This document shows, one piece after another, positions 1 through 49,512 of a stretch of 49,512 nt of DNA. The stretch comes from Candidatus Omnitrophota bacterium. Lineage in GTDB: Bacteria; Omnitrophota; Omnitrophia; Omnitrophales; Aquincolibacteriaceae. The stretch spans positions 1-49,512 of the forward strand of contig JAQTOZ010000001.1 of assembly GCA_028713205.1 (NCBI GenBank), in the 5' to 3' direction. The position numbers and the translations under genes were made by a program. Numbering within the stretch: position 1 is the first letter of the stretch; every line of letters begins with the position of its first letter. The notes below the pieces were generated by a model that made no database searches, had not been told where the DNA came from, and saw only the letters and a list, made by a program, of their open reading frames with translations.

Positions 1-72
1 GCCATCCCTGGAGGCAACGTATCCTCGCTCCCAAGCAAGAGAAGGCAGAAGAACTCTTAACAACACAAACCT

Positions 73-118
73 AAAATAGGACACTTCTATTTTGGTAGAA
101 ATAGGACATTTCTATTTT
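73..118. promoter_or_regulatory. Tandem pair of 21-bp palindromic sites (AAAATAG-N7-CTATTTT and GAAATAG-N7-CTATTTT), 25 bp centre to centre, upstream of gpmA
   Basis: Read directly: 73-93 aaaatag gacactt ctatttt; 98-118 gaaatag gacattt ctatttt. The 7-bp arms are reverse complements. The sites lie about 120-160 bp upstream of the gpmA ATG. Confidence 0.35.
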
Positions 119-235
119 GGCTGGACACGGGGGTATTTTTTGTTTTTCCCGGATTTGGAACAATGTTACACTAATGGCCATTTTGGGGAGATGGATCCCC
201 GATGACACGGTCATAAGAATGAAGGAGGCAAAGGT

Positions 236-985
236 ATGTATAAAATCGTTCTCATCCGGCATGGTGAAAGTGTTTGGAACAAGGAAAACCGTTTTACGGG
301 ATGGACAGACGTGGACTTGTCCGAAAAAGGTGTCCGGGAAGCGACGGAAAGTGGCCAGCTTTTAAAGAAAGAAGGCTATTCCTTTGATATCGCTTTCACG
401 TCGGTTTTAAAACGTGCGATCCGCACGCTTTGGATCGTCCAGGATCAAATGGACCTGATGTGGATTCCCGTCGTCCGGGATTGGCGCTTGAATGAGCGCC
501 ACTACGGGGCGTTGCAGGGCCTTAATAAATCGGAGACAGCTTCCAAATACGGCGAAGAACAGGTCAAGATTTGGCGGCGCAGCTACGATGTGCCGCCGCC
601 TGCGCTTGAAGAAAGTGACCCGCGTAACCCGGCCAAGGATCCCCGTTACAAAGGGTTGCCCAAAGCGCAAACACCGCTGACGGAATGTTTGAAAGATACG
701 GTTGCGCGTGTGATGCCCTGCTGGAGCGATACGATTGCACCGGCCATCCGATCCGGCAAACGCGTTCTGATTGCGGCCCACGGGAATAGTCTCCGGGCCT
801 TGGTGAAATATCTCGACGGTGTTTCCGATGAGGAAATCGTCGGTTTGAATATCCCCACGGGTATTCCGTTGGTCTATGAACTGGATGACCGTCTGAAACC
901 TTTGCGTCACGATTATCTCGGCGATCCCGAAAAAATCAAACAAGCAATGGAAGCCGTGGCCAGTCAGGGGAAGGCGAAGAAATAA
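236..985 (+). CDS. gpmA: 2,3-bisphosphoglycerate-dependent phosphoglycerate mutase
   Basis: 249-aa ORF starting [32 protein letters not shown] (RHGE phosphohistidine motif) with a dPGM-like pattern throughout. AAGGAGG RBS at 222-228. Confidence 0.95.
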
Positions 986-1029
986 CGGTTTCCGGAAATG
1001 TTGCGACCCGGCAAAGAAAAAGGATCAGG

Positions 1030-2622
1030 ATGAATTCCGGCAAAGAGCTATCCAAACAGCTTTTTCGCATGAAAGATCTCGGCGCCATTCTCGCCGAGTT
1101 GCACGATCCCGCACATCGCTTAAAAAAAGCGCTCGGTGCTTTTGATCTTGTTTTGCTCGGTATCGGAGGCATTATCGGGGCCGGGATTTTTGCCACAATC
1201 GGTACCGCGGCGGCAGGGGACTTGGCACGGCCGGGCGCCGGACCGGCGCTGATGCTCTCTTTCGTGATCACCGCCATGGCTTGCGGATTTGCCGCGCTTT
1301 GTTACGCCGAGTGGGCGGCCTTGGTCCCGCTTTCGGGCAGTGCTTATACCTACGCTTACGCGTCTTTCGGCGAACTGGTGGCCTGGATCATCGGCTGGGA
1401 TTTGATCATCGAATACGGTGTCGGCAGTATCGCCGTGGCCATCAGTTGGTCGGCTTATTTTAACGAGCTTTTGCACGGTTTCGGGATTCACCTGCCGGCC
1501 TGGGCCACCATGGATTTCCGTACCGGTTTCGAAGGGTTCCAGCGGGCATCGGAAATGCTCAAAGACGGGGTACCGTTTGAACAACTTCCGTCTGGCCTTC
1601 AAAGTGCGTGGGCGGCCGTGCAGTCCGCGCCGCACCTGGTGGGATTCCCCATCATCATCAATGCGCCCGCTTTTTTGGTGGTGATTTCGCTGACGATTCT
1701 TCTGGTGATCGGGATCAAAGAAAGTTCGCGTTTTAATTCCATCATCGTCGGAGTCAAACTCCTGGTCCTCGCTTTTTTCGTTTTCGTCGGGGTCTTTTAT
1801 GTCCGTCCTGAGAACTGGACCCCCTTTGCGCCGAACGGTTTTGCCGGAATCAAAACGGGTGCGGCGATCGTCTTTTTCGCCTATATCGGATTTGACGCCG
1901 TTTCGACAGTGGCGGAAGAAACACGAAATCCCAAGCGAGACCTTCCGATCGGGATCATCGGCTCATTGATCGTTTGTACGTTGATCTACGTTGTCGTCGC
2001 CGCGATTTTTACGGGTCTTATCCCATATTCGGTTCTCACTTCGTCCCTGGCTCATCAAAAGGCGGAGCCGCTGACGCTGGCGATGCAATACGTCAATGTG
2101 GATTGGGCTGCCGGCATTATCGCCGTGGGCGCGGTCTTGGCGCAAACCGCGGTGCTGCTGGTCCTGCTTCTCGGGCAGCCGAGAATTTTCTTTTCGATGG
2201 CCCGCGACGGTCTTCTGCCGCCTGTCTTTGCCCATGTGCATCCTAAATTCAAGACTCCGCACGTCACAACCATCGTTACCGGTTTGTCGGTCGCTCTCTT
2301 TGCGTCGCTGACCAACATTGAAGAAATGGTGGACCTGACCAATATCGGAACCCTTTTTGCATTTTCCCTGGTCTGCATGGGGGTGATTATTTTGCGGGTC
2401 AAAGAACCTCAGCGGCATCGGCCCTTTAAAGTTCCGCTGAATCCGGTTGTGCCGCTTCTCGGAATCGCGTCCTGCATTTTTCTGATGACCGGGTTACCGG
2501 CGGTGACCTGGATACGATTTATTATCTGGCTCCTTTTGGGCCTTGCAGTTTATTTTTCCTACGGGATGAACCACAGTTTGCTTCATCCCGGTCATCCGCA
2601 TTTCCCGCAGCACAAAAAATAG
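1030..2622 (+). CDS. Amino acid permease (APC superfamily)
   Basis: 530-aa polytopic membrane ORF. Has a Gly-rich first TM segment (LLGIGGIIGAGIF) and APC-type layout with a large loop after TM segments. Confidence 0.85.
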   Translation: MNSGKELSKQLFRMKDLGAILAELHDPAHRLKKALGAFDLVLLGIGGIIGAGIFATIGTAAAGDLARPGAGPALMLSFVITAMACGFAALCYAEWAALVPLSGSAYTYAYASFGELVAWIIGWDLIIEYGVGSIAVAISWSAYFNELLHGFGIHLPAWATMDFRTGFEGFQRASEMLKDGVPFEQLPSGLQSAWAAVQSAPHLVGFPIIINAPAFLVVISLTILLVIGIKESSRFNSIIVGVKLLVLAFFVFVGVFYVRPENWTPFAPNGFAGIKTGAAIVFFAYIGFDAVSTVAEETRNPKRDLPIGIIGSLIVCTLIYVVVAAIFTGLIPYSVLTSSLAHQKAEPLTLAMQYVNVDWAAGIIAVGAVLAQTAVLLVLLLGQPRIFFSMARDGLLPPVFAHVHPKFKTPHVTTIVTGLSVALFASLTNIEEMVDLTNIGTLFAFSLVCMGVIILRVKEPQRHRPFKVPLNPVVPLLGIASCIFLMTGLPAVTWIRFIIWLLLGLAVYFSYGMNHSLLHPGHPHFPQHKK

Positions 2623-2661
2623 ACGGCTCCCGGCAGAACTCGACCACCCGGGATTCTAAAT

Positions 2662-3609
2662 CTAAGAGTGGATTTTCTTCAGCTGCCGCAGGGTCCAGCG
2701 CGCTTCTTCTTCCAATCCCCATTTTTGATAGAGACGCGCCAGTTCGGCATAGCGTTCCACGACGTTGAATTGGGTACTGTCCTGGAGTTTACGCAAACAC
2801 ACGGGGCAGAGATGGAACGGGCGTTTATCGCTTTCCTCCAGGTGATTGGAGCCGTTCATCACGCAATGAAAATAGATGCAATGCGCGAGACCGAACATGT
2901 GTCCCGTTTCGTGTGTGAGTACTTTCATGCTTCTTTTGAGTAGGAGGAATTGGGGATTGTCCGTTTGCGTTTTTCCGGCGAATAGGGGATTGTAGCGCGA
3001 AAAACTGAAAACGCCCACACGGTCGGCGGGCATGGACTCGCCGAAAACGAAATTCCAGGAAGGTTCGGGATACAGATCGGTCATGGTGATGGCCAGGAGC
3101 GCGAAGGCATCCGCGGGGATTATGCTTTTAAGAAAGTCCAGGACGCGGCCGGTTTGTATCTGCGTCTCTTTTGTGAACGAGTTCGTTCTGGGGTTGAAGG
3201 AGTTCTTTTCGATTTCGATGATGGGCAGGTTTTCGGCTTTTAACCCGAAAAAGGCCGACTCGTATTCCTTTAATATTTCCAGCGAAGGGCTTGAGCCTTC
3301 CGGAAAGGAGCCGAGAGGCTGAAGGACGATGATGTTTCGTGCCGCGGTCGGCGGATCGAAGCGGCTGCGCACAAAATCTTTGTAGGTTTGCCCTTTTTCG
3401 GAATGGACCGTCAGCCAATCGCCGGCTTCGGGGCGCGGGAGCGGCACAAAGTCGGCATCCGGCTTGAGCGCTTTTTGAAGCGGCTTCGGGAGTTTGCGCA
3501 GGGATCCTAGGGCTTGCTGCCTCTCTTTGGCATTCGGGGGCGTAAACGTCATGGCCGTCAGCAAAAGGGCAACGATGCAAAGTCCTAAGATGGTTTGTAT
3601 TGTTTTCAT
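2662..3609 (-). CDS. Archaemetzincin-like zinc metalloprotease (peptidase M54-like) with N-terminal signal/TM segment
   Basis: HETGHMFGLAHCIYFHCVMNG...HLCPVCLRKL matches the archaemetzincin HExxHxxGxxHC-x4-CxM...CxxC signature. The N-terminus MKTIQTILGLCIVALLLTAMTF is hydrophobic. Confidence 0.75.
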   Translation of the reverse strand: MKTIQTILGLCIVALLLTAMTFTPPNAKERQQALGSLRKLPKPLQKALKPDADFVPLPRPEAGDWLTVHSEKGQTYKDFVRSRFDPPTAARNIIVLQPLGSFPEGSSPSLEILKEYESAFFGLKAENLPIIEIEKNSFNPRTNSFTKETQIQTGRVLDFLKSIIPADAFALLAITMTDLYPEPSWNFVFGESMPADRVGVFSFSRYNPLFAGKTQTDNPQFLLLKRSMKVLTHETGHMFGLAHCIYFHCVMNGSNHLEESDKRPFHLCPVCLRKLQDSTQFNVVERYAELARLYQKWGLEEEARWTLRQLKKIHS

Positions 3610-3734
3610 GATTTTCTTTCGAGATCCAAACGATTCTTAGTTTAGTCCAATTTACGGATAATGCCAGGGATTCCGTATTTTTTATTTGACGCGCCTTTCT
3701 TTCGGCGTTACCTTGTTTCCGCAGCGAGGCGGTC

Positions 3735-4124
3735 ATGATCCAGGAATTCAAGGTGGAAAGTTCGCGGCGCGAGGAACTGATCGATATCACGGATCAGGTC
3801 CAGCGGGCCGTTCAAGGGCTCAAAGGCAAAGACGGTGCCTGTATTGTCTTTACCCCGCACACGACGGCTGCCATTACCGTGAATGAAAATGCCGATCCCG
3901 ATGTGGTTCGCGATATCCTCTACGGTTTTGGCAAAATGGTGCCGGAAACAGGATACCATCATCGCGAAGGCAACTCACCGGCGCATATCAAATCGTCCCT
4001 GGTCGGATGTTCCGAGCAGATTTTGGTTGCAAACGGAAAACTGGTGCTCGGGACATGGCAGGGGATTTACTTCTGCGAGTTTGACGGACCCCGCCAGCGA
4101 AGCGTGCTTGTGAAAATGATCTAG
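3735..4124 (+). CDS. yjbQ: YjbQ/UPF0047 family protein (secondary thiamine-phosphate synthase-like)
   Basis: 129-aa ORF with the typical YjbQ pattern: ELIDITDQV...FTPHTTAAITVNENADPDV...GNSPAHIKSSL...GTWQGIYFCEFDGPR. Confidence 0.85.
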   Translation: MIQEFKVESSRREELIDITDQVQRAVQGLKGKDGACIVFTPHTTAAITVNENADPDVVRDILYGFGKMVPETGYHHREGNSPAHIKSSLVGCSEQILVANGKLVLGTWQGIYFCEFDGPRQRSVLVKMI

Positions 4125-4188
4125 GGTGCCCTGCCGCAAGATGAATGCAGCCGCGCGTGTCATCAGGTCCCATGATATAATTCGCAGT

Positions 4189-5373
4189 ATGAAAAGCGAC
4201 GATTTGGACCTGACCATCGAAAAACTCGTCTTCGGCGGTGATGGATTGGCACATCACGAGGGTAAAGTCTATTTTGTGCCGGGGGCGTTGCCGGGCGAAA
4301 AAGTGCTTGTGCGCGTGATGAACGATAAAAAAAATTACGGCAAAACCAAACGGCTCAAGATTCTTGCAAATTCTCCCGCGCGCGTCGATCCGCCCTGCCC
4401 CTATTACGGACAATGCGGCGGATGCCAGTATCAGCACATCCGCTATCCGGAAGAACTGCGGTGGAAAGAATATCAAGTGAGGGAAGGTTTCGAGCGCCAT
4501 TTTCGTCCGGATGCCAAACGGGTCGAGCCGATCCGGTTTGGGCCCGGGGATTATCATTATCGCAACAGCGTGACGCTGCACCGGACTTCGGGACAGACCG
4601 GGACGGCCCAGCGTTTGGGGTTCTTCGGTGTCGATAATACGTCGGTCCTCGGCGTGGAGAATTGTTTGCTGGCGAATCAACGCCTGGAAGCGGTTTTTAA
4701 ATCCCGTTATTTAATGAAGAAGGGTGAAGACGACCGGACGTTTAAGTGTGCCGAGGACGGAGAAATCGTAAGCAGCCAGGAGGCGAAACTTTATCGCACG
4801 CGTGTTGGAAAAGAATCCCTGTGGGCAAGTTCCGCCGGGTTTTTTCAAAATCATGCGGCGGTAACAGAGCTCGTGGCCGACCGGCTTTTGGATTGGGTGG
4901 TCGAGGCGCGACCGAAGTGTTTTGTCGACCTTTATGCCGGCGTCGGCACTTTTTCCATTTTGTCGGCCTGGGACGTCCCCGACGTTTGTGGTGTCGAGGA
5001 GAATCCCAACAGCATGGAATGCCTTCGGAAGAATTTTCTGGAAAGAAATATCAAGCCGGCCGGTATGATCGAAGGCAGGGTCGAGAACGTCTTTCCCGCA
5101 TTTTCGAAGACCTTGCCTTCGGAGGGGATATTCGTTTTTATGGATCCGCCCCGCTCGGGGATCGATCGTTCGTTGAGCCTTTTCTTAGCGGAGAGCGACG
5201 GCATCGGACACTTGGCCTATTTGTCATGCGATTTGGCGATTTTGCTGAGGGATTTGAAATTGATTCTGTCCAAGGGGAAATATGTCATCCGACAGGTCGT
5301 GCCTTTCGATATGTTCCCCCGAACCAAACATATCGAGGTCATGGTATTGCTTGTCAATCTAAAAAACGGATGA
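4189..5373 (+). CDS. rlmD: 23S rRNA (uracil-5-)-methyltransferase, RlmD/RumA family
   Basis: TRAM-like N-terminus, Fe-S cysteines CPYYGQCGGCQYQH, SAM motif DLYAGVGTFS, DPPRSG, and catalytic-Cys context YLSCD. Start placed at ATG 4189 (MKSDD...); the ORF-track start at 4126 is also possible. Confidence 0.8.
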   Translation: MKSDDLDLTIEKLVFGGDGLAHHEGKVYFVPGALPGEKVLVRVMNDKKNYGKTKRLKILANSPARVDPPCPYYGQCGGCQYQHIRYPEELRWKEYQVREGFERHFRPDAKRVEPIRFGPGDYHYRNSVTLHRTSGQTGTAQRLGFFGVDNTSVLGVENCLLANQRLEAVFKSRYLMKKGEDDRTFKCAEDGEIVSSQEAKLYRTRVGKESLWASSAGFFQNHAAVTELVADRLLDWVVEARPKCFVDLYAGVGTFSILSAWDVPDVCGVEENPNSMECLRKNFLERNIKPAGMIEGRVENVFPAFSKTLPSEGIFVFMDPPRSGIDRSLSLFLAESDGIGHLAYLSCDLAILLRDLKLILSKGKYVIRQVVPFDMFPRTKHIEVMVLLVNLKNG

Positions 5374-5381
5374 GGTCAAGC

Positions 5382-6161
5382 ATGAAAGACAAACCGGCCA
5401 TTTTGGGTGTCGGACCGCTTATTTTTATGCCTTCGGTGTTGTTTGCGCTTGCCATGCTGGGGGTCCATTATCTGTTTTACCCGTTTTTTTCTTTGAGACA
5501 AATTCCTCACATCTATTTTGTGGTCTCCGCGCTGGTGCTGCTTGTCATCGGAACCGGAATGGTCCTCGATGCGGCGCGGTTATTGATCCGGGGGATCCGG
5601 GAAGGCAAACTGGTCACCGCGGGGATTTATGCCGCGACCAGAAACCCGCTTTATGCCGCCTATATTTATTTTATCGCGCCCGGTATTGTTTTGCTTTTCA
5701 GGTCGTGGTTGTTGTTTTCGGTGCCGTTGGTGATGTACGTTTTCTTCCGTTTGTTTATCCGGAGAGAGGAACTGTGGCTTGAGCAAAATTTCGGCGGAGA
5801 GTATCTGGAATACAAGAACAACGTCGGTTTGCTTTTCCCGAAATTATGGCGTTCGAATTCCTCTTCCTCGTCAATTTGGGGCCGGGTTGCCGGAAAGCTC
5901 GATGCCATCACACAAAGTGTGAAACGCGAGGTCCGCTTTTACCGGGCGGTTTTAAATCACGCGCGCACGCCGAAGCCGGCCAAGTGGCTGCTGGCAGCGG
6001 CGTTGGCTTACGCCTTGTCGCCGGTGGATTTGATCCCGGACTGGATCCCGGTGATCGGGCATTTGGACGATTTGATTATTGTCCCCGTGCTGGTGATCTT
6101 CGCGTTCCGGATGGTCCCACCCTCTGTGGTGCAGGAGTGCCGGGCTGAAACGAAATCATGA
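5382..6161 (+). CDS. Membrane methyltransferase (ICMT/PEMT-like) fused to a C-terminal DUF1232 (YkvA-like) domain
   Basis: Only the 3' part of track ORF 4746..6161 is credible, because its 5' part overlaps rlmD out of frame. The ATG at 5382 follows the rlmD stop. ICMT-like motifs: LVTAGIYAATRNPLYAAY...REELWLEQNFGGEYLEYKNNV. DUF1232-like tail: YALSPVDLIPDWIPVIGHLDDLIIVP. Confidence 0.6.
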   Translation: MKDKPAILGVGPLIFMPSVLFALAMLGVHYLFYPFFSLRQIPHIYFVVSALVLLVIGTGMVLDAARLLIRGIREGKLVTAGIYAATRNPLYAAYIYFIAPGIVLLFRSWLLFSVPLVMYVFFRLFIRREELWLEQNFGGEYLEYKNNVGLLFPKLWRSNSSSSSIWGRVAGKLDAITQSVKREVRFYRAVLNHARTPKPAKWLLAAALAYALSPVDLIPDWIPVIGHLDDLIIVPVLVIFAFRMVPPSVVQECRAETKS

Positions 6162-6176
6162 CATAAGGAGCCTTTT

Positions 6177-6740
6177 ATGAGTTTGATGGACATTATCATT
6201 TTGGGACTCGCACTGTCGATGGACGCCTTTGCCGTGGCGGTCACGAGCGGTTTTGTCATGCGGCATCCGAGTCTGCGGCATGCGCTCAAAATGGGACTGT
6301 TTTTCGGAGGATTTCAGGCGCTTATGCCCGTTTTGGGATGGTCGGCCGGTCTGGCCTTAAGGGCTTTGATTATGGAATTCGATCATTGGGTGGCTTTTGT
6401 CCTCTTAGCGTTGATCGGGGCCAAGATGGTTCATGAATCGATGAAGGCCGATCCGGACCAGGGGTCCGGTAATCATTTTGATACACTGCCGTTACTCGCG
6501 CTTGCGGTGGCAACGAGCATTGATGCCTTGGCCGCCGGTGTCAGTTTTGCCTTTCTCAGAGTCCATATCGCCCAAACGGTTTTGGTGATCGGCGGGATTA
6601 CGTTCTCGTTATCGTTTTTGGGTGTGTTTGTCGGCAAAAAATTCGGTCATTTCCTGGAACATAAAGTGAAGCTTCTCGGAGGAATCGTTTTGATCGCGAT
6701 CGGCGTCAAAATCCTGATTGAACATTTGAGCGCCGCGTAA
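6177..6740 (+). CDS. mntP: Manganese efflux pump MntP
   Basis: 187-aa membrane ORF with duplicated MntP-type motifs (LALSMDAFAVAV... and ATSIDALAAGVS). Confidence 0.9.
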   Translation: MSLMDIIILGLALSMDAFAVAVTSGFVMRHPSLRHALKMGLFFGGFQALMPVLGWSAGLALRALIMEFDHWVAFVLLALIGAKMVHESMKADPDQGSGNHFDTLPLLALAVATSIDALAAGVSFAFLRVHIAQTVLVIGGITFSLSFLGVFVGKKFGHFLEHKVKLLGGIVLIAIGVKILIEHLSAA

Positions 6741-7724
6741 TCAAACCCGTTTGATTTTCACCAGCATCTCTTGCGTCAGTTCCAGACGTTTTTCGGGCGG
6801 CATCTCTTCCACATCGGGTCCGAAGGAGTCAATGGTTTGCAGCCTTGGCAGGAGTCCTTCGTGGTTTGCGAGCTGAATACTCAGACCGGGGCGGGCATTG
6901 AGTTCCAGAATCAACGGCCCGAGTGAAGAATCGATGACAAAGTCGATTCCGATATAGCCGAGATTGAAAAGATCGAAGGTCCTGACCGAGGTTTCGAGGA
7001 TGGTCTTCCAAAAGGGAATGCGGACGCCGCCGATCAAGGCATCGGTGTCCGGATGTCTTTCGATCAATTTGTTTTTATGAACGCCACCGTGGGTGATTCC
7101 TTCGTACATATCGATGCCGACTCCGACCGCTCCCTGATGAAGATTCGCGCGACCGCCGGATTCCTTGGTCGGAAGCCGTAGCATGGCCATTGTCGGGACC
7201 CCGCGGTAGAGGATCATGCGGATGTCGGGGACTCCCTGATAGGCCAGCGAATAAAATAGGGGATGGCTCTTGACGAAATATTCGATAAAAACCTCGTCGT
7301 CCACACCGCCCAGGGAATAAAGGCCTGCCAGGATGTTGGAGACATGATATTCCACATCATCGGTCGTGAGCAAAGCCCCGCTCGCCGTTTTCCAATGTTT
7401 CCCGACGCGGTCGACAATGACCAGGATTCCGCGCCCTTCCGCACCTCGCGCAGGTTTGATGACAAATTCTTTGAGGTGCTTGATCTCGCGGAGGAACTTG
7501 AGTTCAAAAATGTGCCTGATTTGAAAATAGAGCACGGGCGTCGGGATCGAATGGTCCTCGAGCAGCTGTTTGGTCAGTAATTTGTTGTCCACGAGGGGAT
7601 AAAGCTTCCGTTTGTTACGGACGAGCGTGTAACAGGCATTGCGCCGGTTCATGCCTAGGAGGCCGTGAAAAAAGGTCACTGCGGTTTTTTCCTCGAAAGG
7701 GTCAAGAATTCTTTGAAGCGCCAA
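6741..7724 (-). CDS. Alpha-L-glutamate ligase-like ATP-grasp protein (RimK-related)
   Basis: GLLGMNRRNACYTLVRNKRKLYPLVDNKLLTKQLL N-terminal signature, followed by ATP-grasp motifs (FVIKPARGAEGRGI, GGRANLHQGAVGVGID, ILELNARPGLSIQ). Overlaps the upstream gene by 49 nt, so the start is uncertain. Confidence 0.8.
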   Translation of the reverse strand: MALQRILDPFEEKTAVTFFHGLLGMNRRNACYTLVRNKRKLYPLVDNKLLTKQLLEDHSIPTPVLYFQIRHIFELKFLREIKHLKEFVIKPARGAEGRGILVIVDRVGKHWKTASGALLTTDDVEYHVSNILAGLYSLGGVDDEVFIEYFVKSHPLFYSLAYQGVPDIRMILYRGVPTMAMLRLPTKESGGRANLHQGAVGVGIDMYEGITHGGVHKNKLIERHPDTDALIGGVRIPFWKTILETSVRTFDLFNLGYIGIDFVIDSSLGPLILELNARPGLSIQLANHEGLLPRLQTIDSFGPDVEEMPPEKRLELTQEMLVKIKRV

Positions 7725-9256
7725 AACTCCAAGAGGCGGATCCCGGTGTATCGGCCCAACATCAGAAGGGCGGCGATGATGGCCAGGAAGAGCTCCGGAA
7801 AGGCGAACAGATAAATTTTGATGAGTTCGACTTCCATCAGGTAATACGCGAGGATGGCGACGACGGCCGTGCCCAAGGCCGCGATGAGCGCCGAGGGTGT
7901 TCCGTCCTCGATTTGAAGTACCGCGAAACGTTCGATCATCCAGGTGATGATGATGATGGGGAACAGCGAGACATAAAGCATTTTGCGGTGGCTGAGATGA
8001 AAGCCGATAATCATGATCGCCAAAACGAAGATAACCACCAGGGTCACCATGATCGAAAGTCTGGGGATGATTAAGATTTTAAAATAGTCCAGGACCGAGC
8101 GCAAAATCCAACCTAAAAAGACAAGGGAGATCACGCAAGTCAGTCCGACCCAAAGCGAAACTTCGCGGAACGCCAGAGCCAGCAGGATGGGTGCGAAGGT
8201 CCCGAAGGTGGGAATGCCGACGACGACGCGCATAAATGCCACGACCAATGCTCCGAGCGGGATGAGGATCAGGACTTGGACGAGACTTTGAAAATGGAGC
8301 GGGATGACATACAAGGATCCCGGTTGATCGACCGGCGGAATATTTTCGTGCCGGATGACAAAGTAGTAATTGAATCGGGAAAGTCCCGTGTGTTTGATCA
8401 AGGCGTAATCGCCGCGATAAATTTCAAGGTAATTTGCCGGAATGCTTCCATAGTGCCCGTTGACCGTGTCGAAGGGGATCCATTTGCCTCCGATGTAGCA
8501 TTCGCACCAGAGATGGGTGATTTTTTTGACGTCGGGTTTCAGGATCAGTCCGCCGACACAACGGGAAGGAATGCCTGCGGCGCGGCAGAATGCCGTAAAG
8601 AGTCTGGCCTGTCCGCCGCAGTCGGCGACGAGTTTGGCCAAGGCCAGTTTGGCATCTTTGCTGCCTTTCTCCGATTGGTATTTCACTTCGCCGCGCACGA
8701 AATCATAAATTTTCCGGACTACCGAATGAATGCTCTTGTCTTTGCCGATAATCTTTGAGAGCCGGTTTCTGAGTTCCTCGTCGCCGGACTGAATTTCACT
8801 GGAAGGGTTCAACCACGGTTGAATGTCCGCGGGATACATTCCCGCCGGGTTCTTGGATAACGTCAAATTGGTCGGAATACCATAGACCAATTCCCGGAGC
8901 TGGGTCGAAAACGTGTATTTGATGGTTTTGTCGCCGTCTAAAAGTTCCGTACGCCAGAATCCGACCCGGTTTTCCGTGAAATCCGATTTGCGCATGCGGA
9001 TGTAAAAGTTCGTTTCGGCGTTTTCGTAATGCTCATTGTAAATGGTTTGTCGGTCGGTATCCTGCGGGAGTGTCACCCGGACTTTGGCGCGTTCGGCGTT
9101 TCCGGTCAGCTCCATGATGAGGCTGACGCGCCAGCATTCCTGATTGAATTCGGGGCGTATGCTCTGTCCGCCGTAGATAATGCGGGCAATGACAAGCGCG
9201 ATGGACAGCGCAATCAATACAGCCGATACGGTATAGACTTTTCTATTCATGGTCAA
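7676..9256 (-). CDS. Transglutaminase-like domain fused to a C-terminal 7-TM module (N-terminal TM anchor)
   Basis: Transglutaminase core ADCGGQARLFTAFCRAAGIPSRCVGG...THLWCECYIGGKWIPFDTVNG has a Cys-His-Asp pattern (Cys codon 8618-8620, His 8513-8515, Asp 8468-8470). About 7 hydrophobic helices follow in the last ~215 aa. Confidence 0.75.
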   Translation of the reverse strand: MTMNRKVYTVSAVLIALSIALVIARIIYGGQSIRPEFNQECWRVSLIMELTGNAERAKVRVTLPQDTDRQTIYNEHYENAETNFYIRMRKSDFTENRVGFWRTELLDGDKTIKYTFSTQLRELVYGIPTNLTLSKNPAGMYPADIQPWLNPSSEIQSGDEELRNRLSKIIGKDKSIHSVVRKIYDFVRGEVKYQSEKGSKDAKLALAKLVADCGGQARLFTAFCRAAGIPSRCVGGLILKPDVKKITHLWCECYIGGKWIPFDTVNGHYGSIPANYLEIYRGDYALIKHTGLSRFNYYFVIRHENIPPVDQPGSLYVIPLHFQSLVQVLILIPLGALVVAFMRVVVGIPTFGTFAPILLALAFREVSLWVGLTCVISLVFLGWILRSVLDYFKILIIPRLSIMVTLVVIFVLAIMIIGFHLSHRKMLYVSLFPIIIITWMIERFAVLQIEDGTPSALIAALGTAVVAILAYYLMEVELIKIYLFAFPELFLAIIAALLMLGRYTGIRLLEFWRFKEFLTLSRKKPQ

Positions 9257-9362
9257 TCACGATCGCCCTAAGTTGTCCTTGGTGTTCGGAGCGGATGAAC
9301 GGATATTCTATCACGGCGGAGTTGCATGCAAAAACAAGCTTTTTTTGAAGTGTGGCGGCGAT

Positions 9363-10748
9363 TTACGCGGAGTAAGACTTAAAAAATTTAAGAGTGTTGC
9401 TCAGCAAGGTTTTGATCTCCCGCCATGACGCGATGGTTTTCATGTGTTTCAGGATGTATTTGGGGCGGTAGTAAAACCGGCGGTAGGCCTCGCGCAGTTT
9501 GGCGTCGATTTGCTCGTTGGTCAGGTTCTTGTGAGTGAAAGTGGGGCGTCCTTTGAGAAACGAATCATAATCGTCCCAATTATCGGTGACGATCCGGTTT
9601 TCGCTTTTGAGCTGCTTGTAGATGGCGGTCCCCGGGTAAGGTGTTGTTTTCGTGAACTGCGCATAGTCAGGATCCAGTTCGATCGCAAAGCGTATCGTTT
9701 GCTCGATGGTCTCTTCGGTTTCCTCGAGATTCCCGATCATGAAATAGCCTGCCGATTCGATACCGGATTCTTTGACGAGCCTGACCGCGCGCCGGACTTG
9801 TTCGAGCGTGATGCCTTTGCTGATCGACCTTAGAATGTCCTGATTCCCGGATTCAATGCCGAGCCCCGCGCGATAACACCCCGCCGTTTTGAGCTTTTGC
9901 AGGAGTTCCGCCGAGACCGTCGGGACGCGGATACCGGCTGGCAAGGTCCAGGGCAAATTGATTTTTCTTTCGACGATGAGGTCGCAGACCTCCATGGCGC
10001 GCTTGGGGATGGAAGTAAAACTGTCGTCGATGATGGCAAACTCTTCGATGTGAAAGGTGCTTTTTAAATATTCGATTTCGCCCACGATGTTTTTAGGGCT
10101 GCGCACCCGGAACATGCTGCCGAAAATGTCCTTGTAACAAAAAGTACAGCGCGCCGGACAACCACGCGAAGAGAGAACGGGCAGGGTGAATTCTTTTTTC
10201 CTAAAATCGCTTTTGTATCGGTGAATGGGAAAGAGTTCCCAACTCGGATAAGGAAGCGAGTCGAGATCGGCGATCAATTCGCGGTCCGGATTGTGCTTGT
10301 TTCGGCCGTCCGCCTTGTAGGAAAGGCCGTCGATTTTTTCCAGGGCAATGTTGTTTTCGAAATAATCGCAAAGTTCGGACATCGTCACTTCGCCCTCGCC
10401 GCGGATCACGAAATCGACACCGAGGTTGAGCAGTTCGTCCGGGAAAAGAGTCGCATGCGGGCCGCCGACTTGGATTTTGATGTTGCCGTCTTTGGATTGA
10501 ATGCCGCCGATAATTTTAACGGCATTATTAAAAGTCGGGGTCGAAATGGAAATGCCGACCATGTCCGGAGACAAACTGAGAATTTTTTCCGTGGTGGCTT
10601 CGACACCCATCTCTTCGGCATCCGAGGAGACAACGGCCACCTCTGCTTTTTTTTGCTTCAGGATTGACGCCAAATAAGCCAGGCCCACCGGCGGCGAAGT
10701 GCTCGTCGTAATATGCGGAATCGGAGGATATACCAGAACGACTTTCAC
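9363..10748 (-). CDS. B12-binding-domain radical SAM protein (class B radical SAM, methyltransferase-like)
   Basis: N-terminal cobalamin-binding-like Rossmann region (MKVVLVYPP...VGISISTP...GGPHATLFPDE), then the radical SAM cluster motif CPARCTFC and a GIESG motif. Confidence 0.85.
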   Translation of the reverse strand: MKVVLVYPPIPHITTSTSPPVGLAYLASILKQKKAEVAVVSSDAEEMGVEATTEKILSLSPDMVGISISTPTFNNAVKIIGGIQSKDGNIKIQVGGPHATLFPDELLNLGVDFVIRGEGEVTMSELCDYFENNIALEKIDGLSYKADGRNKHNPDRELIADLDSLPYPSWELFPIHRYKSDFRKKEFTLPVLSSRGCPARCTFCYKDIFGSMFRVRSPKNIVGEIEYLKSTFHIEEFAIIDDSFTSIPKRAMEVCDLIVERKINLPWTLPAGIRVPTVSAELLQKLKTAGCYRAGLGIESGNQDILRSISKGITLEQVRRAVRLVKESGIESAGYFMIGNLEETEETIEQTIRFAIELDPDYAQFTKTTPYPGTAIYKQLKSENRIVTDNWDDYDSFLKGRPTFTHKNLTNEQIDAKLREAYRRFYYRPKYILKHMKTIASWREIKTLLSNTLKFFKSYSA

Positions 10749-10979
10749 GATGCTATTTTACAATCCCTTTGTTTGTAATAGGTTACGGCCGAGCATTCCG
10801 ATTCAAGTCCCTGACGTTATGCTCTCTGTCTCGTATCGATAAAGTATCGGCATAACCGGGAATGTCCTAAATAACAGTCCGTGGATAAATTAGCACTTTG
10901 TCACAGAACGGTCAAAAAGGTGTTTGCGACCGGTCGGCGACGGGTTTGGACCGCTGAAAACCATAGCGAAGTGCGTCGG

Positions 10980-12101
10980 CTACTTGTAAAACTTGTCGCC
11001 GAATTCGTGGATGAGATCCAAGATTTTCCGGATGTCGGGCTGCATCAAATCGGGATAAAGCGGCAGCGTCAATAATTTTTTCCAGATGCTCTCGGCGACG
11101 GGTAGTTTGCGGTAATAGGGCTTGTACACGCCGTAGAGATGATTCGGATAATAATGGACACCGGTCGAAATACCTCGTTCCTGCAGAAAAAGGTTGAGGT
11201 CGTCCCGCTTTTCAAGCTTGATAACGTAATTGTGAAACGAGCAGCGTGTGTAGGCATGTTCCACGGGGGTCTCAATCCAGGGGAGGTCCTTCAATCCTTC
11301 GCGATAGACGTCGGCGATTTCCCGCCGGCGTGCGTTGAGACGGTCGAGCTTCTTAAGCTGCACAAGCCCGATGGCCGCCGAGATATCATGCATGTGGCAT
11401 TTGAAGCCGACTTCTTCGACGTCATACTGCCAATCGTATTTTTTACCCGCTTTTTCCCGCTGCCAGGTTCCCTTGGAAATGCCGAGCCATCTTAATTTGC
11501 GGAGCCGTTCGTAGATGTCCTTGTCATTGGTGGTGATCATTCCGCCTTCGCCGACCGCCAGATTTTTCACGGCATGAAAGCTGAAACATCCGACATCGCC
11601 GATCGACCCTAGTTTTTTCCCTTTGTATTCGCCGCCGCAACCGTGGGCGGTGTCCTCGATCACTTTCAGATTGTATTGTTTTGCCAGCGCCAGCACTTTG
11701 TCCATGTCGCAGGCGTGGCCGCCGTAGTGGACGACCGTGATCGCCCCCGTTTTCTTGCTGATCAGTTTTTCGATTTCATCCGCGTTGATGTTGACGGTAT
11801 CCGGAGTGACATCGCAAAACACGGGAACGCCGTCGTTGTACAAAATGGCGTGATTGGTCGAGACAAAGGTGATGGGGGTGGTGATGACTTCACGTCCTTC
11901 GACGGACATGACGTGATAGGCGAGATGAAGCGCCGCCGTGCAGGAATTGAGGCCGACGGCATATTGCACGCCGATATATTTTGCGAACTGTTTTTCGAAT
12001 TCTTCGGTCCGCGGGCCTAAACCGATCCAGCCGGACTCCAGGACGGGTTTCAGGGCCTCGTATTCTTCATGGTCATAGGCCGGTTTGAAAACAGGGATCA
12101 T
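10980..12101 (-). CDS. DegT/DnrJ/EryC1/StrS family sugar aminotransferase (PLP-dependent)
   Basis: 373-aa ORF with family-typical blocks: GWIGLGPRTEEFEKQFA, NSCTAALHLA, FSFHAVKNLAVGEGG (PLP Lys context), WQYDVEEVGFKCHM. Confidence 0.9.
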   Translation of the reverse strand: MIPVFKPAYDHEEYEALKPVLESGWIGLGPRTEEFEKQFAKYIGVQYAVGLNSCTAALHLAYHVMSVEGREVITTPITFVSTNHAILYNDGVPVFCDVTPDTVNINADEIEKLISKKTGAITVVHYGGHACDMDKVLALAKQYNLKVIEDTAHGCGGEYKGKKLGSIGDVGCFSFHAVKNLAVGEGGMITTNDKDIYERLRKLRWLGISKGTWQREKAGKKYDWQYDVEEVGFKCHMHDISAAIGLVQLKKLDRLNARRREIADVYREGLKDLPWIETPVEHAYTRCSFHNYVIKLEKRDDLNLFLQERGISTGVHYYPNHLYGVYKPYYRKLPVAESIWKKLLTLPLYPDLMQPDIRKILDLIHEFGDKFYK

Positions 12102-12126
12102 GCTCAGCTCCTCAAAGGACCGGGGT

Positions 12127-13146
12127 TTATTCTTTCAGAGCGATTTCGCGCGCTGAAAGACGGTATTTTTTGAAAATTTCGGTAATTTCTTTATCGGATA
12201 TTAGCTTTCTCTTCTGAATCTCTTTTCTTTTTCGAAAGAGGGCGGGCAGGGAACCGAAGAAGGAGATGTAGACCTTGATCAGTATCCCGATCAGCCGGGT
12301 ACGCGAAAATTGCTTGGCGAATTCGCCGGCGGCGCCTTTGCCGGAAAGCGCGCCGTAACTTTGATAAAAATAACGCGCGAGCGTGTAAAAAGGCCCGGCC
12401 AGCAGCAGAGGCAGGGGGAAACACTTGAAGGCCACCCAAAGTCGGTTTCGTTCGACGAGAAACGCTTTAAAAGGCGAGTATGTCCCGGTGGAGGCGGAAT
12501 GGCAGTGATACACGACAGCCGCCGGTTCATAAATGCTTTTCCACCCGCGGAGTTGGGCACGCCAGCCCATGTCGGCTTCCTCGGCATAACAGAAGAAGTC
12601 TTCGTCATAAAGTCCGATATCATCGATCATGGCCTTCCGGTAGAGGCAGGCGCCGTCGGACGGATAAAAGACCTCTTGTTTTTGATTGAAGCGGTCGGTC
12701 TTTTCCATGCGTCCGCGGCCGATCGAAAGGCCGTCTTCATAGACCGCGATGCCGGCCGCGTCGACCGTGTCCCGGTGTTGGTCCAACAACAATTTTGTGG
12801 CGCACGAGCCGTAACGCGAATTTTCGTTGATGGTCCGGACGCATTTTTCGATGCAATTCGGTTCCATTTCGGTATCGTTGTTCAGCATCATATAATATTC
12901 GCCGCGCGCAACTTTGAATGCGCTGTTGTTGCCGCCGGGGAACCCTTTGTTTTCCTTGTTTTTGACGAGAATAACGCGCGGGAAATTTTTCTCGATGAGT
13001 TCCACGGAAGTGTCGCTGGAGGCATTGTCGGCGACGATGACCTCCAAATGAGGATAGGTTTGCCTGAAAACGCTCTCGAGACACCGTCCGATGGTTTTGG
13101 CCCCGTTCCAATTGGGGATGATGACGGATACCAACTCGTTTTGCAT
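12127..13146 (-). CDS. Glycosyltransferase family 2
   Basis: VSVIIPNWNG...LESVFRQTYP..EVIVADNASSD, NKGFPGGNN, YMMLNNDTE (DxD-like), and the GT2 acceptor-side pattern. Confidence 0.85.
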   Translation of the reverse strand: MQNELVSVIIPNWNGAKTIGRCLESVFRQTYPHLEVIVADNASSDTSVELIEKNFPRVILVKNKENKGFPGGNNSAFKVARGEYYMMLNNDTEMEPNCIEKCVRTINENSRYGSCATKLLLDQHRDTVDAAGIAVYEDGLSIGRGRMEKTDRFNQKQEVFYPSDGACLYRKAMIDDIGLYDEDFFCYAEEADMGWRAQLRGWKSIYEPAAVVYHCHSASTGTYSPFKAFLVERNRLWVAFKCFPLPLLLAGPFYTLARYFYQSYGALSGKGAAGEFAKQFSRTRLIGILIKVYISFFGSLPALFRKRKEIQKRKLISDKEITEIFKKYRLSAREIALKE

Positions 13147-13337
13147 CTTAGCTCCGATTTACGATTAGGGCCGTTATGGAATTAGAGCCGACTATTGCCG
13201 GGCACATCAACGGCCGGTTTCAAGCGCCGCAGGCTGAAAAAGTCCAGGACATAATTGCGCGCAACAAAGGTATAATAGATCAGATCCTCGGCGGAGTCCA
13301 GAGGGCGTATCCGATAACCATGACGGAGGGAATGAGG

Positions 13338-13856
13338 ATGAAAAAGATAGTGATCGGCAGTGCTTTGTTTTTATTGGTTTTTGCGTGCCCGGATGTGCGC
13401 GGACAAGATGTTGAAGTGGAAGATACGGAAACGCTTCCCGTTCAATCCGAAGAGACGGCATTGATTTTTGGGACGGTCCTTGATGTGACGCCGGATTTTA
13501 TCCGGCTGCGTTATTATGATCAGGAAAAGGAGCTTCTCAAAGACGAGGTTTTCCAATTCGGCGAGGCCACGAAATTTGAAGATGCTTATGGCATTCAGGA
13601 CATCCGGAATGGTGATTCGGTCGAAATTGAGTATCGGACGGTCAAGGGCGAACGGGTGATCCGGTCTATCACATTGAACAAATCCAAAGGGCGGAAGGCC
13701 TCCGTCGCGAAGCCTTCTCCGGCGGTCCTTGCCAAGAGCTTGAAGAGGGCAGGTGACAAATTTTCCGGAGACGCGGTGGGCCTGGTCGCGGAAGAACTGG
13801 AAAAAGGCGAGAAGAAAGTTAACCGGGAAGATCAGGAAGTGAATAACGCGAACTGA
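13338..13856 (+). CDS. Secreted hypothetical protein (signal peptide, Lys/Glu-rich C-terminus)
   Basis: GGAGGG at 13325-13330, then ATG 13338 (ATG 13332 is also possible). MKKIVIGSALFLLVFACPDVRGQ is signal-like. No family recognised. Confidence 0.5.
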   Translation: MKKIVIGSALFLLVFACPDVRGQDVEVEDTETLPVQSEETALIFGTVLDVTPDFIRLRYYDQEKELLKDEVFQFGEATKFEDAYGIQDIRNGDSVEIEYRTVKGERVIRSITLNKSKGRKASVAKPSPAVLAKSLKRAGDKFSGDAVGLVAEELEKGEKKVNREDQEVNNAN

Positions 13857-13871
13857 GCACAAGGTGAAGTT

Positions 13872-15053
13872 ATGGCAACCGATCCGGTATGCGGAATGGA
13901 TGTCCGGGAAAGCGACGGCTTGCGGCTGACGGCCGGCGGACAGGCCTTCTTTTTTTGCAGCCGTCACTGCCTTGAAAAATTCGTCCGCGAGCGCGGAATA
14001 TCTCCGGCAACGGGGGATGGGGATGTGTCGTGCTGCGTCTCCGGAAGGAAACGGCCGTTTTACCTCCATAAAACCTTCCTGACGGCGTCCGTGATTGCCG
14101 GGCTGCTGGCTTTGTCCTACGGTGTTCCGCTGTTGGTGCCGTTCCGGGAATCCTTCGCGGCCTATTTTCGCATGGTTTGGTGGGCGATTCTTCTAGGCAT
14201 TTTTCTGGGCGGTATGATCGACCATTTTGTGCCCCGTACTTACATCTCTCATTTGCTGGCGCAACGGGGGCGAAAAACGATCCTGCGTGCCGTCGGTTTG
14301 GGCTTTTTCATGAGCGCTTGCTCCCACGGGATTTTGGCGCTCTCGATGGAGATTCATAAGAAGGGGGCGTCGAACCCCGCCGTCGTGGCCTTTCTCCTGT
14401 CCAGCCCCTGGGCCAATTTGCCGCTGACGATCATGCTTTTCGGTTTTTTCGGTGTCAAAGCTCTATACCTGGTTCTTTCAGCGATTGTGATTGCGGTCAT
14501 AACCGGCTTTGTCTATCAATGGTTGGAAGGCCGCGGATGGATTGAAACCAACCGGAATAGTGTGTCGACCGAAGCCGGATTTTCGATTCTCGCCGATGTC
14601 GGACAAAGAATGGCCGGATACCGTTTCTCTTTCCGGTCGTTGGGAGCGGCCCTCCAGGGGATTTATGCGGGCATGGCGGCTTTGGGCGGTATGGTGATTT
14701 GGTGGATATTGATCGGTATGACGATCGCAAGTGCCGCCGGGGCTTATGTCCCGGCGCATGTTTTCGACTCTTATATCGGGCCGAGCGTTGCCGGACTTTT
14801 GATGACGCTGGTTGTGGCCACGGTGATCGAAGTCTGTTCAGAAGGCTCGGCACCGATGGCCTTCGAGATTTACCGGCAAACGGGGGCTTTCGGCAACAGT
14901 CTAGTTTTCCTGATGGCGGGTGTCGTTACGGATTATACCGAGATCGGTCTTTTATGGCATAACGTCGGGAAAAAGACGGCGATGTGGCTGCCGGCCGTGA
15001 CGGTTCCGCAGGTTATGCTGCTCGGTCTTTTGGCCAATCATCTTTTTAAATGA
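13872..15053 (+). CDS. Predicted permease (ArsP/DUF318-like) with N-terminal YHS/TRASH metal-binding domain
   Basis: N-terminus DPVCGMDV...FFFCSRHCLEKF is YHS/TRASH-like. It is followed by ~8-10 TM segments with CSHG and CSEGSAP motifs typical of COG0701-type permeases. Confidence 0.75.
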   Translation: MATDPVCGMDVRESDGLRLTAGGQAFFFCSRHCLEKFVRERGISPATGDGDVSCCVSGRKRPFYLHKTFLTASVIAGLLALSYGVPLLVPFRESFAAYFRMVWWAILLGIFLGGMIDHFVPRTYISHLLAQRGRKTILRAVGLGFFMSACSHGILALSMEIHKKGASNPAVVAFLLSSPWANLPLTIMLFGFFGVKALYLVLSAIVIAVITGFVYQWLEGRGWIETNRNSVSTEAGFSILADVGQRMAGYRFSFRSLGAALQGIYAGMAALGGMVIWWILIGMTIASAAGAYVPAHVFDSYIGPSVAGLLMTLVVATVIEVCSEGSAPMAFEIYRQTGAFGNSLVFLMAGVVTDYTEIGLLWHNVGKKTAMWLPAVTVPQVMLLGLLANHLFK

Positions 15054-15943
15054 ATCCGGTGACCGATACTGAGGTACCAATAGCCCCACAATTTATCCTG
15101 CCATAAACCGGCCGGGATCGCATGGCATACATGAAGGGCCGCTTTGCCGAGGCGTCTGTCTTGATAATGAGTGATTAATTGCGGGTATGAAAAGTTAATT
15201 TTGTTTTTGTATTCCTGACAGGCGTCTCTTAAAAAATGATCGAATGCCCACGCGTACACTTCGTTTTTTTCGATCGCAAACCTTTCTTTTAAACGGGCCC
15301 CCGCTTGTGATGGATGGATCCTGCATTTTACCAACGGCTCGGGGATGTGGCAAAAATCATACGCTTGCGAAAACTCAAACCACTTTTTCGAATCTTGAAC
15401 CAGCCGCAAATTTTCATCAAACAACCCCATCTGATCAAAGCATCTTTTGGGGATCAAAAGAGCGCACCCGTTGAGGACCCACCCCAGCATCATCGCATAC
15501 GGCAGGGCTTCCCGGGCGAAGGCTTGAACCCTTTTTTCCCCAGTGATTTTCGATTGAGGGTCCATCATATACCAATCACTGTATAAAATAATTCTGTCCG
15601 CCTGGTCCACATGGCCCCGTAAATAGCTGATTTGCGTTTCTAATTTGTTCGGCAGATAAACATCATCATGGCTCAACCACGAAAAATATTCGCCTTTCAT
15701 TTCTTTGATCGCCCAATTTAACGCGGTTGAAACACCGCCGTTTTTCTTTGGGAAATAGCGTATTTTATCGCCATAGGACAGCGCGACCGCCTCGGTCTTG
15801 CCGCCGTCATCGGACCCGTCATTGACAACGATAATCTCAAAATTCCGGTAAGTCTGTGCCAAGGCGCTGTCAATGGCCTCTTCGAGGTAGCTCTCCCCGT
15901 TATAGACGGGTATGACGATCGAAACTTTGGGATTAAATGTCAT
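15038..15943 (-). CDS. Glycosyltransferase family 2
   Basis: VSIVIPVYNG..YLEEAIDSALAQTY.NFEIIVVNDGSDD and the WLSHDD DxD-type motif. The 3' end overlaps the convergent permease by 16 nt. Confidence 0.85.
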   Translation of the reverse strand: MTFNPKVSIVIPVYNGESYLEEAIDSALAQTYRNFEIIVVNDGSDDGGKTEAVALSYGDKIRYFPKKNGGVSTALNWAIKEMKGEYFSWLSHDDVYLPNKLETQISYLRGHVDQADRIILYSDWYMMDPQSKITGEKRVQAFAREALPYAMMLGWVLNGCALLIPKRCFDQMGLFDENLRLVQDSKKWFEFSQAYDFCHIPEPLVKCRIHPSQAGARLKERFAIEKNEVYAWAFDHFLRDACQEYKNKINFSYPQLITHYQDRRLGKAALHVCHAIPAGLWQDKLWGYWYLSIGHRIHLKR

Positions 15944-15998
15944 TGGAAATATGTCCGGTATTCAAATTTTGCATCGGCTATGGAATGTCAGTCCGGGA

Positions 15999-16973
15999 TC
16001 AAACGAAATTGCCGTGTTTCATGTCCGATAACAGCGCGCCGATAAAACGATTGTATTCATCATAATAGCACCGGTCGCAAAGATGTCCATCGAACCATTT
16101 CTGTTTTTGGTAGATTTCGTCCAGCGAATCGAAATCGCCCATTTGCATGTCGGATGCAAAATCCAGGTCGTGTTTCTTTTTGGCGTATTGAACGCCGCAG
16201 CAAGGATAAATCATGCCATCCGGCCCCAGCACCGGTCTTAACAAACTGACGTAACAATGTTTTTGGCCGCGCAAATATTCTTTTCGGCCCTGATAAATGA
16301 CGAGGGAATCATCCGTGCCGCGCAGCGTCTTTTTGACGACGGCCATGGGCGGGCTTTTATCCAGGCGAAGCAGATCGCAGATGATGCGGACATGCGTAAA
16401 ATTATTTTTATTGGCGTACTCCACGAGGGCCATCAGGTTCGCCGGGTCGAAGCGGTCCGTGACCACATAACTAAAGCCCCAATCAACCTCGGGCGCTTTC
16501 CCGACGGCCCAATCGAGTGCCTTCCGGATCTGATTGACACTTTGTTCGTCCGAGCAGGAAACGCGGCACCAGGTCAGCGAACGCAGCGAAGTTTGCTTCA
16601 ATCGGTCCAAGCGCAATCCGTTTGTCGCCAGGCTGACCTCAATGCCCTTGTCGATAAAATTCATGATGAGCTCATTGATCTTGGGATACAGCAGCGGTTC
16701 CCCGCCACCCGTCAGCGTTACGGCCTTCATGCCCAGCCGTATCAGTGTTGCGGTCGCATCGATCGCTTGGGCAAAGTCCATCTCCAGGTTTTGATTTCTT
16801 TTTTTGCAGGAACAAAATGAGCATTTGAAATTACACCGGTTGGTCGGCATGAACTGTGCGTAAAGCGGGATGATTTTTTTCTGCAGGAGTACATGATCAA
16901 GGAAATTCTTGTGCTTGCACAGTTTGATCGGGAAACTGTTAACTGAAGTATAAGAAGCTTTTTGGGTATCCAT
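15999..16973 (-). CDS. Radical SAM protein (function unknown; Cys-rich C-terminal half)
   Basis: CNFKCSFC (Cx3Cx2C) followed by TLTGGGEPLLYP. Additional C-terminal cysteines (YPCCG, CDRCYY). Confidence 0.75.
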   Translation of the reverse strand: MDTQKASYTSVNSFPIKLCKHKNFLDHVLLQKKIIPLYAQFMPTNRCNFKCSFCSCKKRNQNLEMDFAQAIDATATLIRLGMKAVTLTGGGEPLLYPKINELIMNFIDKGIEVSLATNGLRLDRLKQTSLRSLTWCRVSCSDEQSVNQIRKALDWAVGKAPEVDWGFSYVVTDRFDPANLMALVEYANKNNFTHVRIICDLLRLDKSPPMAVVKKTLRGTDDSLVIYQGRKEYLRGQKHCYVSLLRPVLGPDGMIYPCCGVQYAKKKHDLDFASDMQMGDFDSLDEIYQKQKWFDGHLCDRCYYDEYNRFIGALLSDMKHGNFV

Positions 16974-16999
16974 GCGATCAAATCCTCATATCTTTTGTG

Positions 17000-18283
17000 T
17001 CATGCTCGCTCCGCAAGGATTGTCTCATACATGCGAAGGACGTTGTTGCGAATAAGGGTTTCGTCATAATGCTTTTTCACGGCCTCGGCATTGATTTGAG
17101 CGGCATGATCTACCCAAACATCATCCGTCAGTGCTTTCTGAATGGCAATGGAAATTTTCTGCGGATCCTCGGGCGGAACCAGTCGGCCATTTTCACCGTC
17201 ATGGAACCATTCGGGCACTCCCATTGTATCGGATTGTATCGGGAAGGCCCCCATCAGACATGCCTCTAAAAAAGAATTGGAGAGGCCGTCCGAAAGGCTC
17301 AGCCCGATCGAGATACGGGATCGGCCGTGTAACCGGAGCATGTCCTCATGGGAAGACTGAGGGACGATCTCAACTTTTATACCCGCTGATTGGGCTAAAT
17401 TCTGTGACGCGTTCCGGACATCCTCGTCGTGCACCGAATACAAAGCGACAGTGTATCTTTTTTGGATGATCGTTTTTGCGCATAATTGCAACGCGCGTAT
17501 CCCGAACAAGGCCCGCCCCCTCACGCCTTGATATCCTTTCAAAACAATCAGAGTCCTTTTCGAGGGCGTGGGCTCCGTGCACAATGGTTGCGCTTTGACC
17601 CAATTGTATCCGCCGCCGACCGGTTGAACCGGCAGGACTTCTTTCTCAAATCCGTATTCGCGCGACAATCGGGCATCGCGTTGGCAGTCGCACAAGAAAT
17701 AGTCGCATTTCCGCAAAATTTCTTTGACGGTTGATTCGTGCTCTGGCCAACGGCCGAAAAAATAAAGCTCATTGCCCCAGCAAGTCACGATCCACGGCGC
17801 CGTCTTTCCGTTGAGCAAATCGTATGCCCTGGAAACCAAACGGCCTCCCCGCAACATTTCCAGGGAATGGACCATGTCCGGCCTGAGCTTTCGAATCGAC
17901 TGCGCCAGCCCAAAAGTCTCGTCCCCCGAAGCCGGAAAAAGTTTCTGCATGAAATGCCGGCATTTGTTTTTTGCCTTATGAAAAAATCCGGGCGCGTTTG
18001 GAATGGGCCCATGCATCGTCACATGATTTAACAGGGGATGCGGTCCGGCTTCGTAAGAAGGGAATAGATGAACGTCCCATTTTCGGTCTTCACGTTGTTT
18101 GACCCAGCGCCCCGTGTGCACGCTGTCCGGCGGCGCAACGAATAAAATAGTTTTCTTTTTGGCCACGTTTTTAGTTATCCGTTTATCAGAGCCGTTAATA
18201 GGGGAGCAGCTTTGGCGTTTGTTTGCGATATTGCCCATAGGCGGATCGCCAGCTGCGTGAAAATATGTTAAAAAAGATACCAC
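17000..18283 (-). CDS. GT-B fold glycosyltransferase (GT4-like)
   Basis: C-terminal GT4-type block GLSNSFLEACLMGAFPIQSD...HDGENGRLVPPEDP. The track start (GTG 18283) overlaps the upstream gene by 89 nt. Alternative starts are ATG 18238 or GTG 18166 (VAKKKTILFVAPP). Confidence 0.65.
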   Translation of the reverse strand: MVSFLTYFHAAGDPPMGNIANKRQSCSPINGSDKRITKNVAKKKTILFVAPPDSVHTGRWVKQREDRKWDVHLFPSYEAGPHPLLNHVTMHGPIPNAPGFFHKAKNKCRHFMQKLFPASGDETFGLAQSIRKLRPDMVHSLEMLRGGRLVSRAYDLLNGKTAPWIVTCWGNELYFFGRWPEHESTVKEILRKCDYFLCDCQRDARLSREYGFEKEVLPVQPVGGGYNWVKAQPLCTEPTPSKRTLIVLKGYQGVRGRALFGIRALQLCAKTIIQKRYTVALYSVHDEDVRNASQNLAQSAGIKVEIVPQSSHEDMLRLHGRSRISIGLSLSDGLSNSFLEACLMGAFPIQSDTMGVPEWFHDGENGRLVPPEDPQKISIAIQKALTDDVWVDHAAQINAEAVKKHYDETLIRNNVLRMYETILAERA

Positions 18284-19055
18284 GGGAATTCAAGGCTTTG
18301 GAGGGAACTCTTCCCCAAATAAAATGGCCGCAATAAGCGCAGAGACGGAGGGTTTGATCGGACAGGTCATCCCCCTCGGGAGGGAGTGCTTTTCGTCCCA
18401 GGTCGAGTCCTACGATCCGATCAATCCCGCCGGCAATCGCGCAGCAATAATACCCGTAAGGGGTCATCCCCATGCCGCAGCAGGACCGGATTTCGCAGCC
18501 CGCTGAGTAATCGAAGAAAAGATGCGCAACATCATCACGCGGGGCATCGTTGAAAGAGATGTGCTCATAACCTTTGTTTTCCTTGCGAGTGTTTTCGATT
18601 TTATATTCTACCGGGACTTTTTTTAATGCTTCCCCGACCGCAGGACCGGACCCGTTCGTTACCACGGTCAATTTCGTATCCGGGGAGTTGCGGAGTTTGT
18701 ATTCTCTCAGGCGGTCCAGGATCTGCGAAAAATCGGGATGTAACGCCGGTTCCCCCCCCACAACCCGAATGACTTCCCACCGGCGTTTGTTGTCGATGCT
18801 CTCCTGGATAAATTTTTCGATTTGTTGCAGGCTTATCCGTTCAGGGCTCGGGGCCTGGGTGCAGGACCGATTACAAGCCGGGCATTTCAAATGGCAGAGA
18901 TAGTTGATGTCGATTTCGATTTTGCGGCAACTCGTTGTCCATTTTGCGGAAAAGATTTTGGACATAATTTTTATCTGCCGGATGAAATGGTAATAAACGA
19001 ATTTGAAAGGAGCTTGGGATGGTTGCGTTAAATGGGCATTCAGGGAAGTCGGCAT
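18195..19055 (-). CDS. Radical SAM protein (small, Cys-rich C-terminus; function unknown)
   Basis: CHLKCPAC (Cx3Cx2C) and VVGGEPALHP. Extra cysteines follow (CEIRSCCGMG, YYCCAIAGG, CAYCGH). An alternative start at MSKIF (18965) is possible. Confidence 0.6.
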   Translation of the reverse strand: MPTSLNAHLTQPSQAPFKFVYYHFIRQIKIMSKIFSAKWTTSCRKIEIDINYLCHLKCPACNRSCTQAPSPERISLQQIEKFIQESIDNKRRWEVIRVVGGEPALHPDFSQILDRLREYKLRNSPDTKLTVVTNGSGPAVGEALKKVPVEYKIENTRKENKGYEHISFNDAPRDDVAHLFFDYSAGCEIRSCCGMGMTPYGYYCCAIAGGIDRIVGLDLGRKALPPEGDDLSDQTLRLCAYCGHFIWGRVPSKALNSRGIFFNIFSRSWRSAYGQYRKQTPKLLPY

Positions 19056-19078
19056 CGGATTTTTGACGCGTCACGTGT

Positions 19079-19873
19079 TTATAAGTAGCGTTTTTGCAAG
19101 GCTCCGTATAAGGTTGAAGGATTGTATCGCTTGTTGGCATCACAAAACAATTCCTTTTTCAGGACATGGATTCGAAGCCACCGTTTCAATTTTCGTTTCC
19201 AAGGTAACTTTCGTGTCCAAAGAGTATGAAGTAAATGGATTCCGTAAGTCCCATTTTGGATTTCGTAACGAGCGCGGGGATCGACCAAAACCTGATAATG
19301 ACGGCCGTCGATCGGGCAAAAAACATCGGGGGATTTAACGTAAGACGAAAGCCCGGAACGGTGAACGGCGGCATCGATAAAAGGAGGGCCGATCTCTCCA
19401 AAGGATATGTTTTTTAAATCTTTTCCCATGCTGTCTTCATAACACCTCTTGATAACAAGATCGCCCCGGGGGGCTTTCAGGACGTTCCCGTTGCAGCAGA
19501 TTTCTTTTCCATAAATGGCCCTTTCCGATGAGATCACATAAGGTTCGGGGAAATCAAACGGTTTGAGGCAGATCTCATCCAGATCACACCAGAACCCTCC
19601 TTTGTCATAAAGTAATTTGTACCTGAATAAGTCCGAAAAACCGGTCACAAGGCCTTTCCCGAATCCTTTTCGATGTTTGAAAATATATTGCCGGGGGACG
19701 ATTTCATCAGCGTTTTTCACCACGGTGCCGTCCGGAATATCTTTTGTTTTTGCATACGTATACAGGTGATATTCATGACCGTTTGCCATGAACGATTTGA
19801 TGGACAATTGCGCCGTCAGCGGTAATCGCCGGCCGATCCATAACCCTTGAATGATTCGATTTTCCTCTAACAC
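19079..19873 (-). CDS. Glycosyltransferase with DXD sugar-binding region (Gly_transf_sug-like)
   Basis: IIQGLWIG..LP....LSIKSF...GHEYHLYTY and FSDLFRYKLLYDKGGFWCDLDEICLKPF (DLD motif). GTG start. Confidence 0.7.
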   Translation of the reverse strand: MLEENRIIQGLWIGRRLPLTAQLSIKSFMANGHEYHLYTYAKTKDIPDGTVVKNADEIVPRQYIFKHRKGFGKGLVTGFSDLFRYKLLYDKGGFWCDLDEICLKPFDFPEPYVISSERAIYGKEICCNGNVLKAPRGDLVIKRCYEDSMGKDLKNISFGEIGPPFIDAAVHRSGLSSYVKSPDVFCPIDGRHYQVLVDPRARYEIQNGTYGIHLLHTLWTRKLPWKRKLKRWLRIHVLKKELFCDANKRYNPSTLYGALQKRYL

Positions 19874-20085
19874 CGTATTCCCTTTTTGATGCGGCCTTTT
19901 ATCTTGCGGTTCGCTTGACTCAATAACCTTCTATCACGAAAGATGGAGAGGTTCCAATAATTTTTGCGGCGAAACGGAGCGCCGTTGCGGACGGTTTCCT
20001 GTCGCTAAGTAATCAGGCAAAAGAGCCGATACATAGTCTACCGTATAAATCCGGACGTTAACGATCAAGTTAAAGGGGCTGCTTT

Positions 20086-21741
20086 TTGGACGAACAACCG
20101 ATCAAAGTCCTTCTTTTTGAAGATGATGAGAGCTTTGCCAATATTGTGACGACCCGGCTTACCGCCGAGACCAGCGAGAAATTTGAGCTCGAAAACGTCG
20201 CCAGTCTTGCCGAAGGGATCGAGCGGCTTTGCCAGCACAAAGTCGATGTCATCCTCCTGGATTTGAATCTTCCCGACGGCCAGGGGGTCGAAAACGTCGA
20301 AAAGATCCGCCTGTATGCACCCTTAGTGCCGATTGTGATCTTCACGGGAATGGATGATGAGGACATGGCGATCCGTGCCCTGCAGAAGGGCGCCGAAGAT
20401 TATGTGGTCAAGGGGTCTGTCCCCGCCAAGTTGCTGACGCGAATCATCCTCTATGCGATCGAGCGTAACCGCATCAAACGGGATCTGGATTATGCCAAGA
20501 AGCAGCTTGAACAAATGGTCCTCATCGATCCGCTGACCGAAATACTCAATCGCCGCGGTTTGCAAGAGGCCCTCTCGCGCGAAACGATGATGCTGCGCCG
20601 TTACGGGACGAGCCTCATTTCGATGCTCATCGATCTCGATAATTTCAAAATGATCAATGATTCTCTCGGCCACAATGTCGGCGATATCATCCTGAAAGAG
20701 GTCGCGCGCGTGATCAAAGAGAAGCTGCGTTTTACGGACCACATCTCGCGTATCGGCGGCGATGAATTCCTGGCGCTGATGCCCAATACGCGTTTGGGCG
20801 AAGGACTGCGGGTGGCGGAACGTTTGCGTCTCGCGATATCTTCCGCGGTGATTTCCGTGGATTCCGGCAAGCGGGTGACCGTCACGGCCAGCATGGGGGT
20901 GATCCAGATCGGCGACGCGGATTTTACGATCGACCAGCTCTTGGCCCAGACCCATCATATGCTCAAGAAAAGCAAACAAACGGGGAAGGATTCGATCACC
21001 TATTCGGACGGTCATTATGCGATTCAGCTGGAGAAAGATAAAAAGCTCTCGGAGTTCGTCGAGGTCGTTTCGAAGGGGATGGCCTTCCATGCCTTGAAGC
21101 ATCCTATCTTTTATCTGCGCAATGAGGCCCTGGCCGGCTACGAATTTTTAAGCCGCCTGCAATTTCCGACCTTTGAAATGCCGGATGATTTTTTCCGTTT
21201 GGCGCGTGAAGCGAAGATCCTGACCTTAGTCGATCATCAATGTTTCCGGTCCTGTATCCGGGCCGGATCGGATTTGCCCAAAGACATTGTCAGTTATATC
21301 AACCTGTTGCCCTCGACCTTGATCGACATTGCCCCGGAGAAACTGCTCGAAGAGTTTCCGAAGAACCGGCCGATGAAAAACTATTGTATCGAAATCAGCG
21401 AAAAGCAAGTGATCGGAAATCCTTCTTATCTCATCGAGCCGATCAAGACGTTGAAAAAAGCGGGTCTTTCGATTGCCTTGGATGACGTCGGATTCGGACA
21501 AAGCTGCTTGGAGAGTCTGGTCATCCTGGAGCCCGATATCATGAAAATCGACCGTTCCTGGATCAACGGGATTACCCAGGACAAATTCAAATTGAAACAA
21601 GTGGAACGGCTTTTGAAAATCGCCGACAGTCTCGGGTTGGAGGTCGTCGCGGAAGGGATCGAGACACGCGAAAATCTCGAGACTTTAAAGACGATGAATG
21701 TCAAATTCGGCCAAGGCTTCCTCTGGGGCAAGCCTGCCTAA
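20086..21741 (+). CDS. Response regulator receiver + GGDEF + EAL (c-di-GMP turnover protein)
   Basis: REC domain (VILLDLNLPDGQG). GGDEF with I-site (RFTD-HISRI-GGDEF). EAL domain motifs YEFLSR, DDVGFG, EGIETRE, GQGFLWGKP. TTG start with AAAGGGG RBS at 20072-20078. Confidence 0.9.
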   Translation: MDEQPIKVLLFEDDESFANIVTTRLTAETSEKFELENVASLAEGIERLCQHKVDVILLDLNLPDGQGVENVEKIRLYAPLVPIVIFTGMDDEDMAIRALQKGAEDYVVKGSVPAKLLTRIILYAIERNRIKRDLDYAKKQLEQMVLIDPLTEILNRRGLQEALSRETMMLRRYGTSLISMLIDLDNFKMINDSLGHNVGDIILKEVARVIKEKLRFTDHISRIGGDEFLALMPNTRLGEGLRVAERLRLAISSAVISVDSGKRVTVTASMGVIQIGDADFTIDQLLAQTHHMLKKSKQTGKDSITYSDGHYAIQLEKDKKLSEFVEVVSKGMAFHALKHPIFYLRNEALAGYEFLSRLQFPTFEMPDDFFRLAREAKILTLVDHQCFRSCIRAGSDLPKDIVSYINLLPSTLIDIAPEKLLEEFPKNRPMKNYCIEISEKQVIGNPSYLIEPIKTLKKAGLSIALDDVGFGQSCLESLVILEPDIMKIDRSWINGITQDKFKLKQVERLLKIADSLGLEVVAEGIETRENLETLKTMNVKFGQGFLWGKPA

Positions 21742-21782
21742 AATTTCGCGGATGCGGTTTGATCGATTCGGTTCCGGAGTGC

Positions 21783-23075
21783 TCAAATCATCTGATACGA
21801 CAGATTTTCTTCGTCCGGGGGAACCGTTTCCTTGATCTTGAGCAACGGAACGATGAAGCGCACGCCGCGCTGTTTCAAGGGTTCGATTTTACCGAGAATT
21901 TCCCGAGCGAAATTCCACGCAAAGATGATGATAAAATCCGGCCGGTGGGTTTCCAGACGGGCACTTGAGACAATCGGAATCCGTGTGCCCGGGACGAAAT
22001 GATTTTGTTTGAGCGGGTTGTCGTCGACGACATAATCGATCTGGCGAGTGTTTAACTCGCAGAAGTTGATGATGGTCGATGCCTTGGCCGGCGCGCCGTA
22101 ACCCGCGATTGACCGTCCTTCCGCCCTGATTTTTTCGATACAGGCCAACAGATCCGTTTTGACCTTCATGACTTTTCCGGCAAAGGTCCGGTAAACCTGC
22201 TCGGAATCGAATCCACGGCGTTTTTCTTCGGCGAGAAAGGCTGATACCACCGGTTCGATTTTATGACGTCCCTCTTTTTTCTTGATAAAGACCCTCAGGG
22301 AACCGCCGTGGGAGGCCACTTCCTGAATATCAAAAACCTCCATCCCGAATTGCGGCAAAAGGCGTGTCAGAGGAGTGACGGCGATATAGGAAAGATGTTC
22401 GTGGTAAATCATATCGAAATACATTTTCTCGAGCATCACCCCCAGATAAGGGAACTCGATCACAAAGATCCCGTTTTTATCCAGCAGTTCGGAAACGTTA
22501 CGGCAAACGGCATGGATGTCGTTGATATGCGCGAAGACGTTGTTGCCGCTGACGGCGTGGGCCTTGCCGAATTCGGCAAGGATGGCCGTCACACAGGCTT
22601 TATCAAAATAGCGGTTGAGTGTGCGCAGCCCTTTTTGGTTGGCTTCCTCCGCCAGATTGGTGGCCGGGTCGACGCCGACGGCACGCAGGCTTTCCTGTTG
22701 ATAGCAGGCCAGCAGGAGACCGTCGTTGCTGCCGATGTCAACCGCCAAAGGGTTCTTCGCATTTCCGAGCTTTTCCCGGACGGTGCAGGCGTAATCGGCA
22801 AAATGTTTTTGAAAGGTCTTTGTGGTGGAGCTGACGTAGAGATAATGTTTGAACATCAGATCGGGCGGAACGACATGGGTCAGTTGCACCAGATGACAGG
22901 ACGGACAAAGGGTGGTCCGGAGCGGGCACCGGAATTCTTCGTTGACGGGCGCGCTGACCGGGACATAGGAGTTGGCCAAAGCCACGGAGCCCAGATCGAG
23001 AAAGGCCGCAGGCAAAGGAGTCCTGCAATAACGGCACGTTTTTTTCAGATACTGATCGTGAGGGGGCGTGTTCAT
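21783..23075 (-). CDS. SAM-dependent C-methyltransferase of the NDP-sugar 3-C-methyltransferase (TylCIII-like) type
   Basis: N-terminal 4-Cys zinc module (CRYCRTPL...CPSCHLVQL), a class I methyltransferase core (AVDIGSNDG), and a C-terminal C-methyltransferase-type domain. Overlaps the SDR gene by 4 nt (ATGA). Confidence 0.8.
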   Translation of the reverse strand: MNTPPHDQYLKKTCRYCRTPLPAAFLDLGSVALANSYVPVSAPVNEEFRCPLRTTLCPSCHLVQLTHVVPPDLMFKHYLYVSSTTKTFQKHFADYACTVREKLGNAKNPLAVDIGSNDGLLLACYQQESLRAVGVDPATNLAEEANQKGLRTLNRYFDKACVTAILAEFGKAHAVSGNNVFAHINDIHAVCRNVSELLDKNGIFVIEFPYLGVMLEKMYFDMIYHEHLSYIAVTPLTRLLPQFGMEVFDIQEVASHGGSLRVFIKKKEGRHKIEPVVSAFLAEEKRRGFDSEQVYRTFAGKVMKVKTDLLACIEKIRAEGRSIAGYGAPAKASTIINFCELNTRQIDYVVDDNPLKQNHFVPGTRIPIVSSARLETHRPDFIIIFAWNFAREILGKIEPLKQRGVRFIVPLLKIKETVPPDEENLSYQMI

Positions 23076-23803
23076 GAATTGGGCGGTACTTCCACCGCCG
23101 TGATTTTGTTGTGACGGATAACGATATCGCTTCCGCTCGCGAGCGGGATCTCGCCATCCGCGATTTTGATGATTTTATCGGCGACAAAATCCGTACTTTG
23201 CTGTTTGACGGCGTCTTCTTCTCCGAAAAGGTCCGAGCGCATTTGGGTGTTCATGCCGCCGGGGCAGACCGTCACGCATTTCAAATCGACATCGGTGTTT
23301 TCTTTGGCAATGGCCTGGGTGAGGGCCAGGATGCCGAACTTGCTGACGGAGTATCCCGCGAGGTTCGGTACGGCCCGCTTGCCGGCCATCGAAGAGATGT
23401 TGAGAATCATGCCCTGCTTTTGGCTGCGGAAAATCGGGATGAAATATTTGCACATCAGAAAAGCCGAGATCAGGTTGACCGAAAGGTGCCGCTCGAATTC
23501 ATTCAGCGAATGGTCTTCCGTGCGCATCAACCGTCCGCCGTAACCGGCGTTGTTGATGAGGATGTCGATACGGGAGGCCTTGACCTTGAAAATCCGCACA
23601 AATTTCAGGACCTGGGATTCTTTGGTCAAATCCAAAACGTGAAATGACAAATTTTTGTGATCGGGAATCGTCGCAAGCGCGCTCTTCCAGTATTGTTGTG
23701 TCTTGCTGATACCGAAGACACGGTCTCCGGCCTGCAGAAATCTCCGGGTCAAGCTTAATCCGAGTCCCCGGCTGGCTCCTGTGATGATCACGGTTCTGGA
23801 CAT
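23072..23803 (-). CDS. Short-chain dehydrogenase/reductase (putative sugar ketoreductase)
   Basis: TGASRGLG cofactor motif, NNAG, YSVSK (YxxxK). Confidence 0.9.
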   Translation of the reverse strand: MSRTVIITGASRGLGLSLTRRFLQAGDRVFGISKTQQYWKSALATIPDHKNLSFHVLDLTKESQVLKFVRIFKVKASRIDILINNAGYGGRLMRTEDHSLNEFERHLSVNLISAFLMCKYFIPIFRSQKQGMILNISSMAGKRAVPNLAGYSVSKFGILALTQAIAKENTDVDLKCVTVCPGGMNTQMRSDLFGEEDAVKQQSTDFVADKIIKIADGEIPLASGSDIVIRHNKITAVEVPPNS

Positions 23804-23827
23804 AAAGGCCTGTCTGTGTGCGACGTC

Positions 23828-24244
23828 CTATCGGGTCGCGACTTGTTTGAGGTTCGGATTTATATAGCCTTCCGTGACCTGAAAGGCAAAGGTATCGTTT
23901 TCATATTTGCCGTCTTCGCGTTCGCGGGTTGTCATGGCCAGGAATACCGAATCCTCGGTGAATTTCTGGGCGTGGGCAATCATCGGCGGCGTTGCGACGA
24001 TGTCCCCGGGCCGTACGCGCAGCACTTGCTTCTTTTCGGGGCTGTCCACGGCGCAGCAGTGACTTTCGTAGGCCCCGCTTACCAGATAGATGTATTGATA
24101 ATCTTCTTTGTGATAATGGTTGGCGCGTACCGACCCTTTTTTGGAGGTGATTAAGGCGACGTGCCCCAGTTTTCCTTCAAATAAGTTATAAATTTCGCCG
24201 CGTTGATCTTTGACGGCCGCGTCGATGTGTTTCAAGGTTTCCAT
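23828..24244 (-). CDS. Cupin-fold protein (sugar epimerase/ketoisomerase-like, CapF C-terminal/WbuC-like)
   Basis: 138-aa ORF with DQRGEIYNLFE...SVRANHYHKEDYQYIYLVSG...PPMIAHA cupin motifs. Operon context with sugar-nucleotide enzymes. Confidence 0.6.
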   Translation of the reverse strand: METLKHIDAAVKDQRGEIYNLFEGKLGHVALITSKKGSVRANHYHKEDYQYIYLVSGAYESHCCAVDSPEKKQVLRVRPGDIVATPPMIAHAQKFTEDSVFLAMTTREREDGKYENDTFAFQVTEGYINPNLKQVATR

Positions 24245-24264
24245 GGGATGGTATCTCCTCTGGG

Positions 24265-25677
24265 TTAAAAGTTAAATTCACGGAACCATTTGATGGTCCG
24301 GACAAGCCCTTCTTCGAGCGGATAACGGGGTTTGAATCCCGTGACCTTGGTCAGCTTGGAGATGTCCGGGCAACGTCTTTTGGGATCGGCGCTGGCATAC
24401 ACGGTGTGAGGCGGATCGATATTGACGACGTCGACCTTGTAAGGCATAAACTCCGCAACCATCGCTCCCAGATCCTTGACGGAAATTTCGGGTGCGGGAT
24501 TGCCGATATTGAAGGCCTCTCCGTTTGCCTTTGAAAAAAGCACTTTGAAAAGCGCTTCGAGCGCGTCATTGATGTAACAAAACGAGCGCGTGTTTTTCCC
24601 TTCGCCGTGAATCGGGAGGGGCTCTTTCCTTAAGGCATGTTCGATGAAATTGGGGAGCACCCGATAATCATCGGGACGGATGCCGGGTCCGTAGACGTTA
24701 AAAGGCCTCACCATTTTGACCGGTACGTTGAACACCTTCCAGTAAGTCATGCACATCGTTTCCCCGAAACGCTTGGATTCATCGTAACAGGAACGCGGTC
24801 CCAAAATGGAGACATTCCCATAGTAATCTTCTTTCGTGGGGACATGTTTCGGGTCGGGATCGCCGTAAACTTCGCTTGAACTTGTGAAAAGGAAACTTTT
24901 CACGTTTTTGATGCGCGCAAGTTCCAGCATGTTGCGTGTCCCCAGCGTTCCGACATCCATGGTCTCGATGGGATATTTGGTGTAATAGACCGGGGAAGCG
25001 ATGCCGGCGGCATGAATCAGATAGTCAATCGGCTCATCCGTGCTAAAGGGCTTGACCACGTCTGCACGGTAAAACGCCAGATTTTCATCCGAAATGACGC
25101 GTTGTTCATAGCCTGTGACAAAATTATCGAGGAGCAGGGCCTTGGCCTTGCGGCTGAGAACGTTCTCATTCAAATATTTGAGAAGGAAGACCATGTAGCG
25201 GCCGAGAAAACCAAAAGCACCCGTGATCAGGAAAGTCTTTCCCGCGAAGAGGTGATAATAACCGTCGAGGCTTTTGGCGAGTTCCTTGATATCTTCGGTG
25301 ATGACCTTGGAAGTGGCCAATTCGCCGAGGCTGTTTCGCTTGGGCGCCCCGGCCGTTTTCGGTTTTGCGGGGGATTTCACCGGAGATTGGAGCGGTTCGG
25401 CTTTGGGTTCCTGCTTTTGCGGTATTGCTACCGTGGAGGCTTGGCCCGGCTGTTGCTTCGCCAGCGCGGTTTGTACCGCTTTTAAATCATCATCCAGCTC
25501 ATCGATCAGTCCGAGGTTGATATAACTTTTGATGACTTGTTGATAACCCATATCGCCTTTTTTCTCGGCAACTTTGCGCAACTTTGAAATGGTCTCTTTC
25601 GGGATGCGCATCGAAATGAGTTTGGTCCCCGAACCTTTATCTTGTTTTGGATCTTCTGATTTTTTATTTTTGGCCAT
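24265..25677 (-). CDS. UDP-glucuronate decarboxylase-like extended SDR fused to an N-terminal ribbon-helix-helix (BrnA/CopG-like) domain
   Basis: Residues ~17-60 read KLISMRIPKETISKLRKVAEKKGDMGYQQVIKSYINLGL (RHH strand-helix-helix with GYQxxI motif). A Pro/Lys-rich linker follows, then the Rossmann motif ITGAFGFLGRY and YDESKRFGE (YxxxK) in a UXS-like pattern. AAGGAGG RBS upstream of ATG 25677. Confidence 0.8.
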   Translation of the reverse strand: MAKNKKSEDPKQDKGSGTKLISMRIPKETISKLRKVAEKKGDMGYQQVIKSYINLGLIDELDDDLKAVQTALAKQQPGQASTVAIPQKQEPKAEPLQSPVKSPAKPKTAGAPKRNSLGELATSKVITEDIKELAKSLDGYYHLFAGKTFLITGAFGFLGRYMVFLLKYLNENVLSRKAKALLLDNFVTGYEQRVISDENLAFYRADVVKPFSTDEPIDYLIHAAGIASPVYYTKYPIETMDVGTLGTRNMLELARIKNVKSFLFTSSSEVYGDPDPKHVPTKEDYYGNVSILGPRSCYDESKRFGETMCMTYWKVFNVPVKMVRPFNVYGPGIRPDDYRVLPNFIEHALRKEPLPIHGEGKNTRSFCYINDALEALFKVLFSKANGEAFNIGNPAPEISVKDLGAMVAEFMPYKVDVVNIDPPHTVYASADPKRRCPDISKLTKVTGFKPRYPLEEGLVRTIKWFREFNF

Positions 25678-25733
25678 GAAGGGCCTCCTTTAATAAAACG
25701 GAAATAGTGACGCCTTTGCCGGTCGTACAGGTT

Positions 25734-25828
25734 TTTGTATATACGGTCATGGAATTAAGGCGAAACAGGTGTATTTGTATATACAAATAGCGCTTTTGTC
25801 AAGCTTTTTTTGCTAGCGTATATACAAA
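25734..25828. promoter_or_regulatory. Three phased GTATATAC-core palindromic operator candidates
   Basis: TTTGTATATAC at 25734-25744; perfect 16-bp palindrome ATTTGTATATACAAAT at 25773-25788; GTATATACAAA at 25818-25828. Core centres are 40 and 41 bp apart. Confidence 0.5.
25773..25802 (-). promoter_or_regulatory. Sigma-70-like promoter of the RHH-decarboxylase operon, overlapped by the central palindrome
   Basis: On the minus strand there is a perfect TTGACA (plus coordinates 25797-25802). TATACA / TACAAA -10 candidates at 15-17 nt spacing lie inside the 25773-25788 palindrome. Confidence 0.45.
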
Positions 25829-25924
25829 CTGATCGCAAGGGCGTGGGACCGGCCGGTTTGCGATTCAGGCCGCCGCACAAAGAAACTTTAGAAGGTGCGG
25901 TTCAAAGACTTGCGAGGGAAGGAA

Positions 25925-26305
25925 TCAGACGCCGAGGATTTTGTGGATTTCTTCGACGAGCTTTTCGATGTCAAAGGGTTTGGTGATATAACTGTTGGCG
26001 CCGATGACTTTACCGATGATGCGATCGACCTCGCCGATTTTTGCCGTGACCATGATAATCGGTGTTTGAGAGAAGATCTCATCGTCGCATTCGCGGATCG
26101 CTTTGCAGACTTCCTCACCGGAGAGTTCGGGGAGCATCAGGTCCAGGATGATCAAATCAGGCCTTTTTTCCCGTGCCTCCCGCAAACCGGCTTCGCCGTC
26201 GTGGGCGGTCAGGACCTCAAACCCGATTTTTCTGAGACGAAAGGAGAGCAGTTTGGTAATGTCCAATTCATCTTCAATGATAAGGATTTTTCTGCCGTTC
26301 GTCAT
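25925..26305 (-). CDS. Single-domain CheY-like response regulator
   Basis: 126-aa ORF with KILIIEDE...PDLIILDLMLPELSGEEV...ITKPF receiver motifs. Confidence 0.9.
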   Translation of the reverse strand: MTNGRKILIIEDELDITKLLSFRLRKIGFEVLTAHDGEAGLREAREKRPDLIILDLMLPELSGEEVCKAIRECDDEIFSQTPIIMVTAKIGEVDRIIGKVIGANSYITKPFDIEKLVEEIHKILGV

Positions 26306-26388
26306 AGAAAATCATGATACGCGATATCGGATGGCAATTCAAGAAACAATTTGCCATGCAGGTGATTTGCGCGCTATGATTCGCTTCC

Positions 26389-27342
26389 ATGAAGAGCGAA
26401 ATCAAAAGCTTACCGCCGGAATTCATCGAAAGGCTTCGCGGGATTCTTCCTCCCGGAAAATTTGATGCGGTCGCCAATACGTTTGCCGGTCCGAAACCGA
26501 CGACCTTTCGTGTTAATTCTTTGAAAACGACGCCGGGGAAAATTCAAGAAACTTTGGAGCAACATTCTTTCAGGATCGAAAAAGTTCCGTGGTGCCACGG
26601 CGCCTTTGTCCTGAAGGATGGTGACTTGCGCGGGCTTCAGGCCATGGACTGTTATCGGAACGGCGAGATATATGTCCAGAGCCTTTCGAGCATGATTCCG
26701 CCCCTTGTCCTGGATCCCCAACCCGGGGAAACGATCCTGGACATGACCGCGGCGCCGGGTAGCAAGACGACGCAAATGGCCGCGCTCATGAAAGGCCTTG
26801 GCCGGATCGTGGCCAACGATAATAACCGGACGCGTTTTTTTAAATTAAAGGCCAATGTGGAGATGCAAGGCGCCACCAATGTGGAGTTGAGTCTCCGGTA
26901 CGGCGAGACTTTCGGCCGCAGGCAGCCGGACGCTTATGACCGTATTTTGCTGGATGCGCCGTGCAGCGCAGAAGGGCGCTTCGATACCCGGGAGCCCGCT
27001 TCTTTCCGGTATTGGAAACCGGCCAAGGTCAAAGAAATGGCGCGCAAACAAAAAGTTCTTTTGGCTTCCGGAATCCATGCCCTCAAACCCGGCGGTGTTC
27101 TTGTTTATTCCACGTGCACTTTTGCCCCGGAAGAAAATGAAGGGGTCTTGGACTGGGCTCTGGGGAAGTATGAAGAAATAATTTCGATCGAAAAAATCAA
27201 TTTGCCTCTCCTGAATGTGATGTCCGGAATTCGCCAATGGCGGGACACGGCCTTTCATCCGTTTGTTCAGCTGGGCGTCCGTATTTTGCCCGATCCCGGG
27301 ATGGAAGGATTTTTTTTTGCGAAGATCCGCAAAAAATCTTAA
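26389..27342 (+). CDS. RsmB/RsmF (NOL1/NOP2/Sun) family rRNA m5C methyltransferase
   Basis: DMTAAPGSKTTQMA SAM motif, DAPCSAEGRF and LVYSTCTFAPEENE catalytic Cys motifs. Confidence 0.85.
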   Translation: MKSEIKSLPPEFIERLRGILPPGKFDAVANTFAGPKPTTFRVNSLKTTPGKIQETLEQHSFRIEKVPWCHGAFVLKDGDLRGLQAMDCYRNGEIYVQSLSSMIPPLVLDPQPGETILDMTAAPGSKTTQMAALMKGLGRIVANDNNRTRFFKLKANVEMQGATNVELSLRYGETFGRRQPDAYDRILLDAPCSAEGRFDTREPASFRYWKPAKVKEMARKQKVLLASGIHALKPGGVLVYSTCTFAPEENEGVLDWALGKYEEIISIEKINLPLLNVMSGIRQWRDTAFHPFVQLGVRILPDPGMEGFFFAKIRKKS

Positions 27343-27362
27343 GGCAGGAATCTCGATTCTAT

Positions 27363-27400
27363 AAAAAAGGCCCGGCTTCTTCAAGAAACCGGGCCTTTTA
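27363..27400. terminator. Bidirectional rho-independent terminator between convergent rRNA methyltransferase and groEL2 genes
   Basis: aaaaggcccgg (27365-27375) pairs with ccgggcctttt (27389-27399). The 13-nt loop is flanked by A-run/T-run sequences, so it can work on both strands. Confidence 0.7.
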
Positions 27401-27418
27401 AACATCTAACCCTTTTGA

Positions 27419-29053
27419 TTAACTGATACTGCCGGAATAAGGAGATACCTTTTTGTTTTTGGCGTCTTCCTCGTCCTTGTTCTTCGCCTTTTCACTGACG
27501 GCGCATTCCGTCGTAATGAAAAGTCCGGCAATGCTGGAAGCGTTTTCGATCGCCGAGCGTACCACTTTGGCCGGATCAATCACGCCTTGTTTCACAAGGT
27601 CATCGAATTCGCCGGTCTCGGCGTTGTATCCGAAAGCGCCTTTGCCTTCCAAAACGGTTTTGACGATCACCGAACCGTCAACGCCCGCATTTTCCGCGAT
27701 CTTGCGGCAAGGTTCCTGAAGCGCGCGGCGCACAATCTGCGCGCCGGTGGCCTCATCGCCTTCGAGTTTGAGCTCATGGAGTGCGGCAATGGATCGTAAA
27801 TAAGCGACGCCGCCGCCGGGGACAATGCCTTCATCTGCGGCCGCGCGGGTCGCGTGAAGGGCATCTTCCATTCGAGCCTTCTTCTCTTTCATCTCGACTT
27901 CCGTGGCTGCTCCGACTTTAATGACGGCGACACCCCCCGAAAGTTTTGCCAGACGCTCTTGCAATTTTTCCTTATCGTATTCGGAATCAGATTTATCAAT
28001 CTGCGCCCGGATCTGATCGCAGCGTGCCTTGATGTCTTTTTGCGAACCTTCCCCGCTGATGATGGTGGTATTGTCTTTATCGATCACGATACGCTGGGCC
28101 TTTCCGAGAACGTTGACCTCCAAATTCTCGAGTTTGAGCCCGAGGTCTTCGGAGATGAACTTTCCTTTGGTGAGGATGGCAATATCATCCATCAGGGCCT
28201 TGCGGCGGTCACCGAATCCCGGTGCTTTGACCGCGGCGATCTGAAGGACACCGCGTATTTTATTGACGACCAACGTTGCCAACGCTTCGCCTTCGAGGTC
28301 CTCGGCGATTAACAGCAATGGTTTACCGAGGCGCGCGACTTTCTCAAGCAAAGGAACCAGTTCCTTGACCGCCGAGATCTTCTTTTCAAAAAGAAGAATG
28401 AACGGCTCTTTGAGAACGACTTCCATGCGTTCGGTGTCGGTGACAAAATAAGGCGAAATGTAACCACGGTCGAATTGCATCCCCTCCACGAAATCAAGCG
28501 TGGTTTTCGTGGTGTTGGATTCTTCCACGGTAATGACACCGTCTTTGCCGACCTTCTCGATGGCTTCGGCGAGCATTTTGCCGATGGTGGAATCTCCGTT
28601 GGCGCTGATCGTCCCGACGGCCTCGATCTCATGTTTGTCCTTCACGGGTTTCGCGAAGCCCTTCACGATCTCGACCACTTTGGCCGCGGCCTTGTCGATC
28701 CCGCGTTTGAGTGCCATCGGATTCGCGCCCGCCGTAACGTTTTTCATTCCCTCCGTCACGATCGCATGCGCGAGCACGGTGGCGGTGGTTGTCCCGTCGC
28801 CGGCTTGATCGGATGTTTTTTCGGCGACTTCGCGGACCATCTGAGCCCCCATATTTTCATACGGGTCCTTGAGGTCAACTTCCTTTGCGACGCTGACGCC
28901 GTCTTTGGTAATCGTCGGCGCTCCGAATTTGCGGTCAATGACGACATTGCGGCCGCGGGGTCCCAGAGTCACGGTGACCGCACGTGCCAGAATGTCGATG
29001 CCGCGTTTCAGCCGCCGGCGCGCCTCTTCTGAATAGGATATTTGTTTTGCCAT
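27419..29053 (-). CDS. groL: Chaperonin GroEL paralog 2 (no GGM tail)
   Basis: Full-length GroEL pattern ([12 protein letters not shown], etc.). ATG 29053 with AAGGAG RBS; the track start at 29059 is a TTG two codons upstream. The C-terminus [23 protein letters not shown] replaces the Gly-Gly-Met repeats. Confidence 0.95.
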
Positions 29054-29092
29054 AAGCAACTCCTTTATCTATGAATTTTAGGTCCGCCGGAT

Positions 29093-29386
29093 TTATTCGA
29101 CGATTGCCAGGACTTCGGTTTCTTTGACAATTTTGTGTTTTTTGCCATCGATCGTGATCTCATCTCCGGAGTATTTGCCGAAAAGAATGCGATCGCCTTT
29201 TTTCACTTCCAAAGGCTGAACTTTTCCCGACTCAAGGACTTTGCCGGGTCCGACCGCAACGACCTTCCCCTCCGCTTTTTCTTCCTTGGCGGTGTCCGGA
29301 AGAATGATGCCGCCTTTGGTCACTTCCTCGGCTTCAAGAACTTCGACAAGAATTTTGTCACCCAAAGGTTTAATTTTTGTTGCCAT
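29093..29386 (-). CDS. groS: Co-chaperonin GroES
   Basis: 97-aa ORF [36 protein letters not shown]... with the canonical GroES pattern. Confidence 0.95.
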   Translation of the reverse strand: [97 protein letters not shown]

Positions 29387-29433
29387 GTTTGAATCTCCTT
29401 TTGATTAGTTTAAATTGATGTTGTGCTTGGGTT

Positions 29434-31104
<1,671 letters not shown>

Positions 31105-31224
31105 TTAGAGTTTTGTTTGAAAGATGTTTCGTAAACTACGTTTTGTTCGAGCGATGAGGAATTACTTAGAAATGCGTAGCAAAAACTCTTTCGGGCTTTT
31201 CGATGAAATATCTAAAAGCAAGCA

Positions 31225-31251
31225 TTAGCAGTCACGCATTCTGAGTGCTAA
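31225..31251. promoter_or_regulatory. CIRCE element (HrcA operator)
   Basis: TTAGCAGTC-N9-GAGTGCTAA read directly. One mismatch to the consensus TTAGCACTC-N9-GAGTGCTAA. Lies ~135 bp upstream of groEL1. Confidence 0.85.
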
Positions 31252-31260
31252 AGTGGGATA

Positions 31261-31288
31261 ATTCTAACCATAAGCGCGAGAAAATCAA
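31261..31288 (-). promoter_or_regulatory. Sigma-70-like promoter of the groEL-groES-groEL operon
   Basis: Minus strand: TTGATT (31283-31288), 16 nt, TAGAAT (31261-31266), immediately upstream of CIRCE. Confidence 0.55.
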
Positions 31289-31413
31289 GATATTTTTTAT
31301 ATAATAGGAAGGCGAGCTCGAATGGCTCTTTCTGGCACAAACAATAGGAATAGAGGGATGGAGTTAAATCAATGGGAGGGCGTACAGCCAGGGTGCTTAC
31401 CGGTTTTGGCTAC

Positions 31414-32178
31414 CTACCGTACCTTTTTCCCGGTGACGAAATCTTTAAATAGAATAAGCAGGGACTTCATCGAATGGCGGGGGTCGACAATGTCGATTTT
31501 ATGCATATAAGGTTTCAGAGTTTCGGCATAACCGCCAGTTGCGATGACTCTAGGATTATGACCTGATTCTTGTTTGAATCGGTGAACGAGTCCATCCGCC
31601 AAAGCCCCCCATCCTTCAAGGATTCCTGCGGACAACCCATCATAGGTGCTTCGCCCGATCAGGCCTTTTGACTGGCGGGGGAACGGCAAATTTTTGGGGA
31701 TAAGTGCCGTTTTTTCCAACAGGGCGTTAAAAGATATCTTCGGGCCAGGAATAATCATGCCCCCTTCAAAAATGCCCTTTGTGGATATGTAATCGACGGT
31801 AATTGCGGTTCCGAAGTCAAATATGACGATGGGCGGCTTATAAATTCGAATAGCTCCGTATGCGTTTACTAATCGGTCAATGCCTAACTTGTTTCCATTC
31901 AGGTACTTATGTCTTACTTTTACCGGCAGGTTCTTTCCGGCTACCCATATCTTTATATTATTCAGCCTGTTTATGCTCATGCACAGTTTAGATGTCAATT
32001 TTGGGACAACTGAGCATACAACTACGTTTAATTGAGATTTCGTCCCACTATTGGCTATTTTATAAGCATATTTTGGGATACGGTCATTTTTTACACTGCC
32101 AAAAGATAAAACTCTTCCACTTTCGTAGATTGCGTAGGTTGCGGCAGTGTTTCCGATATCAAATAAGAGTATCTTCAT
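31414..32178 (-). CDS. coaX: Type III pantothenate kinase
   Basis: MKILLFDIGNTAATYAIY N-terminus (DIGNT motif) and later GTAITVDY, ATGG motifs. ATG 32178 preferred over track start 32202, which overlaps birA. Confidence 0.85.
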   Translation of the reverse strand: MKILLFDIGNTAATYAIYESGRVLSFGSVKNDRIPKYAYKIANSGTKSQLNVVVCSVVPKLTSKLCMSINRLNNIKIWVAGKNLPVKVRHKYLNGNKLGIDRLVNAYGAIRIYKPPIVIFDFGTAITVDYISTKGIFEGGMIIPGPKISFNALLEKTALIPKNLPFPRQSKGLIGRSTYDGLSAGILEGWGALADGLVHRFKQESGHNPRVIATGGYAETLKPYMHKIDIVDPRHSMKSLLILFKDFVTGKKVR

Positions 32179-32185
32179 AGATTTC

Positions 32186-32764
32186 CTAGCTGATTTTCTC
32201 ATTTATTAGCACTTCTTCCCGGGAATTGCCATAAATTTTTCCGAGATCATTTTGAAACTGCTTGAGGATTGCTTTAAGGAGCGTGTTCCGTGAATAGGAC
32301 TTGCCTTTAATGTCCCGAATAGAGATTGCTTCAGTTATGAGTTCATGAGACGACGAATTGACATTTAACCCGATGCCGACTACCGCAAAGTCTAAACGGT
32401 ATTTCGTACTGGATGAGGCCTCGACGAGAATACCGCAGATTTTTCTTCCATGAACCAGGATATCATTGGGGCGTTTGAATGTGGATTCAATTTTGTAGCG
32501 GCTTTGAAGGACTTTTGCGACGGAACGGCAGGCAATTTGTGTCAGAATCGGGGCCTGGCTGGGGCTCATGGGCGGTCTTAAAAGTACGGAAAAGAGTAGG
32601 TTCTTTCCGGGCGGCGATACCCATTTTCGGTTCAATTTGCCATGACCGCGGGTCTGATAGTCCGCAACAATGACCAGGCCTTCCGCCGCGTTTTGAATGG
32701 CCTGTTCCAGGGCCAGTCTGTTTGTCGATGGCAATTTGCGATAATGCTGTATGTGGAATTTCAT
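32186..32764 (-). CDS. birA: Biotin--[acetyl-CoA-carboxylase] ligase, short class I form (catalytic core only)
   Basis: GHGKLNRKW (GRGRxGRxW-type biotin loop), ICGILVE, AVVGIGLNVN motifs. Only 192 aa, with no N-terminal HTH and apparently no C-terminal cap domain. Confidence 0.8.
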   Translation of the reverse strand: MKFHIQHYRKLPSTNRLALEQAIQNAAEGLVIVADYQTRGHGKLNRKWVSPPGKNLLFSVLLRPPMSPSQAPILTQIACRSVAKVLQSRYKIESTFKRPNDILVHGRKICGILVEASSSTKYRLDFAVVGIGLNVNSSSHELITEAISIRDIKGKSYSRNTLLKAILKQFQNDLGKIYGNSREEVLINEKIS

Positions 32765-32817
32765 GAATGCTTAAGTCCTGATCCTGCGATGATTCGAAAC
32801 CGGGTTCGGTATTGGTA

Positions 32818-33951
32818 TTATTTGTAAATCCGCGGCAAGGTCGGAATCAACCGTGTCACGATTTCATAGGGAATGGTACCGGCCCACTGGGCAAGGTCTT
32901 CAGCGCGGATTTTTTCTTTTTGATCTTGGCCGATGAGCGTGACCTCGTCACCGATGCGTGCCGCCGTTTCGCCAAGATCGATCGTCAAGTAATCCATGGA
33001 GACTCTACCTGCCAGCGGATAACGTTTTCCATGGTAGAGCACATAGGCTTTATTGGATGCCGTAAACGGGTAGCCGTGGCTGTAGCCGATCGGGAGAACG
33101 GCAATATTGGTCGGTGCTTTGGCGATGTAACTGCGCCCGTATCCTGCCGATTCTTCGGCCTGCAATTGTTTTAAAGAAATGATCCGGGTTTTAAGAGACA
33201 GCACGGGTTTGACCTGCGCCATGTGAGTTAATGATTTATCAGGATAAAGGCCATAAAGCATGATCCCCGGACGAATAAGATTGATGACCGGATGAGGCCC
33301 TTTGAGAATGCCGGCACTGTTGGGTGCGTGACGGTACCGGAAAGTAATGCCTTGTTTGTACAGTGTCTCGACCAGCTGGGAAAAATGGATCAGCTGTCGG
33401 TCTCTGAAGCCATCGTCAAGTTCGGCTGTCGGGAAATGCGTATAAAGCCCCTCGACCTTGATGCCGTCCAATTTGGCTATTTTTTCGATGGTCAGTAACG
33501 CCTGCCGGTAAGGAATCCCGAGCCGGCCCATGCCGGTGTCCACTTTAATATGAACCGTTGTTTTTCGTGACAGCGTTTCGGACAATTCAGAAATTTCAAA
33601 GGCTTCTTCAAAACTTGAAACGGTAAGTACAATGCCGTTCATGAGGGCGGCGGGGAGCTCCGGCCGCAAAAGCCTTCCGAAGATAAAAACGGGTTTTTCG
33701 ATTTGATGCTCTTTGAGCGCTAAAGCGTCCTGAAGCGAAGAGACCCCGAAATATTCGACTTCAGACGCCACGGTCTTCGCGACCTCGATCAAACCGTGGC
33801 CGTATGCGTTGGCCTTAACGATGGCCATGGCGCTGTTGGGAAAACCGAAAGCCTTTTTAAGCGTTCGCAAATTATGCAGAAGATGATCGAGGTGGATTTC
33901 CACCCAGGTGGTGTAATGTGATGTTTGAACGGATTCGATTACCGGCAACAT
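32818..33951 (-). CDS. alr: Alanine racemase
   Basis: AIVKANAYGHG PLP-lysine motif and C-terminal beta-domain motifs (YGRSY, GRVSMD). Confidence 0.9.
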   Translation of the reverse strand: MLPVIESVQTSHYTTWVEIHLDHLLHNLRTLKKAFGFPNSAMAIVKANAYGHGLIEVAKTVASEVEYFGVSSLQDALALKEHQIEKPVFIFGRLLRPELPAALMNGIVLTVSSFEEAFEISELSETLSRKTTVHIKVDTGMGRLGIPYRQALLTIEKIAKLDGIKVEGLYTHFPTAELDDGFRDRQLIHFSQLVETLYKQGITFRYRHAPNSAGILKGPHPVINLIRPGIMLYGLYPDKSLTHMAQVKPVLSLKTRIISLKQLQAEESAGYGRSYIAKAPTNIAVLPIGYSHGYPFTASNKAYVLYHGKRYPLAGRVSMDYLTIDLGETAARIGDEVTLIGQDQKEKIRAEDLAQWAGTIPYEIVTRLIPTLPRIYK

Positions 33952-34670
33952 AATTTCCTCTCTCTTCTTCTTTCTTCGGCTTCCGAGAGACGAAAGTAAA
34001 GCGGAGAAAAATCTTTCGGTTTTTCCAATTTGTGAAGTTTTGCGTTTTGTTCCTCGAACCAGCCGGTCAAAGTGGCGGCCCTTGGATACCAGAGGCTTTC
34101 GGGAAGAAACTCGCGCTGCCCGGGTTTGGCTCGCCTTAGAATTTCATCACCGTAACGGGCAATGGCATCCCCAGCGATGACAACCTTTTCCGGCAATTCC
34201 GCCATCAAATCCGGGACGGTGTAAACACCCGCCTTCGTCAACGGCTTCCATTGGCGGGCTTCGTATCGGTAAAACCGGCTATAAATTCTTTCGCGTTTTG
34301 CATCCAGGCAAACCGCAAGTTCCGAACCCTCGGGTAATGTAATGTGTCCGGCAATCATATCCAGGCTGAGCGCTCCAAAACAAGGTTTTTTCGCAAGGGA
34401 GAGAAACCCCTTGAGCGTCGAAAAACCAACGCGCAATCCCGTGAAGGACCCCGGCCCGATTCCGATCAAAAAAGCATCAATATCGTGAATCGTGACCCTC
34501 TTTTGTTTGAGCAAACGGCCAATCATCGGAAGAATGTTTTCGGCGTGCTGGTGGAATCCGACAAGCTTCGCTTCGCAAATGCCGCCGCCTTCCGTTTTCA
34601 GGGCAATGCTTAAAACAGGGCTTGAGGTTTCGATCGCGAGTGAGTTTGCCATGATTTTTTTCGTGAACAA
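33939..34670 (-). CDS. tsaB: tRNA t6A biosynthesis protein TsaB
   Basis: LAIETSSPVLSIAL..., GIGPGSFTGLRVG motif. Overlaps alr by 13 nt. The start may be at the internal MANSL (34652). Confidence 0.85.
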   Translation of the reverse strand: MFTKKIMANSLAIETSSPVLSIALKTEGGGICEAKLVGFHQHAENILPMIGRLLKQKRVTIHDIDAFLIGIGPGSFTGLRVGFSTLKGFLSLAKKPCFGALSLDMIAGHITLPEGSELAVCLDAKRERIYSRFYRYEARQWKPLTKAGVYTVPDLMAELPEKVVIAGDAIARYGDEILRRAKPGQREFLPESLWYPRAATLTGWFEEQNAKLHKLEKPKDFSPLYFRLSEAEERRRERKLCCR

Positions 34671-35186
34671 TCACTATTGTATGAATCGTGTCCAAGAATG
34701 CACGATAAATTTTCACGAATTTTCATCGCGCCGGATTTTCGACGGGATTTTTGAAATGTTGCGGAAGCCGGCAAGAGGGAGATCCGGAAAAGAATTCCGA
34801 GGGAGACCCGGCAGGGGCACTCCCTCCTGTCTTGCGGGAAGGAAAATTCAGTCGATGTGACCGGCGCTTGAAGTTTTAATCCCGCGCATCAAAAATAATG
34901 TATTTTGGGAGGGGTGTTTTGCGCCGAAAAGACGGTTCTTTCGTAAAAGCAGAACGCGGAAACGTCTGATTGCAAATATCATGTTTTGGCAAAAACAAAT
35001 TGCCGCCATTTCACCCCTTTTTAGGGCAAAAAACGGCGTCCTTTTTACTCCAAATTGATACCCCGTTCGCATAGCAACTTTTCGACAGTCATTTCGTGTT
35101 TTTAAAAAATGATTCAAAATATCGTATCCCTTTCAATGGCAATGTTTTAAGCTTATAGAATTTGCTTTATAAAGTAGGTGGTTGCC

Positions 35187-35215
35187 TTGACATGCATGCA
35201 TATGCCATATAAATT
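35187..35215 (+). promoter_or_regulatory. Candidate sigma-70-like promoter for the giant ORF
   Basis: Perfect TTGACA at 35187-35192, followed by TATAAA/ATAAAT/TAAATT candidates at 15-17 nt spacing in a very AT-rich stretch ~95-120 nt upstream of ATG 35308. Confidence 0.35.
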
Positions 35216-35307
35216 TTAAATGTAATTAAAAAGTTTATAAAAATGTATATGTTTGTTTGGCGGTGGAGGCGCAAATCTTAGGATGAAAGGTAAAGTCAGT
35301 AGTTAAT

Positions 35308-35397
35308 ATGACAAGATCGAAATATAACAAAATTCTAGCGTTCTTGTTAAGTATTACTCTCAGCTTCTTTTCTGTCCCCGTCTGTCCAGCAGGTGCA
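35308..35397 (+). other. Sec-type signal peptide of the giant protein
   Basis: MTRSKYNKILAFLLSITLSFFSVPVCPAGA / NVDD: a basic n-region, hydrophobic core, and small residues (A-G-A) before the likely cleavage site. Confidence 0.7.
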
Positions 35398-38300
35398 AAC
35401 GTTGACGACAGGGGATCCTTAAGTTCAGTACCCGGGAGTGCCCCCGTTCCCACAACGCCTATACTTCCGGGTGGATCCCCTGTTCCTCAAACGCCAGAAA
35501 GTCCCCAATTACCGGTTAGTGATGGAATGTTCTCAGAGCAATTCGGTGATTGGGGGACCCCTCAACCGATGCAAGATGAAGAAGACCTGAAAACTGAGGA
35601 AGAAAAACAGGAATTGAAAGAAGCCGTAGAAGAAAAGCAGCCCGCCGCGGAACTCGCGACAGAAGAAAAGGAAGAGGAGAAGAATTATACCGAGTCTGAG
35701 AGAACGGCGGAAGGTCGAGTCCAGTTCGGATCGGCGATTAACATGAATGACGCTACGTTTGAGGTAATTGATGTGTCGCCGGAGGGAATCGAAGAGATCA
35801 AAGAAAATCTGGAGGCATTCCGTTCCTATGAAGATGCCGAACAGGTTTTTGCTTGCGTCGATGACGGTGGCAGCATGGAATGTTTTTACGGCACGAGCGG
35901 CGAAGAGGAAAACGCGCATTTCCACCAAATGATCTCCGAGTATTTAAGCGATAAGACGACGCTGTTTGTGCTTCACAATCACCCATATGACAACGAGGGG
36001 TTGCCCACGCCCAGCGATACGGATTATCAACTCGCCGTCCAAGGGGATTTGTGGGAGGCGGTGGGCAATGTGAATGGCTGGGAAAAATACGGCCATGACG
36101 GAGATCAGGGAGAGATTGCCGATGAAACGATTATTGAAAGGCTCAAGGAACTGATGGCTGTTTACGGTCAGACGAAAGATCCTCTTGCGGCAAAAGAGAC
36201 ACGAAATGAACTCAACGGACTTTTGACTTATGTGGACCAATTCCGGGAGCTTCAGAAAACCCTGGGTGAAACGGAACCGGGAGTCGTTTACCGCGCGGCC
36301 GAGAAACCGGTGGCCCAAGATCAATACGTTACGATGAAGGAAGATGCGATTCAAACCGGACAGTTGACCGCGACGGGTTCCGGGATATTGACTTATTATT
36401 TGAGTCAGGGGCCGCAACACGGAACGGTCACGGTGGATCCTAACGGATCCTATGTGTATCAGCCGGACGCGAATTATAACGGCACCGATGCTTTTAGTTT
36501 CGTGGCGAAAAACAATTTGGGATTCGGGTCAACGATCGAAGATTTTAAAACCAATTTGTCCAATCCGAACGGTTTGGAATTTGACTACGAGCACGGCTGG
36601 GTTTATTGGTGCGAAACGGGGAGCGGATCAATCAAGCGGGCAAGAATCGACGGTACGGGGAGCGTGACGACCCTGGCGTCCGTAGGCGGTATTCCTGCGG
36701 ACCTCAAACTGGATCTGGCAAATGGGAAGATTTATTGGCGTGATACCGCCATGAAAGCGATACGGCGCATCAATATCGACGGAAGCGGCACGGCCGCAAC
36801 GGTCGTCGGCCCTTCGCAAATATCGGATATCCGTGAAATCCAGTTGGATGTACAAGGGGGCCGGATTTATTGGTCCGATTACGGCAGTTATAATGGAATA
36901 CGCTCCTGCAGATTAGACGGTACCGATGTTCGAACGATTTTGTCGGGCTTCAAAGCGTTTTCGTTTACCTTGGATGTCCCCAACGGAAAAATTTATTACC
37001 AAAAATTCACGCGCTGGGGCGATCCGATGCCCTTGATGCGGTCCAACCTGAACGGTACCGTATCGGAAACGGTATTGAGCACGATGCCGTCGTCTTCGGG
37101 CATGACGATCTCGGACGGATATATTTATTGGTCGGGCAGTTATGTGGATGACAACGCCGTGCAACGGGTCAAGTTAAGCTCTGCCAATCCTGCCAATATC
37201 GAAACGGTGGTGAGAAGCGTCATGGGATGTTTGGCCGACAGCCTTTGGCTGGATAGCCGGAACGGTTACCTGTATTGGACGGATACTCTCACCGGCAAGA
37301 TCAAACGTGTTTCTTTCGGTACGGTTTCGAATCCGGCAACGGTGACCATGAATATAGCTCCGGTCAATGATGCTCCGGTAGCGCGCGCCGATAACTATGC
37401 GGTCAATGAAGATGCCAATGGCGGGCTTGTGACAGGTTCGGCCAACGGCGTTCTGGCGAATGACACAAATCCGGACGGGCATGCGCTTGCGGTTCAGTTG
37501 GCTTCGGGCCCCTCCCACGGGACACTTCAATTGAATAGCGACGGTACTTTTACCTATGTCCCCAACACCCATTTCTACGGCACGGATACATTTCAGTATT
37601 ATGCGTCATATGAGGCATACGGTACGCCCCAGGATCTTACGAGGTGGTCATCAACGAGTGCCAATGATCTGGTTGTCGCGAATGGGAAAATGTATACCTT
37701 CGACGGACAAAACGGGTCCATTACCGTGGCCAATATCAATGGTTCAGGGAGAACGACCCTGATTTCTTCTTCGGCCTTGGGAGGTAAAGCCGTTTACAAC
37801 CTGGCGGTTGATCAAGTCAACGGCAAAATTTATTGGATCGATAGCAGCAATAAAATCAGGTGGGCGAATTTGGACGGTTCCGGTGTTGCGAATCTCCCGG
37901 TTACGATCTCCGCAACCAATATCTCGAAAGCGCAACTCAAAATCGATACGGTCAATCAGAAAATCTTGTGGACGAGCACCAATTATATTTACTGCGCGAA
38001 CCTGAACGGCACCGGTCAGAGAGCCCTCGGTTACACGCTCTCGCCGTATCCGATCGAGTCGTTGGCGATTGACGCACAAAATAACAAACTCTATTGGAGC
38101 GGACATTCCAATTTTCAAGATACATTCCCGGGGACTAATTTGTTCCGCGTGAACCTGAGCAATCTCTACAGCGGTACCGTGGTTGAGGAAGTGGTTGTGA
38201 AAAATGTTGAGGCGAAAAGCATCGAAATTGCCGGCGGCAAGCTTTATTACACGACTTGGGAAAATGGCACTCAATCCGGTAGTTCGGTCAAGCGTGTGGA

Positions 38301-41300
38301 CAGTCTTGCTGCGACCAATCTCCTGGATAGCGATACCGTTACGGTTGTTTCCCATGCGACGGGTGTTTCGGGCCAGCGGACGATCAAAGGGGACATTCAG
38401 GCGGCCAGTGACGGCACCGTCTATTGGCTCGAACAGGAAGCCGCGGGGTCGTCGCCGACTGTGATTCGGAAAGTTTCTTGTCCGGCCCGCACCGATCCGG
38501 CAACGGTTACCATTGATATAGCTCCGGTCAATGATGCGCCGGTTGCGACACCTCCCGCCGTGGGTGTGGTTCTTGCGGTCGGGACAAACATAACTCTTGG
38601 GGGAAGCGATGTGGATGGGGATATGCTTTCCTATGTGATTGTTGCCGGGCAGACGAGCGGGCGTACCGGCCATGGAACGTGGCAGCAATATGATCCTAGC
38701 GATTCAAGCAAGATCCGGTATGTCCCGGACGCCAATTATGAAGGCGCGGATTCTTTTACCTACAAGGTTTGGGACGGCAAAGCGTATTCGGCGGTTGTGA
38801 CGGTGAATTTCACGGTCGATGCCGTATGTCCCGTCATTCGAATCACAAGTTCGAATGAGATCAACCAACCGGGGACCTATGTTCTTACATTTATGGTGGA
38901 CGGGGTTGCGGAAAGTGCCAGCGGTGATGCACTCAGAGCCTTGCGCTTACCGCCGGGTAATTTGACGGAGGGATATAACGATTTTCAGATTGTGCGCCGT
39001 GACGTGGCCGGCAATGAAACGAGATTAACGTTCAGAATAACAGTGGATACGGTACCGCCGACGGTGACGGTGAGCGGGATTGTCAATGATTCGGTGGTGA
39101 ATTCAAGAGATGCGACGCTTACGATGGGCGGAGACGGTGTCGTTGCCTACAAGATCATCAAGTTCGATACCTGGGACTGGTCAGACGGCGGGCTGGTGAG
39201 TCAGCCTTATTATTTTCGCAATCTTTCCGAAGGCCGGCATTCGGTTTCGGTGATCGGCAAAGATGCAATCGGGAATTGGCAGACAACGCCGACCGTCATC
39301 ACGTGGACGGTGGATACGGTACCGCCGACGGTGACGGTAAGCGGGATTGTCAATAATTCGGTGGTGAATTCAAAGGATGCGACGATCACGATGGGCGGTG
39401 TCGGGGTCGTGGCATATAAAATTAAATGGAATGATTGGCCGGATTATCTCGATGGCGGATTGGTGTCTCAGCCATATCATTTTTATAATCTCCCCGAAGG
39501 CAGGAATACGATTTCGGTCATAGGAAAAGACGCCGCGGGGAACTGGCAGACAACGCCGACGGTTATCAATTGGACGGTGGATACGGTACCGCCGACGGCT
39601 GTGATCAGCGGAGCACCTCCGGCACAGACAACCGTTACCGACGCGACGCTGACGATCAGCGGTGATCAGGTCACCGCTTATAAATTTAAGTTGGATAGCG
39701 GAAATTATTCCGCCGAGACGGCGGCAGGGACTCCGATTACTTTGCATGGCCTCTCAGAAGGTCAGCATGCTGTCAGCGTTCTTGCCCGGGATGCAGCCGG
39801 TAACTGGCAGGCGGCCCCGACACAAGTGTCCTGGACGATTTTACCGCGGGAACGGGTCGTTCAAACTTTACCGTCCGTCGGATCCGATGGCGGGGTTCAG
39901 AGAGTGATTGTCGCCGAAATTTATGATGCAGCGGGAGCTAAAACCTATTCTGCGAGAGTGCAAAAACAAAATGCGGACGGAAGTTATCAAACCCTGCGTG
40001 AGTATGCGATCGCCAGTTACGGAGCGATCCAAGTGGTTGATACGACCTGGCAAAAGACGAGCTATTTTGTCGCAACGGCGACCGACGGCCGCAACTTGAC
40101 CTTCGGCTATTTGGAACCGAAACCGTCCGGGACAAAAAATTCATTTGAAGATGTGGATGGCCGCATGATTTACCGGAGCGGCCAGATTACGATCGGCTAT
40201 GCCGGCGGCGAGAATTTTATGGCCGATCTATCGGGTGCGGTTCCGTATGCAAAGATAACCCATTCAAACGGTCAGAGCGGCAGTCAATACCGGGATGTCG
40301 CCGTATACCATTACACGCAAACAGCTCCGGCCGGAAAGAAGCTGTTGTTTCAATATCAAGACGGGCCTGCCTCGAGCAATTGGAGTCCGATCTACAACGT
40401 CTATGGAATTCTTGAGCTTTCCGCGAAGGCTGATCCGTTGGTGGGAGATGAAAATATTCCCGTGACCGGCAAGATCACGGTGACGGATCCGGATGGTGAC
40501 AATATTACCTACACCCTTTTGTCGAATCCTGCGCACGGTACCGTGACGTTTGATGCGGCGGGGAATTACACCTTTAACCCCACAGCACACTGGTATGGTT
40601 CGGACACATTTCAGGTGAGGGTGAGTGACGGGAAGGCGACCTTGACGGTCAAGATCCCGGTGACGATTAATATGAAGGCGAATCCTCCGGCGATTGTCAC
40701 GATCCCGAATCAGAATGTCAACGAAGGAAGCACGCTCAATGTCAATATCAACGCAAGTTCGCAGGAACCGGGCGCCAGCGGGCTGAACGTCAGTGCGGTG
40801 ATGGTCAACGCCAGCGGCCAGGAAGTGGTTTTGCCGAATTGGATGCAATTGGTGACGAATGCGGACGGGACAAAGAAATTAGCGGTGACGCCCGGCCATG
40901 ATGCGTCGGGGACTTATAAACTTCGCGTAAAAGCGCAGGATACGGCGGGACAAGCGCAAGTCGATTTTACGTTGACGATTAACAATGTTGCCGTGCCGCC
41001 GGTGATGACGCCGGTTACGGAGAAGAATACCAACGAAGGGACCGAGTTATCCATCGGATTGACGGCCCTGTCCCGTGATCCCAATGCGGGTGATTTGATA
41101 TTCAATGCGGTATTATTGGACGCCAACGGGCAGGAAATTCCGTTGCCCGATTGGCTGAATTTTTCGAAGCTTGCCTCCCGCAATCCCCGAACCGGGGAGA
41201 TCACATGGTATTTGATCGCAGCTCCCGGTCATGATGCGTCGGGGACATACCGGATCCGTGCGAAAGCGACCGATTTGGCCGGAGAAGCACAGACCGATTT

Positions 41301-44300
41301 TACACTGACTATTAATAATGTAGCCGTTCCGCCGGTGATGACGCCGATTCCCGATCAGAATATAAGTGAAGGCACTACGTTGGATGTGAATATCAGCGCG
41401 CAATCGCAAGATCCCGGTGCCGGAGAGCTGACCGTGAGTGCGGTGATGTTAAATGAGCAAGGTCAGGAAGTGGCTTTGCCGGGCTGGATGCAAGTGTCTT
41501 CGAATGCGGATGGGAGCTGGGAATTAGTCGTCAGTCCGGGGCATAACGATGCGGGGTCCTATTCCATTCGCGTGAAAGCAACGGATTTGGCCGGTGAAGC
41601 GCAAACAGAGTTTGCGTTGACGGTCAATGATGTCGTCAACACTCCCGTTGCGGACCCTCTGACGGTGACGATCAACGAAGACTCTCCTTACACGGGTCAA
41701 TTGACGGGCACCGGAGAGAACCTCACTTTCCATCTTGCCCAGCCGCCGGCGCATGGAACCGTCGTGCTGAATTTGGACGGGACGTTTACCTATACGCCGG
41801 CCGGTGATTACAGCGGCGATGATACGTTTACCTATTATGCGGAAACCGGCTCGGTGGAGGGCCCCGAAAATTTTGCGGATGCTTTTACGAATCCGGCACA
41901 TCCGATTGTGAATCCTGCCGACGGATTTACTTATTGGGTGGAGAACGGTCAGGCCCTGATGCGAAAGAAAAGCGACGGGACCGGAAGCGTTGAAGAAGTG
42001 TTCCGTTTCCCTTACGGTGCTTACCAGGAAATGTCGGAGATTACACTGGATACCGGGCGGGGAAGAATTTATTACACGGACAATACCGGCTATGGCATGG
42101 GCATCTTAAAATGGCTCGACCTGAGTGACAACAGCCTCCATGTGTTGTCGACTCAGAGCGGATTGAAATCGCAGCTGACCTATGACGCGGCCAACAATCA
42201 GGTCTTATGGTACGACGCGGGCGGTGGCCGCATTCGCGGAATTAGCGTGGATGATCCGGACGGTCCTGTGAGGACCATTATTGATTGGTCTTACAATGCC
42301 GGTGTGGGACATACCTATGCGATCGGCGGCGGGAAAATTTATTGGCAAACGGTCGGCGATGAAAATGTGAAGCTCAAATGCGCGAATTTGACGGGGCCCT
42401 TCCCGATACCGGATTCGCAGCATACGGTTTTATTGAATTCCGTACATTTTGCCAGCAGCATGGCGGTGGATGCCGAAGGAGGGAAGGTTTATTGGATGCA
42501 CGGACACGATCAATCCATCCAGCGTTTAACGCTCAACGGCGGAAATGTGGAAACGGTGGTCCCGAGTCTGAGCCCCTATTCCTATACCATGCTGAATCTT
42601 TCATTTGATGAAACGAACGGCGATCTTTATTGGGCGAATACCACGGGGCATCCGACCATTCAACGGGCCGGAACCATTCCTCCGTCTGCTCCGGCCGCGG
42701 CAACGTTCCATGTGACACAGGTGCCCGATGCGCCGGTGATCACGCCGGTGGATCCGCAAACCGTCGATGAAAATCAGACGTTGCAATTTACGGTCCATGC
42801 CAGCGATCCTGATCAAGGGGACGTCCTGAGTTTCTCGGTCGAGCATATGCCGGACGGAGCGATGTTTGATCCGGCGACCGGGGTTTTTACCTGGCAACCC
42901 GGGGCCGATGCCGGCCGTACGGATCCGTATATCGTTCATTTGATCGTGACGGACCAAGATGGGCTTATCAGTACGATCGATGTGCGCATTACGGTCAATA
43001 ATGTGAACCAAACGCCTGTTGCCGATGCGAAACAGGTCGAAGGAACGGAAGATGTTTCTCAGGTGATTGTGCTATCGGGGACGGATGATGACGGTGATGA
43101 TTTGACATATGAGATCGTAGGAGGTCCCGGGCATGGGACGCTGAGCTGTGACGGAAATCGTTGCACGTACACCCCGGCGGCAAATTATAACGGGCATGAT
43201 TCTTTTACTTACCGTGTTTACGACGGTACGGAATATTCCGAAATTGCGGCGGTGGATATCGATCTGGTCGCAGTCAATGATGCGCCGGTGGCGCGGGATG
43301 CCGAGGGCACGGCGGACGAGGATAACGAATTCGTTTACCGGTTGAGTGATTTGATCAGTGATATTGATACGGCGATGAGCGGTTTGAGAATTTTCGGCGC
43401 GAGTCAGCCTATGCACGGCGGCATCATCATCGATTACGATAACGGCGAGTTTATTTATGTGCCGGATGAAAACTGGCATGGCACCGAGGTTTTTCAGTAT
43501 ATCGTCACGGACGGAGAGAAGACCTCGCAGATCAAACAAATTGTCATTCATGTGGCGAGTGTCAATGACACCCCGGAGGCAAACGCCGTGAGTGCGGAGA
43601 CAAATGAAGATGCTGTCTTGACGGGGCAGTTGACGGCAGAGGATGTCGATGGTGACGCTTTGACCTATTCATTGGTAGGTCAATCCGAGCATGGGACGGT
43701 GGTGGTCAATGCGGACGGCAGTTACGCGTATACGCCTGCAGCAAATTACAACGGGACGGATAGTTTCACGTTTAAGGTCAATGACGGAACGGTTGATTCC
43801 GAGGCGGTCACGGTGTCGCTCACGATCAAGTCCGTCAATGATGTCCCTGCGGGGAACCCGATGGATGCCGAGACGGACGAAGATGGGCAAGTCACGGGTC
43901 AGCTGACGGCGAGCGATCCTGAAGGGGATGCATTGACGTATTCTTTGGTGGGGCAGGCGGCCCATGGGACGGTGGTGGTCAATGCGGACGGCAGTTACAC
44001 GTATACGCCCGCAGCCAATTACAATGGGACGGACTTTTTTGCGTTTATCGTCAATGACGGTAAAGCCAATTCGGAGCCGGTAACTGTGTCGTTGACCGTG
44101 AAATCGGTCAATGATGCCCCTGTGGCGGATGCCGTCAATGAAGCGACCGATGAAGACGAAGCGATCACGGGGCAATTGACCGCGACGGACATTGATGAAG
44201 ACACTCTTACCTATCTGTTAGTCGCGCAGGCCGGGCATGGGACGGTGGTGATTCATCCGGACGGCAGTTACACCTACACGCCGGTAACCGATTTCAGCGG

Positions 44301-47300
44301 GGCGGATAGCTTCACGTTTAAGGTCAATGACGGTAAGACGGATTCGGCCGAAGTGACGGTCCATATCCGGATCGATGCGGTCAATGATGCGCCGGTTGTG
44401 CAGGACCGCGAGGTAACGATCGGTGAAGATGGGGATGTCTTCTTTGAACTTAGTACGCTTGTTTCGGATGTGGACAGCGCTGCCGGGGATTTCATTTATC
44501 TTATGGCCAAAGGGCCGGAGCATGGCGGTATCGCATGGGACACGGAAACCGGAAGTATTGTCTATGTCCCCGATGCGGACTGGAACGGGACAGATAGTTT
44601 TACATTTTATGTGTCCGATGGGGATAAAATTTCAAGGGAAGCACGATTTACGGTCAAAATCGATGCGGTCAATGATGCGCCGGTAGCCGATGGGGGCAGC
44701 GCCGAAACGGATGAAGATGCGGTGTTGACGGGCCAACTGACCGCGAGTGATGTTGAAGGCGATGCCTTGACGTATTCTTTGGTAGGGCAGGCGGCGCATG
44801 GGACGGTGGTGGTCAATGCGGACGGCAGTTACACGTATACGCCGGTAACAAATTTCAACGGGACGGATAGTTTCACGTTTAAGGTCAATGACGGAACGGT
44901 TGATTCCGAAGCGGTCACGGTATCGCTCACGATCAAGTCGGTTAACGATGCTCCGGTGATGACGCCGATTGAAGATCAGGAAGTGGATGAAAACGGGACG
45001 GTGCGTTTTACCGTGGAGGCCCAGGATGAGGACGGAAGCGCATTGACGCTTTCGGCGCTGGATATGCCTGAAGGTGCGGCATTTGATTTTGCAACGGGCG
45101 TGTTTAGCTGGAAGCCCGGGTATGAACAGGCGGGTACTTATACCGTCCGGTTCAGAGTGACGGACGGTGAATTGGCGGCTGATATTGATGTCAACATTAC
45201 GGTGAATAATGTGAACCGTGCTCCGGTGATCACGCCGGTGGATCCTCAGGTTGTGGATGAAAACTCGGACCTTGATTTTACGGTGAGTGCGAACGATCCC
45301 GACGGCGGGGCATTGACACTCTCAGCGTTTGATTTGCCTGAAGGTGCGACGTTTGATTCTGCGACGGGCGTGTTTAGCTGGAAGCCCGGTTACAATCAAG
45401 CCGGAACTTATACGGTGAAGTTCAGAGTTACAGACGGGGATTTAACGGATGAAATCTCAGTTGAGATCACAGTCAATAATGTGAACCGGCCTCCGGTGAT
45501 TACGCCGATTGAAGATCAGGAAGTGGATGAAAACGGGACGGTGAGATTTACCGTGGAAGCCCAGGATGAGGACGGAAGCGCATTGACGCTTTCGGCGCTG
45601 GATATGCCTGAGGGTGCGGCGTTTGATTTTGCAACGGGCGTGTTTAGCTGGAAGCCCGGGTATGAACAGGCGGGTACTTATACCGTCCGGTTCAGAGTGA
45701 CGGACGGTGAATTGGCGGCTGAGATGAATGTCAACATTACGGTGAATAATGTGAATCGTCCCCCGGTGATTACACCGATTGAAGATCAGGAAGTCAGTGA
45801 GAATAGTCCTGTGACATTTACGGTGTCGGGGACAGATCCCGACCAGGGCACGCAGCTGACGTTCTCGGCGCTTGATTTGCCGGAAGGCGCAACATTTGAT
45901 TCTGCGACGGGCGTATTCAACTGGACGCCGGGTTTTGAGGCAGCGGGAGAATACACACTGACCTTCAAGATCAGCGATGGCGAAGCGGAAGTGACGGAAA
46001 CAGTCAAGATCACGGTCGAGAATGTCAACCGGATACCGGTGGTCGGTACGCAGCAAGTGGAAGGCGCAGAGGATACCGTACAGTCCATTGTGTTATCGGG
46101 AACGGACAGCGACGGGGATACGTTGACCTATGAAATCGTCGGAAATCCGGAGCATGGGACGCTCAGTTGCGACGGGAACCGTTGCACCTACACGCCTGCG
46201 GCAAATTACAACGGTCATGATTCGTTTACATTCCGGGCCTTCGACGGTACGGATTATTCCGAGCCCGCAGCAATTGATTTGAATCTGACGGCAGTCAACG
46301 ATGCGCCTGTGGCGAACGACGTGGAAGTTTCGGTGAATGAAGATACGGATTTGATTTATCAACTCAGCGACATGGTCGGCGACATCGATACGGAGATGGC
46401 GGGACTGCATTTGTATTTTGCGAACCAACCGGAGCATGGCGGGATCGTCGTGGATTATGACTCGGGCGAGTTTATTTATGTTCCGGATGCGGACTGGATC
46501 GGGACGGAAGTGATCCGGTATGTGGCTTCGGACGGCGATAAAACGTCGGAGGAACGGCAGATCGTTATTCATGTCGCGAATGTCAACGATGCGCCCGTGA
46601 TCACGCCGATACCGGATCAGACGGTGGCTGAGGACGGCACGTTGACGTTTACGGTCGGCGTGTCCGATTCCGATGAGGGTGATCCGCTGACATTATCGAT
46701 TGAGGGTTTGCCGGCAGGAGCAACTTTTGATGTCGGGACAAAGACTTTCAGCTGGCAGCCCGGCTATGATCAAGCAGGGACATATACGGTTAGGATTCGC
46801 GCGACGGACGGAGATTTGACCGATGAGATTGACGTCAATATCACGGTCAATAATGTGAACCGTGCACCGGTGATTACGCCGGTTGATCCGCAAGTGGTGG
46901 ATGAAGACTCAGACCTTAATTTTACGGTCAGCGCAAATGATCCCGACGGCGGGGTGTTGACACTCTCAGCGCTTGATTTGCCGGAAGGCGCGGCCTTTGA
47001 TCCCGCGACGGGAGTATTCAGCTGGAAACCCGGATACAATCAGGCCGGCAGTCACACCGTCCGGTTTCAAGTCACCGACGGTGATTTGACGAGTGAGATC
47101 TCGGTTGAGATCACGGTCCATAATGTGAACCGGCCGCCTGAAGCCCAAGCGCAGCAAGTGGAAGGGGCAGAGGATGCTCCTCAAGTGATTGTGTTATCGG
47201 GGAGCGATAACGATCAGGATCACCTGACCTATGAAATCGTCGACGGACCGGAGCATGGGGCCATAAACTGTGATGGCAATCGTTGCACCTACACCCCGGC

Positions 47301-49512
47301 AACGAATTATAACGGGCCTGATTCATTTACATTCCGGGTTTATGACGGTGAAGATTATTCGGAGGCTGCGACGATCGATTTGGACCTGGTCGCGATCAAT
47401 GACGCACCGGTGGCACAAGATGTGGAAGCGACAATGGACGAGGATACGGATTTCATTTTTTCGTTGAGCGACATGGTCGGCGACATCGATACGGAGATGG
47501 CGGGACTGCATTTGTATTTTGCGAACCAACCGGAGCATGGCGGGATCATCGTGGACTATGATTCGGGCGAGTTCATTTATGTTCCGGATGCGGATTGGAA
47601 CGGGACGGAAGTGATCCGGTATGTGGTTTCGGACGGCGATAAAACGTCGGAGGAGCGGCAGATCGTTATTCATGTCGCGAATGTCAACGATGCCCCGGAG
47701 GCGGATGCCGTCAGTGCGGAGACGAATGAAGATGCGGTATTGACGGGGCAGTTGACGGGAACCGATGCGGATGGAAATGCATTGTCGTACGCATTGGTGG
47801 GCCAAGCGGCGCATGGGGTGGTGGTCATGAATGCGGACGGAAGCTATACGTATACTCCGGCGGCAAATTTCAACGGGACGGACAGTTTTACGTTTAAGGT
47901 CAATGACGGGACGGTCGATTCCGGGACGGTCACGGTTTCTCTGACGATCCAATCCGTGAACGATGCTCCGGTGATGACACCCATTGAGGACCGGGAAGTG
48001 AACGAAGACGGAACGGTGAGTTTTACCGTCGAAGCCGATGACATCGATGAAGATTCGTTATCATTATCGGCGCTTGATTTGCCTGCGGGTGCGACGTTTG
48101 ATTCTGAGACAGGTGTGTTTAGCTGGAAGCCCGGCTATGATCAGGCAGGGACCTACGCCCTCCGATTCAAAGTAAACGACGGCCATTTGAATGTGACCCA
48201 GGATGTGATCATTACGGTCAATAATGTGAACCGTGCACCGGTGATCACGCCAGTTGATCCGCAAGTGGTGGATGAAGACTCAGCCCTTAATTTTACGGTA
48301 AGCGCCAATGATCCCGACGGCGGGGCGTTGACACTCTCAGCGCTTGATTTGCCGGAAGGCGCGGCCTTTGATCCGGCGACGGGCGTGTTTAGCTGGAAGC
48401 CCGGATACAATCAAGCCGGAACTTATACGGTGAAATTCCGTGTGACCGATGGTGATTTAACGGGTGAGATCTCGGTTGAGATTACGGTCCATAATGTGAA
48501 CCGCGCACCCGTGATTACGCCGGTTGACCCTCAGATGGTGGACGAAGACTCGGACCTTAATTTTACGGTGAGCGTGAACGATCCCGATGGCGGGGCGCTG
48601 ACCCTATCTGCGCTTGATTTGCCGGAAGGCGCGGCCTTTGATCCGGCGACGGGCGTGTTTAGCTGGAAGCCCGGGTATGATCAGGCCGGAACTTATACGG
48701 TGAAGTTCCGCGTCACGGACGGTGATTTAACGGGTGAGCTTGAAGTCGAGATCACGGTCAATAATGTGAATCGTGTTCCGGTTGCTCACGATATTGAAGT
48801 GACCGTTAACGAAGATCAAACTCTGGCGTTTGATTTACCGGAAGGGTTTGATTTGGACGGGGATCAATTAATGTATTTGCTTGTCAGCGGTCCCGGACAC
48901 GGCGGGATTACCTTTGCGGAACCGGAGAATGAACCTTATACGCGAAAGATGCTCTATATTCCTGATGAAAATTTTGAAGGAACGGATACGTTCACTTTCG
49001 AGATTTATGACGGTCAAGAGTTATCGAATACGGCAACGGTGACAATCAGGGTCAATGGGCTGAACGATGCCCCCATGATTCAGCCGGTTGAACCGCAAAC
49101 AGTTCATGAGGACAGTGACTTACATTTTGCGATTCACACAACCGATCCCGACCTGGGAGATCTTTTAACCTTGTCCGCGCTTGATTTGCCGGATGGCGCG
49201 GCCTTTGATCCGGCGACGGGCGTGTTTAGCTGGAAGCCCGGGTATGAACAGTCCGGAACTTATACGGTGAAGTTTCGAGTCACGGATGGTGATTTGACGG
49301 ATGAAATTGAAGTTGAGATCACGGTCAATAATGTGAACCGTGCACCGGTGATCACGCCGGTTGATCCGCAAGTGGTGGATGAAGACTCAGACCTTAATTT
49401 TACGGTGAGCGCGAATGATCCCGACGGAGGGGCGTTGACACTCTCAGCGCTTGATTTGCCGGAAGGCGCGGCCTTTGATCCGGCGACGGGCGTGTTCGGC
49501 TGGAAGCCCGGT
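35308..49512 (+). CDS. Giant secreted multi-domain surface/adhesin-like protein, 3'-partial (>=4735 codons, no stop in window)
   Basis: Frame +1 coincides with every 60-nt line start. It has an in-frame TGA at 35284-35286, ATG at 35308, and no stop through 49512 in my line-by-line translation. The ORF track contains no frame +1 ORF anywhere in 35.3-49.5 kb, as expected for one ORF lacking a stop. The translation gives coherent domains (signal peptide, JAB-like, YWTD blades, VNDAP- and He_PIG-type modules). Confidence 0.88.
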   Translation, partial: MTRSKYNKILAFLLSITLSFFSVPVCPAGANVDDRGSLSSVPGSAPVPTTPILPGGSPVPQTPESPQLPVSDGMFSEQFGDWGTPQPMQDEEDLKTEEEKQELKEAVEEKQPAAELATEEKEEEKNYTESERTAEGRVQFGSAINMNDATFEVIDVSPEGIEEIKENLEAFRSYEDAEQVFACVDDGGSMECFYGTSGEEENAHFHQMISEYLSDKTTLFVLHNHPYDNEGLPTPSDTDYQLAVQGDLWEAVGNVNGWEKYGHDGDQGEIADETIIERLKELMAVYGQTKDPLAAKETRNELNGLLTYVDQFRELQKTLGETEPGVVYRAAEKPVAQDQYVTMKEDAIQTGQLTATGSGILTYYLSQGPQHGTVTVDPNGSYVYQPDANYNGTDAFSFVAKNNLGFGSTIEDFKTNLSNPNGLEFDYEHGWVYWCETGSGSIKRARIDGTGSVTTLASVGGIPADLKLDLANGKIYWRDTAMKAIRRINIDGSGTAATVVGPSQISDIREIQLDVQGGRIYWSDYGSYNGIRSCRLDGTDVRTILSGFKAFSFTLDVPNGKIYYQKFTRWGDPMPLMRSNLNGTVSETVLSTMPSSSGMTISDGYIYWSGSYVDDNAVQRVKLSSANPANIETVVRSVMGCLADSLWLDSRNGYLYWTDTLTGKIKRVSFGTVSNPATVTMNIAPVNDAPVARADNYAVNEDANGGLVTGSANGVLANDTNPDGHALAVQLASGPSHGTLQLNSDGTFTYVPNTHFYGTDTFQYYASYEAYGTPQDLTRWSSTSANDLVVANGKMYTFDGQNGSITVANINGSGRTTLISSSALGGKAVYNLAVDQVNGKIYWIDSSNKIRWANLDGSGVANLPVTISATNISKAQLKIDTVNQKILWTSTNYIYCANLNGTGQRALGYTLSPYPIESLAIDAQNNKLYWSGHSNFQDTFPGTNLFRVNLSNLYSGTVVEEVVVKNVEAKSIEIAGGKLYYTTWENGTQSGSSVKRVDSLAATNLLDSDTVTVVSHATGVSGQRTIKGDIQAASDGTVYWLEQEAAGSSPTVIRKVSCPARTDPATVTIDIAPVNDAPVATPPAVGVVLAVGTNITLGGSDVDGDMLSYVIVAGQTSGRTGHGTWQQYDPSDSSKIRYVPDANYEGADSFTYKVWDGKAYSAVVTVNFTVDAVCPVIRITSSNEINQPGTYVLTFMVDGVAESASGDALRALRLPPGNLTEGYNDFQIVRRDVAGNETRLTFRITVDTVPPTVTVSGIVNDSVVNSRDATLTMGGDGVVAYKIIKFDTWDWSDGGLVSQPYYFRNLSEGRHSVSVIGKDAIGNWQTTPTVITWTVDTVPPTVTVSGIVNNSVVNSKDATITMGGVGVVAYKIKWNDWPDYLDGGLVSQPYHFYNLPEGRNTISVIGKDAAGNWQTTPTVINWTVDTVPPTAVISGAPPAQTTVTDATLTISGDQVTAYKFKLDSGNYSAETAAGTPITLHGLSEGQHAVSVLARDAAGNWQAAPTQVSWTILPRERVVQTLPSVGSDGGVQRVIVAEIYDAAGAKTYSARVQKQNADGSYQTLREYAIASYGAIQVVDTTWQKTSYFVATATDGRNLTFGYLEPKPSGTKNSFEDVDGRMIYRSGQITIGYAGGENFMADLSGAVPYAKITHSNGQSGSQYRDVAVYHYTQTAPAGKKLLFQYQDGPASSNWSPIYNVYGILELSAKADPLVGDENIPVTGKITVTDPDGDNITYTLLSNPAHGTVTFDAAGNYTFNPTAHWYGSDTFQVRVSDGKATLTVKIPVTINMKANPPAIVTIPNQNVNEGSTLNVNINASSQEPGASGLNVSAVMVNASGQEVVLPNWMQLVTNADGTKKLAVTPGHDASGTYKLRVKAQDTAGQAQVDFTLTINNVAVPPVMTPVTEKNTNEGTELSIGLTALSRDPNAGDLIFNAVLLDANGQEIPLPDWLNFSKLASRNPRTGEITWYLIAAPGHDASGTYRIRAKATDLAGEAQTDFTLTINNVAVPPVMTPIPDQNISEGTTLDVNISAQSQDPGAGELTVSAVMLNEQGQEVALPGWMQVSSNADGSWELVVSPGHNDAGSYSIRVKATDLAGEAQTEFALTVNDVVNTPVADPLTVTINEDSPYTGQLTGTGENLTFHLAQPPAHGTVVLNLDGTFTYTPAGDYSGDDTFTYYAETGSVEGPENFADAFTNPAHPIVNPADGFTYWVENGQALMRKKSDGTGSVEEVFRFPYGAYQEMSEITLDTGRGRIYYTDNTGYGMGILKWLDLSDNSLHVLSTQSGLKSQLTYDAANNQVLWYDAGGGRIRGISVDDPDGPVRTIIDWSYNAGVGHTYAIGGGKIYWQTVGDENVKLKCANLTGPFPIPDSQHTVLLNSVHFASSMAVDAEGGKVYWMHGHDQSIQRLTLNGGNVETVVPSLSPYSYTMLNLSFDETNGDLYWANTTGHPTIQRAGTIPPSAPAAATFHVTQVPDAPVITPVDPQTVDENQTLQFTVHASDPDQGDVLSFSVEHMPDGAMFDPATGVFTWQPGADAGRTDPYIVHLIVTDQDGLISTIDVRITVNNVNQTPVADAKQVEGTEDVSQVIVLSGTDDDGDDLTYEIVGGPGHGTLSCDGNRCTYTPAANYNGHDSFTYRVYDGTEYSEIAAVDIDLVAVNDAPVARDAEGTADEDNEFVYRLSDLISDIDTAMSGLRIFGASQPMHGGIIIDYDNGEFIYVPDENWHGTEVFQYIVTDGEKTSQIKQIVIHVASVNDTPEANAVSAETNEDAVLTGQLTAEDVDGDALTYSLVGQSEHGTVVVNADGSYAYTPAANYNGTDSFTFKVNDGTVDSEAVTVSLTIKSVNDVPAGNPMDAETDEDGQVTGQLTASDPEGDALTYSLVGQAAHGTVVVNADGSYTYTPAANYNGTDFFAFIVNDGKANSEPVTVSLTVKSVNDAPVADAVNEATDEDEAITGQLTATDIDEDTLTYLLVAQAGHGTVVIHPDGSYTYTPVTDFSGADSFTFKVNDGKTDSAEVTVHIRIDAVNDAPVVQDREVTIGEDGDVFFELSTLVSDVDSAAGDFIYLMAKGPEHGGIAWDTETGSIVYVPDADWNGTDSFTFYVSDGDKISREARFTVKIDAVNDAPVADGGSAETDEDAVLTGQLTASDVEGDALTYSLVGQAAHGTVVVNADGSYTYTPVTNFNGTDSFTFKVNDGTVDSEAVTVSLTIKSVNDAPVMTPIEDQEVDENGTVRFTVEAQDEDGSALTLSALDMPEGAAFDFATGVFSWKPGYEQAGTYTVRFRVTDGELAADIDVNITVNNVNRAPVITPVDPQVVDENSDLDFTVSANDPDGGALTLSAFDLPEGATFDSATGVFSWKPGYNQAGTYTVKFRVTDGDLTDEISVEITVNNVNRPPVITPIEDQEVDENGTVRFTVEAQDEDGSALTLSALDMPEGAAFDFATGVFSWKPGYEQAGTYTVRFRVTDGELAAEMNVNITVNNVNRPPVITPIEDQEVSENSPVTFTVSGTDPDQGTQLTFSALDLPEGATFDSATGVFNWTPGFEAAGEYTLTFKISDGEAEVTETVKITVENVNRIPVVGTQQVEGAEDTVQSIVLSGTDSDGDTLTYEIVGNPEHGTLSCDGNRCTYTPAANYNGHDSFTFRAFDGTDYSEPAAIDLNLTAVNDAPVANDVEVSVNEDTDLIYQLSDMVGDIDTEMAGLHLYFANQPEHGGIVVDYDSGEFIYVPDADWIGTEVIRYVASDGDKTSEERQIVIHVANVNDAPVITPIPDQTVAEDGTLTFTVGVSDSDEGDPLTLSIEGLPAGATFDVGTKTFSWQPGYDQAGTYTVRIRATDGDLTDEIDVNITVNNVNRAPVITPVDPQVVDEDSDLNFTVSANDPDGGVLTLSALDLPEGAAFDPATGVFSWKPGYNQAGSHTVRFQVTDGDLTSEISVEITVHNVNRPPEAQAQQVEGAEDAPQVIVLSGSDNDQDHLTYEIVDGPEHGAINCDGNRCTYTPATNYNGPDSFTFRVYDGEDYSEAATIDLDLVAINDAPVAQDVEATMDEDTDFIFSLSDMVGDIDTEMAGLHLYFANQPEHGGIIVDYDSGEFIYVPDADWNGTEVIRYVVSDGDKTSEERQIVIHVANVNDAPEADAVSAETNEDAVLTGQLTGTDADGNALSYALVGQAAHGVVVMNADGSYTYTPAANFNGTDSFTFKVNDGTVDSGTVTVSLTIQSVNDAPVMTPIEDREVNEDGTVSFTVEADDIDEDSLSLSALDLPAGATFDSETGVFSWKPGYDQAGTYALRFKVNDGHLNVTQDVIITVNNVNRAPVITPVDPQVVDEDSALNFTVSANDPDGGALTLSALDLPEGAAFDPATGVFSWKPGYNQAGTYTVKFRVTDGDLTGEISVEITVHNVNRAPVITPVDPQMVDEDSDLNFTVSVNDPDGGALTLSALDLPEGAAFDPATGVFSWKPGYDQAGTYTVKFRVTDGDLTGELEVEITVNNVNRVPVAHDIEVTVNEDQTLAFDLPEGFDLDGDQLMYLLVSGPGHGGITFAEPENEPYTRKMLYIPDENFEGTDTFTFEIYDGQELSNTATVTIRVNGLNDAPMIQPVEPQTVHEDSDLHFAIHTTDPDLGDLLTLSALDLPDGAAFDPATGVFSWKPGYEQSGTYTVKFRVTDGDLTDEIEVEITVNNVNRAPVITPVDPQVVDEDSDLNFTVSANDPDGGALTLSALDLPEGAAFDPATGVFGWKPG
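35701..36180 (+). other. RadC-like JAB/MPN metallopeptidase-like domain inside the giant protein
   Basis: ...EQVFACVDDGGSMECFYGTSGEEENAHFHQMISEYLSDKTTLFVLHNHPYDNEGLPTPSDTDYQLAV... This compares with the RadC/JAMM signature HNHPSGxxxPSxxD (HxH...S..D). Confidence 0.6.
36565..37320 (+). repeat. YWTD (LDL-receptor class B type) six-bladed beta-propeller 1
   Basis: Six ~40-aa blades centred on GWVYWCE, GKIYWRD, GRIYWSD, GKIYYQK, GYIYWSG, GYLYWTD. Each is followed by an x-I-x-R-x-x-L/I-D/N-G-S/T strand. Confidence 0.65.
37660..38478 (+). repeat. YWTD-type six-bladed beta-propeller 2
   Basis: Blades centred on GKMYTFD, GKIYWID, QKILWTS, NKLYWSG, GKLYYTT, GTVYWLE. Confidence 0.6.
39043..39840 (+). 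repeat. Three tandem 267-bp (89-aa) Ig-like repeats starting VDTVPPT
   Basis: gtggatacggtaccgccgacgg recurs at 39043, 39310 and 39577, an exact 267-bp period. Each unit ends ...GNWQTTPTVI(T/N)WTVDT. Confidence 0.8.
40684..41640 (+). repeat. Three tandem He_PIG/dystroglycan-type cadherin-like modules (105-112 aa variant)
   Basis: Units PPAIVTIPNQNVNEGSTL..., PPVMTPVTEKNTNEGTEL..., PPVMTPIPDQNISEGTTL... Each contains GQE(V/I)xLPxW(M/L) and ends GHDASGTYxxRxKAxDxAGxAQxxFTLT(I/V)N. Confidence 0.7.
41905..42672 (+). repeat. YWTD-type six-bladed beta-propeller 3
   Basis: Blades centred on GFTYWVE, GRIYYTD, NQVLWYD, GKIYWQT, GKVYWMH, GDLYWAN. Confidence 0.6.
42720..49512 (+). repeat. Array of ~25 tandem 90-95-aa modules: ~12 He_PIG-type (NVNRxPVITP...) and ~13 VNDAP-type Ig/cadherin-like ('tandem-95'/Big_9-like)
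   Basis: Module boundaries are marked by recurring ...ITVNNVNR(A/P)PVITP... and ...(K/D)(S/A)VNDAP(V/E)A... every ~270-285 bp. Order read from translation: A, B x7, A x4, B x2, A x2, B x3, A x3, B, A, A(partial). Confidence 0.8.

What the first reader, a model, noticed from the sequence alone, without database searches (positions are those of the whole stretch)
24265..25677. Sugar-nucleotide decarboxylase/epimerase-type SDR fused to a ribbon-helix-helix DNA-binding domain (possible trigger enzyme)
The 470-aa ORF has a normal UXS/ArnA-like extended SDR body from about residue 147 (ITGAFGFLGRY ... YDESKRFGE). It starts with ~60 residues that read as a BrnA/CopG-type RHH: KLISMRIPKETISKLRKVAEKKGDMGYQQVIKSYINLGL. 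A ~60-residue Pro/Lys/Gln-rich linker joins them, with no Met in between, so this is one polypeptide and not two genes. Enzyme-RHH fusions that autoregulate their own pathway are known (PutA is the classic case). I do not know of one for a nucleotide-sugar enzyme. The gene is first in a four-gene sugar cassette and lies directly downstream of palindromic operator-like sites.
Basis: partly seen in the sequence, partly recalled or inferred. Interest (0 to 1): 0.65.

Follow-up and report, generated by a model that had tools for sequence, protein, structure and literature searches.

The report
Sugar enzyme fused to antitoxin-type repressor
The first enzyme of a four-gene sugar-modification operon carries a small DNA-binding domain borrowed from a toxin-antitoxin system, and its exact binding-site-like palindrome sits on the operon's own promoter in every genome that has the fusion, so the enzyme very probably represses its own operon.

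Summary
ORF 24265-25677 (-) encodes one 470-aa protein. It has a Lys-rich tail, a ribbon-helix-helix (RHH) core of the BrnA/CopG_antitoxin type (PF12441), a roughly 60-aa disordered linker, and a UXS-like extended SDR with all catalytic residues intact.

The fusion is not a frameshift. At least 54 protein clusters and 19 GTDB genomes, all or nearly all Candidatus Omnitrophota, carry it. They form one clade nested among unfused orthologues that sit in the same four-gene operon.

The main new result concerns the palindrome GTATATAC:
- It occurs three times in the 49.5-kb window (0.12 expected), and all three copies lie upstream of this gene.
- All 19 other fusion loci have 2-3 exact copies next to a fixed TTGACA. 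One copy lies over the -10 element. The next lies 21-22, 30-32 or 41-43 bp downstream.
- None of the 58 unfused loci has a copy near the gene.
- The closest stand-alone relatives of the RHH are BrnA antitoxins in BrnT-BrnA operons, and their promoters carry the same palindrome in tandem.

Best reading: an antitoxin RHH and its operator were co-opted to make the enzyme an autorepressor of its operon, as in PutA. DNA binding and any metabolite control remain untested. I rate it a new variant of a known kind, with interest about 0.6.

The parts
24265..25677 (-). Complete gene for the 470-aa RHH-linker-SDR fusion protein.
   Evidence: ORF list. There are 54 long-form homologue clusters covering 95-100% of its length.
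25624..25677 (-). Residues 1-18: a Lys-rich, disordered basic N-terminal arm.
   Evidence: In 55 long forms the tail is 12-39 aa with a mean net charge of +5.2. pLDDT is below 50.
25507..25623 (-). Residues 19-57: the ribbon-helix-helix core. Predicted strand KLISMRIP, helix 27-40, G-x-GYQ turn, helix 45-55.
   Evidence: PF12441 hits in 33 of 33 family members. AlphaFold2 helices at 27-40 and 45-65 or 45-55. I21, S22, R24, L33, A37, Y45, Q46, I49 and K50 are invariant.
25324..25506 (-). Residues 58-118: a flexible linker rich in A, K, P and Q.
   Evidence: Residues 75-116 have pLDDT below 50. Linker length varies from 20 to 61 aa among orthologues. Composition.
24265..25323 (-). Residues 119-470: UXS-like extended SDR enzyme body, with GxxGxxG at 153-159, S267/E269, Y298/K302 and R364.
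   Evidence: PF01370 at E 2e-45. The best PDB match is human UDP-glucuronate decarboxylase 2b69, E 1.2e-58. These residues are invariant in 58 sequences. Short-form orthologues start here.
25684..25690 (-). Shine-Dalgarno sequence AAGGAGG, 6 nt spacer before the ATG.
   Evidence: Read directly from the sequence.
25737..25744 (.). Operator O2: GTATATAC in the 5' leader, 67 nt before the ATG.
   Evidence: An equivalent second site lies 21-43 bp downstream of O1 in all 19 other fusion loci.
25777..25784 (.). Operator O1: TTTGTATATACAAA, an 18-nt perfect palindrome (25772-25789) that overlaps the -10 region.
   Evidence: It lies 10-12 nt after TTGACA in 20 of 20 fusion loci.
25818..25825 (.). Operator O3: an extra GTATATAC copy upstream of the -35 element.
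   Evidence: L001 and L002 also have a third copy.
25797..25802 (-). The -35 hexamer TTGACA.
   Evidence: Read from the sequence. It is present at the same distance from O1 in all 20 fusion loci.
25774..25779 (-). Probable -10 hexamer TACAAA with a 17-nt spacer (TACAAT in most orthologous loci), lying inside or abutting O1.
   Evidence: Inferred from the alignment of 20 promoters. The simple consensus scan did not call it, because position 6 is A rather than T.
23828..24244 (-). Second operon gene: a cupin, similar to WxcM/FdtA-type sugar isomerases or epimerases.
   Evidence: Pfam Cupin_2, FdtA and Polysacc_synt_C hits. It follows the SDR gene in long- and short-form loci.
23072..23803 (-). 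Third operon gene: a classical SDR, a probable keto-reductase.
   Evidence: adh_short at E 6e-45. Position conserved.
21783..23075 (-). Fourth operon gene: a sugar C-methyltransferase with a Zn-binding N-terminal domain, a SAM methyltransferase domain and a Methyltransf_14 C-terminal domain.
   Evidence: PF08484 at 4e-54 and PF08421 at 1e-16. It is conserved, and it is also linked to the SDR in distant phyla.

Best explanation
The gene encodes a bifunctional protein. Its C-terminal part is an active UXS-like nucleotide-sugar SDR that carries out the first step of a four-gene sugar-modification pathway (extended SDR, cupin, classical SDR, C-methyltransferase). The product is probably a C-methylated, decarboxylated or deoxy sugar.

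The N-terminal part is a BrnA-antitoxin-type ribbon-helix-helix domain, joined to the enzyme by a disordered tether of 20-60 residues.

Proposed mechanism (inferred, not shown):
1. Two N-termini pair into an RHH dimer.
2. The beta-ribbon of that dimer (L20/S22/R24 face) reads the palindrome TGTATATACA.
3. One site (O1) overlaps the -10 element of a strong TTGACA promoter. A second site (O2) lies two, three or four helical turns downstream in the leader. This window has a third site upstream of -35.
4. Occupying these sites blocks RNA polymerase, so the enzyme represses its own operon. This is negative autoregulation, as in PutA or in a type II antitoxin.
5. The dimeric SDR body probably supplies the oligomerisation that lets distant sites be bound cooperatively.

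Origin (inferred): the RHH and its operator were taken together from an Omnitrophota BrnT-BrnA toxin-antitoxin module, in a single event.

Shown computationally: the architecture, its conservation, the family assignment, the operator's conservation and its exclusive association with the RHH.

Not shown: DNA binding itself, repression, cooperativity, and any modulation by UDP-sugar or NAD(H).
For: (1) Real, selected fusion. Fifty-four long-form clusters are 425-475 aa long with the same tail-RHH-linker-SDR layout. The RHH residues are invariant or nearly so, while the tail and linker are free to vary.

(2) RHH identity. All 33 aligned N-termini match PF12441 (best E 1e-9), and a few also match RHH_1, Arc, RHH_10 or BrnA_antitoxin. 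A profile of the N-terminus finds 1044 representatives at E<=1e-3, nearly all stand-alone proteins of 60-160 aa. The three I traced with DNA sit directly after a BrnT_toxin gene. AlphaFold2 gives an extended segment followed by two helices at the expected positions. The Foldseek top hits are RHH proteins (CdbA, CopG, Arc, NikR), although none is significant.

(3) Operator. GTATATAC occurs three times in the window, all within 90 bp upstream of the gene, against 0.12 expected. All 19 fusion loci from GTDB genomes have 2-3 exact copies within about 100 bp upstream. The 58 unfused or distant loci (636 kb) have 2 copies in total, and neither is near the gene. Across 42 sites the 8-mer is invariant and the flanks are diverged.

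(4) Fixed promoter geometry. The layout is TTGACA, then 10-12 nt, then GTATATAC(AAT), in 20 of 20 loci. The O1-O2 spacing falls into three classes, 21-22, 30-32 and 40-43 bp.

(5) Independent link between this RHH subfamily and the motif. Three different BrnT-BrnA promoters carry tandem GTATATA[C/T] copies 10-11 bp apart, next to TTGACA. The BrnTA complex is known to bind and repress its own promoter (PMC5086665, citing Heaton et al. 2012).

(6) No other candidate binder. Only the four operon genes are conserved among the 20 fusion loci, and the flanks differ. The RHH never occurs as a separate gene in unfused loci.

(7) The enzyme is intact. GxxGxxG, S/E, YxxxK and the Arg that aligns to the conserved Arg of the UXS1 QTRAF motif are invariant. 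The fusion occupies the same operon slot as the unfused enzyme.
Against: - There is no direct evidence of DNA binding.
- The window protein's own PF12441 score is below Pfam's gathering threshold.
- The monomer AlphaFold2 model of the N-terminus has only moderate confidence (pLDDT 66), and no structural match reaches significance.
- A profile search against PDB sequences found only marginal Arc hits, E about 1.
- The fusion clade is monophyletic. The 20/20 versus 0/58 association therefore reflects one origin, not many independent events. Its weight comes from strict conservation of the 8-mer against diverged flanks.
- O1-O2 spacings of 21-43 bp are larger than the 8-11 bp typical of cooperating RHH dimers, so how the sites cooperate is unknown.
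- Linker length does not track operator spacing.
Confidence: 0.78

Rival explanations
1. It is a true trigger enzyme. DNA binding by the RHH is switched by the catalytic domain's ligand state, for example UDP-GlcA or the product bound, or NAD+ versus NADH. The operon would then be induced when substrate is available or repressed when product accumulates. This extends the best explanation rather than excluding it.
For: The catalytic residues and the NAD motif are fully conserved next to the DNA-binding domain. The tether is retained in all members although its sequence is free to vary. PutA is a precedent in which an RHH-enzyme fusion is an autogenous repressor (PMC5293562). A semi-conserved I-G/A-T-P motif in the linker of 21 of 55 members could be a docking element.
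Against: Nothing in the sequence data speaks to ligand control. Simple concentration-dependent autorepression explains all the observations. The window protein lacks the I-G-T-P linker motif.
Confidence: 0.3
2. The SDR domain is only a sensor or an oligomerisation scaffold, that is a pseudo-enzyme as in NmrA-type SDR-fold regulators. On this view the protein is essentially a dedicated transcription factor.
For: SDR-fold proteins that act purely as regulators exist (NmrA, from my own knowledge). The protein is the only DNA-binding component conserved with the operon.
Against: All UXS catalytic residues and the GxxGxxG motif are invariant. The SDR part is 71-76% identical to the unfused enzymes. 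It occupies the same first position in the same operon as the unfused enzymes, and the fusion loci hold no second copy that could supply the activity.
Confidence: 0.07
3. The RHH module has a role that does not involve DNA, such as a dimerisation handle or a relic antitoxin that neutralises a BrnT-like toxin encoded elsewhere. The GTATATAC sites would then be bound by some other factor, or would simply be promoter elements.
For: The module's closest relatives are BrnA antitoxins. RHH domains are obligate dimers.
Against: The fusion lacks the N-terminal segment (D-F-D/E-x-x-K region) that stand-alone BrnA proteins have before the RHH, and retains only the DNA-binding core. No BrnT gene is conserved near the fusion. 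The same palindrome appears in BrnTA promoters of the same RHH subfamily. That is what is expected if the RHH itself reads it. Exact repeated palindromes at phased spacing are not explained by promoter function alone.
Confidence: 0.08
4. The fusion is an artefact: an assembly or sequencing frameshift, or a missed internal start, has joined two separate genes (a small RHH gene and the SDR gene).
For: None was found. Only weak candidates for internal starts exist, GTG at V100 and TTG at L120.
Against: The same uninterrupted frame is present in 19 independent MAGs and in at least 54 protein clusters from many samples. The linker length varies in multiples of whole codons. Neither internal candidate start has an SD-like sequence. 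No locus has the RHH as a separate gene next to the SDR.
Confidence: 0.02

Closest known systems
PutA (trifunctional proline utilization A)
   Same: An N-terminal RHH domain is fused through a linker to a catalytic body. The enzyme acts as an autogenous repressor by binding several short operator sites in its own promoter region (PMC5293562).
   Different: The enzyme here is an NAD-dependent extended SDR of nucleotide-sugar metabolism, not a flavoenzyme and aldehyde dehydrogenase. The RHH belongs to the BrnA/PF12441 antitoxin lineage. The operator is the palindrome GTATATAC. PutA's redox and membrane switch has no evident counterpart, and no ligand switch has been shown.
BrnA antitoxin of BrnT-BrnA type II toxin-antitoxin systems (PF12441/PF14384)
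   Same: The RHH core is 59-64% identical to stand-alone Omnitrophota BrnA-like proteins. It has the same predicted DNA-reading strand, KLISIR(I/L)P. The same GTATATAC-type sites lie at a TTGACA promoter. BrnTA represses its own promoter (PMC5086665).
   Different: There is no BrnT partner and no BrnA N-terminal segment. The domain is covalently joined to a metabolic enzyme and controls a sugar operon. The operator copies are 21-43 bp apart, against 10-11 bp in the toxin-antitoxin promoters.
UDP-glucuronate decarboxylase (UXS1) / ArnA C-terminal domain
   Same: It has the extended SDR fold. The best solved match is human UXS1 (E 1e-58). The Ser/Thr-Glu, Tyr-x3-Lys and Arg residues aligned to the UXS1 motifs STSEV, YDEGK and QTRAF, and the NAD motif, are conserved.
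   Different: All NCBIfam equivalog scores are far below their cut-offs, so the substrate and product are unassigned. Compared with the aligned UXS1 core, which starts at query residue ~150, it has an extra ~30-residue helical N-terminal segment (residues ~120-147). It is also genetically linked to a C-methyltransferase, a cupin and a classical SDR, which points to a 4-keto intermediate being passed on rather than simple UDP-xylose synthesis.
Other enzyme-repressor fusions (BirA, NadR) and 'trigger enzymes'
   Same: One polypeptide combines catalysis in a pathway with transcriptional control of that pathway.
   Different: Those proteins use helix-turn-helix domains, and their co-repressor logic has been demonstrated. 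Here the DNA-binding fold is RHH and the effector logic is unknown. This comparison rests on my own knowledge, not on a tool result.

Membership tests
Ribbon-helix-helix superfamily, PF12441 CopG_antitoxin (BrnA-like) | Significant match to the family profile. | tested here: met
   The window protein alone is sub-threshold (22 bits against 28). All 33 aligned N-termini match at E<=0.01, the best at 1e-9. Seven orthologues carry a precomputed PF12441 hit. The reciprocal profile search retrieves proteins annotated as PF12441.
Ribbon-helix-helix superfamily, PF12441 CopG_antitoxin (BrnA-like) | A beta-strand, helix, turn (G-x-S/T/N-like), helix topology that forms an intertwined dimer. | tested here: inconclusive
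   AlphaFold2 monomer models give an extended stretch at 19-26 and helices at 27-40 and 45-55 or 45-65, at pLDDT 52-76. The Foldseek top hits are RHH proteins, but with E>3. A dimer could not be modelled with these tools.
Ribbon-helix-helix superfamily, PF12441 CopG_antitoxin (BrnA-like) | Sequence-specific binding to repeated or palindromic operator sites. | not testable with these tools
   The evidence is indirect only. Invariant GTATATAC sites are associated with the domain in two unrelated operon types.
BrnT-BrnA type II toxin-antitoxin system | An adjacent BrnT (PF04365) toxin gene that forms an operon with the antitoxin. | tested here: not met
   Only the four sugar genes are conserved around the fusion. 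BrnT is present next to the stand-alone relatives but not here.
Extended SDR (NAD-dependent epimerase/dehydratase, PF01370) | Profile match above threshold, the GxxGxxG NAD motif, and the catalytic Ser/Thr with YxxxK. | tested here: met
   155.6 bits against a cut-off of 20.9. G153, G156, G159, S267/S268, Y298 and K302 are invariant in 58 sequences.
UDP-glucuronate decarboxylase (UXS) / 4-keto-pentose-forming decarboxylases | The UXS-specific Glu and Arg in addition to the SDR triad, and decarboxylation of UDP-GlcA. | tested here: inconclusive
   E269 and R364 align with the Glu of STSEVYG and the Arg of QTRAF in 2b69 and are invariant. NCBIfam equivalog scores are well below their cut-offs. 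The activity cannot be tested here.
Trigger enzyme / PutA-like autoregulatory enzyme | The enzyme carries a DNA-binding domain, and its own promoter carries the cognate sites. | tested here: met
   The architecture is shown. Operators overlap the -10 element and lie in the leader in 20 of 20 loci.
Trigger enzyme / PutA-like autoregulatory enzyme | The regulatory activity is switched by the substrate, product or cofactor state of the enzyme. | not testable with these tools
   No data. This needs binding assays with and without UDP-sugars and NAD(H).

The most novel reading that the evidence does not exclude
An Omnitrophota lineage took the DNA-binding core of a BrnA toxin-antitoxin antitoxin, together with its operator, and welded it to a nucleotide-sugar decarboxylase-type SDR. 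The result would be a one-component sensor-enzyme whose occupancy of the GTATATAC operators depends on UDP-sugar or NAD(H) state. That would make it the first nucleotide-sugar 'trigger enzyme', only the second kind of RHH-enzyme repressor after PutA as far as I know, and a clear case of toxin-antitoxin parts being domesticated for metabolic control.
Probability: 0.3. Interest if true: 0.78.

Novelty: new variant of a known kind. Interest (0 to 1): 0.6.

Why it matters
Enzyme-repressor fusions are rare and instructive, because one protein links metabolic flux to transcription. PutA is the only well-studied case with an RHH domain.

This locus offers a second, unrelated case with an unusually clean and testable design:
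- a defined 8-10 bp palindrome;
- a fixed promoter geometry;
- natural controls, namely sister lineages with the same operon but no RHH and no operator;
- an identifiable evolutionary source, BrnA antitoxins that use the same site.

It also gives a handle on gene regulation and on surface-sugar biosynthesis in Omnitrophota, a phylum known almost entirely from metagenome-assembled genomes (all loci retrieved here are MAGs). The RHH and operator pair is compact and portable, so it could be useful as a synthetic-biology part. If ligand control exists, it would be a natural biosensor for a nucleotide sugar.

Tried and rejected
- **Metagenome scan for operator pairs.** I scanned for TGTATATACA-N11-33-TGTATATACA to define a regulon. 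It was uninformative.
- **Profile of the N-terminus against PDB sequences.** Only marginal Arc hits, E about 1.
- **Foldseek with the 66-residue monomer model.** The right kind of hits, but no significance.
- **DNA around the stand-alone relatives P0001 and P0127.** Not retrievable. The P0130 contig is too short to show a promoter. Longer contigs (P0272, P0139, P0138) solved this.
- **Linker length against operator spacing.** No relationship.
- **Known RNA element in the leader.** No Rfam match at E<=1.
- **Internal translation start that would give a separate enzyme.** No ATG, and no GTG or TTG preceded by an SD-like sequence.
- **A separate RHH gene, or another conserved regulator, near the fused or unfused loci.** None.
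- **The upstream CheY-like gene (25925-26305) as the operator binder.** Rejected. It has a receiver domain only and is not conserved next to the operon.
- **Literature searches for an RHH-SDR or RHH-epimerase fusion.** Nothing relevant was found in the held library. One search call failed on syntax.
Full report
**1. The observation**

The ORF at 24265-25677 on the minus strand exists as described. It is 470 aa and starts at an ATG preceded by AAGGAGG.

Pfam places an extended-SDR domain at residues 150-392 (PF01370, E 2e-45; PF16363 over 150-459). It gives a sub-threshold CopG_antitoxin hit (PF12441) at residues 18-53, scoring 21.6 bits against a cut-off of 28, with E 4e-4 on the isolated N-terminus. 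NCBIfam gives only weak BrnA, ORF56 and LexA-regulated-protein hits for the N-terminus. No equivalog reaches its cut-off for the enzyme part.

Residues 59-118 are rich in A, K, P and Q. Between M43 and M162 the only alternative start codons are GTG at V100 and TTG at L120, and neither has an SD-like sequence upstream.

Downstream, on the same strand and with only short gaps, lie a cupin (23828-24244), a classical SDR (23072-23803) and a sugar C-methyltransferase (21783-23075).

Upstream, GTATATAC occurs at 25737, 25777 and 25818. These are the only three copies in the 49.5-kb window. The expected number is 0.12, and none of 100 shuffles reached three. The middle copy is the centre of an 18-nt perfect palindrome.

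**2. The fusion is real and conserved**

A search with the whole protein returned 54 clusters of 425-475 aa that cover 95-100% of the query at 61-95% identity. Nearly all of those that carry a name are from Candidatus Omnitrophota. After them come many orthologues of 350-366 aa that align only from about residue 113-120 onward, at 71-76% identity.

The alignment shows a common layout in the long forms:
- a basic tail of 12-39 aa, with a mean net charge of +5.2;
- a strongly conserved core, KLISIRIPxxxIxxLRxVAxxKGxxGYQQLIKxYIxxGL;
- a linker of variable length (20-61 aa) and variable sequence;
- the enzyme.

I21, S22, R24, L33, A37, Y45, Q46, I49 and K50 are invariant across the N-termini.

In a scan of one genome per GTDB species, 19 loci carry the long form and about 40 Omnitrophota loci carry the short form. 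In each long-form locus the RHH and SDR lie in one uninterrupted frame. A frameshift or gene-calling artefact is therefore excluded.

**3. What the N-terminus is**

All 33 aligned N-termini hit PF12441 at E<=0.01, the best at 1e-9. A few also hit RHH_1, Arc, RHH_10 or BrnA_antitoxin.

A profile of the N-terminus, searched against 1.84 billion representative proteins, found 1044 relatives at E<=1e-3. Most are stand-alone proteins of 60-160 aa with the RHH at about residues 35-88. The apparent hits of 128-266 aa at the top of the list are truncated copies of the fusion.

The stand-alone relatives that I could trace to DNA lie directly after a BrnT_toxin gene and before a DUF6941 gene. One further member of these clusters, for which I did not fetch DNA, is annotated as Candidatus Omnitrophica. 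The relatives are therefore BrnA-type antitoxins. Their RHH cores are 59-64% identical to the window's core.

AlphaFold2 on the N-terminus, and on the whole protein, predicts an extended segment at 19-26 and helices at 27-40 and from 45 onward. That is the RHH order of elements, at moderate confidence, as expected when an obligate dimer is modelled as a monomer. The Foldseek top hits are RHH proteins (CdbA, CopG, Arc, NikR, MatP) but are not significant. A profile search of PDB sequences gave only marginal Arc matches, in the correct register.

In the full-length model, residues 75-116 have pLDDT below 50, and the enzyme body from about residue 121 is mostly modelled with confidence, apart from a few low-confidence segments.

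**4. What the enzyme is**

The best solved relative is human UDP-glucuronate decarboxylase (2b69, E 1.2e-58). Other nucleotide-sugar SDRs follow, and ArnA is a weaker match.

The GxxGxxG motif (153-159) is invariant in 58 sequences. So are the Ser and Glu of SSSEVYGDP, Y298 and K302 of YDESKR, and R364, which aligns with the Arg of the UXS1 QTRAF motif.

The same four-gene cassette (extended SDR, cupin, classical SDR, C-methyltransferase) follows both the long and the short forms. In distant phyla the C-methyltransferase still sits next to the SDR.

I infer that the SDR produces a 4-keto nucleotide-sugar intermediate, which is then isomerised or epimerised, C-methylated and reduced. The exact sugar is unknown.

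**5. The operator**

This is the key new result. Every one of the 19 other fusion loci has 2-3 exact GTATATAC copies within about 100 bp upstream of the start codon. The 58 unfused or distant loci (636 kb) contain two copies in all, each more than 3.5 kb from the gene. A scan of 29 short-form upstream regions that allowed one mismatch found one site, at -171.

Across the 42 sites the 8-mer is invariant. T precedes it in 33 of 42 and A follows it in 37 of 42, so the consensus is TGTATATACA. The positions further out are essentially random.

The geometry is fixed. A perfect TTGACA is followed after 10-12 nt by the first site, so a 17-nt spacer puts the -10 hexamer (TACAAT in most loci, TACAAA here) inside or abutting the site. 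The next site lies 21-22, 30-32 or 40-43 bp further on, in the leader, and often abuts the SD (GTATATACAAGGAG). These three spacing classes correspond to about two, three and four helical turns.

The short-form loci have a different conserved promoter and leader (...TATAATcacaactcattttt) and no such palindrome.

**6. Is the RHH the factor that reads the site?**

Three arguments support this.
- Only the four operon genes are conserved among the 20 fusion loci, and the flanks differ. The RHH is therefore the only DNA-binding domain that travels with the operator.
- The RHH profile finds no separate copy in any unfused locus.
- Independently, the promoters of BrnT-BrnA operons that encode the closest stand-alone relatives carry the same motif in tandem, 10-11 bp apart, next to TTGACA:
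  - L207: TTGACAatatacGTATATACgtGTATATAC;
  - L202: TTGACgtGTATATAtaatGTATATAC;
  - L205 and its duplicates: TTGACAaatcGTATATAtatcaTATATAC.

The BrnTA complex is known to bind and repress its own promoter (PMC5086665, citing Heaton et al. 2012). The predicted DNA-facing strand residues (L/S/R of KLISIR) are the same in the fusions and in these antitoxins.

The caveat is that an NJ tree of the SDR domain alone places all long forms in one clade, nested among short forms. The fusion and the operator therefore arose once. The 20/20 versus 0/58 contrast is one evolutionary event that has been maintained by selection. It is not twenty independent ones.

**7. Mechanism**

The best-supported reading is negative autoregulation. 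RHH dimers formed by the N-termini bind TGTATATACA at O1 (over the -10 element) and O2 (in the leader), plus O3 in this window, and block transcription of the four-gene operon. The dimeric or oligomeric SDR body and the long tether could allow one oligomer to hold two sites on the same face of the helix.

This is the PutA principle (PMC5293562), built from different parts.

Whether UDP-sugars or NAD(H) modulate binding, which is the 'trigger enzyme' in the strict sense, is open. I put it at about 0.3.

The alternatives are listed with the evidence against them. They are a pseudo-enzyme sensor, a non-DNA role for the RHH, another factor binding the sites, and an artefact. None fits the data as well.

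**8. Novelty and score**

Searches of the held literature found no description of an RHH fused to an SDR or nucleotide-sugar enzyme. Database records call these proteins simply 'NAD-dependent epimerase/dehydratase family protein'.

The kind of system, an enzyme with an RHH that represses its own operon, is known from PutA. The enzyme class, the antitoxin origin of the domain, the co-transfer of the operator and the phylum are new. I therefore rate it a new variant of a known kind, with interest about 0.6.

It comes with natural controls and a sharply defined DNA site, which makes it easy to test.

Noticed in passing
window 27419-31089 (-): There are two full-length GroEL genes (551 aa at 29434-31089, and 546 aa at 27419-29059 with a TTG start) with GroES (29093-29386) between them. 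The order groEL-groES-groEL on one strand is unusual.
   Followed up: no
L026-L062 (short-form loci), about 60-110 nt upstream of the SDR start: Many unfused Omnitrophota loci share a different conserved promoter and leader, (t)tgaat..ctaatacacc...gcTATAATcacaactcattttt. This suggests the unfused operon has its own conserved control element of unknown nature.
   Followed up: partly
Linker of long-form orthologues (alignment A1, columns matching window residues ~95-105): Twenty-one of 55 long forms have a semi-conserved L-x-E-x-L-x-x-I-G/A-T-P motif in the otherwise variable linker. The window protein lacks it. It could be a docking or processing site.
   Followed up: partly
L205 86-1201; L207 324-1428; L203/L204; L206 2014-2825: The stand-alone relatives sit in three-gene modules, BrnT toxin, BrnA-like RHH and DUF6941. 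This suggests that DUF6941 is a third component of these toxin-antitoxin loci.
   Followed up: no
L206 ~1712-1760 compared with L207 240-324: L206 encodes the same BrnA protein as L207, but the TTGACA and double-operator segment and the start of brnT are replaced by a short unrelated stretch. This looks like a natural promoter and toxin-start deletion variant.
   Followed up: no
L081-L200, e.g. L152 18-581: Pairs and arrays of TGTATATACA also occur in many AT-rich metagenome contigs that have no RHH-SDR gene, several from the same sample series. L152 has at least six pairs in tandem. What they are is unknown.
   Followed up: partly
window 10980-19873 (-): A glycan-biosynthesis region lies nearby. 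It holds a DegT-type aminotransferase, three or four glycosyltransferases (GT2, GT4 and one with a DXD motif) and two radical-SAM proteins. These are possible users of the sugar made by the operon. A response-regulator-GGDEF-EAL gene (20086-21741, + strand) separates the region from the operon.
   Followed up: partly
window 25925-26305 (-): A stand-alone CheY-like receiver protein is encoded immediately upstream of the operator region. It has no DNA-binding domain and is not conserved next to the operon in other genomes.
   Followed up: yes

What the first reader, a model, noticed from the sequence alone, without database searches (positions are those of the whole stretch)
25734..25828. Three phased TTTGTATATACAAA-type palindromes overlapping a consensus -35 promoter
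Read directly: TTTGTATATAC (25734-25744), a perfect 16-bp palindrome ATTTGTATATACAAAT (25773-25788), and GTATATACAAA (25818-25828). The GTATATAC cores are 40 and 41 bp apart, roughly four helical turns, so all three are on one DNA face. On the minus strand a perfect TTGACA (25797-25802) lies 8 nt upstream of the central palindrome, so the palindrome covers the spacer/-10 region of the promoter driving the RHH-fused enzyme. This is the textbook geometry of a repressor operator with auxiliary sites for cooperative binding or looping. A degenerate half-site (TGTATAT, 35244-35250) also sits in the leader of the giant gene; this may be coincidence in AT-rich DNA.
Basis: seen in the sequence. Interest (0 to 1): 0.6.

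Follow-up and report, generated by a model that had tools for sequence, protein, structure and literature searches.

The report
Self-operators of an RHH-fused sugar enzyme
Three copies of the 8-bp palindrome GTATATAC sit on the promoter of a sugar-nucleotide enzyme gene whose product carries its own small DNA-binding domain, and comparison with relatives indicates they are that domain's binding sites, so the enzyme most likely shuts off its own operon.

Summary
GTATATAC occurs 7 times in the 3.15-Mb Omnitrophota genome, and 3 of those lie within 92 bp here.

In the host family, all 22 genomes with the ribbon-helix-helix (RHH)-fused UXS-like dehydrogenase have 2-3 exact cores directly upstream. 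The first core lies 10-12 nt after a conserved TTGACA, so it covers the -10. The second lies in the leader. Orthologues without the RHH lack the motif, but the fusion arose only once, so this is retention and not 22 independent events.

Independent support comes from toxin-antitoxin modules elsewhere in the phylum. Stand-alone BrnA and RHH-Doc antitoxins with the same beta-strand (KLIS/TxR) carry tandem GTATATA(C/T) cores on their own promoters.

Core-to-core spacings in the fusion clade cluster at about 2, 3 and 4 helical turns. No regulon exists: other sites in the genome are at chance level, and the 35244 half-site is coincidence.

Best reading: autorepression of a four-gene sugar operon by a PutA-like enzyme-repressor whose DNA-binding module and operator derive from a BrnA antitoxin. 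Binding is inferred, not shown. The scan had already reached this reading from the gene side (e1-3318823).

The parts
25818..25825 (.). Upstream operator core GTATATAC (O-up). It lies 15 nt upstream of the -35 on the gene (minus) strand and is lineage-specific.
   Evidence: sequence. Conserved in close relative L093. Absent as a third site in most other fusion-bearing genomes.
25797..25802 (-). -35 hexamer TTGACA
   Evidence: Perfect TTGACA at the equivalent place in 21 of 22 orthologous promoters.
25772..25789 (.). Promoter-proximal operator (O-prox). The core GTATATAC is at 25777-25784, inside an 18-bp perfect palindrome, and it overlaps the -10.
   Evidence: A core starts 16-18 nt after the start of the -35 in all 22 genomes. 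Information content is 2 bits at the 8 core positions, about 1-1.4 bits at the flanking T and A, and about 0 elsewhere.
25774..25779 (-). Candidate -10 hexamer TACAAA (17-nt spacer), formed by the 3' half of O-prox plus 3 nt
   Evidence: Reading. The hexamer is TACAAT in 8 orthologues. Not called by the strict consensus scan. The TSS is not mapped.
25737..25744 (.). Downstream operator core GTATATAC (O-dist), in the predicted 5' leader, 59 nt before the ATG
   Evidence: A second core 21-43 bp downstream of the first is present in all 22 genomes.
25684..25691 (-). Shine-Dalgarno AAAGGAGG
   Evidence: sequence, 6 nt before the ATG at 25677.
25507..25629 (-). Coding region of the N-terminal RHH domain (residues about 17-57: KLISMRIPKETISKLRKVAEKKGDMGYQQVIKSYINLGL)
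   Evidence: Pfam CopG_antitoxin matched in 25 of 25 aligned domains, plus Arc, RHH_1 and BrnA. I21, S22 and R24 are invariant. Two helices at 27-39 and 45-54 in the AF2 model, at low confidence.
24265..25677 (-). Gene for the 470-aa RHH - low-complexity linker - UXS-like extended SDR
   Evidence: The closest solved structure is human UDP-glucuronate decarboxylase 2b69 (E 1.2e-58).
21783..24244 (-). The rest of the presumed regulated operon: cupin, 243-aa SDR and C-methyltransferase
   Evidence: Pfam. The cassette is conserved behind both fused and unfused orthologues.

Best explanation
The three GTATATAC palindromes are operators for the ribbon-helix-helix domain at the N-terminus of the enzyme encoded immediately downstream.

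Proposed mechanism:
- One RHH dimer, formed by two subunits of the SDR homodimer, is expected to insert its two-stranded beta-sheet (KLISMRIP) into the major groove of one 8-bp palindrome.
- The proximal site overlaps the -10 and the distal site lies in the early transcribed region, so occupancy should block RNA polymerase. This would repress the four-gene operon SDR-cupin-SDR-C-methyltransferase, giving negative autoregulation.
- Sites are spaced by whole numbers of helical turns. That spacing suggests two enzyme dimers (a tetramer), or neighbouring dimers, occupy them cooperatively from one face of the DNA, tethered by the 60-100-residue flexible linker.
- The extra upstream site in this lineage brackets the -35.

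The DNA-binding module and its operator derive from a BrnA-type antitoxin of a BrnT/BrnA toxin-antitoxin module.

Shown here: motif rarity, position, conservation, co-occurrence with the domain, and recurrence on promoters of homologous stand-alone RHH proteins.

Inferred: physical binding, the direction of regulation (repression), stoichiometry and looping, and any control by NAD or UDP-sugar ligands.
For: 1. Rarity. There are 7 cores in 3.15 Mb, 3 of them here. No other paired site exceeds chance.

2. Co-occurrence. In the family (66 genomes) the RHH domain is found in 22, always fused to the SDR. All 22 have 2-3 exact cores directly upstream. The 8 unfused orthologous promoters I read have none. 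Only 2 of the 44 RHH-less genomes have any core pair, and those are at an unrelated locus.

3. Footprint. The 8 core positions are invariant and the flanking T and A are partly conserved. The rest of the intergenic DNA is unalignable except for TTGACA.

4. Promoter geometry. The arrangement is TTGACA-N10-12-core, so TACAAT or TACAAA at a 15-17-nt spacer forms the -10.

5. Independent loci. In 9 assessable BrnT-BrnA-type loci whose RHH matches the fused-domain profile (E 1e-20 to 1e-23 for those in the genome search), the promoter carries TTGACA/TTGAAA-N3-GTATATA(C/T)-N3-GTATATA(C/T), or TTGAAA-N16-GTATATACAAT (L080, L083, L084, L088, L096-L100; L100 has no brnT). An RHH+Fic/Doc module whose beta-strand is KLITMRI has three cores 10 bp apart between TTGACT and the Shine-Dalgarno sequence.

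6. RHH identity. Pfam CopG_antitoxin matched 25 of 25 domains (best E 1.9e-8), along with Arc, RHH_1 and BrnA. The PDB profile search gave weak Arc hits that align SiRiP with Arc's NLRWP.

7. Phasing. The 24 spacings are 12, 21-22, 30-32 and 40-43 bp. A Rayleigh test on the 9 distinct values gives p of about 0.002 at a 10.5-bp period. Set against the SDR tree, the spacing classes imply at least 5 independent jumps of about 10 bp.

8. Established knowledge (not tested here). RHH antitoxins and PutA autoregulate by binding operators in their own promoters. The BrnTA operon of Brucella abortus is autorepressed (Heaton et al. 2012 J Biol Chem 287:12098; reference seen in PMC10098735; the paper itself is not held).
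Against: - No binding, footprint, transcription start or expression data exist.
- The fusion arose once (one branch, support 97/89), so the 22/22 association is one event plus long retention, not 22 independent tests.
- The window's -10 (TACAAA) does not pass a strict sigma-70 consensus scan.
- The window protein's own Pfam RHH hit is below the curated cut-off (18.5 bits for the whole protein; 23.1 bits for the isolated domain; cut-off 28).
- The AF2 monomer model of the N-terminus has low confidence and shows no beta-strand, as expected for an obligate dimer but uninformative.
- GTATATAC also occurs in repeat arrays on mobile elements of other Omnitrophota, where no matching RHH was found nearby. 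The 8-mer is therefore not exclusive to this domain.
- Because the core contains a -10-like TATAC(A/T), part of its conservation at the proximal site could be promoter function.
Confidence: 0.75

Rival explanations
1. The palindromes are bound by a different, unlinked regulator (a host global factor or a stand-alone RHH or antitoxin), and the fused domain has another role, such as oligomerisation.
For: The same 8-mer occurs on mobile-element repeat arrays and a few other promoters in genomes that lack the fusion. Other proteins in the phylum may therefore read it.
Against: In this genome the RHH profile has a single match, the fused domain, and the motif has no other non-chance locus. Orthologous operons without the RHH lack the motif. 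The closest stand-alone homologues carry the motif on their own promoters.
Confidence: 0.08
2. The cores are promoter elements (tandem or extended -10 boxes of type TATAC(A/T)) inherited with the clade's promoter. No repressor is involved.
For: The proximal core supplies the -10 (TACAAT) at the correct spacing from TTGACA. GTATATAC at a similar distance from a -35 is seen at a few unrelated loci (L036 and L060).
Against: The distal core has no conserved -35 in front of it; flank information content is about 0. The outer G and C and the dyad symmetry are invariant, which a -10 does not require. The 8-mer is about 7-fold under-represented genome-wide, so it is not a general promoter element. TA promoters carry it in 10-11-bp tandems, the arrangement typical of RHH operators.
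Confidence: 0.07
3. The sites are a non-functional fossil of the BrnTA promoter that came along with the captured antitoxin domain.
For: The module clearly derives from BrnA-type antitoxins that use the same operator.
Against: Exact cores are kept in 22 genomes of 14 genera while all surrounding bases have randomised. The site arrangement has been remodelled from 11-bp tandems to phased 21-43-bp pairs. The DNA-facing residues S22 and R24 are invariant.
Confidence: 0.04
4. The cluster is a chance grouping of AT-rich palindromes.
For: The 14-mer with 3 mismatches is not significant within the window alone.
Against: Three of the 7 genomic copies lie within 92 bp, and the arrangement recurs in every orthologous fusion promoter.
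Confidence: 0.01

Closest known systems
PutA (proline utilisation A) of E. coli/Salmonella: an RHH domain fused to catalytic domains, autorepressor of the put regulon
   Same: An N-terminal RHH is fused to a metabolic enzyme. Several short operator sites lie in the promoter of its own operon. It is the textbook 'trigger enzyme' logic (own knowledge; trigger-enzyme reviews were found).
   Different: The catalytic part here is a UXS-like extended SDR, not PRODH/P5CDH. The operator is the palindrome GTATATAC, not GTTGCA (own knowledge). No redox or membrane switch is evident, and ligand control is unknown. The protein is not a member of the PutA family.
BrnA / CopG_antitoxin (PF12441) antitoxins of BrnT-BrnA modules
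   Same: This is the best-matching family for the fused domain (25 of 25 domains). Stand-alone Omnitrophota BrnA proteins share the KLISIRLP...GYQQ(L/M)IK sequence and carry GTATATA(C/T) cores on their promoters.
   Different: There is no adjacent toxin. The N-terminal segment of BrnA that precedes the RHH (DFDESQALHVP...) is missing, and the domain is fused to an enzyme. The operators are 21-43 bp apart instead of 11-bp tandems.
NikR (RHH plus a central tetramerising ligand-binding domain)
   Same: Two RHH dimers are held apart by a ligand-binding oligomeric core and bind two half-operators separated by whole helical turns (own knowledge). This resembles the phased distant sites found here.
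   Different: The NikR core is an ACT-like nickel-binding domain C-terminal to the RHH, with a fixed spacing. Here a long flexible linker allows 2, 3 or 4 turns. The oligomeric state was not determined.
MetJ / Arc repressors
   Same: One RHH dimer binds each short palindromic box: the 8-bp met box AGACGTCT for MetJ (own knowledge). There are weak profile hits to Arc.
   Different: MetJ and Arc boxes are contiguous, with direct dimer-dimer contacts, and neither protein has an enzyme domain.

Membership tests
Ribbon-helix-helix (RHH/MetJ-Arc) DNA-binding superfamily | Sequence match to RHH-clan profiles | tested here: met
   All 25 aligned N-terminal domains hit PF12441 (best E 1.9e-8); 14 hit Arc, 9 RHH_1 and 3 BrnA. 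The window's own domain scores 23.1 bits, below the 28-bit cut-off.
Ribbon-helix-helix (RHH/MetJ-Arc) DNA-binding superfamily | Beta-strand / helix / turn (G-x-S/T/N-like) / helix topology forming an intertwined dimer | tested here: inconclusive
   The AF2 monomer gives helices at 27-39 and 45-54 but pLDDT below 70 and no strand. The sequence pattern LISxRIP - helix - GDxGYQ - helix fits. The dimer could not be modelled with these tools.
Ribbon-helix-helix (RHH/MetJ-Arc) DNA-binding superfamily | Sequence-specific binding to a repeated or palindromic operator | not testable with these tools
   Only the comparative association could be examined.
BrnA/CopG_antitoxin type II antitoxins | Encoded next to a BrnT toxin gene in a two-gene module | tested here: not met
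   The neighbours are a receiver-domain gene and the cupin gene, and no BrnT is present. The fused clade is therefore derived from this family, not a member of it.
BrnA/CopG_antitoxin type II antitoxins | N-terminal region preceding the RHH | tested here: not met
   Stand-alone BrnA proteins have about 45 residues (…DFDESQALHVP…) before KLISIRLP. The fused protein has only a short basic tail.
PutA-type trigger enzyme (enzyme that is also the repressor of its own operon) | DNA-binding domain and catalytic domain in one polypeptide | tested here: met
   There is one continuous ORF in 22 genomes and at least 50 database clusters of 425-475 aa.
PutA-type trigger enzyme (enzyme that is also the repressor of its own operon) | Operators in its own promoter | tested here: met
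PutA-type trigger enzyme (enzyme that is also the repressor of its own operon) | DNA binding modulated by substrate or cofactor state | not testable with these tools
   No data. This is inference only.
PutA-type trigger enzyme (enzyme that is also the repressor of its own operon) | Homology to PutA catalytic domains (PRODH/P5CDH) | tested here: not met
   The catalytic part is an extended SDR closest to UDP-glucuronate decarboxylase.
Sigma-70-type promoter | -35 and -10 hexamers with a 16-18-nt spacer | tested here: inconclusive
   TTGACA is perfect and conserved in 21 of 22 genomes. The -10 is TACAAA here and TACAAT in 8 relatives. The strict scan finds no promoter in the window.

The most novel reading that the evidence does not exclude
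A toxin-antitoxin antitoxin's DNA-binding domain, together with its operator, was captured by the first enzyme of a nucleotide-sugar pathway. This produced a metabolite-sensing trigger enzyme. NAD or UDP-sugar occupancy would shift the SDR dimer-tetramer equilibrium and thereby control cooperative, looped occupancy of helically phased operators. It would be a new RHH-enzyme class beside PutA, and a documented route from a TA module to a metabolic regulator.
Probability: 0.3. Interest if true: 0.7.

Novelty: new variant of a known kind. Interest (0 to 1): 0.55.

Why it matters
Enzymes that double as the repressor of their own pathway are few, and PutA is the only well-studied RHH example.

This case has an unusually clean, testable operator: an invariant 8-bp palindrome, 2-3 copies, with phased spacing. 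It belongs to an uncultured phylum, Omnitrophota, where essentially no transcription-factor/operator pair is known. Its evolutionary source is visible, since BrnA antitoxins use the same operator on their own promoters.

It offers a ready in vitro system of a small domain and a short site. It gives a specificity pair (KLISxR beta-strand with GTATATAC) for RHH recognition rules. It also shows how toxin-antitoxin parts can be recycled into metabolic regulation of cell-surface sugar synthesis.

Tried and rejected
- **14-mer in the window.** The 8-mer is the informative unit.
- **Regulon search.** Exact and 1-mismatch cores and 10-mers across the whole genome gave only chance-level extras. One is inside an ORF on C120 and one is in an AT-rich leader on C292. 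There is no regulon.
- **Half-site at 35244.** Rejected as coincidence.
- **Consensus promoter and terminator scan of 25500-26100.** No promoter was called because the -10 ends in A. The one terminator-like hit is on the wrong strand, inside the gene.
- **PDB profile search with the RHH alignment.** Only weak Arc hits, E 0.3-1.
- **AF2 of the full protein.** The SDR part is confident, but the RHH and linker have low confidence. I ran no fold search on it because the N-terminus would give meaningless matches.
- **Search for the fused-type RHH next to the mobile-element core arrays (class B).** None was found within the fetched DNA.
- **Literature.** No paper combines 'ribbon-helix-helix' with UDP-glucuronic acid decarboxylase or PutA with GTTGCA. 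The BrnTA paper is not held.

Full report
**1. The observation.**
The stretch 25678-25924 is the intergenic region between two minus-strand genes. One is a stand-alone receiver-domain gene (25925-26305). The other encodes a 470-aa protein (24265-25677).

- GTATATAC cores start at 25737, 25777 and 25818, giving spacings of 40 and 41 bp.
- The central core sits in a perfect palindrome of 16 bp, in fact 18 bp (25772-25789).
- On the minus strand TTGACA occupies 25802..25797.

Read in the direction of the gene, the layout is: core - N15 - TTGACA - N12 - core(AAA) - N32 - core - N59 - ATG, with AAAGGAGG before the ATG.

**2. More than chance.**
The assembly holding the window is 3.15 Mb in 295 contigs with 51% G+C. 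Homologue names place it in Omnitrophota.

GTATATAC occurs only 7 times in that genome, against about 48 expected from composition. Three copies are here and the other four lie inside ORFs.

Allowing one mismatch per core, only two further pairs within 60 bp exist, matching the 1.8 expected by chance. One is inside an ORF and one is in an AT-rich leader. So there is no regulon.

The TGTATAT at 35244 is aaaaTGTATATGtttg, with two mismatches to the core and no dyad. That 7-mer is expected about twice per window.

**3. The gene downstream.**
The protein has three parts:
- an N-terminal segment of about 40 residues, KLISMRIPKETISKLRKVAEKKGDMGYQQVIKSYINLGL;
- a low-complexity linker of about 70 residues;
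- an extended SDR whose closest solved relative is human UDP-glucuronate decarboxylase (2b69, E 1.2e-58).

The N-terminal segment is an RHH by sequence. All 25 aligned homologous segments hit Pfam CopG_antitoxin (best E 1.9e-8), and the other hits are Arc, RHH_1, BrnA and RHH_10. A PDB profile search gives only weak Arc matches, which align SiRiP with Arc's beta-strand.

I21, S22, R24, Y45, Q46, I49 and K50 are invariant among 41 full-length homologues.

An AF2 monomer model places two helices at 27-39 and 45-54. Confidence is low and there is no strand, which is unsurprising for a domain that folds only as a dimer.

The gene heads a four-gene cassette of SDR, cupin, 243-aa SDR and C-methyltransferase. 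The cassette is conserved behind both fused and unfused orthologues.

**4. Comparative test in the same family.**
A search of 66 genomes of the family with the RHH segment finds it in 22. It is always at the N-terminus of the SDR.

A separate pattern search for two cores 8-60 nt apart finds a pair directly upstream of the RHH coding region in all 22 (layouts).
- TTGACA is perfect in 21 of 22 (TTGACG in the other).
- The first core always starts 10-12 nt after it.
- The 3' half of that core plus three bases therefore forms the -10 at a 15-17-nt spacer. The hexamer is TACAAT in 8 genomes, TACAAA in 6, and TACAGA, TACACT, TACATA or TACAGT in the rest.
- The second core lies 21-43 bp downstream and 11-59 nt before the ATG.

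Information content is 2 bits at the eight core positions and about 1-1.4 bits at a flanking T and A, giving the consensus T-GTATATAC-A. It is about zero elsewhere. Three sites are also a lineage feature, seen in the window, its 95%-identical relative L093 and G015.

None of the eight unfused orthologous promoters I examined has a core. Only 2 of the 44 RHH-less genomes in the family have any core pair, and those are at an unrelated conserved element.

An important caveat applies. In a tree of the SDR domains the fusions occupy one side of a single branch (support 97/89). The association is therefore one acquisition followed by strict retention over 14 genera, not 22 independent events.

**5. 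Independent loci.**
A profile search of 401 genomes of the phylum finds stand-alone proteins whose RHH matches almost as well as the fused ones (E 1e-20 to 1e-23). They are BrnA-type antitoxins encoded just after a BrnT-like toxin gene (Pfam).

Wherever the operon's promoter lies on the fetched DNA, it carries the same core.
- TTGACA-N3/4-GTATATA(T/C)-N3-GTATATA(C/T) occurs in L080 and L083.
- TTGAAA-N16-GTATATACAAT occurs in L084 and L088.
- Five further metagenome contigs, L096-L100, have one exact core or an 11-bp tandem right after TTGACA or TTGAAA (L100 has no brnT).
- Three loci were not assessable because the contig ended or brnT was degraded: L082, L087 and L101.

A different module, RHH (MKKLITMRIE...) plus Fic/Doc, has TTGACT-ttt-core-at-core-tt-core-AAGGAGG.

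Two more distant BrnA proteins (RSISIRLP and RAISIRLS) have one-mismatch cores, GCATATAC and GTATATAT.

A shared beta-strand signature, I-S/T-x-R, thus travels with GTATATAY in three different genetic contexts. This is the strongest available evidence that this RHH type reads this sequence. It also indicates that the fused domain and its operator came from a BrnA-type antitoxin.

Autorepression by RHH antitoxins, including BrnA, is established knowledge (Heaton et al. 2012). I saw that reference in PMC10098735, but the paper itself is not held.

**6. Geometry.**
In the TA promoters the cores are 10-11 bp apart, the usual arrangement for adjacent RHH dimers. In the fusion clade the 24 core-to-core distances are 12; 21, 22, 22; 30-32 (eleven values); and 40-43 (nine values). 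These correspond to about 1, 2, 3 and 4 turns of B-DNA.

A Rayleigh test on the nine distinct values gives p of about 0.002 for a 10.5-bp period. Laid on the SDR tree, the spacing classes require at least five independent changes of about 10 bp (my inference).

It suggests cooperative occupation by a multimer.

UXS-type SDRs are homodimers that can form tetramers (own knowledge, not tested). One RHH dimer per enzyme dimer, and two enzyme dimers per operator pair, tethered by the long linker, would fit. This part is inference.

**7. Mechanism and rivals.**
The proximal site covers the -10 and the distal site lies in the initial transcribed region. Here a third site also flanks the -35. The expected effect of occupancy is therefore repression, which means negative autoregulation of the sugar cassette.

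This works like PutA, and geometrically somewhat like NikR. The protein is not a member of either family, and it is no longer an antitoxin, having no toxin partner and no BrnA N-terminal region.

I consider three rivals unlikely for the reasons listed under each: an unlinked regulator, pure promoter elements, and a fossil BrnTA promoter. Whether substrate, product or cofactor modulates binding is unknown.

**8. Novelty and prior notes.**
No paper in the searched library links an RHH domain to a UDP-glucuronate-decarboxylase-type enzyme. The principle of an RHH enzyme-repressor with operators in its own promoter is known from PutA.

I rate this a new variant of a known kind, of moderate interest. 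It gives a clean operator/domain pair in an uncultured phylum, with a visible origin in a toxin-antitoxin module.

An earlier follow-up in this scan, on the gene itself (e1-3318823), reached the same PutA-like reading. I re-derived it independently. I also added the BrnTA and Doc promoter evidence, the helical phasing, the single-origin tree and the genome-wide absence of a regulon.

**9. Limits.**
E-values and counts come from incomplete metagenome-assembled genomes.

Noticed in passing
L091 7866-8312 (G057:C2 about 20865-21312); also L024, L027, L030, L035, L037-L041: Integrative mobile elements in distant Omnitrophota families carry 5-7 copies of a 41-42-bp repeat, '...GAAAGTGTC.CAC...GTATATAC'. 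The elements encode a large serine recombinase and a 787-aa primase-like protein, and the array lies between those two genes. It looks like an iteron or promoter array. No RHH of the fused type was found within the fetched DNA.
   Followed up: partly
L058 686-800 (G002:C35) and L059 990-1110 (G162:C1): Two family members without the fusion share GTATATAC-N10-GTATATAC followed by a conserved stretch of about 80 nt (…cgcgctaa.ttgtgc.gcctcgtttcgcc…). It is an unexplained conserved element, possibly an RNA or part of a mobile element.
   Followed up: no
L031 1268-1545 (G252:C1 about 100349): A compact RHH-antitoxin plus Fic/Doc toxin module lies immediately after a tRNA gene. Three GTATATAC cores at 10-bp spacing fill the whole promoter spacer.
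   Followed up: partly
L096, L097, L101, L102 (and L082-L084): The Omnitrophota BrnT-BrnA modules are usually followed by a third small gene, DUF6941 (PF22091, about 139 aa). This suggests a three-gene module.
   Followed up: no
G000 contig C292:10138-10165: A 27-bp AT palindrome, ATATATACAAT-CATAT-ATTGTATATAT, lies in the leader of another giant ORF (at least 1471 aa). It resembles the AT-rich leader of the window's giant gene at 35120-35307. It has only one-mismatch similarity to the core and is probably unrelated.
   Followed up: partly
window 25402-25482 (linker of the 470-aa protein) versus alignment A1 columns 125-150: Many fused orthologues have a short conserved I-G/A-T-P motif in the otherwise low-complexity linker. 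The window protein lacks it and has LQSPVKSP instead.
   Followed up: no
whole genome G000: GTATATAC is about 7-fold under-represented (7 found against about 48 expected). Excluding this locus the deficit is about 12-fold. The cause was not examined.
   Followed up: no

Follow-up and report, generated by a model that had tools for sequence, protein, structure and literature searches.

A giant Omnitrophota gene for a probable Sec-exported adhesion fibre with a JAB-like head

The DNA that we analysed, referred to here as the window, is an entire 49,512-bp contig from a MAG of a Candidatus Omnitrophota bacterium (the source name carried by the window's own proteins), and its end probably carries the first 14.2 kb of a gene, chromosomal in location, for a giant Sec-exported adhesion fibre with a JAB-like head. 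The product is at least 4,735 aa long; it runs off the contig end, and the 3' part of the gene is missing. The bacteria of this phylum are uncultured and ultra-small, and other cells are their presumed habitat. Roughly 90% of the present protein can be assigned to known folds for adhesion and ligand binding, which makes it unusually easy to interpret for an Omnitrophota protein and gives a concrete model for attachment.

Re-translation of frame +1 from the ATG at 35308 to the last base at 49512 gave 14,205 nt, or 4,735 codons, with zero stops and zero Ns, and placed the upstream in-frame TGA at 35284-35286. Given the base composition of the region, the chance of frame +1 being free of stops is ~10^-98.6, and the remaining five frames each contain 65-296 stops over the same interval. 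Since Pfam matches cover the frame from end to end (Big_9 in 32 stretches, Cadherin_5 in 28, Cadherin_4 in 30, He_PIG in 15 and PKD_4 in 9), it is a coding frame and not one that is open by chance. Frame +1 from 35308 to 49512 is a real gene, truncated at the contig end. A preliminary description of this DNA had proposed a giant frame open from ATG 35308 and a secreted product reaching past the window edge, and both proposals stand, the first on the absence of any stop or frameshift up to 49512 and the second on the signal peptide described below together with the open frame to the last base. It had also presented the gene as missing from the track of open reading frames; this absence is an artefact, because the program that made the track does not report reading frames still open at either edge of the sequence, and GenBank already has the product as a 4,648-aa entry that starts at Met88 (MDD5216495.1, 'MAG: Ig-like domain-containing protein, partial'). 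No mention of the accession or run identifiers was found in the literature.

The 5' half of the gene is reproduced by independent data. The Logan assembly of SRR22315508 equals window positions 30866-38560 with 0 mismatches, a protein fragment from a second MAG (MDD5670098.1) is identical over aa 88-2364, and other assemblies reproduce the first 7.1 kb exactly. The contig of the second MAG breaks at aa 2365, and aa 2365-4735 are supported by a single short-read contig. The 3' half might on these grounds be considered an artefact of assembly, made of collapsed, expanded or chimeric Ig-repeat genes, with a true product that is shorter or reordered. Consistent with this, the contig ends inside a module of the type designated A below, which shares 97% of its amino acids with modules 16 and 21, so the assembly break sits in the most self-similar repeats of the gene. 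We regard such an artefact as quite improbable: no exact DNA repeat within the gene exceeds 101 nt, and DNA identity between module copies is 60-87%, which makes gross repeat collapse unlikely, with the qualification that module copy number is not guaranteed; 6.8 kb run without stop or frameshift, with the module phase kept at 90-98 aa between VN(D/R)xP linkers; and there is the exact agreement of other assemblies over the first 7.1 kb. An exact 40-mer from 49093-49132 was absent from the genome and metagenome contig collections.

The start codon and a Sec-type signal peptide occupy aa 1-30 (35308..35397; this and all features below lie on the plus strand), and read MTRSKYNK-ILAFLLSITLSFFSVPV-CPAGA, followed by NV after a cleavage site that we infer with AGA at -3 to -1. 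The assignment is based on hydrophobicity and on homologs: aa 7-30 form the sole hydrophobic stretch (Kyte-Doolittle >1.6) in the 4,735 aa, as the preliminary description would lead one to expect, and the n/h/c layout with its '(V/I)P' motif recurs in homologs P0002, P0003, P0004 and P0006. Later starts have been picked by PGAP (Met88) and in the Logan assembly (35344), and either of them deletes the signal peptide. A lipoprotein acylated at Cys26 was considered and rejected: the lipobox rule places [GAS] at -1, 'VPVC' has Val in that position, and the cysteine is missing from the homologs. The signal peptide is followed by a low-complexity linker (35398..35682), Pro-rich at aa ~40-72 and then Glu/Lys-rich at aa ~88-125, which is present in the sequence as first described and has a counterpart of 60-100 aa between signal peptide and head in the homologs.

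Three six-bladed YWTD propellers had been read from the letters alone, and the 18 YW-blade motifs do fall into three groups of six. Propeller 1 (36523..37326) has its blade motifs at aa 430, 473, 518, 560, 604 and 653, propeller 2 (37633..38490) at aa 793, 839, 884, 926, 977 and 1036, and propeller 3 (41893..42684) at aa 2206, 2252, 2297, 2342, 2392 and 2438. PF00058, the family of ~43-aa YWTD-type repeats, scored 48.3 bits (gathering score 21), and propeller 1 exceeded the Pfam cut-offs for Ldl_recept_b, DUF5050 and SGL. Its AF2 model (pLDDT 86.5, pTM 0.86) has 24 strands, and the top 50 PDB matches to this model in Foldseek are all LRP6, LRP4, LDLR, ApoER2, megalin or nidogen (prob 1.0), with superposition on LRP6, LDLR and nidogen giving TM 0.75-0.78 and RMSD ~2.2-2.6 A. 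At the level of a predicted structure the YWTD six-bladed fold of propeller 1 is thus confirmed. Propellers 2 and 3 presumably share it, the former given its motifs and its homology to propeller 1 (~30% identity in alignment A2), the latter given its motifs, 28% identity in the same alignment and a weak Ldl_recept_b match.

Like LDLR, LRP4/5/6, megalin and nidogen (PF00058; bacterial DUF5050), the protein has six YW(T/S)D-type blades per propeller and, in propeller 1, a superposable predicted fold. Unlike these LDL-receptor class B proteins it lacks EGF flanks, the EGF family being absent from the Pfam matches, so that the animal-type YWTD-EGF pairing is not seen; the propellers are bracketed by Big_9 Ig modules instead. 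The preliminary description had taken the 'eukaryote-style' propellers to be exceptional, and this does not hold: they have more than 100 homologs with PF00058, mostly prokaryotic, the fold is common in bacteria, and in sequence they are nearest to short proteins of prokaryotes with a single propeller, not to animal receptors. When a propeller was cut out of its Big_9 surroundings, profile coverage extended for two of the three propellers without any rise in score; each propeller is apparently, or at least possibly, nested in a Big_9 module.

The pieces of these modules are laid out as follows. Ahead of propeller 1 lies the N-terminal part of a first Big_9/cadherin-like Ig module (36313..36522; profile positions 3-77 of 89); after it, a G-strand-like 'ATVTMNIAPVNDAP' closes module 1 and the N-terminal part of a second Big_9 module begins (37327..37632). 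After propeller 2 come the strand that closes module 2, one full Big_9 module (aa 1074-1170) and a short HYR/Big_13-like Ig segment (38491..39036), and propeller 3 is preceded by the N-terminal part of a further Big_9 module (41623..41892). Between propellers 2 and 3, three ~89-aa 'VDTVPPT' Ig-like repeats (39037..39843; Big_13/Big_3_3/Y_Y_Y-like by Pfam) were detected by TRF as a period of 267 nt with 79% matches, in agreement with the three 89-aa repeats first noticed. The domain of about 200 aa that had been left unassigned measures ~190 aa (aa 1513-1705; 39844..40422) and has zero Pfam or NCBIfam matches; nothing usable came from Pfam, NCBIfam or PDB sequence searches, the sole hint being the CV39L lectin 6gxs, matched weakly among PDB sequences (E 0.014). 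Next comes a Big_9 module (aa 1706-1794) with the three He_PIG-like modules expected from the first reading, each of ~105 aa (aa 1795-2105; the whole at 40423..41622), in which Pfam finds He_PIG in 3 stretches at E 4.3e-15.

Beyond propeller 3, an array that had been put at about 25 modules counts exactly 25 (42712..49512), 24 of them complete and the last cut at residue 60. Its order is A B C B B B C B A A A A B C A A B C B A A A D A A, where A is a 90-aa He_PIG/PKD-like module, B a 91-aa Big_9/cadherin-like module, C a 96-aa Big_9 variant and D a divergent module of 98 aa. In total the stalk comprises ~37 Ig-like modules (Big_9/cadherin-like, He_PIG/PKD-like and Big_13-like). The B-type modules contain 8 matches to D-x-(D/E/N)-G-D, acidic motifs whose sequence is compatible with rigidification by Ca2+.

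In these respects the protein resembles SiiE, LapA/LapF, MpIBP-type RTX and Big_9/cadherin-like/He_PIG adhesins, in which tens of tandem ~90-aa Ig modules form a stalk interspersed with ligand-binding domains and equipped with Ca2+-compatible acidic motifs. The SiiE/LapA/MpIBP adhesins are T1SS substrates that have no N-terminal signal peptide and carry C-terminal RTX repeats; here, by contrast, there is a Sec signal peptide, and GGxGxD occurs 0 times in the 4,735 aa, from which the true C-terminus is missing. None of the giant Ig-repeat adhesins compared here is known to have a JAB head or YWTD propellers.

The head (aa 126-335; 35683..36312), of ~210 aa, consists of an N-terminal beta-alpha unit, a JAB/MPN-like core and two long helices. 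The canonical JAMM signature is E...HxH...SxxD, and the head has the corresponding residues E178, H223-N-H225 and S236-D-T-D239. An exhaustive phmmer search with the head gave 6 matches among 1.84e9 representative proteins, of which 5 are real family members, including a paralog encoded by the same genome; in the family the head is always N-terminal on long secreted proteins, and in paralogs it appears on differing stalks. A word-indexed homology search, whether with aa 1-350 or with the head alignment A1, returned zero matches, pattern scans with A1 found no relatives in the genome and metagenome contig collections, and an A1 profile search of PDB sequences gave chance-level matches only (a 23S rRNA methyltransferase, E 0.26). 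The head is very rare, and it is the one unusual part of the protein.

The preliminary description had proposed a RadC-like JAB domain, and RadC was the only Pfam or NCBIfam family to match the head, weakly and for two of the four members. Pfam PF04002 scored 11.7-12.8 bits (E 0.12-0.25) and did not reach its gathering score of 22.1, and the NCBIfam RadC model PRK00024, at E 0.11, was likewise below threshold. In hhalign, comparison of the head with the RadC structure 2QLC gave a probability of 33% and P 4.6e-4, at a score that none of 400 shuffles attained, and the alignment pairs HNHP and PSxxD, being centred on the active-site segment. The AF2 model, built from a four-sequence alignment, is of low confidence (pLDDT 58, pTM 0.54), and within that limit puts HNH where a strand ends and SxxD where a helix begins. 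With this model Foldseek found nothing in the PDB at E<=1e-3, though ~20 of the top 25 matches are MPN proteins, the best being Rpn8 and CSN6; in BFVD the best match had E 1.4e-3 (prob 0.99), and the named top matches are an MPN domain protein, RadC three times and a protease. Alignment A1, of four heads at 28-34% identity, has E53/H98/N99/H100/D114 invariant, a term that carries weak statistics with four good sequences. The RadC-like JAB proposal thus stands as plausible, resting on JAMM residues and on concordant weak signals, while each individual test falls below threshold, and the head is most likely a divergent, secreted JAB-type (JAB/MPN+, RadC-like) metalloenzyme on an adhesin. An HNH endonuclease was also considered and rejected: HNH is contiguous, as in the 'HNHP' of RadC, and not spread over a beta-beta-alpha-Me motif, and no HNH family matched.

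Several of the same observations could be read differently, with the head as a non-catalytic globular cap, either an MPN-like pseudo-enzyme or some unrelated alpha/beta domain. Such a cap would nucleate folding, act as a plug in secretion or retention, or bind a partner, and the protein would be an adhesin and nothing more. The low pLDDT of the model and the sub-threshold score of every database match fit this reading, as does the motif itself: 10 residues separate HxH from Ser in the window protein and in P0002, against 7 in canonical JAMM, the Ser is present in three of the four aligned heads and lost in P0004, and in P0006 HxH is lost and the motif degenerate. Many eukaryotic MPN domains, moreover, are non-catalytic scaffolds, Rpn8 and CSN6 among them. 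Against it, the similarity found by hhalign is centred on the active-site segment, and the four heads, at only 28-34% identity, all keep E, H, H and D, which argues for selection on a metal site. We therefore think a non-catalytic cap unlikely, if worth keeping in mind.

The JAB-type enzyme that we favour has the E...HxH...SxxD residues of the JAB/MPN+ RadC clade (PF04002; 2QLC) with an 'HNHP' core identical to that of RadC, the predicted strand-HxH/helix-SxxD order, and MPN and RadC proteins as its top fold matches. It departs from that clade in scoring below every family threshold, in a 3-residue insertion between HxH and SxxD, and in having a further beta-alpha unit at the N-terminus, a pair of long helices at the C-terminus and a conserved WE(A/V)xG...GW..Y motif. 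The present head is secreted and N-terminal, whereas Tox-JABs sit at the C-terminus and the other prokaryotic JABs, RadC included, reside inside the cell (PMC3482391). Could it nonetheless be a toxin-type JAB (RadC clade, Tox-JAB-1/2; possibly a nuclease) delivered to prey by a polymorphic-toxin-like fibre? The secreted prokaryotic JABs described previously are polymorphic-toxin modules only (PMC3482391), Omnitrophota have been proposed as predators or parasites, and the association of the head with differing stalks in paralogs shows it to be modular. We judge this very unlikely, however, since polymorphic toxin domains are C-terminal, RHS, HINT and pre-toxin modules are all absent, DUF4329/Tox-JAB-2 did not match the head at E<=10, and upstream, where the divergent tsaB adjoins, there is no immunity candidate, the window ending before the downstream side.

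That the protein as a whole is 'not a described adhesin class', as was first suggested, does not stand, for giant adhesin-like ORFs are already a hallmark of Omnitrophota, and other giant proteins of the phylum carry N-terminal C39/S8 peptidase domains (PMC10066038; bioRxiv 10.1101/2023.11.21.568195). We compared the product with two such groups, the 'Archaeovorins' and the 'Dockerin-type' proteins (West-Roberts et al. bioRxiv 10.1101/2023.11.21.568195; Seymour et al. 2023, PMC10066038). It shares with them the phylum, very long extracellular repeats at which short-read assemblies break, a peptidase-type domain near an N-terminal signal peptide, and a proposed role in attachment to host or prey cells, and with the Dockerin-type proteins in particular an N-terminal portion without TM helices. 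Unlike Archaeovorins, the available 4,735 aa contain no SecA-DEAD, multiple TM helices, C39/S8 peptidase or glycosyl hydrolase/transferase; unlike the Dockerin-type, they contain no dockerin, thrombospondin-3 or discoidin repeats; and beta-helix filaments, found in Omnitrophota giant proteins, are also absent from them. A length of >30,000 aa is characteristic of such proteins, while the 4,735 aa available here run to the contig end; their N-terminal enzyme is C39 or S8, against a JAB-like domain here. In two papers searched for them, JAB, MPN, RadC, LDL-type propellers and cadherin-like modules go unmentioned; in Seymour et al. (PMC10066038), where 'cadherin' was the one word looked for, it has no occurrences. 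The head-family relative P0003 has dockerin/EF-hand-like motifs near its C-terminus. With giant fibres in Omnitrophota, bacterial YWTD propellers and the GenBank entry all known already, the claim of novelty was overstated.

[quoted passage not shown] The propellers, apparently nested in Big_9 modules, would project sideways as ligand-binding knobs, and the head, a putative divergent JAB/MPN+ (RadC-like) zinc hydrolase, would sit at the mature N-terminus behind a flexible linker of ~95 aa. From there it might trim a surface peptide or isopeptide substrate, or it might process the fibre itself, in parallel with the N-terminal C39/S8 peptidases on other Omnitrophota giants. That the fibre serves attachment and presents an enzyme at the tip is, as far as the domain content goes, a reasonable hypothesis. 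To our knowledge, an extracellular substrate has not been established for any JAB enzyme. A bolder version, in which the head represents an undescribed clade of extracellular JAB/MPN+ zinc hydrolases, and the first extracellular non-toxin JAMM, with the propellers as lateral receptors that position it, is possible but doubtful. Binding to host or prey cells would fit the symbiotic, predatory or parasitic lifestyle that has been proposed for Omnitrophota (PMC10066038).

The head is small (~210 aa), should be expressible, is very rare and appears to retain intact JAMM-type residues. Were it an active extracellular JAB, it would extend the family to cell-surface biology, beyond intracellular ubiquitin-like processing and toxin tips, and provide a testable handle on how the fibre acts upon target cells; were it inactive, the locus would be one more large Ig-repeat adhesin.

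Scans of the window for tRNAs and Rfam families gave no match. The giant gene and its divergent upstream neighbour tsaB have in common a 637-nt AT-rich intergenic region, and within it, ~90 nt 5' of the start codon, lies a candidate sigma-70-like promoter, TTGACA-17-TAAATT (35187..35215), a consensus match at 10 of 12 positions.

Re-translation confirmed the unbroken frame +1 reading frame claimed in the preliminary description: an in-frame TGA (35284-35286) precedes ATG 35308, from which 14,205 nt, or 4,735 codons, run to the last base of the window with no stop and no Ns. The probability of no stop over this length, calculated from base composition, is ~10^-98.6, and the other five frames carry 65-296 stops in the same stretch. 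Pfam domains follow one another along the frame from residue ~340 to its end (Big_9 in 32 stretches, Cadherin_5 in 28, Cadherin_4 in 30, He_PIG in 15 and PKD_4 in 9), and therefore the giant ORF is a genuine coding sequence. It had been reported as missing, and the ORF track indeed lists no frame +1 ORF there, but this means only that the ORF lister omits ORFs open at an end; GenBank already has an entry for the product, MDD5216495.1 ("MAG: Ig-like domain-containing protein, partial"; 4,648 aa, starting at Met88). Two independent sequences agree with the window: a 2,278-aa fragment of the product from a second MAG (MDD5670098.1, on a 40,633-bp contig) is identical over residues 88-2364, and the Logan assembly of SRR22315508 matches window positions 30866-38560 with no mismatches.

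Three gene callers place the start differently, at ATG 35308, at 35344 (Logan) and at Met88 (35569, PGAP). A canonical signal peptide results only from ATG 35308, with MTRSKYNK, ILAFLLSITLSFFSVPV and CPAGA|NV in succession, and the distant homologs all share this N-terminal layout of a basic n-region, a hydrophobic core with a (V/I)P motif and an AxA-like site. Because no other start keeps this conserved signal peptide, the GenBank protein is probably 87 aa short at its N-terminus. A promoter-like TTGACA-17-TAAATT lies at 35187-35215, as a consensus match only.

The domain map of the preliminary description was essentially correct when set against Pfam, blade motifs and repeat analysis. The Sec-type signal peptide (residues 1-30), which is the sole hydrophobic stretch in 4,735 aa, is followed by a linker that is Pro-rich and then E/K-rich (31-125), the head (126-335), and a stalk of Ig-like modules interrupted by three true YWTD propellers. 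The stalk opens with the N-terminal part of a Big_9 module (336-405), propeller 1 (406-673), a closing strand and the N-terminal part of the next Big_9 (674-775), propeller 2 (776-1061), and a closing strand, a complete Big_9 and a short Ig-like segment (1062-1243). Three Big_13/Big_3_3-like VDTVPPT repeats of ~89 aa follow (1244-1512; TRF period 267 nt), then a ~190-aa domain without family assignment (1513-1705; window 39844-40422), for which the sole hint is a stretch of 57 residues weakly matching the CV39L lectin among PDB sequences (6gxs, E 0.014), a Big_9 (1706-1794), three He_PIG-like modules (1795-2105), the N-terminal part of a Big_9 (2106-2195) and propeller 3 (2196-2459).

Residues 2469-4735 comprise 25 modules with VN(D/R)xP linkers every 90-98 aa, in the order ABCBBBCBAAAABCAABCBAAADAA, where A is He_PIG/PKD-like, B is Big_9, C is a 96-aa Big_9 variant and D is a further Ig-like type. 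The DNA copies of these modules are 60-87% identical, with a longest exact repeat of 101 nt. The last A module, 97% identical to modules 16 and 21, is cut off after 60 residues by the end of the contig, a typical assembly break. The available 4,735 aa contain no membrane anchor and no LPXTG, RTX (GGxGxD), PEP or RGD motif; eight D-x-(D/E/N)-G-D motifs are located in Big_9 modules. Three B-type modules (2, 13 and 17) carry a Cys-x4-Cys pair within 'LSCDGNRCTY' or 'INCDGNRCTY' (residues 2614/2619, 3621/3626 and 3988/3993) in a protein otherwise almost free of cysteine (0.3%), and the pair could be a disulfide or metal clasp particular to this B subtype.

The propellers are recognizable by several measures. 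Their 18 YW-type blade motifs form three groups of six, PF00058 matches at 48.3 bits (cut-off 21), and the matches to DUF5050 and SGL likewise exceed their cut-offs. An AlphaFold2 model of propeller 1 from a 62-sequence alignment has 24 strands (pLDDT 86.5, pTM 0.86), and its best 50 Foldseek matches in the PDB are all YWTD propellers, from LRP6, LRP4, LDLR, ApoER2, megalin or nidogen (prob 1.0, TM 0.75-0.78; RMSD ~2.2-2.6 Å for single-propeller entries). The preliminary description called these propellers "eukaryote-style"; that this makes them exceptional is not supported, as propeller 1 has more than 100 homologs with PF00058, mostly 300-480-aa proteins of prokaryotic metagenomes and MAGs, some of which bear PEP-CTERM, dockerin, He_PIG, PASTA or T9SS domains. 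Judged from these homologs, YWTD propellers are ordinary, "not exotic", in bacteria. Each propeller seems to be inserted within a Big_9 Ig module (window 36313-37370, 37363-38541 and 41623-42732), being preceded by Big_9 strands A-F that end in 'Y.P..NY.G.D.F.Y' and followed by a G-strand-like 'ATVT.(N/D)IAPVNDAP'. Excising propeller 1 or 2 lengthens the Big_9 profile match to position 88/89 with no gain in score, and excising propeller 3 leaves the match unchanged.

The head carries conserved residues of a predicted metal site. Invariant in a four-sequence alignment of heads (28-34% identity) are, among others, E53, H98, N99, H100 and D114 (E178, H223, N224, H225 and D239 of the protein), and three of the four heads retain S236; these read as the JAMM signature E…HxH…SxxD. 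The head's sole Pfam match is RadC PF04002, in two of the four members (E 0.12-0.25; 11.7-12.8 bits, where the cut-off is 22.1), and its sole NCBIfam match is RadC PRK00024 (E 0.11). Aligning the head alignment with the RadC structure sequence 2QLC by hhalign (P 4.6e-4, probability 33%) pairs SG…H…LFVLHNHP…PSDTD with IG…H…IILVHNHPSGD…PSNAD, at a score of 29.4 that none of 400 shuffled RadC sequences reached (mean 12.1 ± 2.3, maximum 25.1). The AlphaFold2 model of the head is weak (pLDDT 58) and puts HNH where a strand ends and SxxD where the next helix begins. About 20 of its top 25 Foldseek matches in the PDB are MPN proteins, none significant (Rpn8, Rpn11, CSN5, CSN6, eIF3f, CBASS Cap3 and the Prp8 Jab1 domain), and the top named matches in BFVD, where the best has E 1.4e-3 and prob 0.99, include an "MPN domain-containing protein", three "RadC DNA repair proteins" and a phage "Protease".

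The RadC/JAB signals, five in all, are weak yet concordant, and we consider it likely that the head is a divergent JAB/MPN+ domain. Three additions are particular to this head family: a β-α unit at the N-terminus, an insertion of 3 residues in the loop of the metal site, and, at the C-terminus, two long helices that bear a conserved WE(A/V)xG…GW..Y motif. The earlier reading of a "RadC-like JAB" head is plausible, but as the head falls short of the formal family thresholds we did not file it as a RadC family member.

The head is rare. Word-indexed homology searches gave no matches, and an exhaustive phmmer search of 1.84 billion representatives gave six, the query protein included; scanning the GTDB species representatives and the JGI metagenomes by pattern added no further members. 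The matches are P0002 (1,461 aa, partial; E 1.3e-18), P0003 (3,773 aa, complete; E 2.7e-11), P0004 (1,572 aa, complete; E 6.9e-10), P0006 (849 aa, on a 2.8-kb JGI contig; E 1e-4), whose head is rearranged or degenerate, and P0005, a repeat protein that we rejected as a false positive. In P0006 an 'AVYVTSGD..VRAHE' segment has moved to after the WEAxG region and 'HKD' replaces HNH; this head is either degenerate or permuted, or a misassembly. In all real members a signal peptide and a low-complexity linker precede the head, and the stalks are unrelated. P0002 (GCA_028718145.1, JAQUML010000024.1, L003 10001-14384) is the closest head homolog at 34% identity, and is most likely a paralog within the same genome, because its accessions (MDD5217443.1 and MDD5670542.1) come from the two series to which the window's proteins also belong. 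Its stalk is entirely different, with beta-rich repeats of ~130 aa and, at the C-terminus, an array of 'ASPVNADGS..TKYTKQK', and its gene, too, runs off the contig. The genes for P0004 (L004 10001-14719) and P0003 (L002 2283-13604), on metagenome contigs of neighbouring SRA runs, both adjoin efp. Just upstream of P0004, beyond a CopG-like gene, lies a second giant gene (L004 561-9422) encoding a headless 2,953-aa protein with a signal peptide and four C-terminal dockerin/EF-hand-like motifs.

Omnitrophota are known for giant ORFs, for which a role in attachment to host or prey cells has been proposed (PMC10066038). West-Roberts et al. described two types, "Archaeovorin" and "Dockerin-type", and report for them numerous TM helices, SecA-DEAD domains and, next to the signal peptide, N-terminal peptidases of the C39 or S8 families; in the Dockerin type the N-terminal part is free of TM helices (bioRxiv 10.1101/2023.11.21.568195). 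Neither that study nor a 2026 Omnitrophota preprint mentions JAB, MPN, RadC, LDL or cadherin. Among the otherwise intracellular prokaryotic JAB domains, Zhang et al. give as exceptions Tox-JAB-1 and Tox-JAB-2, which are C-terminal toxin domains of polymorphic toxins (PMC3482391). The present protein is thus a variation on the known giants, an adhesin-like Omnitrophota fibre built of conventional Ig-like and YWTD modules on which the N-terminal, secreted JAB-like head is an undescribed feature. The proposal of an undescribed adhesin class was therefore overstated, except as to the head: most of the finding is ordinary for the phylum and already annotated in outline, and what is noteworthy is the rare family of JAB-like heads and, possibly, that propellers are nested within Ig modules.

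We propose that the propellers and Ig modules would bind the fibre to the surfaces of other cells, and that the head, a putative zinc hydrolase, may act on a surface substrate or process the fibre. The head would be distal if anchoring is C-terminal, because neither of the complete relatives, P0003 and P0004, has a TM anchor at its N- or C-terminus, and dockerin/EF-hand-like motifs are found at the C-terminal end of both P0003 and the 2,953-aa protein encoded next to P0004.

Outside the giant ORF the genes are those of an ordinary chromosome. The divergent tsaB lies directly upstream of the giant gene, and alr, a biotin/lipoate ligase gene, coaX and rsmB/F are found elsewhere in the window, as are two adjacent, tandem full-length GroEL (Cpn60) paralogs on the minus strand (27419-29059 and 29434-31089). 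A polysaccharide-biosynthesis cluster is flanked by genes for a metalloprotease-like protein of the archaemetzincin family whose N-terminus is extended by ~130 aa (2662-3609, minus strand), a B12-binding, HpnJ/BchE-like radical SAM enzyme (9363-10748, minus strand) and a response-regulator GGDEF-EAL protein (20086-21741, plus strand).

Follow-up and report, generated by a model that had tools for sequence, protein, structure and literature searches.

A very divergent JAB/MPN-like domain behind a predicted signal peptide at the N-terminus of a giant Omnitrophota protein

Here, we analyzed the N-terminal part of a giant protein encoded in a 49,512-nucleotide stretch of DNA from a Candidatus Omnitrophota bacterium (the whole stretch is referred to as the window), and found a head domain that could be supported, by profile alignment, residue conservation and fold matches, as a very divergent JAB/MPN domain closest to the RadC-like clade. 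This agrees with the identity proposed from a motif match in the preliminary description of the same DNA. Residues ∼127–334 appear to represent a previously unannotated clade of JAB/MPN (JAMM) domains with the full predicted metal and catalytic set intact (Glu178, His223-x-His225 and Ser236-x-x-Asp239), which Omnitrophota seem to use as the N-terminal part of several large adhesin-like proteins that are otherwise unrelated. We consider the chances roughly even that this domain is an exported head module whose intact catalytic set hydrolyzes an amide bond of an extracytoplasmic substrate. A conserved, apparently catalytically competent N-terminal domain of ∼200 aa may offer a small, expressible handle on the largely unannotated giant proteins of this phylum. 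Prokaryotic JAB domains have been thought to be intracellular save for C-terminal toxins, and a constant Sec-exported N-terminal head would widen the use of the fold.

The giant protein and its export signal

The giant open reading frame (ORF) begins on the + strand at the ATG at 35308, immediately 5' of which lies an in-frame stop at 35284, and continues without a stop up to base 49512, giving a length of at least 4735 aa. The positions of its features are listed in Table 1. Big_9/cadherin-like, YWTD (LDL-receptor class B), He_PIG and PKD repeats make up the body 3' of the head module. The predicted signal peptide has a basic n-region, an h-region (residues 9–23) with the highest hydrophobicity of any 15-residue stretch among the 4735 residues and an A-G-A motif preceding Asn31. 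Equivalent signal peptides were present in all four homologs, with small residues at −3/−1 and K8, A11 and P24 invariant, which bears out the earlier placement of the domain behind an N-terminal signal peptide in a giant repeat protein. By itself, a Sec signal peptide would indicate no more than passage into the periplasm of what is probably a diderm. The linker that follows contains 17 Glu and 13 Pro among its 96 residues, and its length varies among homologs. Since it follows a cleavable Sec signal peptide and this acidic linker, the domain would be expected to fold outside the cytoplasm.

Table 1 Features of the giant ORF and its N-terminal head module (positions in the window)
Feature	Position	Strand	Residues	Remarks
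Giant ORF	35308..49512	+		Open at the window end; C-terminus beyond the window
Predicted Sec signal peptide	35308..35397	+	1–30	MTRSKYNK / ILAFLLSITLSFFSVPV / CPAGA, followed by N
Linker	35398..35685	+	31–126	Low-complexity, Pro-rich then Glu/Lys-rich
Conserved head module	35686..36309	+	127–334	JAB core and helical hairpin; common to P0002, P0003, P0004 and P0006
JAB/MPN-like core	35797..36111	+	164–268	Portion aligning with RadC-like JAB profiles
Glu178	35839..35841	+	178	Predicted general base (catalytic Glu) of the JAMM motif; in register with the RadC Glu
His223-Asn224-His225	35974..35982	+	223–225	Predicted zinc ligands (HxH)
Ser236-Asp-Thr-Asp239 (SxxD)	36013..36024	+	236–239	Third zinc ligand predicted to be Asp239
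W-E-x-x-G-x(4)-W-x-x-Y beta-hairpin	36052..36090	+		W249, E250, G253, W258 and Y261 are invariant columns
Two long helices	36121..36273	+	272–322	After the JAB core; family-specific (model)
Module-end motif G-[VIL]-x-x-R-[AS]-[AGD]	36280..36300	+		G325 and R329 invariant; predicted disordered

All members of the family have the same N-terminal layout, that is, signal peptide, acidic linker, JAB core and helical hairpin, and the regions downstream are unrelated among them; thus the shared part can be regarded as a conserved head module. The motif at its end coincides with the point of divergence between the architectures of the homologs and is suggested, as an idea only, as a candidate processing site. 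Upstream of the giant ORF, a 640-bp region contains no called gene and the neighbors are housekeeping genes. Scans of the window for Rfam families and tRNAs found none. No genes for E1, E2 or Ubl were found in the window, and an association with Ubl conjugation was rejected on this ground.

Predicted catalytic residues and their conservation

Residues 223–239 of the giant ORF read HNHPYDNEGLPTPSDTD. The translation quoted in the preliminary description was exact, as were the codons it named for the HNH residues (35974–35982), Ser236 (36013–36015) and Asp239 (36022–36024). The 3-residue insertion it noted relative to the RadC signature HNHPSGxxxPSxxD was also correct, the His-to-Ser spacing being 10 residues here and 7 in RadC. 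When all six frames of the window were translated, the loose JAMM pattern H.H.{5,11}S..D was found three times (∼1.9 expected), a count so near to expectation that it is uninformative, and the RadC-like pattern HNHP.{5,10}PS..D was found once, at the head module, with 2.7e-4 matches expected. An HNH-endonuclease reading could be ruled out: the three residues are consecutive and lie in an alpha/beta context, which fits a JAMM HxH and not a beta-beta-alpha-Me site.

Relatives were found by an exhaustive HMMER search against 1.84 billion protein representatives, which identified four proteins (P0002, P0003, P0004 and P0006; E 1.8e-17 to 2.5e-4), with Candidatus Omnitrophota as the only named source among them. 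Such an exhaustive search was required, since word-indexed protein searches with either the domain or the family alignment as query gave no matches. Three of the relatives are intact, at identities of ∼30% (31–33%), and P0006 is rearranged. Further searches for family members in genome contigs, metagenome contigs (peptide pattern) and viral contigs gave only chance matches; a DNA pattern for W-E-x-x-G...W matched metagenome contigs 13 times, never with HNH upstream (0/13), and tblastn against plasmids found nothing relevant. The head module was absent from a 2953-aa giant neighbor of P0004. A second contig carrying the genes of the window (L002) encodes identical protein sequences and therefore adds no variation.

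Across this small family, Glu178 and Asp239 were invariant in all five members. The HNH residues were invariant in the window domain and all three intact homologs, with H-K-D in the rearranged P0006. Ser236 was retained in two of the three intact homologs and replaced by Gly in P0004. Thus, of the ligand set whose conservation had been proposed as a check, Glu, HxH and Asp are kept in every intact homolog and Ser in only two of three. The His-to-Ser/SxxD spacing among intact members (10, 10, 6 and 7) varies, in contrast with the fixed canonical value of 7. In the family profile, which was built on only four sequences, 27 of 204 columns were invariant and included the Glu, both His and the Asp (chance ∼2.5e-4 by a hypergeometric estimate).

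Profile and structural evidence for kinship with RadC-like JAB domains

The only JAB/MPN-type models in Pfam and NCBIfam that matched the region were of the RadC and Toxin-JAB1 types, all below threshold: Pfam RadC PF04002 (12.8 bits against a gathering cut-off of 22.1), NF000642 (13.2 against 180), TIGR00608 (11.8 against 133.85) and Toxin-JAB1 PF15659 (E 0.18, 12.7 bits against 21). Pfam JAB and Prok-JAB gave no match up to E 10, and no JAB-related entry was found in sequence searches of the PDB with either the single sequence or the family profile. In contrast, comparison of the family profile by hhalign with 92 non-redundant RadC-like JAB domains, which had themselves been selected by an HNHP/PSxxD-type motif, gave a probability of 96.5% and a score of 59.6 over 100 columns, with the Glu, Gly, HNHP and PSxxD all in register. 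Against a YicR-only profile the probability was 90.1% (E 1.6e-6). A locus search by YicR alignment (HhH-region patterns; only two close YicR loci) was replaced by a motif DNA scan of IMG/VR. Column shuffles reached a maximum score of 21, and profiles in which the motif was kept and the flanks were shuffled scored 44.6 ± 3.2 (maximum 52.8). None of 100 of the latter reached 59.6, so the flanks contribute signal beyond the motif. It should be noted that nine motif columns give most of the hhalign score; when they were masked the score was 16.3, within the shuffled range, with the register unchanged. The preliminary description would have given up its assignment if no significant JAB profile match existed. 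This holds for the curated libraries, but was overturned by profile–profile comparison and residue conservation.

An AlphaFold2 model of the head module was of medium confidence (pTM 0.73, pLDDT 69); a model from the single sequence was discarded as too poor (pLDDT 52). Its predicted elements run b-a-b-b-a-b[HNH]-loop-[SxxD]a-b-b-b, an arrangement that fits JAB/MPN domains, with HNH at the end of strand E91-98 and Asp239 at the start of helix H111-116 (domain numbering here and below). The strands of the W-E hairpin (E123-128 and E131-135) are followed in the model by the helices of the helical hairpin (H146-160 and H166-196). In the hhalign register, this family-specific W-E hairpin sits where RadC has its 'DHiIi...y.Sf' strands. 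The best Foldseek matches to the model were RadC-like, MPN or DUF4329-like, all of them marginal (E 1e-3 to 0.35, TM 0.3–0.5). In BFVD, ranks 2 and 4 were a 'RadC-like JAB domain containing protein' (probability 0.99 and 0.96). In the PDB, rank 1 was EMC8, which we take to be MPN-like, and rank 3 was RadC 2qlc. BFVD rank 9 was Xop411 p25, which has a sub-threshold match to DUF4329 and whose sequence similarity to the head domain was not significant. DUF4329 is a Pfam family in partial overlap with Tox-JAB-2.

Possible functions of the head module

In the most likely mechanism, a zinc-bound water activated by Glu178 would hydrolyze an amide (peptide or isopeptide) bond of an extracytoplasmic substrate, for which we would favor an envelope component of the cell bound by the giant protein. 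The data show the sequence features of the module, their conservation, a homology at the profile level and a common architecture, whereas binding of metal, catalytic action, the class of substrate, display at the surface and a distal location are inferred. The far end of a stalk, where the preliminary description put the domain, is a putative position, as the C-terminus lies beyond the window, and the warhead and autoprocessing roles it suggested are likewise hypothetical. The earlier 'metallopeptidase' label is itself not secure for a RadC-like clade, since nuclease activity has been argued for JAB domains of the RadC and toxin types (PMC3239186, PMC3482391). A bolder version, in which an isopeptidase at the tip of the giant adhesin cuts cross-links in the envelope of prey or host (peptidoglycan, pseudomurein or S-layer anchors), or in which the JAB domain processes itself, seems rather unlikely to us. 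If the isopeptidase form were true, the factors of contact-dependent predation or attachment would gain a new enzymatic class, and a JAB domain would for the first time have been shown to act outside the cytoplasm as something other than a toxin. If self-processing were true, this would be the first self-processing JAB domain, cut at a conserved G-x-x-x-R-[AS] boundary.

Several other explanations have to be weighed. The module might act in cis after export, cutting its own chain at the module-end motif or shedding the acidic linker and thereby releasing or activating the adhesin. A constant head with differing bodies fits trafficking or processing rather than a target-specific function, and a stretch predicted to be disordered, which contains the invariant G325 and R329, falls exactly on the module boundary. 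Its motif (hydrophobic-Arg-small-small) presumably resembles the tails of LRGG type that JAB peptidases cut. However, we know of no JAB domain that autoprocesses its own chain in this manner. The C39 and S8 domains proposed to process giant proteins of Omnitrophota would provide a precedent (bioRxiv 10.1101/2023.11.21.568195), but the tunnel for the Ubl tail has been reported absent from RadC-clade domains (PMC3482391), and we regard such maturation as doubtful. The metal site might instead hydrolyze phosphodiester bonds of extracellular or target-cell nucleic acid, as part of a nuclease-type effector. Nuclease activity was inferred for the RadC clade (Iyer et al., 2011, PMC3239186) and this was extended to secreted toxin JAB domains (Zhang et al., 2012, PMC3482391); the nearest clade is RadC-like both by motif (HNHP, not H[ST]HP) and by profile, and the weak match to Toxin-JAB1 (E 0.18) points the same way. 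Nevertheless, a nuclease effector seems quite improbable here, considering that toxin JAB domains are C-terminal with an adjacent immunity gene, whereas this domain is N-terminal, beside an upstream region without a called gene and among housekeeping neighbors, that no device is evident for moving an N-terminal domain into a target cytoplasm, and that the nuclease activity of RadC is itself conjectural.

In eukaryotic complexes, MPN domains that lack catalysis are common, and the motif in the head module might likewise be vestigial, or even fortuitous in a non-JAB domain, with a role in binding, plugging or oligomerization, for example via the helical hairpin. The sub-threshold scores in all curated libraries, the non-significant hhalign score after masking of the motif and the marginal fold matches would be compatible with this. 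On the other hand, the four predicted ligand and catalytic residues are invariant at ∼30% identity, the flanks raise the profile score significantly in the correct register, and independent sequence and structure searches converge on one superfamily; a non-catalytic domain is therefore considered highly improbable. An exported RadC-like member without DNA-repair context also offers a different test of the activity of this clade, be it peptidase or nuclease.

Comparison with known systems

The head domain shares with RadC-like JAB domains (PF04002; E. coli YicR; PDB 2qlc) the series Glu...G...HNHP...PSxxD in the same order, but it lacks the 'SG' after HNHP, has 3 more residues in the loop that precedes PSxxD, carries 'WE' in place of the 'DH' strand motif and has a helix 3 shortened by ∼12 residues. 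RadC is cytoplasmic, most members of the family proper being small proteins with an N-terminal HhH, whereas the head domain is predicted to be exported as part of a protein of >4700 aa that has no HhH. Ubl-specific JAMM isopeptidases (Rpn11, CSN5, AMSH, the prokaryotic Mec+/QbsD and CBASS Cap3) would have the superfamily and the logic of E, HxH, S and D in common with it, but have H[ST]HP in place of HNHP and act in the cytoplasm with Ubl, E1 and E2 partners. In complexes of these isopeptidases, C-terminal helices repeatedly follow the MPN domains.

JAB domains had been described as normally cytoplasmic, which needs qualification in that exported precedents exist: Tox-JAB-1 and Tox-JAB-2, both toxin domains in C-terminal position, are secreted (PMC3482391). 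They are divergent JAB domains, as the head domain would be, have E, HxH, S and D motifs and are carried out of the cytoplasm by large proteins with repeats (RHS). However, the toxin domain is a variable C-terminal tip with a downstream immunity gene, whereas the head module is N-terminal and constant, its bodies are variable and no immunity gene is evident. Tox-JAB-1 (PF15659) in particular is found C-terminal after RHS repeats in Bacteroidetes, with NxxxE and an adjacent Imm65 lipoprotein gene; the head module is N-terminal, belongs to Omnitrophota and has NxxxE in only two of five members.

Omnitrophota are ultra-small bacteria whose giant ORFs have been proposed to serve attachment or predation (PMC10066038; bioRxiv 10.1101/2023.11.21.568195), and N-terminal C39 or S8 peptidase domains have been proposed to process these proteins (West-Roberts et al., 2023, bioRxiv 10.1101/2023.11.21.568195). 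They share with the head module, a putative hydrolase, the phylum, a location next to the signal peptide in the N-terminal part of a giant protein, and the proposed roles in self-processing or cutting other substrates. However, C39 and S8 are cysteine and serine peptidases of unrelated fold, and the head would be a metal-dependent JAB domain. Neither that study nor a 2026 Omnitrophota survey mentions a JAB domain. The head-module family is invisible to Pfam and NCBIfam, and the deposited NCBI gene model of the giant protein (Candidatus Omnitrophota) begins at Met88 and lacks the signal peptide, so that databases show a cytoplasmic-looking 'Ig-like domain-containing protein'.

Relationship of the head module to the JAB superfamily

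The N-terminal domain of the giant protein is very probably a genuine JAB-superfamily domain and most likely represents a new, highly divergent clade whose nearest neighbours are RadC-like domains. The RadC-like pattern HNHP.{5,10}PS..D, expected 2.7e-4 times per window by chance, occurs once, in this domain. The loose JAMM pattern H.H.{5,11}S..D is meaningless by itself because about two chance occurrences per window are expected.

For comparison at the profile level, IMG/VR was scanned for RadC-like JAB domains, using a degenerate DNA pattern that encodes HNHPSG...PS..D, and 92 of the 117 extracted domains were kept at <60% identity. Aligned with these by hhalign, the profile of the family sharing the head module (residues 127-334, JAB core plus helical hairpin) reached a probability of 96.5% and a score of 59.6 over 100 columns (template 25-144 of 148), with the Glu, the conserved Gly, HNHP and PSxxD all in register. 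A profile of enterobacterial YicR only gave 90.1% (E 1.6e-6, 73 columns). Column-shuffled queries scored at most 21. Masking the nine motif columns left a score of 16.3, which was indistinguishable from the shuffles, with the register kept; when the motif was kept and its flanks were shuffled, the score was 44.6 +/- 3.2 (maximum 52.8), and 0 of 100 queries reached 59.6. Thus, the motif supplies the bulk of the signal, its weight being inflated by the selection of the reference domains through the motif itself, and the remaining domain makes a further significant contribution in the correct register. Ubl-specific JAMM enzymes carry H[ST]HP, and the presence of HNHP instead also points to a RadC-like placement.

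An AlphaFold2 model based on the four-sequence alignment (pTM 0.73, mean pLDDT 69) comprised, in order, a strand, a helix, two strands, a helix, a strand ending in HNH, a loop, a helix from SxxD, three strands and two long helices, which we take to be the JAB/MPN order plus a family-specific helical hairpin. No Foldseek match had E <1e-3, and the JAB/MPN superfamily populated the top of both the BFVD and PDB lists. BFVD ranks 2 and 4 were each a 'RadC-like JAB domain containing protein' (prob 0.99 and 0.96), and the best target TM-score (0.54) belonged to rank 9, Xanthomonas phage Xop411 p25, a sub-threshold match to DUF4329; this Pfam family partly overlaps Tox-JAB-2. Among PDB structures, EMC8 (presumably MPN-like) ranked first and RadC 2qlc third.

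At the level of curated libraries, the JAB assignment would fail by the refuting condition attached to the preliminary description: the domain region gave only sub-threshold Pfam and NCBIfam matches, namely Pfam RadC (12.8 bits, cut-off 22.1, E 0.1), NCBIfam NF000642 RadC (E 0.05) and Toxin-JAB1 (E 0.18). PDB sequence searches returned no relevant match. The preliminary description of an exported RadC-like JAB domain is partly supported, as to JAB identity by the profile-profile alignment and the invariant residues, and as to export by a predicted signal peptide in all homologues, but no curated threshold was reached; its peptidase chemistry, tip position and warhead or autoprocessing role are putative.

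Homologues and conservation

An exhaustive HMMER search of 1.84 billion protein representatives recovered the window's own protein and four relatives: P0002 (1461 aa, E 1.8e-17, Candidatus Omnitrophota), P0003 (3773 aa), P0004 (1572 aa) and P0006 (849 aa, on a JGI contig of 2812 bases). The fifth listed match, P0005, was discarded as an unrelated repeat protein. Accession numbers suggest that P0002 and the window's protein share a MAG and would hence be paralogues. A word-indexed protein search gave zero homologues, and scans of GTDB genomes, JGI metagenome contigs, IMG/VR and plasmids yielded no extra members; thus, the family is very rare among sequences available at present.

When the domain was aligned across four sequences (the relatives being 31-33% identical to the window's protein), 27 of 204 profile columns were invariant, including those of Glu178, His223, Asn224, His225 and Asp239. 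Invariance of all four pre-named positions has a chance of ~2.5e-4. The translation and codon coordinates first reported proved exact, and the putative catalytic Glu178 and ligands His223, His225 and Asp239 were invariant in this alignment; Ser236 is replaced by Gly in P0004. The His-to-Ser spacing was 10, 10, 6 and 7. In P0006, HKD replaces HNH, and 'AVYVTSGDVDKVRAHELLAVHLLEN', which forms strand 3 and helix 2 of the JAB core, is relocated behind the first C-terminal helix. P0006 may be an inactive copy that has undergone rearrangement, or it may stem from a chimeric assembly.

In all four relatives, a signal peptide whose -3 and -1 residues are small is followed by a low-complexity linker, the domain and two long helices, after which similarity ends and the downstream parts are unrelated. 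P0002 and P0006 continue with novel beta-rich repeats, P0003 with a long unannotated region, cadherin-like domains and EF-hand/dockerin-like loops, and P0004 with weak, sub-threshold PKD, RHS-repeat and 'Bflower' matches. Thus, a constant head is joined to variable bodies. Read by eye, the complete homologues P0003 and P0004 had no obvious C-terminal membrane anchor; the weak dockerin/EF-hand-like loops close to the C-terminus of P0003 hint at compatibility with C-terminal attachment.

Extent and layout of the giant protein

The giant ORF begins at ATG 35308 on the + strand, with an in-frame stop at 35284 just 5', and stays open through the window end at 49512, so the protein has at least 4735 residues and its C-terminus lies beyond the window. 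Its N-terminus resembles a Sec signal peptide: the n-region is basic, A-G-A precedes Asn31, and no other 15-residue stretch among the 4735 residues is as hydrophobic as the predicted h-region. An exact look-up matched the protein to entries from Candidatus Omnitrophota MAGs named 'Ig-like domain-containing protein, partial'. The NCBI model (P0001/P0127) begins at Met88 (ATG 35569) and thus lacks the signal peptide together with the bulk of the linker, and an alternative gene call on a Logan contig starts at TTG, codon 13. The start is probably Met1: every homologue retains the signal peptide, and a sigma-70-like promoter match lies at 35187-35215.

The linker opens with an insert, missing in all four homologues, in which a Pro-rich sequence is imperfectly duplicated: GSAPVPTTPILPG / GSPVPQTPESPQLP (35398-35500). 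Downstream of the ~200-residue domain are Big_9/cadherin-like domains and two propeller regions of the YWTD (LDL-receptor class B) type, and the body also contains dozens of Big_9, He_PIG and PKD repeats. Propellers just C-terminal of the head module are unusual for a bacterial repeat adhesin.

Possible function

The catalytic constellation is under purifying selection, making an active metal-dependent hydrolase probable, and the predicted cleavable signal peptide would place its action outside the cytoplasm. In our preferred mechanism, it would use zinc and Glu178 to hydrolyse a peptide or isopeptide bond in a substrate outside the cytoplasm; this substrate would most plausibly lie on the envelope of a cell bound by the giant protein. 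This would fit the attachment or predation role proposed for Omnitrophota giant proteins (PMC10066038; bioRxiv 10.1101/2023.11.21.568195). We give the full explanation, including this trans-acting amide-bond hydrolase role, an even chance.

Alternatively, the constant-head, variable-body pattern suggests a cis-acting maturation module, as do the invariant residues G325 and R329 of the predicted disordered motif G-[VIL]-x-x-R-[AS]-[AGD], whose position coincides with the end of the module. JAB peptidases cut hydrophobic-Arg-small-small tails, which this motif resembles, and it may be a processing site. The five homologues cease aligning right there. It is also possible that the domain is a nuclease, as argued for RadC and toxin JAB domains (PMC3239186, PMC3482391), or that it is non-catalytic.

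By their defining features, neither RadC proper nor Tox-JAB-1 includes the head module. In contrast with the toxin JAB domains of Zhang et al. (PMC3482391), it is N-terminal and constant in position, has no adjoining immunity gene and belongs to another phylum. In other giant proteins of Omnitrophota, C39 and S8 peptidase domains have been described close to the signal peptide, with self-processing or trans cleavage proposed (West-Roberts et al., 2023; bioRxiv 10.1101/2023.11.21.568195); JAB domains are mentioned neither in that study nor in the 2026 genome survey of Omnitrophota.

Genomic context

No secretion system, immunity-like gene or Ubl/E1/E2 genes were found within the window, whose features are listed below.

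Positions of the head-module residues and neighbouring features in the window
Feature	Position	Strand	Remarks
M54 peptidase gene	2662-3609		archaemetzincin-like
Adjoining gene pair	6741-9256	-	transglutaminase-like domain fused to 7TM_transglut module; 'sugar-transfer associated' ATP-grasp protein
Glycan-biosynthesis island	9363-19873		further upstream; four glycosyltransferase, one DegT-type aminotransferase and three radical-SAM genes (one with B12-binding domain)
C-methyltransferase and sugar epimerase/dehydratase genes	21783-25677		after glycan island
Two tandem GroEL (Cpn60) genes	27419-29059; 29434-31089	-	full-length
Housekeeping neighbours of giant ORF		opposite	tsaB, alr, birA, coaX, two groEL
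Linker			96 residues after signal peptide; Pro-rich, then Glu/Lys-rich
Glu178	35839-35841	+	upstream Glu
His-Asn-His	35974-35982	+	
Ser236	36013-36015	+	
Asp239	36022-36024	+	
Module-end motif	36280-36300	+	residues 325-331; predicted disordered
Two YWTD propeller-like regions	~36500-38550	+	residues ~400-1080; weak SGL matches too; interleaved with Big_9/cadherin-like domains

On their own contigs, P0003 (L139 2283-13604) and P0004 (L138 10001-14719) each adjoin efp. P0004 is preceded by a giant gene (L138 561-9422; 2953 aa, faint dockerin match) with a signal peptide and without a JAB head, a CopG-antitoxin-like gene lying between the two, and two tandem lgt genes precede P0003.

What the first reader, a model, noticed from the sequence alone, without database searches (positions are those of the whole stretch)
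36565..42672. Three six-bladed YWTD (LDL-receptor class B type) beta-propellers embedded in a bacterial surface protein
Three segments (36565-37320, 37660-38478, 41905-42672) each contain exactly six ~40-aa repeats. Each repeat has the hallmark G-x-(I/L/V)-Y-W-x-D/E core followed by x-I-x-R-x-x-L-(D/N)-G-(S/T). One blade has a literal YLYWTD (37270-37287). Six such blades are the defining unit of LDLR/LRP/nidogen-type propellers, which act as ligand-binding platforms in animals and are uncommon in prokaryotes. Each propeller is preceded and followed by a VNDAP-type module, so the architecture is a repeated propeller-plus-Ig cassette. This points to a multivalent binding function, possibly towards a eukaryotic or other cellular surface.
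Basis: partly seen in the sequence, partly recalled or inferred. Interest (0 to 1): 0.6.

Follow-up and report, generated by a model that had tools for sequence, protein, structure and literature searches.

The report
Three YWTD propellers in giant adhesin
A giant secreted fibre protein of an uncultured Omnitrophota bacterium carries three six-bladed propellers of the LDL-receptor (YWTD) type, each apparently set into a loop of an Ig-like module. The propeller type is widespread though unstudied in bacteria, so this is a solid but fairly ordinary new example.

Summary
The open frame 35308-49512 (+) gives at least 4735 aa, starts with a signal peptide and runs off the contig. It holds three propeller segments (aa 418-678, 783-1063, 2198-2461), each with six repeats of 42-59 aa.

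- **Sequence:** among solved structures, all three match essentially only YWTD propellers (LRP2/4/6, LDLR, nidogen, sevenless/ROS).
- **Pfam:** Ldl_recept_b passes its cut-off for propellers 1 and 2, but not for 3.
- **Structure:** AlphaFold2 models of propellers 1 and 3 (pLDDT 90 and 87) have only YWTD propellers among their 50 best PDB matches.
- **Rarity:** the claim 'uncommon in prokaryotes' does not hold. I found such propellers in at least seven bacterial phyla, and proteins with 3 to about 9 copies. This scan has noted them before on other DNA, about 40 times.
- **Within the phylum:** I found none in 400 other Omnitrophota genomes.
- **Origin:** animal propellers form a supported clade that excludes these three, so recent transfer from animals is unlikely. 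No EGF module follows.
- **New point (inferred):** each propeller seems inserted between the last two strands of a tandem-95 Ig module, so it would sit on the side of the rod.
- **Function (inferred):** the most likely role is as ligand-binding heads on an adhesin fibre.

New member of a known kind.

The parts
35308..49512 (+). Giant gene, at least 4735 aa, running off the contig's end. It is a secreted tandem-95 / He_PIG repeat protein.
   Evidence: Searches show the single open frame. NCBIfam tand_rpt_95 scores 187 bits against a cut-off of 90 on three modules. Big_9, Cadherin_5 and He_PIG hits run throughout. The same gene, aa 88-2365, stands in another public record at 99.96% identity.
35308..35397 (+). 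Sec-type signal peptide (MTRSKYNKILAFLLSITLSFFSVPVCPAGA|N)
   Evidence: Read from the translation. Basic n-region, hydrophobic core and an AGA-type cleavage site; this is inference.
35650..36297 (+). N-terminal head domain with a RadC/JAB-like HNHP...PSDTD motif. It is not part of the propellers.
   Evidence: Weak Toxin-JAB1 hit. A paralogue with 31% identity lies on contig C292.
36304..36549 (+). Host Ig module 1 (Big_9/tandem-95). It lacks its last strand before the propeller begins.
   Evidence: Big_9 hit at aa 333-405 covers profile positions 3-79 of 89.
36559..37341 (+). YWTD propeller 1 (aa 418-678), six blades. The literal YLYWTD is at 37267-37284.
   Evidence: Ldl_recept_b 40.9 bits and DUF5050 40.3 bits. 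PDB phmmer finds YWTD propellers. AF2 pLDDT 89.6, pTM 0.89, 23 strands. The 50 best Foldseek matches are all YWTD, with TM about 0.73 and rmsd about 2 A.
37330..37362 (+). Strand NPATVTMNIAP, probably the displaced last strand of host module 1. VNDAP follows it.
   Evidence: A PSSM of the last strand of 13 uninterrupted modules ranks it 3rd of 2460 eleven-residue pieces in aa 1-2470.
37363..37632 (+). Host Ig module 2 (Big_9/Cadherin-like), again without its last strand.
   Evidence: Big_9 covers profile positions 1-75 of 89 and Cadherin_5 covers 1-82 of 98 (protein 1).
37654..38496 (+). YWTD propeller 2 (aa 783-1063), six blades. Blades 5 and 6 carry longer loops.
   Evidence: Ldl_recept_b 29.0 bits against a cut-off of 21. 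PDB phmmer gives LRP4 at 5e-28 and finds only YWTD proteins. Blades are listed. No structure was predicted for this one.
38494..38526 (+). Strand DPATVTIDIAP, probably the displaced last strand of host module 2. VNDAP follows it.
   Evidence: PSSM rank 1 of 2460.
41629..41865 (+). Host Ig module 3 (Big_9), without its last strand.
   Evidence: Big_9 covers profile positions 3-77 of 89 (protein 7).
41899..42690 (+). YWTD propeller 3 (aa 2198-2461), six blades, the most divergent of the three.
   Evidence: Ldl_recept_b 18.2 bits, below the cut-off. PDB phmmer gives LRP4 at 1e-26 and finds only YWTD proteins. AF2 pLDDT 87.1, pTM 0.84. The 50 best Foldseek matches are all YWTD or ROS1.
42694..42726 (+). 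Strand AAATFHVTQVP, a possible displaced last strand of host module 3. This is the weakest of the three cases.
   Evidence: PSSM rank 9 of 2460.
42730..49512 (+). Array of about 25 alternating tandem-95 (Big_9/Cadherin_5) and He_PIG Ig-like modules of 90-98 aa, which would form the rod.
   Evidence: Module boundaries. Pfam and NCBIfam hits. DNA-level repeats with a period of about 270.

Best explanation
**Shown.**
- The gene encodes a giant, Sec-exported protein of more than 4735 aa, built mostly of Ig-like tandem-95 and He_PIG modules.
- It carries three six-bladed beta-propellers of the YWTD (LDL-receptor class B) class.
- The contig's GroEL is closest to those of Omnitrophota.

**Inferred from sequence.**
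- Each propeller is a nested insertion in an Ig module.
- The chain leaves a tandem-95 module after its next-to-last strand, forms the closed propeller, and returns to supply the module's last strand just before the VNDAP linker.
- The N- and C-termini of a closed propeller meet in blade 6, which makes such an insertion possible.
- The propellers would therefore sit on the side of the rod, not in line with it.

**Inferred from what YWTD propellers and giant Omnitrophota proteins are known or proposed to do.**
- The three propellers, only 27-32% identical to each other, act as ligand-binding heads with different specificities.
- They would sit on a long adhesin-like fibre that the small bacterium uses to attach to other cells or surfaces.
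- They belong to the large bacterial branch of the YWTD family, not to a recent import from animals.
For: **Propeller class.**
- Pfam Ldl_recept_b is above its cut-off for propellers 1 and 2.
- PDB sequence hits for all three are LRP2/4/6, LDLR, ApoER2, VLDLR, nidogen and sevenless/ROS, apart from two chance-level hits for propeller 1 at E of 0.045 or more.
- AF2 models score pLDDT 89.6 and 87.1.
- The 50 best PDB fold matches of both models are all YWTD, at TM 0.73-0.76. Propeller 1 fits at rmsd about 2 A.
- Generic viral propellers fit worse, at rmsd 4-8 A.

**Six blades each:**

**Nesting.**
- The three modules before the propellers stop at profile position 75-79 of 89. Uninterrupted modules cover 1-89.
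- The eleven residues just after propellers 2, 1 and 3 rank 1st, 3rd and 9th of 2460 against a PSSM of the modules' last strand.
- A metagenomic protein, P0445, shows the same order: Big_9, propeller, 'ATVTVTVVP'.

**Bacterial lineage.**
- The eukaryote-like sequences form one clade (UFBoot 99, SH-aLRT 95) that excludes all three propellers.
- The best hits carry prokaryotic signals such as prepilin, PEP-CTERM, T9SS and dockerin.
- Named bacterial genomes of several phyla hold the propeller.

**Host and setting.**
- GroEL is 82-87% identical to Omnitrophota MAG proteins.
- Giant ORFs of Omnitrophota are proposed adhesion or predation factors (PMC10066038; bioRxiv 10.1101/2023.11.21.568195).

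**Sequence is real:** the same gene stands in another record at 99.96% identity over 2278 aa, covering propellers 1 and 2 whole and about two-thirds of propeller 3.
Against: - No ligand, expression or localisation data exist.
- No bacterial YWTD propeller has a demonstrated function (literature searches).
- The nesting rests on truncated profile hits and a short-strand PSSM.
  - An HMM test without the VNDAP motif gave no score gain.
  - The earlier 10-bit gain came from VNDAP itself.
  - No whole cassette was folded.
- Propeller 3 misses the Pfam cut-off, and propeller 2 was not modelled.
- The AF2 alignments were drawn from YWTD-type hits, so the fold result is not fully independent of the sequence result.
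- The C-terminus and any anchor are unknown, because the gene runs off the contig.
Confidence: 0.7

Rival explanations
1. The propellers are structural or self-association nodes. They would link fibres to each other or to the cell's own envelope, building a coat or mesh, and would not recognise a foreign cell.
For: [quoted passage not shown] In LDLR the propeller binds the receptor's own modules, which is established knowledge. Nothing identifies an external ligand.
Against: The three propellers have diverged to 27-32% identity, which fits different partners better than a single self-contact. YWTD propellers of known function mostly bind external protein ligands.
Confidence: 0.18
2. The propellers are enzymes of the SGL, lactonase, arylesterase or strictosidine-synthase kind. 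Those are six-bladed hydrolases of the same Pfam clan. The fibre would carry them to degrade a target's surface.
For: Propeller 1 just passes the SGL cut-off (27.7 bits against 26.3). Many homologues carry automatic names such as 'sugar lactone lactonase YvrE'. Cell-wall degradation is proposed for giant Omnitrophota proteins.
Against: No lactonase or SGL structure appears among the PDB sequence hits at E up to 1 or among the 50 best fold matches. A real SGL enzyme from a relative scores 157 bits on SGL and does not hit Ldl_recept_b. Propellers 2 and 3 have no SGL hit.
Confidence: 0.06
3. The propellers were taken recently from an animal gene and serve to bind a eukaryotic host surface, by mimicking LDL-receptor-family modules.
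For: The closest solved structures are all animal proteins. Animal sequences appear among the homologues at similar E-values. An AU test does not reject the grouping of window plus eukaryotic sequences on one side of a branch (p = 0.87).
Against: Identity to animal propellers is only 17-31%. The animal sequences form a supported clade that excludes the three (UFBoot 99, SH-aLRT 95). There is no EGF module and there are few cysteines. The PDB holds no bacterial YWTD structure, so its bias explains the animal-only hits. The nearest rows in the tree are prokaryote-type proteins.
Confidence: 0.04
4. The architecture is an assembly artefact, with repeat-rich contigs wrongly joined.
For: The genome is a fragmented MAG of 295 contigs. 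The gene is repetitive and runs off the contig.
Against: The frame is open for 14.2 kb without a stop. Another public record holds aa 88-2365 at 99.96% identity, including propellers 1 and 2 whole and about two-thirds of propeller 3. The propeller region is not a DNA-level repeat.
Confidence: 0.02

Closest known systems
Animal YWTD beta-propellers (LDL-receptor class B repeats, Pfam PF00058 / SMART LY) of LDLR, LRP2, LRP4, LRP5/6, ApoER2, VLDLR, nidogen and sevenless/ROS1
   Same: Six blades of about 43 aa. The same strand-2 YW(T)D motif and the I-x-R-x-x-L-D-G-S turn. The predicted fold superposes at about 2-3 A over 220-260 residues. The known role is as a protein-binding platform.
   Different: Only 17-25% identity in the structural alignments. 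No EGF module follows. There are almost no cysteines (1-3 per propeller). The flanks are bacterial Ig-like modules. The animal sequences form a separate clade.
Bacterial YWTD-type propeller proteins (annotated PF00058 / DUF5050 PF16472; function unknown). Examples are single-propeller proteins with prepilin, PEP-CTERM, T9SS or dockerin signals, and multi-propeller proteins of Anaerolineae MAGs.
   Same: The same propeller family at 25-39% identity. They are secreted or surface proteins, often combined with Ig-like modules. Some carry 3 to about 9 propellers.
   Different: This one lies in Omnitrophota, where 400 other genomes searched had none. Here the propellers appear nested inside tandem-95 modules, not placed between domains.
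Tandem-95 repeat proteins (NCBIfam NF012211; Pfam Big_9 / Cadherin_5), which are giant bacterial surface proteins
   Same: About 25 modules of 90-98 aa joined by VNDAP-type linkers. The family cut-off is passed.
   Different: Only 2 of 120 giant tandem-95 proteins from the word-based search carried a YWTD propeller, one each. In those the propeller sits at a different point of the host module. In the exhaustive search, 16 further proteins of the top 141 had propellers.
Giant ORFs of Omnitrophota (Seymour et al. 2023, PMC10066038; West-Roberts et al. 2023, bioRxiv 10.1101/2023.11.21.568195)
   Same: A very long secreted protein in a small genome of the same phylum. The proposed role is adhesion to other cells.
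   Different: Those papers list discoidin, laminin_G_3, dockerin, beta-helix and carbohydrate-binding domains. Neither mentions YWTD/LDL-type propellers or tandem-95 arrays.

Membership tests
YWTD beta-propeller (LDL-receptor class B repeat, PF00058) | Six tandem repeats of about 40-45 aa per domain | tested here: met
   Six aromatic cores in each segment, spaced 42-59 aa apart.
YWTD beta-propeller (LDL-receptor class B repeat, PF00058) | YWTD-like motif in strand 2 and the I-x-R-x-x-(L)-(D/N)-G-(S/T) turn | tested here: met
   The 18-blade consensus is l.lD..NGKiYW.d. Twelve of 18 blades have a literal YW and one a literal YWTD. The DG(S/T) turn is present in about half of the blades.
YWTD beta-propeller (LDL-receptor class B repeat, PF00058) | Pfam Ldl_recept_b score above the gathering cut-off of 21 bits | tested here: inconclusive
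   Propeller 1 scores 40.9 and propeller 2 scores 29.0, so both pass. Propeller 3 scores 18.2 and fails. Propeller 3 still matches LRP4 at 1e-26 and matches only YWTD proteins in the PDB.
YWTD beta-propeller (LDL-receptor class B repeat, PF00058) | Six-bladed propeller fold closest to solved YWTD domains, not to NHL, SGL or TolB | tested here: met
   Propellers 1 and 3 give AF2 pLDDT of 89.6 and 87.1, and their 50 best PDB matches are all YWTD. Propeller 2 was not modelled. No NHL or TolB Pfam hit appears at E up to 1.
LDL-receptor-family YWTD-EGF unit (animal architecture) | An EGF-like module follows the propeller and packs against it, with LA or EGF modules around it | tested here: not met
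   The flanks are Big_9 and He_PIG modules. There is no EGF hit, and each propeller has only 1-3 Cys.
Tandem-95 repeat protein (NCBIfam NF012211) | Several repeats of about 95 aa that score above the family cut-off of 90 bits | tested here: met
   187 bits on three modules. About 25 modules in all.
SGL / gluconolactonase-type six-bladed hydrolases (PF08450) | A full-length match to the SGL profile, and the catalytic metal ligands | tested here: not met
   Only propeller 1 hits, at 27.7 bits against a cut-off of 26.3 and over short stretches. A real SGL enzyme from a relative scores 157 bits over profile positions 2-244 of 246. Metal ligands were not examined.
NHL-repeat propeller (PF01436) | NHL profile matches in the blades | tested here: not met
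   No NHL hit at E up to 1. As a control, the propellers of the G182 giant protein score 184 bits on NHL.

The most novel reading that the evidence does not exclude
The 'Ig module with a YWTD propeller inserted in its last loop' is a reusable cassette. It would mount sideways-facing receptor-binding heads on a rigid fibre. In this Omnitrophota nanobacterium the three diverged heads would recognise surface molecules of the cells it attaches to or preys on. If so, this would be the first handle on what bacterial YWTD propellers bind.
Probability: 0.25. Interest if true: 0.5.

Novelty: new member of a known kind. Interest (0 to 1): 0.3.

Why it matters
- Bacterial YWTD propellers form a large family for which I found no described function. 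Most knowledge of the fold comes from animal receptors.
- This protein offers three diverged copies in one chain, in a phylum suspected of living attached to or preying on other microbes. The domains are small enough to express and test for ligands.
- If the nested Ig[propeller] geometry is confirmed, it would be a tidy example of how giant adhesins display binding modules off-axis.
- The propeller type, multi-propeller proteins and tandem-95 fibres are all already in the databases, so the finding fills in a picture and does not change it.

Tried and rejected
1. **Short-model genome search.** The genome search with the 42-position PF00058 model found nothing anywhere, not even in the window's own genome. 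The tool is insensitive for so short a repeat, so I discarded the result and repeated the search with the whole-propeller alignment.
2. **Divergent alignment as a locus query.** A single protein was used instead.
3. **HMM test of nesting.**
   - Splicing the pre- and post-propeller parts gained about 10 bits.
   - The gain came from the next module's VNDAP motif.
   - Without that motif there was no gain.
   - I replaced the test with a last-strand PSSM ranking.
4. **AU tests.**
   - The test on the 118-row tree did not finish in 576 s.
   - On 42 rows, monophyly of the three propellers was not rejected (p = 0.94).
   - Their grouping with the animal clade was not rejected either (p = 0.87).
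   - Their placement within the bacterial radiation is therefore unresolved.
5. **An apparent orthologue.** P0365 looked like one at '58% identity', but it is the same gene from another record at 99.96%.
6. **Weaker propeller matches in relatives.** These turned out to be SGL, 7-bladed lactonase/YncE and thioredoxin-NHL proteins. The G182 giant protein's propellers are NHL. None is YWTD.
7. **Viral fold library.** It gave only generic propellers at rmsd 4-8 A.
8. **Literature searches.** Searches for bacterial YWTD, PF00058 and DUF5050 found no functional study.

Full report
**What is there**

The window is a whole 49.5-kb contig (C53) of a 3.15-Mb, 295-contig genome with 51% G+C.
- From 35308 to the contig's end runs one open frame of 4735 codons.
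- It starts with a Sec-type signal peptide. About 95 nt upstream lies a TTGACA-17-TATAAA promoter-like site.
- Upstream, on the opposite strand, are housekeeping genes: a TsaD-family (PF00814) gene, alanine racemase, a biotin/lipoate ligase-family (PF03099) gene, type III pantothenate kinase and two GroEL genes.
- The nearer GroEL is 82-87% identical to proteins named 'Candidatus Omnitrophota/Omnitrophica bacterium'. This supports the phylum that earlier notes of this scan gave.

**The observation**

Each of the three segments has exactly six repeats.
- The segments are aa 418-678, 783-1063 and 2198-2461.
- The aromatic cores are spaced 42-59 residues apart.
- The 18-blade consensus, l.lD..NGKiYW.d, is the YWTD signature. 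Twelve blades have a literal YW and one a literal YWTD. The DG(S/T) turn survives in about half.
YLYWTD lies at 37267-37284, one codon before the quoted place.

**Which propeller family**

- Pfam:
  - Ldl_recept_b scores 40.9, 29.0 and 18.2 bits for propellers 1, 2 and 3, against a cut-off of 21.
  - For propeller 1, DUF5050 (40.3 bits) and SGL (27.7 bits) are cross-hits of the same clan.
  - There is no NHL or TolB hit.
- Solved structures:
  - For all three, the sequence matches are LRP2, LRP4, LRP6, LDLR, ApoER2, VLDLR, nidogen and sevenless/ROS.
  - Whole-protein E-values reach 1e-80, and single-propeller chains reach 1e-14.
  - Propeller 1 also has two chance-level hits, to unrelated chains, at E of 0.045 or more.
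- Predicted structures:
  - The AlphaFold2 models used a 72-row alignment of homologues.
  - Propeller 1 has pLDDT 89.6 and pTM 0.89. Propeller 3 has pLDDT 87.1 and pTM 0.84.
  - The propeller 1 model has 23 strands. The 24th is probably supplied by the residues just upstream, as in the usual closure of blade 6.
  - The 50 best PDB fold matches of both models are all YWTD propellers, at TM 0.73-0.76. Propeller 1 fits at rmsd about 2 A.
  - Viral propellers fit only at 4-8 A.
- Controls:
  - The propellers of another Omnitrophota giant protein (G182) score 184 bits on NHL.
  - An SGL enzyme of a relative scores 157 bits on SGL.
  - Neither hits Ldl_recept_b, so the profiles do tell these families apart.
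- Caveats: propeller 2 was not modelled. The alignment behind the models was drawn from YWTD-type hits.

**The rest of the protein**

In order along the chain:
1. Signal peptide.
2. An acidic linker.
3. A head domain with a RadC/JAB-like HNHP...PSDTD motif.
4. A Big_9 module with propeller 1.
5. A Big_9 module with propeller 2.
6. A further Big_9 module.
7. Three Big_13-like Ig repeats.
8. About 150 aa with no family hit, followed by a Big_9 module.
9. Three He_PIG modules.
10. A Big_9 module with propeller 3.
11. About 25 alternating tandem-95 and He_PIG modules of 90-98 aa joined by VNDAP or VNRAP linkers.

NCBIfam's tandem-95 model is passed, at 187 bits against a cut-off of 90.

The gene probably continues on contig C24. 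Its minus strand opens in frame with He_PIG repeats 92% identical to the window's. It ends 754 aa later, after about 520 aa without any family hit. That link is inferred, not shown.

**Nested insertion (inference)**

- The three Ig modules just before the propellers match Big_9 only to profile position 75-79 of 89. Uninterrupted modules match 1-89.
- Directly after each propeller, and before the next VNDAP, comes a short strand that looks like the usual last strand of a module. The three strands are NPATVTMNIAP, DPATVTIDIAP and AAATFHVTQVP. A usual last strand reads, for example, EAVTVSLTIKS.
- A PSSM of that strand from 13 uninterrupted modules ranks the three post-propeller pieces 3rd, 1st and 9th of all 2460 eleven-residue pieces in the N-terminal half.
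- An HMM test was not informative. Its apparent gain came from the VNDAP motif.
- I read this as each propeller being inserted between the last two strands of its host module, so that it hangs off the side of the rod.
- P0445, a metagenomic protein, shows the same order.
- In two other tandem-95 giants (P0196, P0200) the single propeller sits at a different point of its host module.

**How common, and where from**

- A word-limited search with propeller 1 found 125 proteins of 160-510 aa.
  - Nearly all had precomputed PF00058.
  - Many carried prokaryotic signals: a prepilin N-terminus, PEP-CTERM, T9SS, dockerin or PASTA.
- Named genomes with the propeller include Phycisphaerae, Saprospiraceae, Cytophagales, Chryseobacterium, Anaerolineae, Nocardia, Ignavibacteriales, Salinivirga and Acinetobacter.
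- Two Anaerolineae loci hold three or four propellers in one frame.
- The exhaustive search returned 16 further proteins among the top 141 with several propellers each, up to about nine.
- This scan has also noted bacterial YWTD propellers about 40 times on other DNA.
- So 'uncommon in prokaryotes' does not hold.
- Within Omnitrophota the picture differs.
  - Among the 60 nearest relatives and 400 genomes drawn across the phylum, no other genome had a YWTD propeller.
  - The weaker matches were SGL, lactonase/YncE, thioredoxin-NHL or NHL propellers.
  - This holds only for the genomes searched, many of which are incomplete.
- Trees:
  - In the tree of 118 propellers and in the careful tree of 42, the eukaryote-like sequences fall on one side of a supported branch (SH-aLRT 97 in the larger tree; UFBoot 99 and SH-aLRT 95 in the careful one).
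  - That branch excludes all three window propellers.
  - The bacterial side is an unresolved star.
  - AU tests reject neither monophyly of the three (p = 0.94) nor their placement next to the animal clade (p = 0.87).
  - The data argue against a recent animal origin but say little more.
- The three propellers are only 27-32% identical to each other, so they are not recent duplicates.
- The one apparent orthologue (P0365) is the same gene from another record at 99.96% identity over aa 88-2365. This at least shows that the architecture is not an artefact of this assembly.

**How it most likely works**

- Shown: an exported, rod-like array of Ig-type modules that bears three YWTD propellers.
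- Inferred: the propellers are binding heads.
  - In every YWTD propeller with a known function, the top face binds a protein ligand. This is established for nidogen-laminin, LRP6-DKK1, LRP4-agrin and LDLR.
  - Giant Omnitrophota proteins are proposed to mediate attachment to other cells (PMC10066038; bioRxiv 10.1101/2023.11.21.568195).
  - Neither paper, nor a 2026 preprint on long Omnitrophota proteins, mentions this domain.
- The divergence of the three heads suggests different ligands.
- Rivals:
  - a self-association or coat-building role, which is plausible;
  - an enzyme of the SGL kind, which is unlikely;
  - mimicry acquired from animals, which is unlikely;
  - an assembly artefact, which is very unlikely.

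**Verdict**

The claim of rarity and the hint of a eukaryotic target are not supported. This is a new member of a known but functionally uncharacterised bacterial domain family, in a phylum where I found no other instance. Its likely nested-domain geometry is worth one structure prediction. Interest is modest.

Noticed in passing
window 35650-36297 and L032 (G000:C292) 10355-14767: The giant protein's head has a RadC/JAB-like HNHP-x10-SDTD motif behind the signal peptide. A 31%-identical copy of this head opens a second large ORF (more than 1471 aa, open at the 3' end) on contig C292. That ORF has no other Pfam match.
   Followed up: partly
window 27419-29059 (-) and 29434-31089 (-): Two GroEL (Cpn60) genes lie in tandem and are 67% identical to each other. 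I did not look for a GroES gene near them.
   Followed up: partly
L031 (G000:C24) 10695-12959 (-): The contig end opens in frame with He_PIG repeats 92% identical to those at the window's end. A tandem-95 module follows, then about 520 aa with no Pfam hit before a stop. This is probably the missing C-terminus of the giant gene or of a paralogue.
   Followed up: partly
window 39800-40400 (about aa 1500-1700): A stretch of about 150-200 aa between the Big_13-like repeats and the next Big_9 module has no family hit (protein 4, where hits start only at residue 147).
   Followed up: no
window 35187-35215: A TTGACA-17 nt-TATAAA promoter-like site lies about 95 nt upstream of the giant gene's ATG, in the 640-nt gap to the divergent TsaD-family (PF00814) gene. 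It is a consensus match only.
   Followed up: no
L029/L030 (G182:C44) 72844-89574: Another Omnitrophota genome, of a different family, encodes an ORF of more than 5577 aa. It has repeated units at its start that I did not scan for families, two NHL propellers (184 bits) and a Gly-rich, beta-helix-like end. Its architecture is unrelated to the window's protein.
   Followed up: partly
L003, L005, L008 (G013, G006, G016) and similar ORFs of about 685 aa in relatives: G013 encodes a conserved protein of about 690 aa with a thioredoxin-like domain followed by an NHL propeller (an NHLRC2-like layout). Similar-sized ORFs with weak propeller matches occur in several related genomes but were not scanned.
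   Followed up: no
P0365 (public record, 2278 aa): This is the same giant gene, called from internal Met 88 and cut at aa 2365, with one residue different in 2278. The organism or population has therefore been assembled at least twice.
   Followed up: yes
L012, L013 (Anaerolineae MAGs PABI01000035, CAJQMR010000039): Frames of more than 2500 aa hold Laminin_G_3, three or four YWTD propellers, and DUF11, He_PIG and Big_7 modules. This is a multi-propeller bacterial architecture comparable to the window's.
   Followed up: partly
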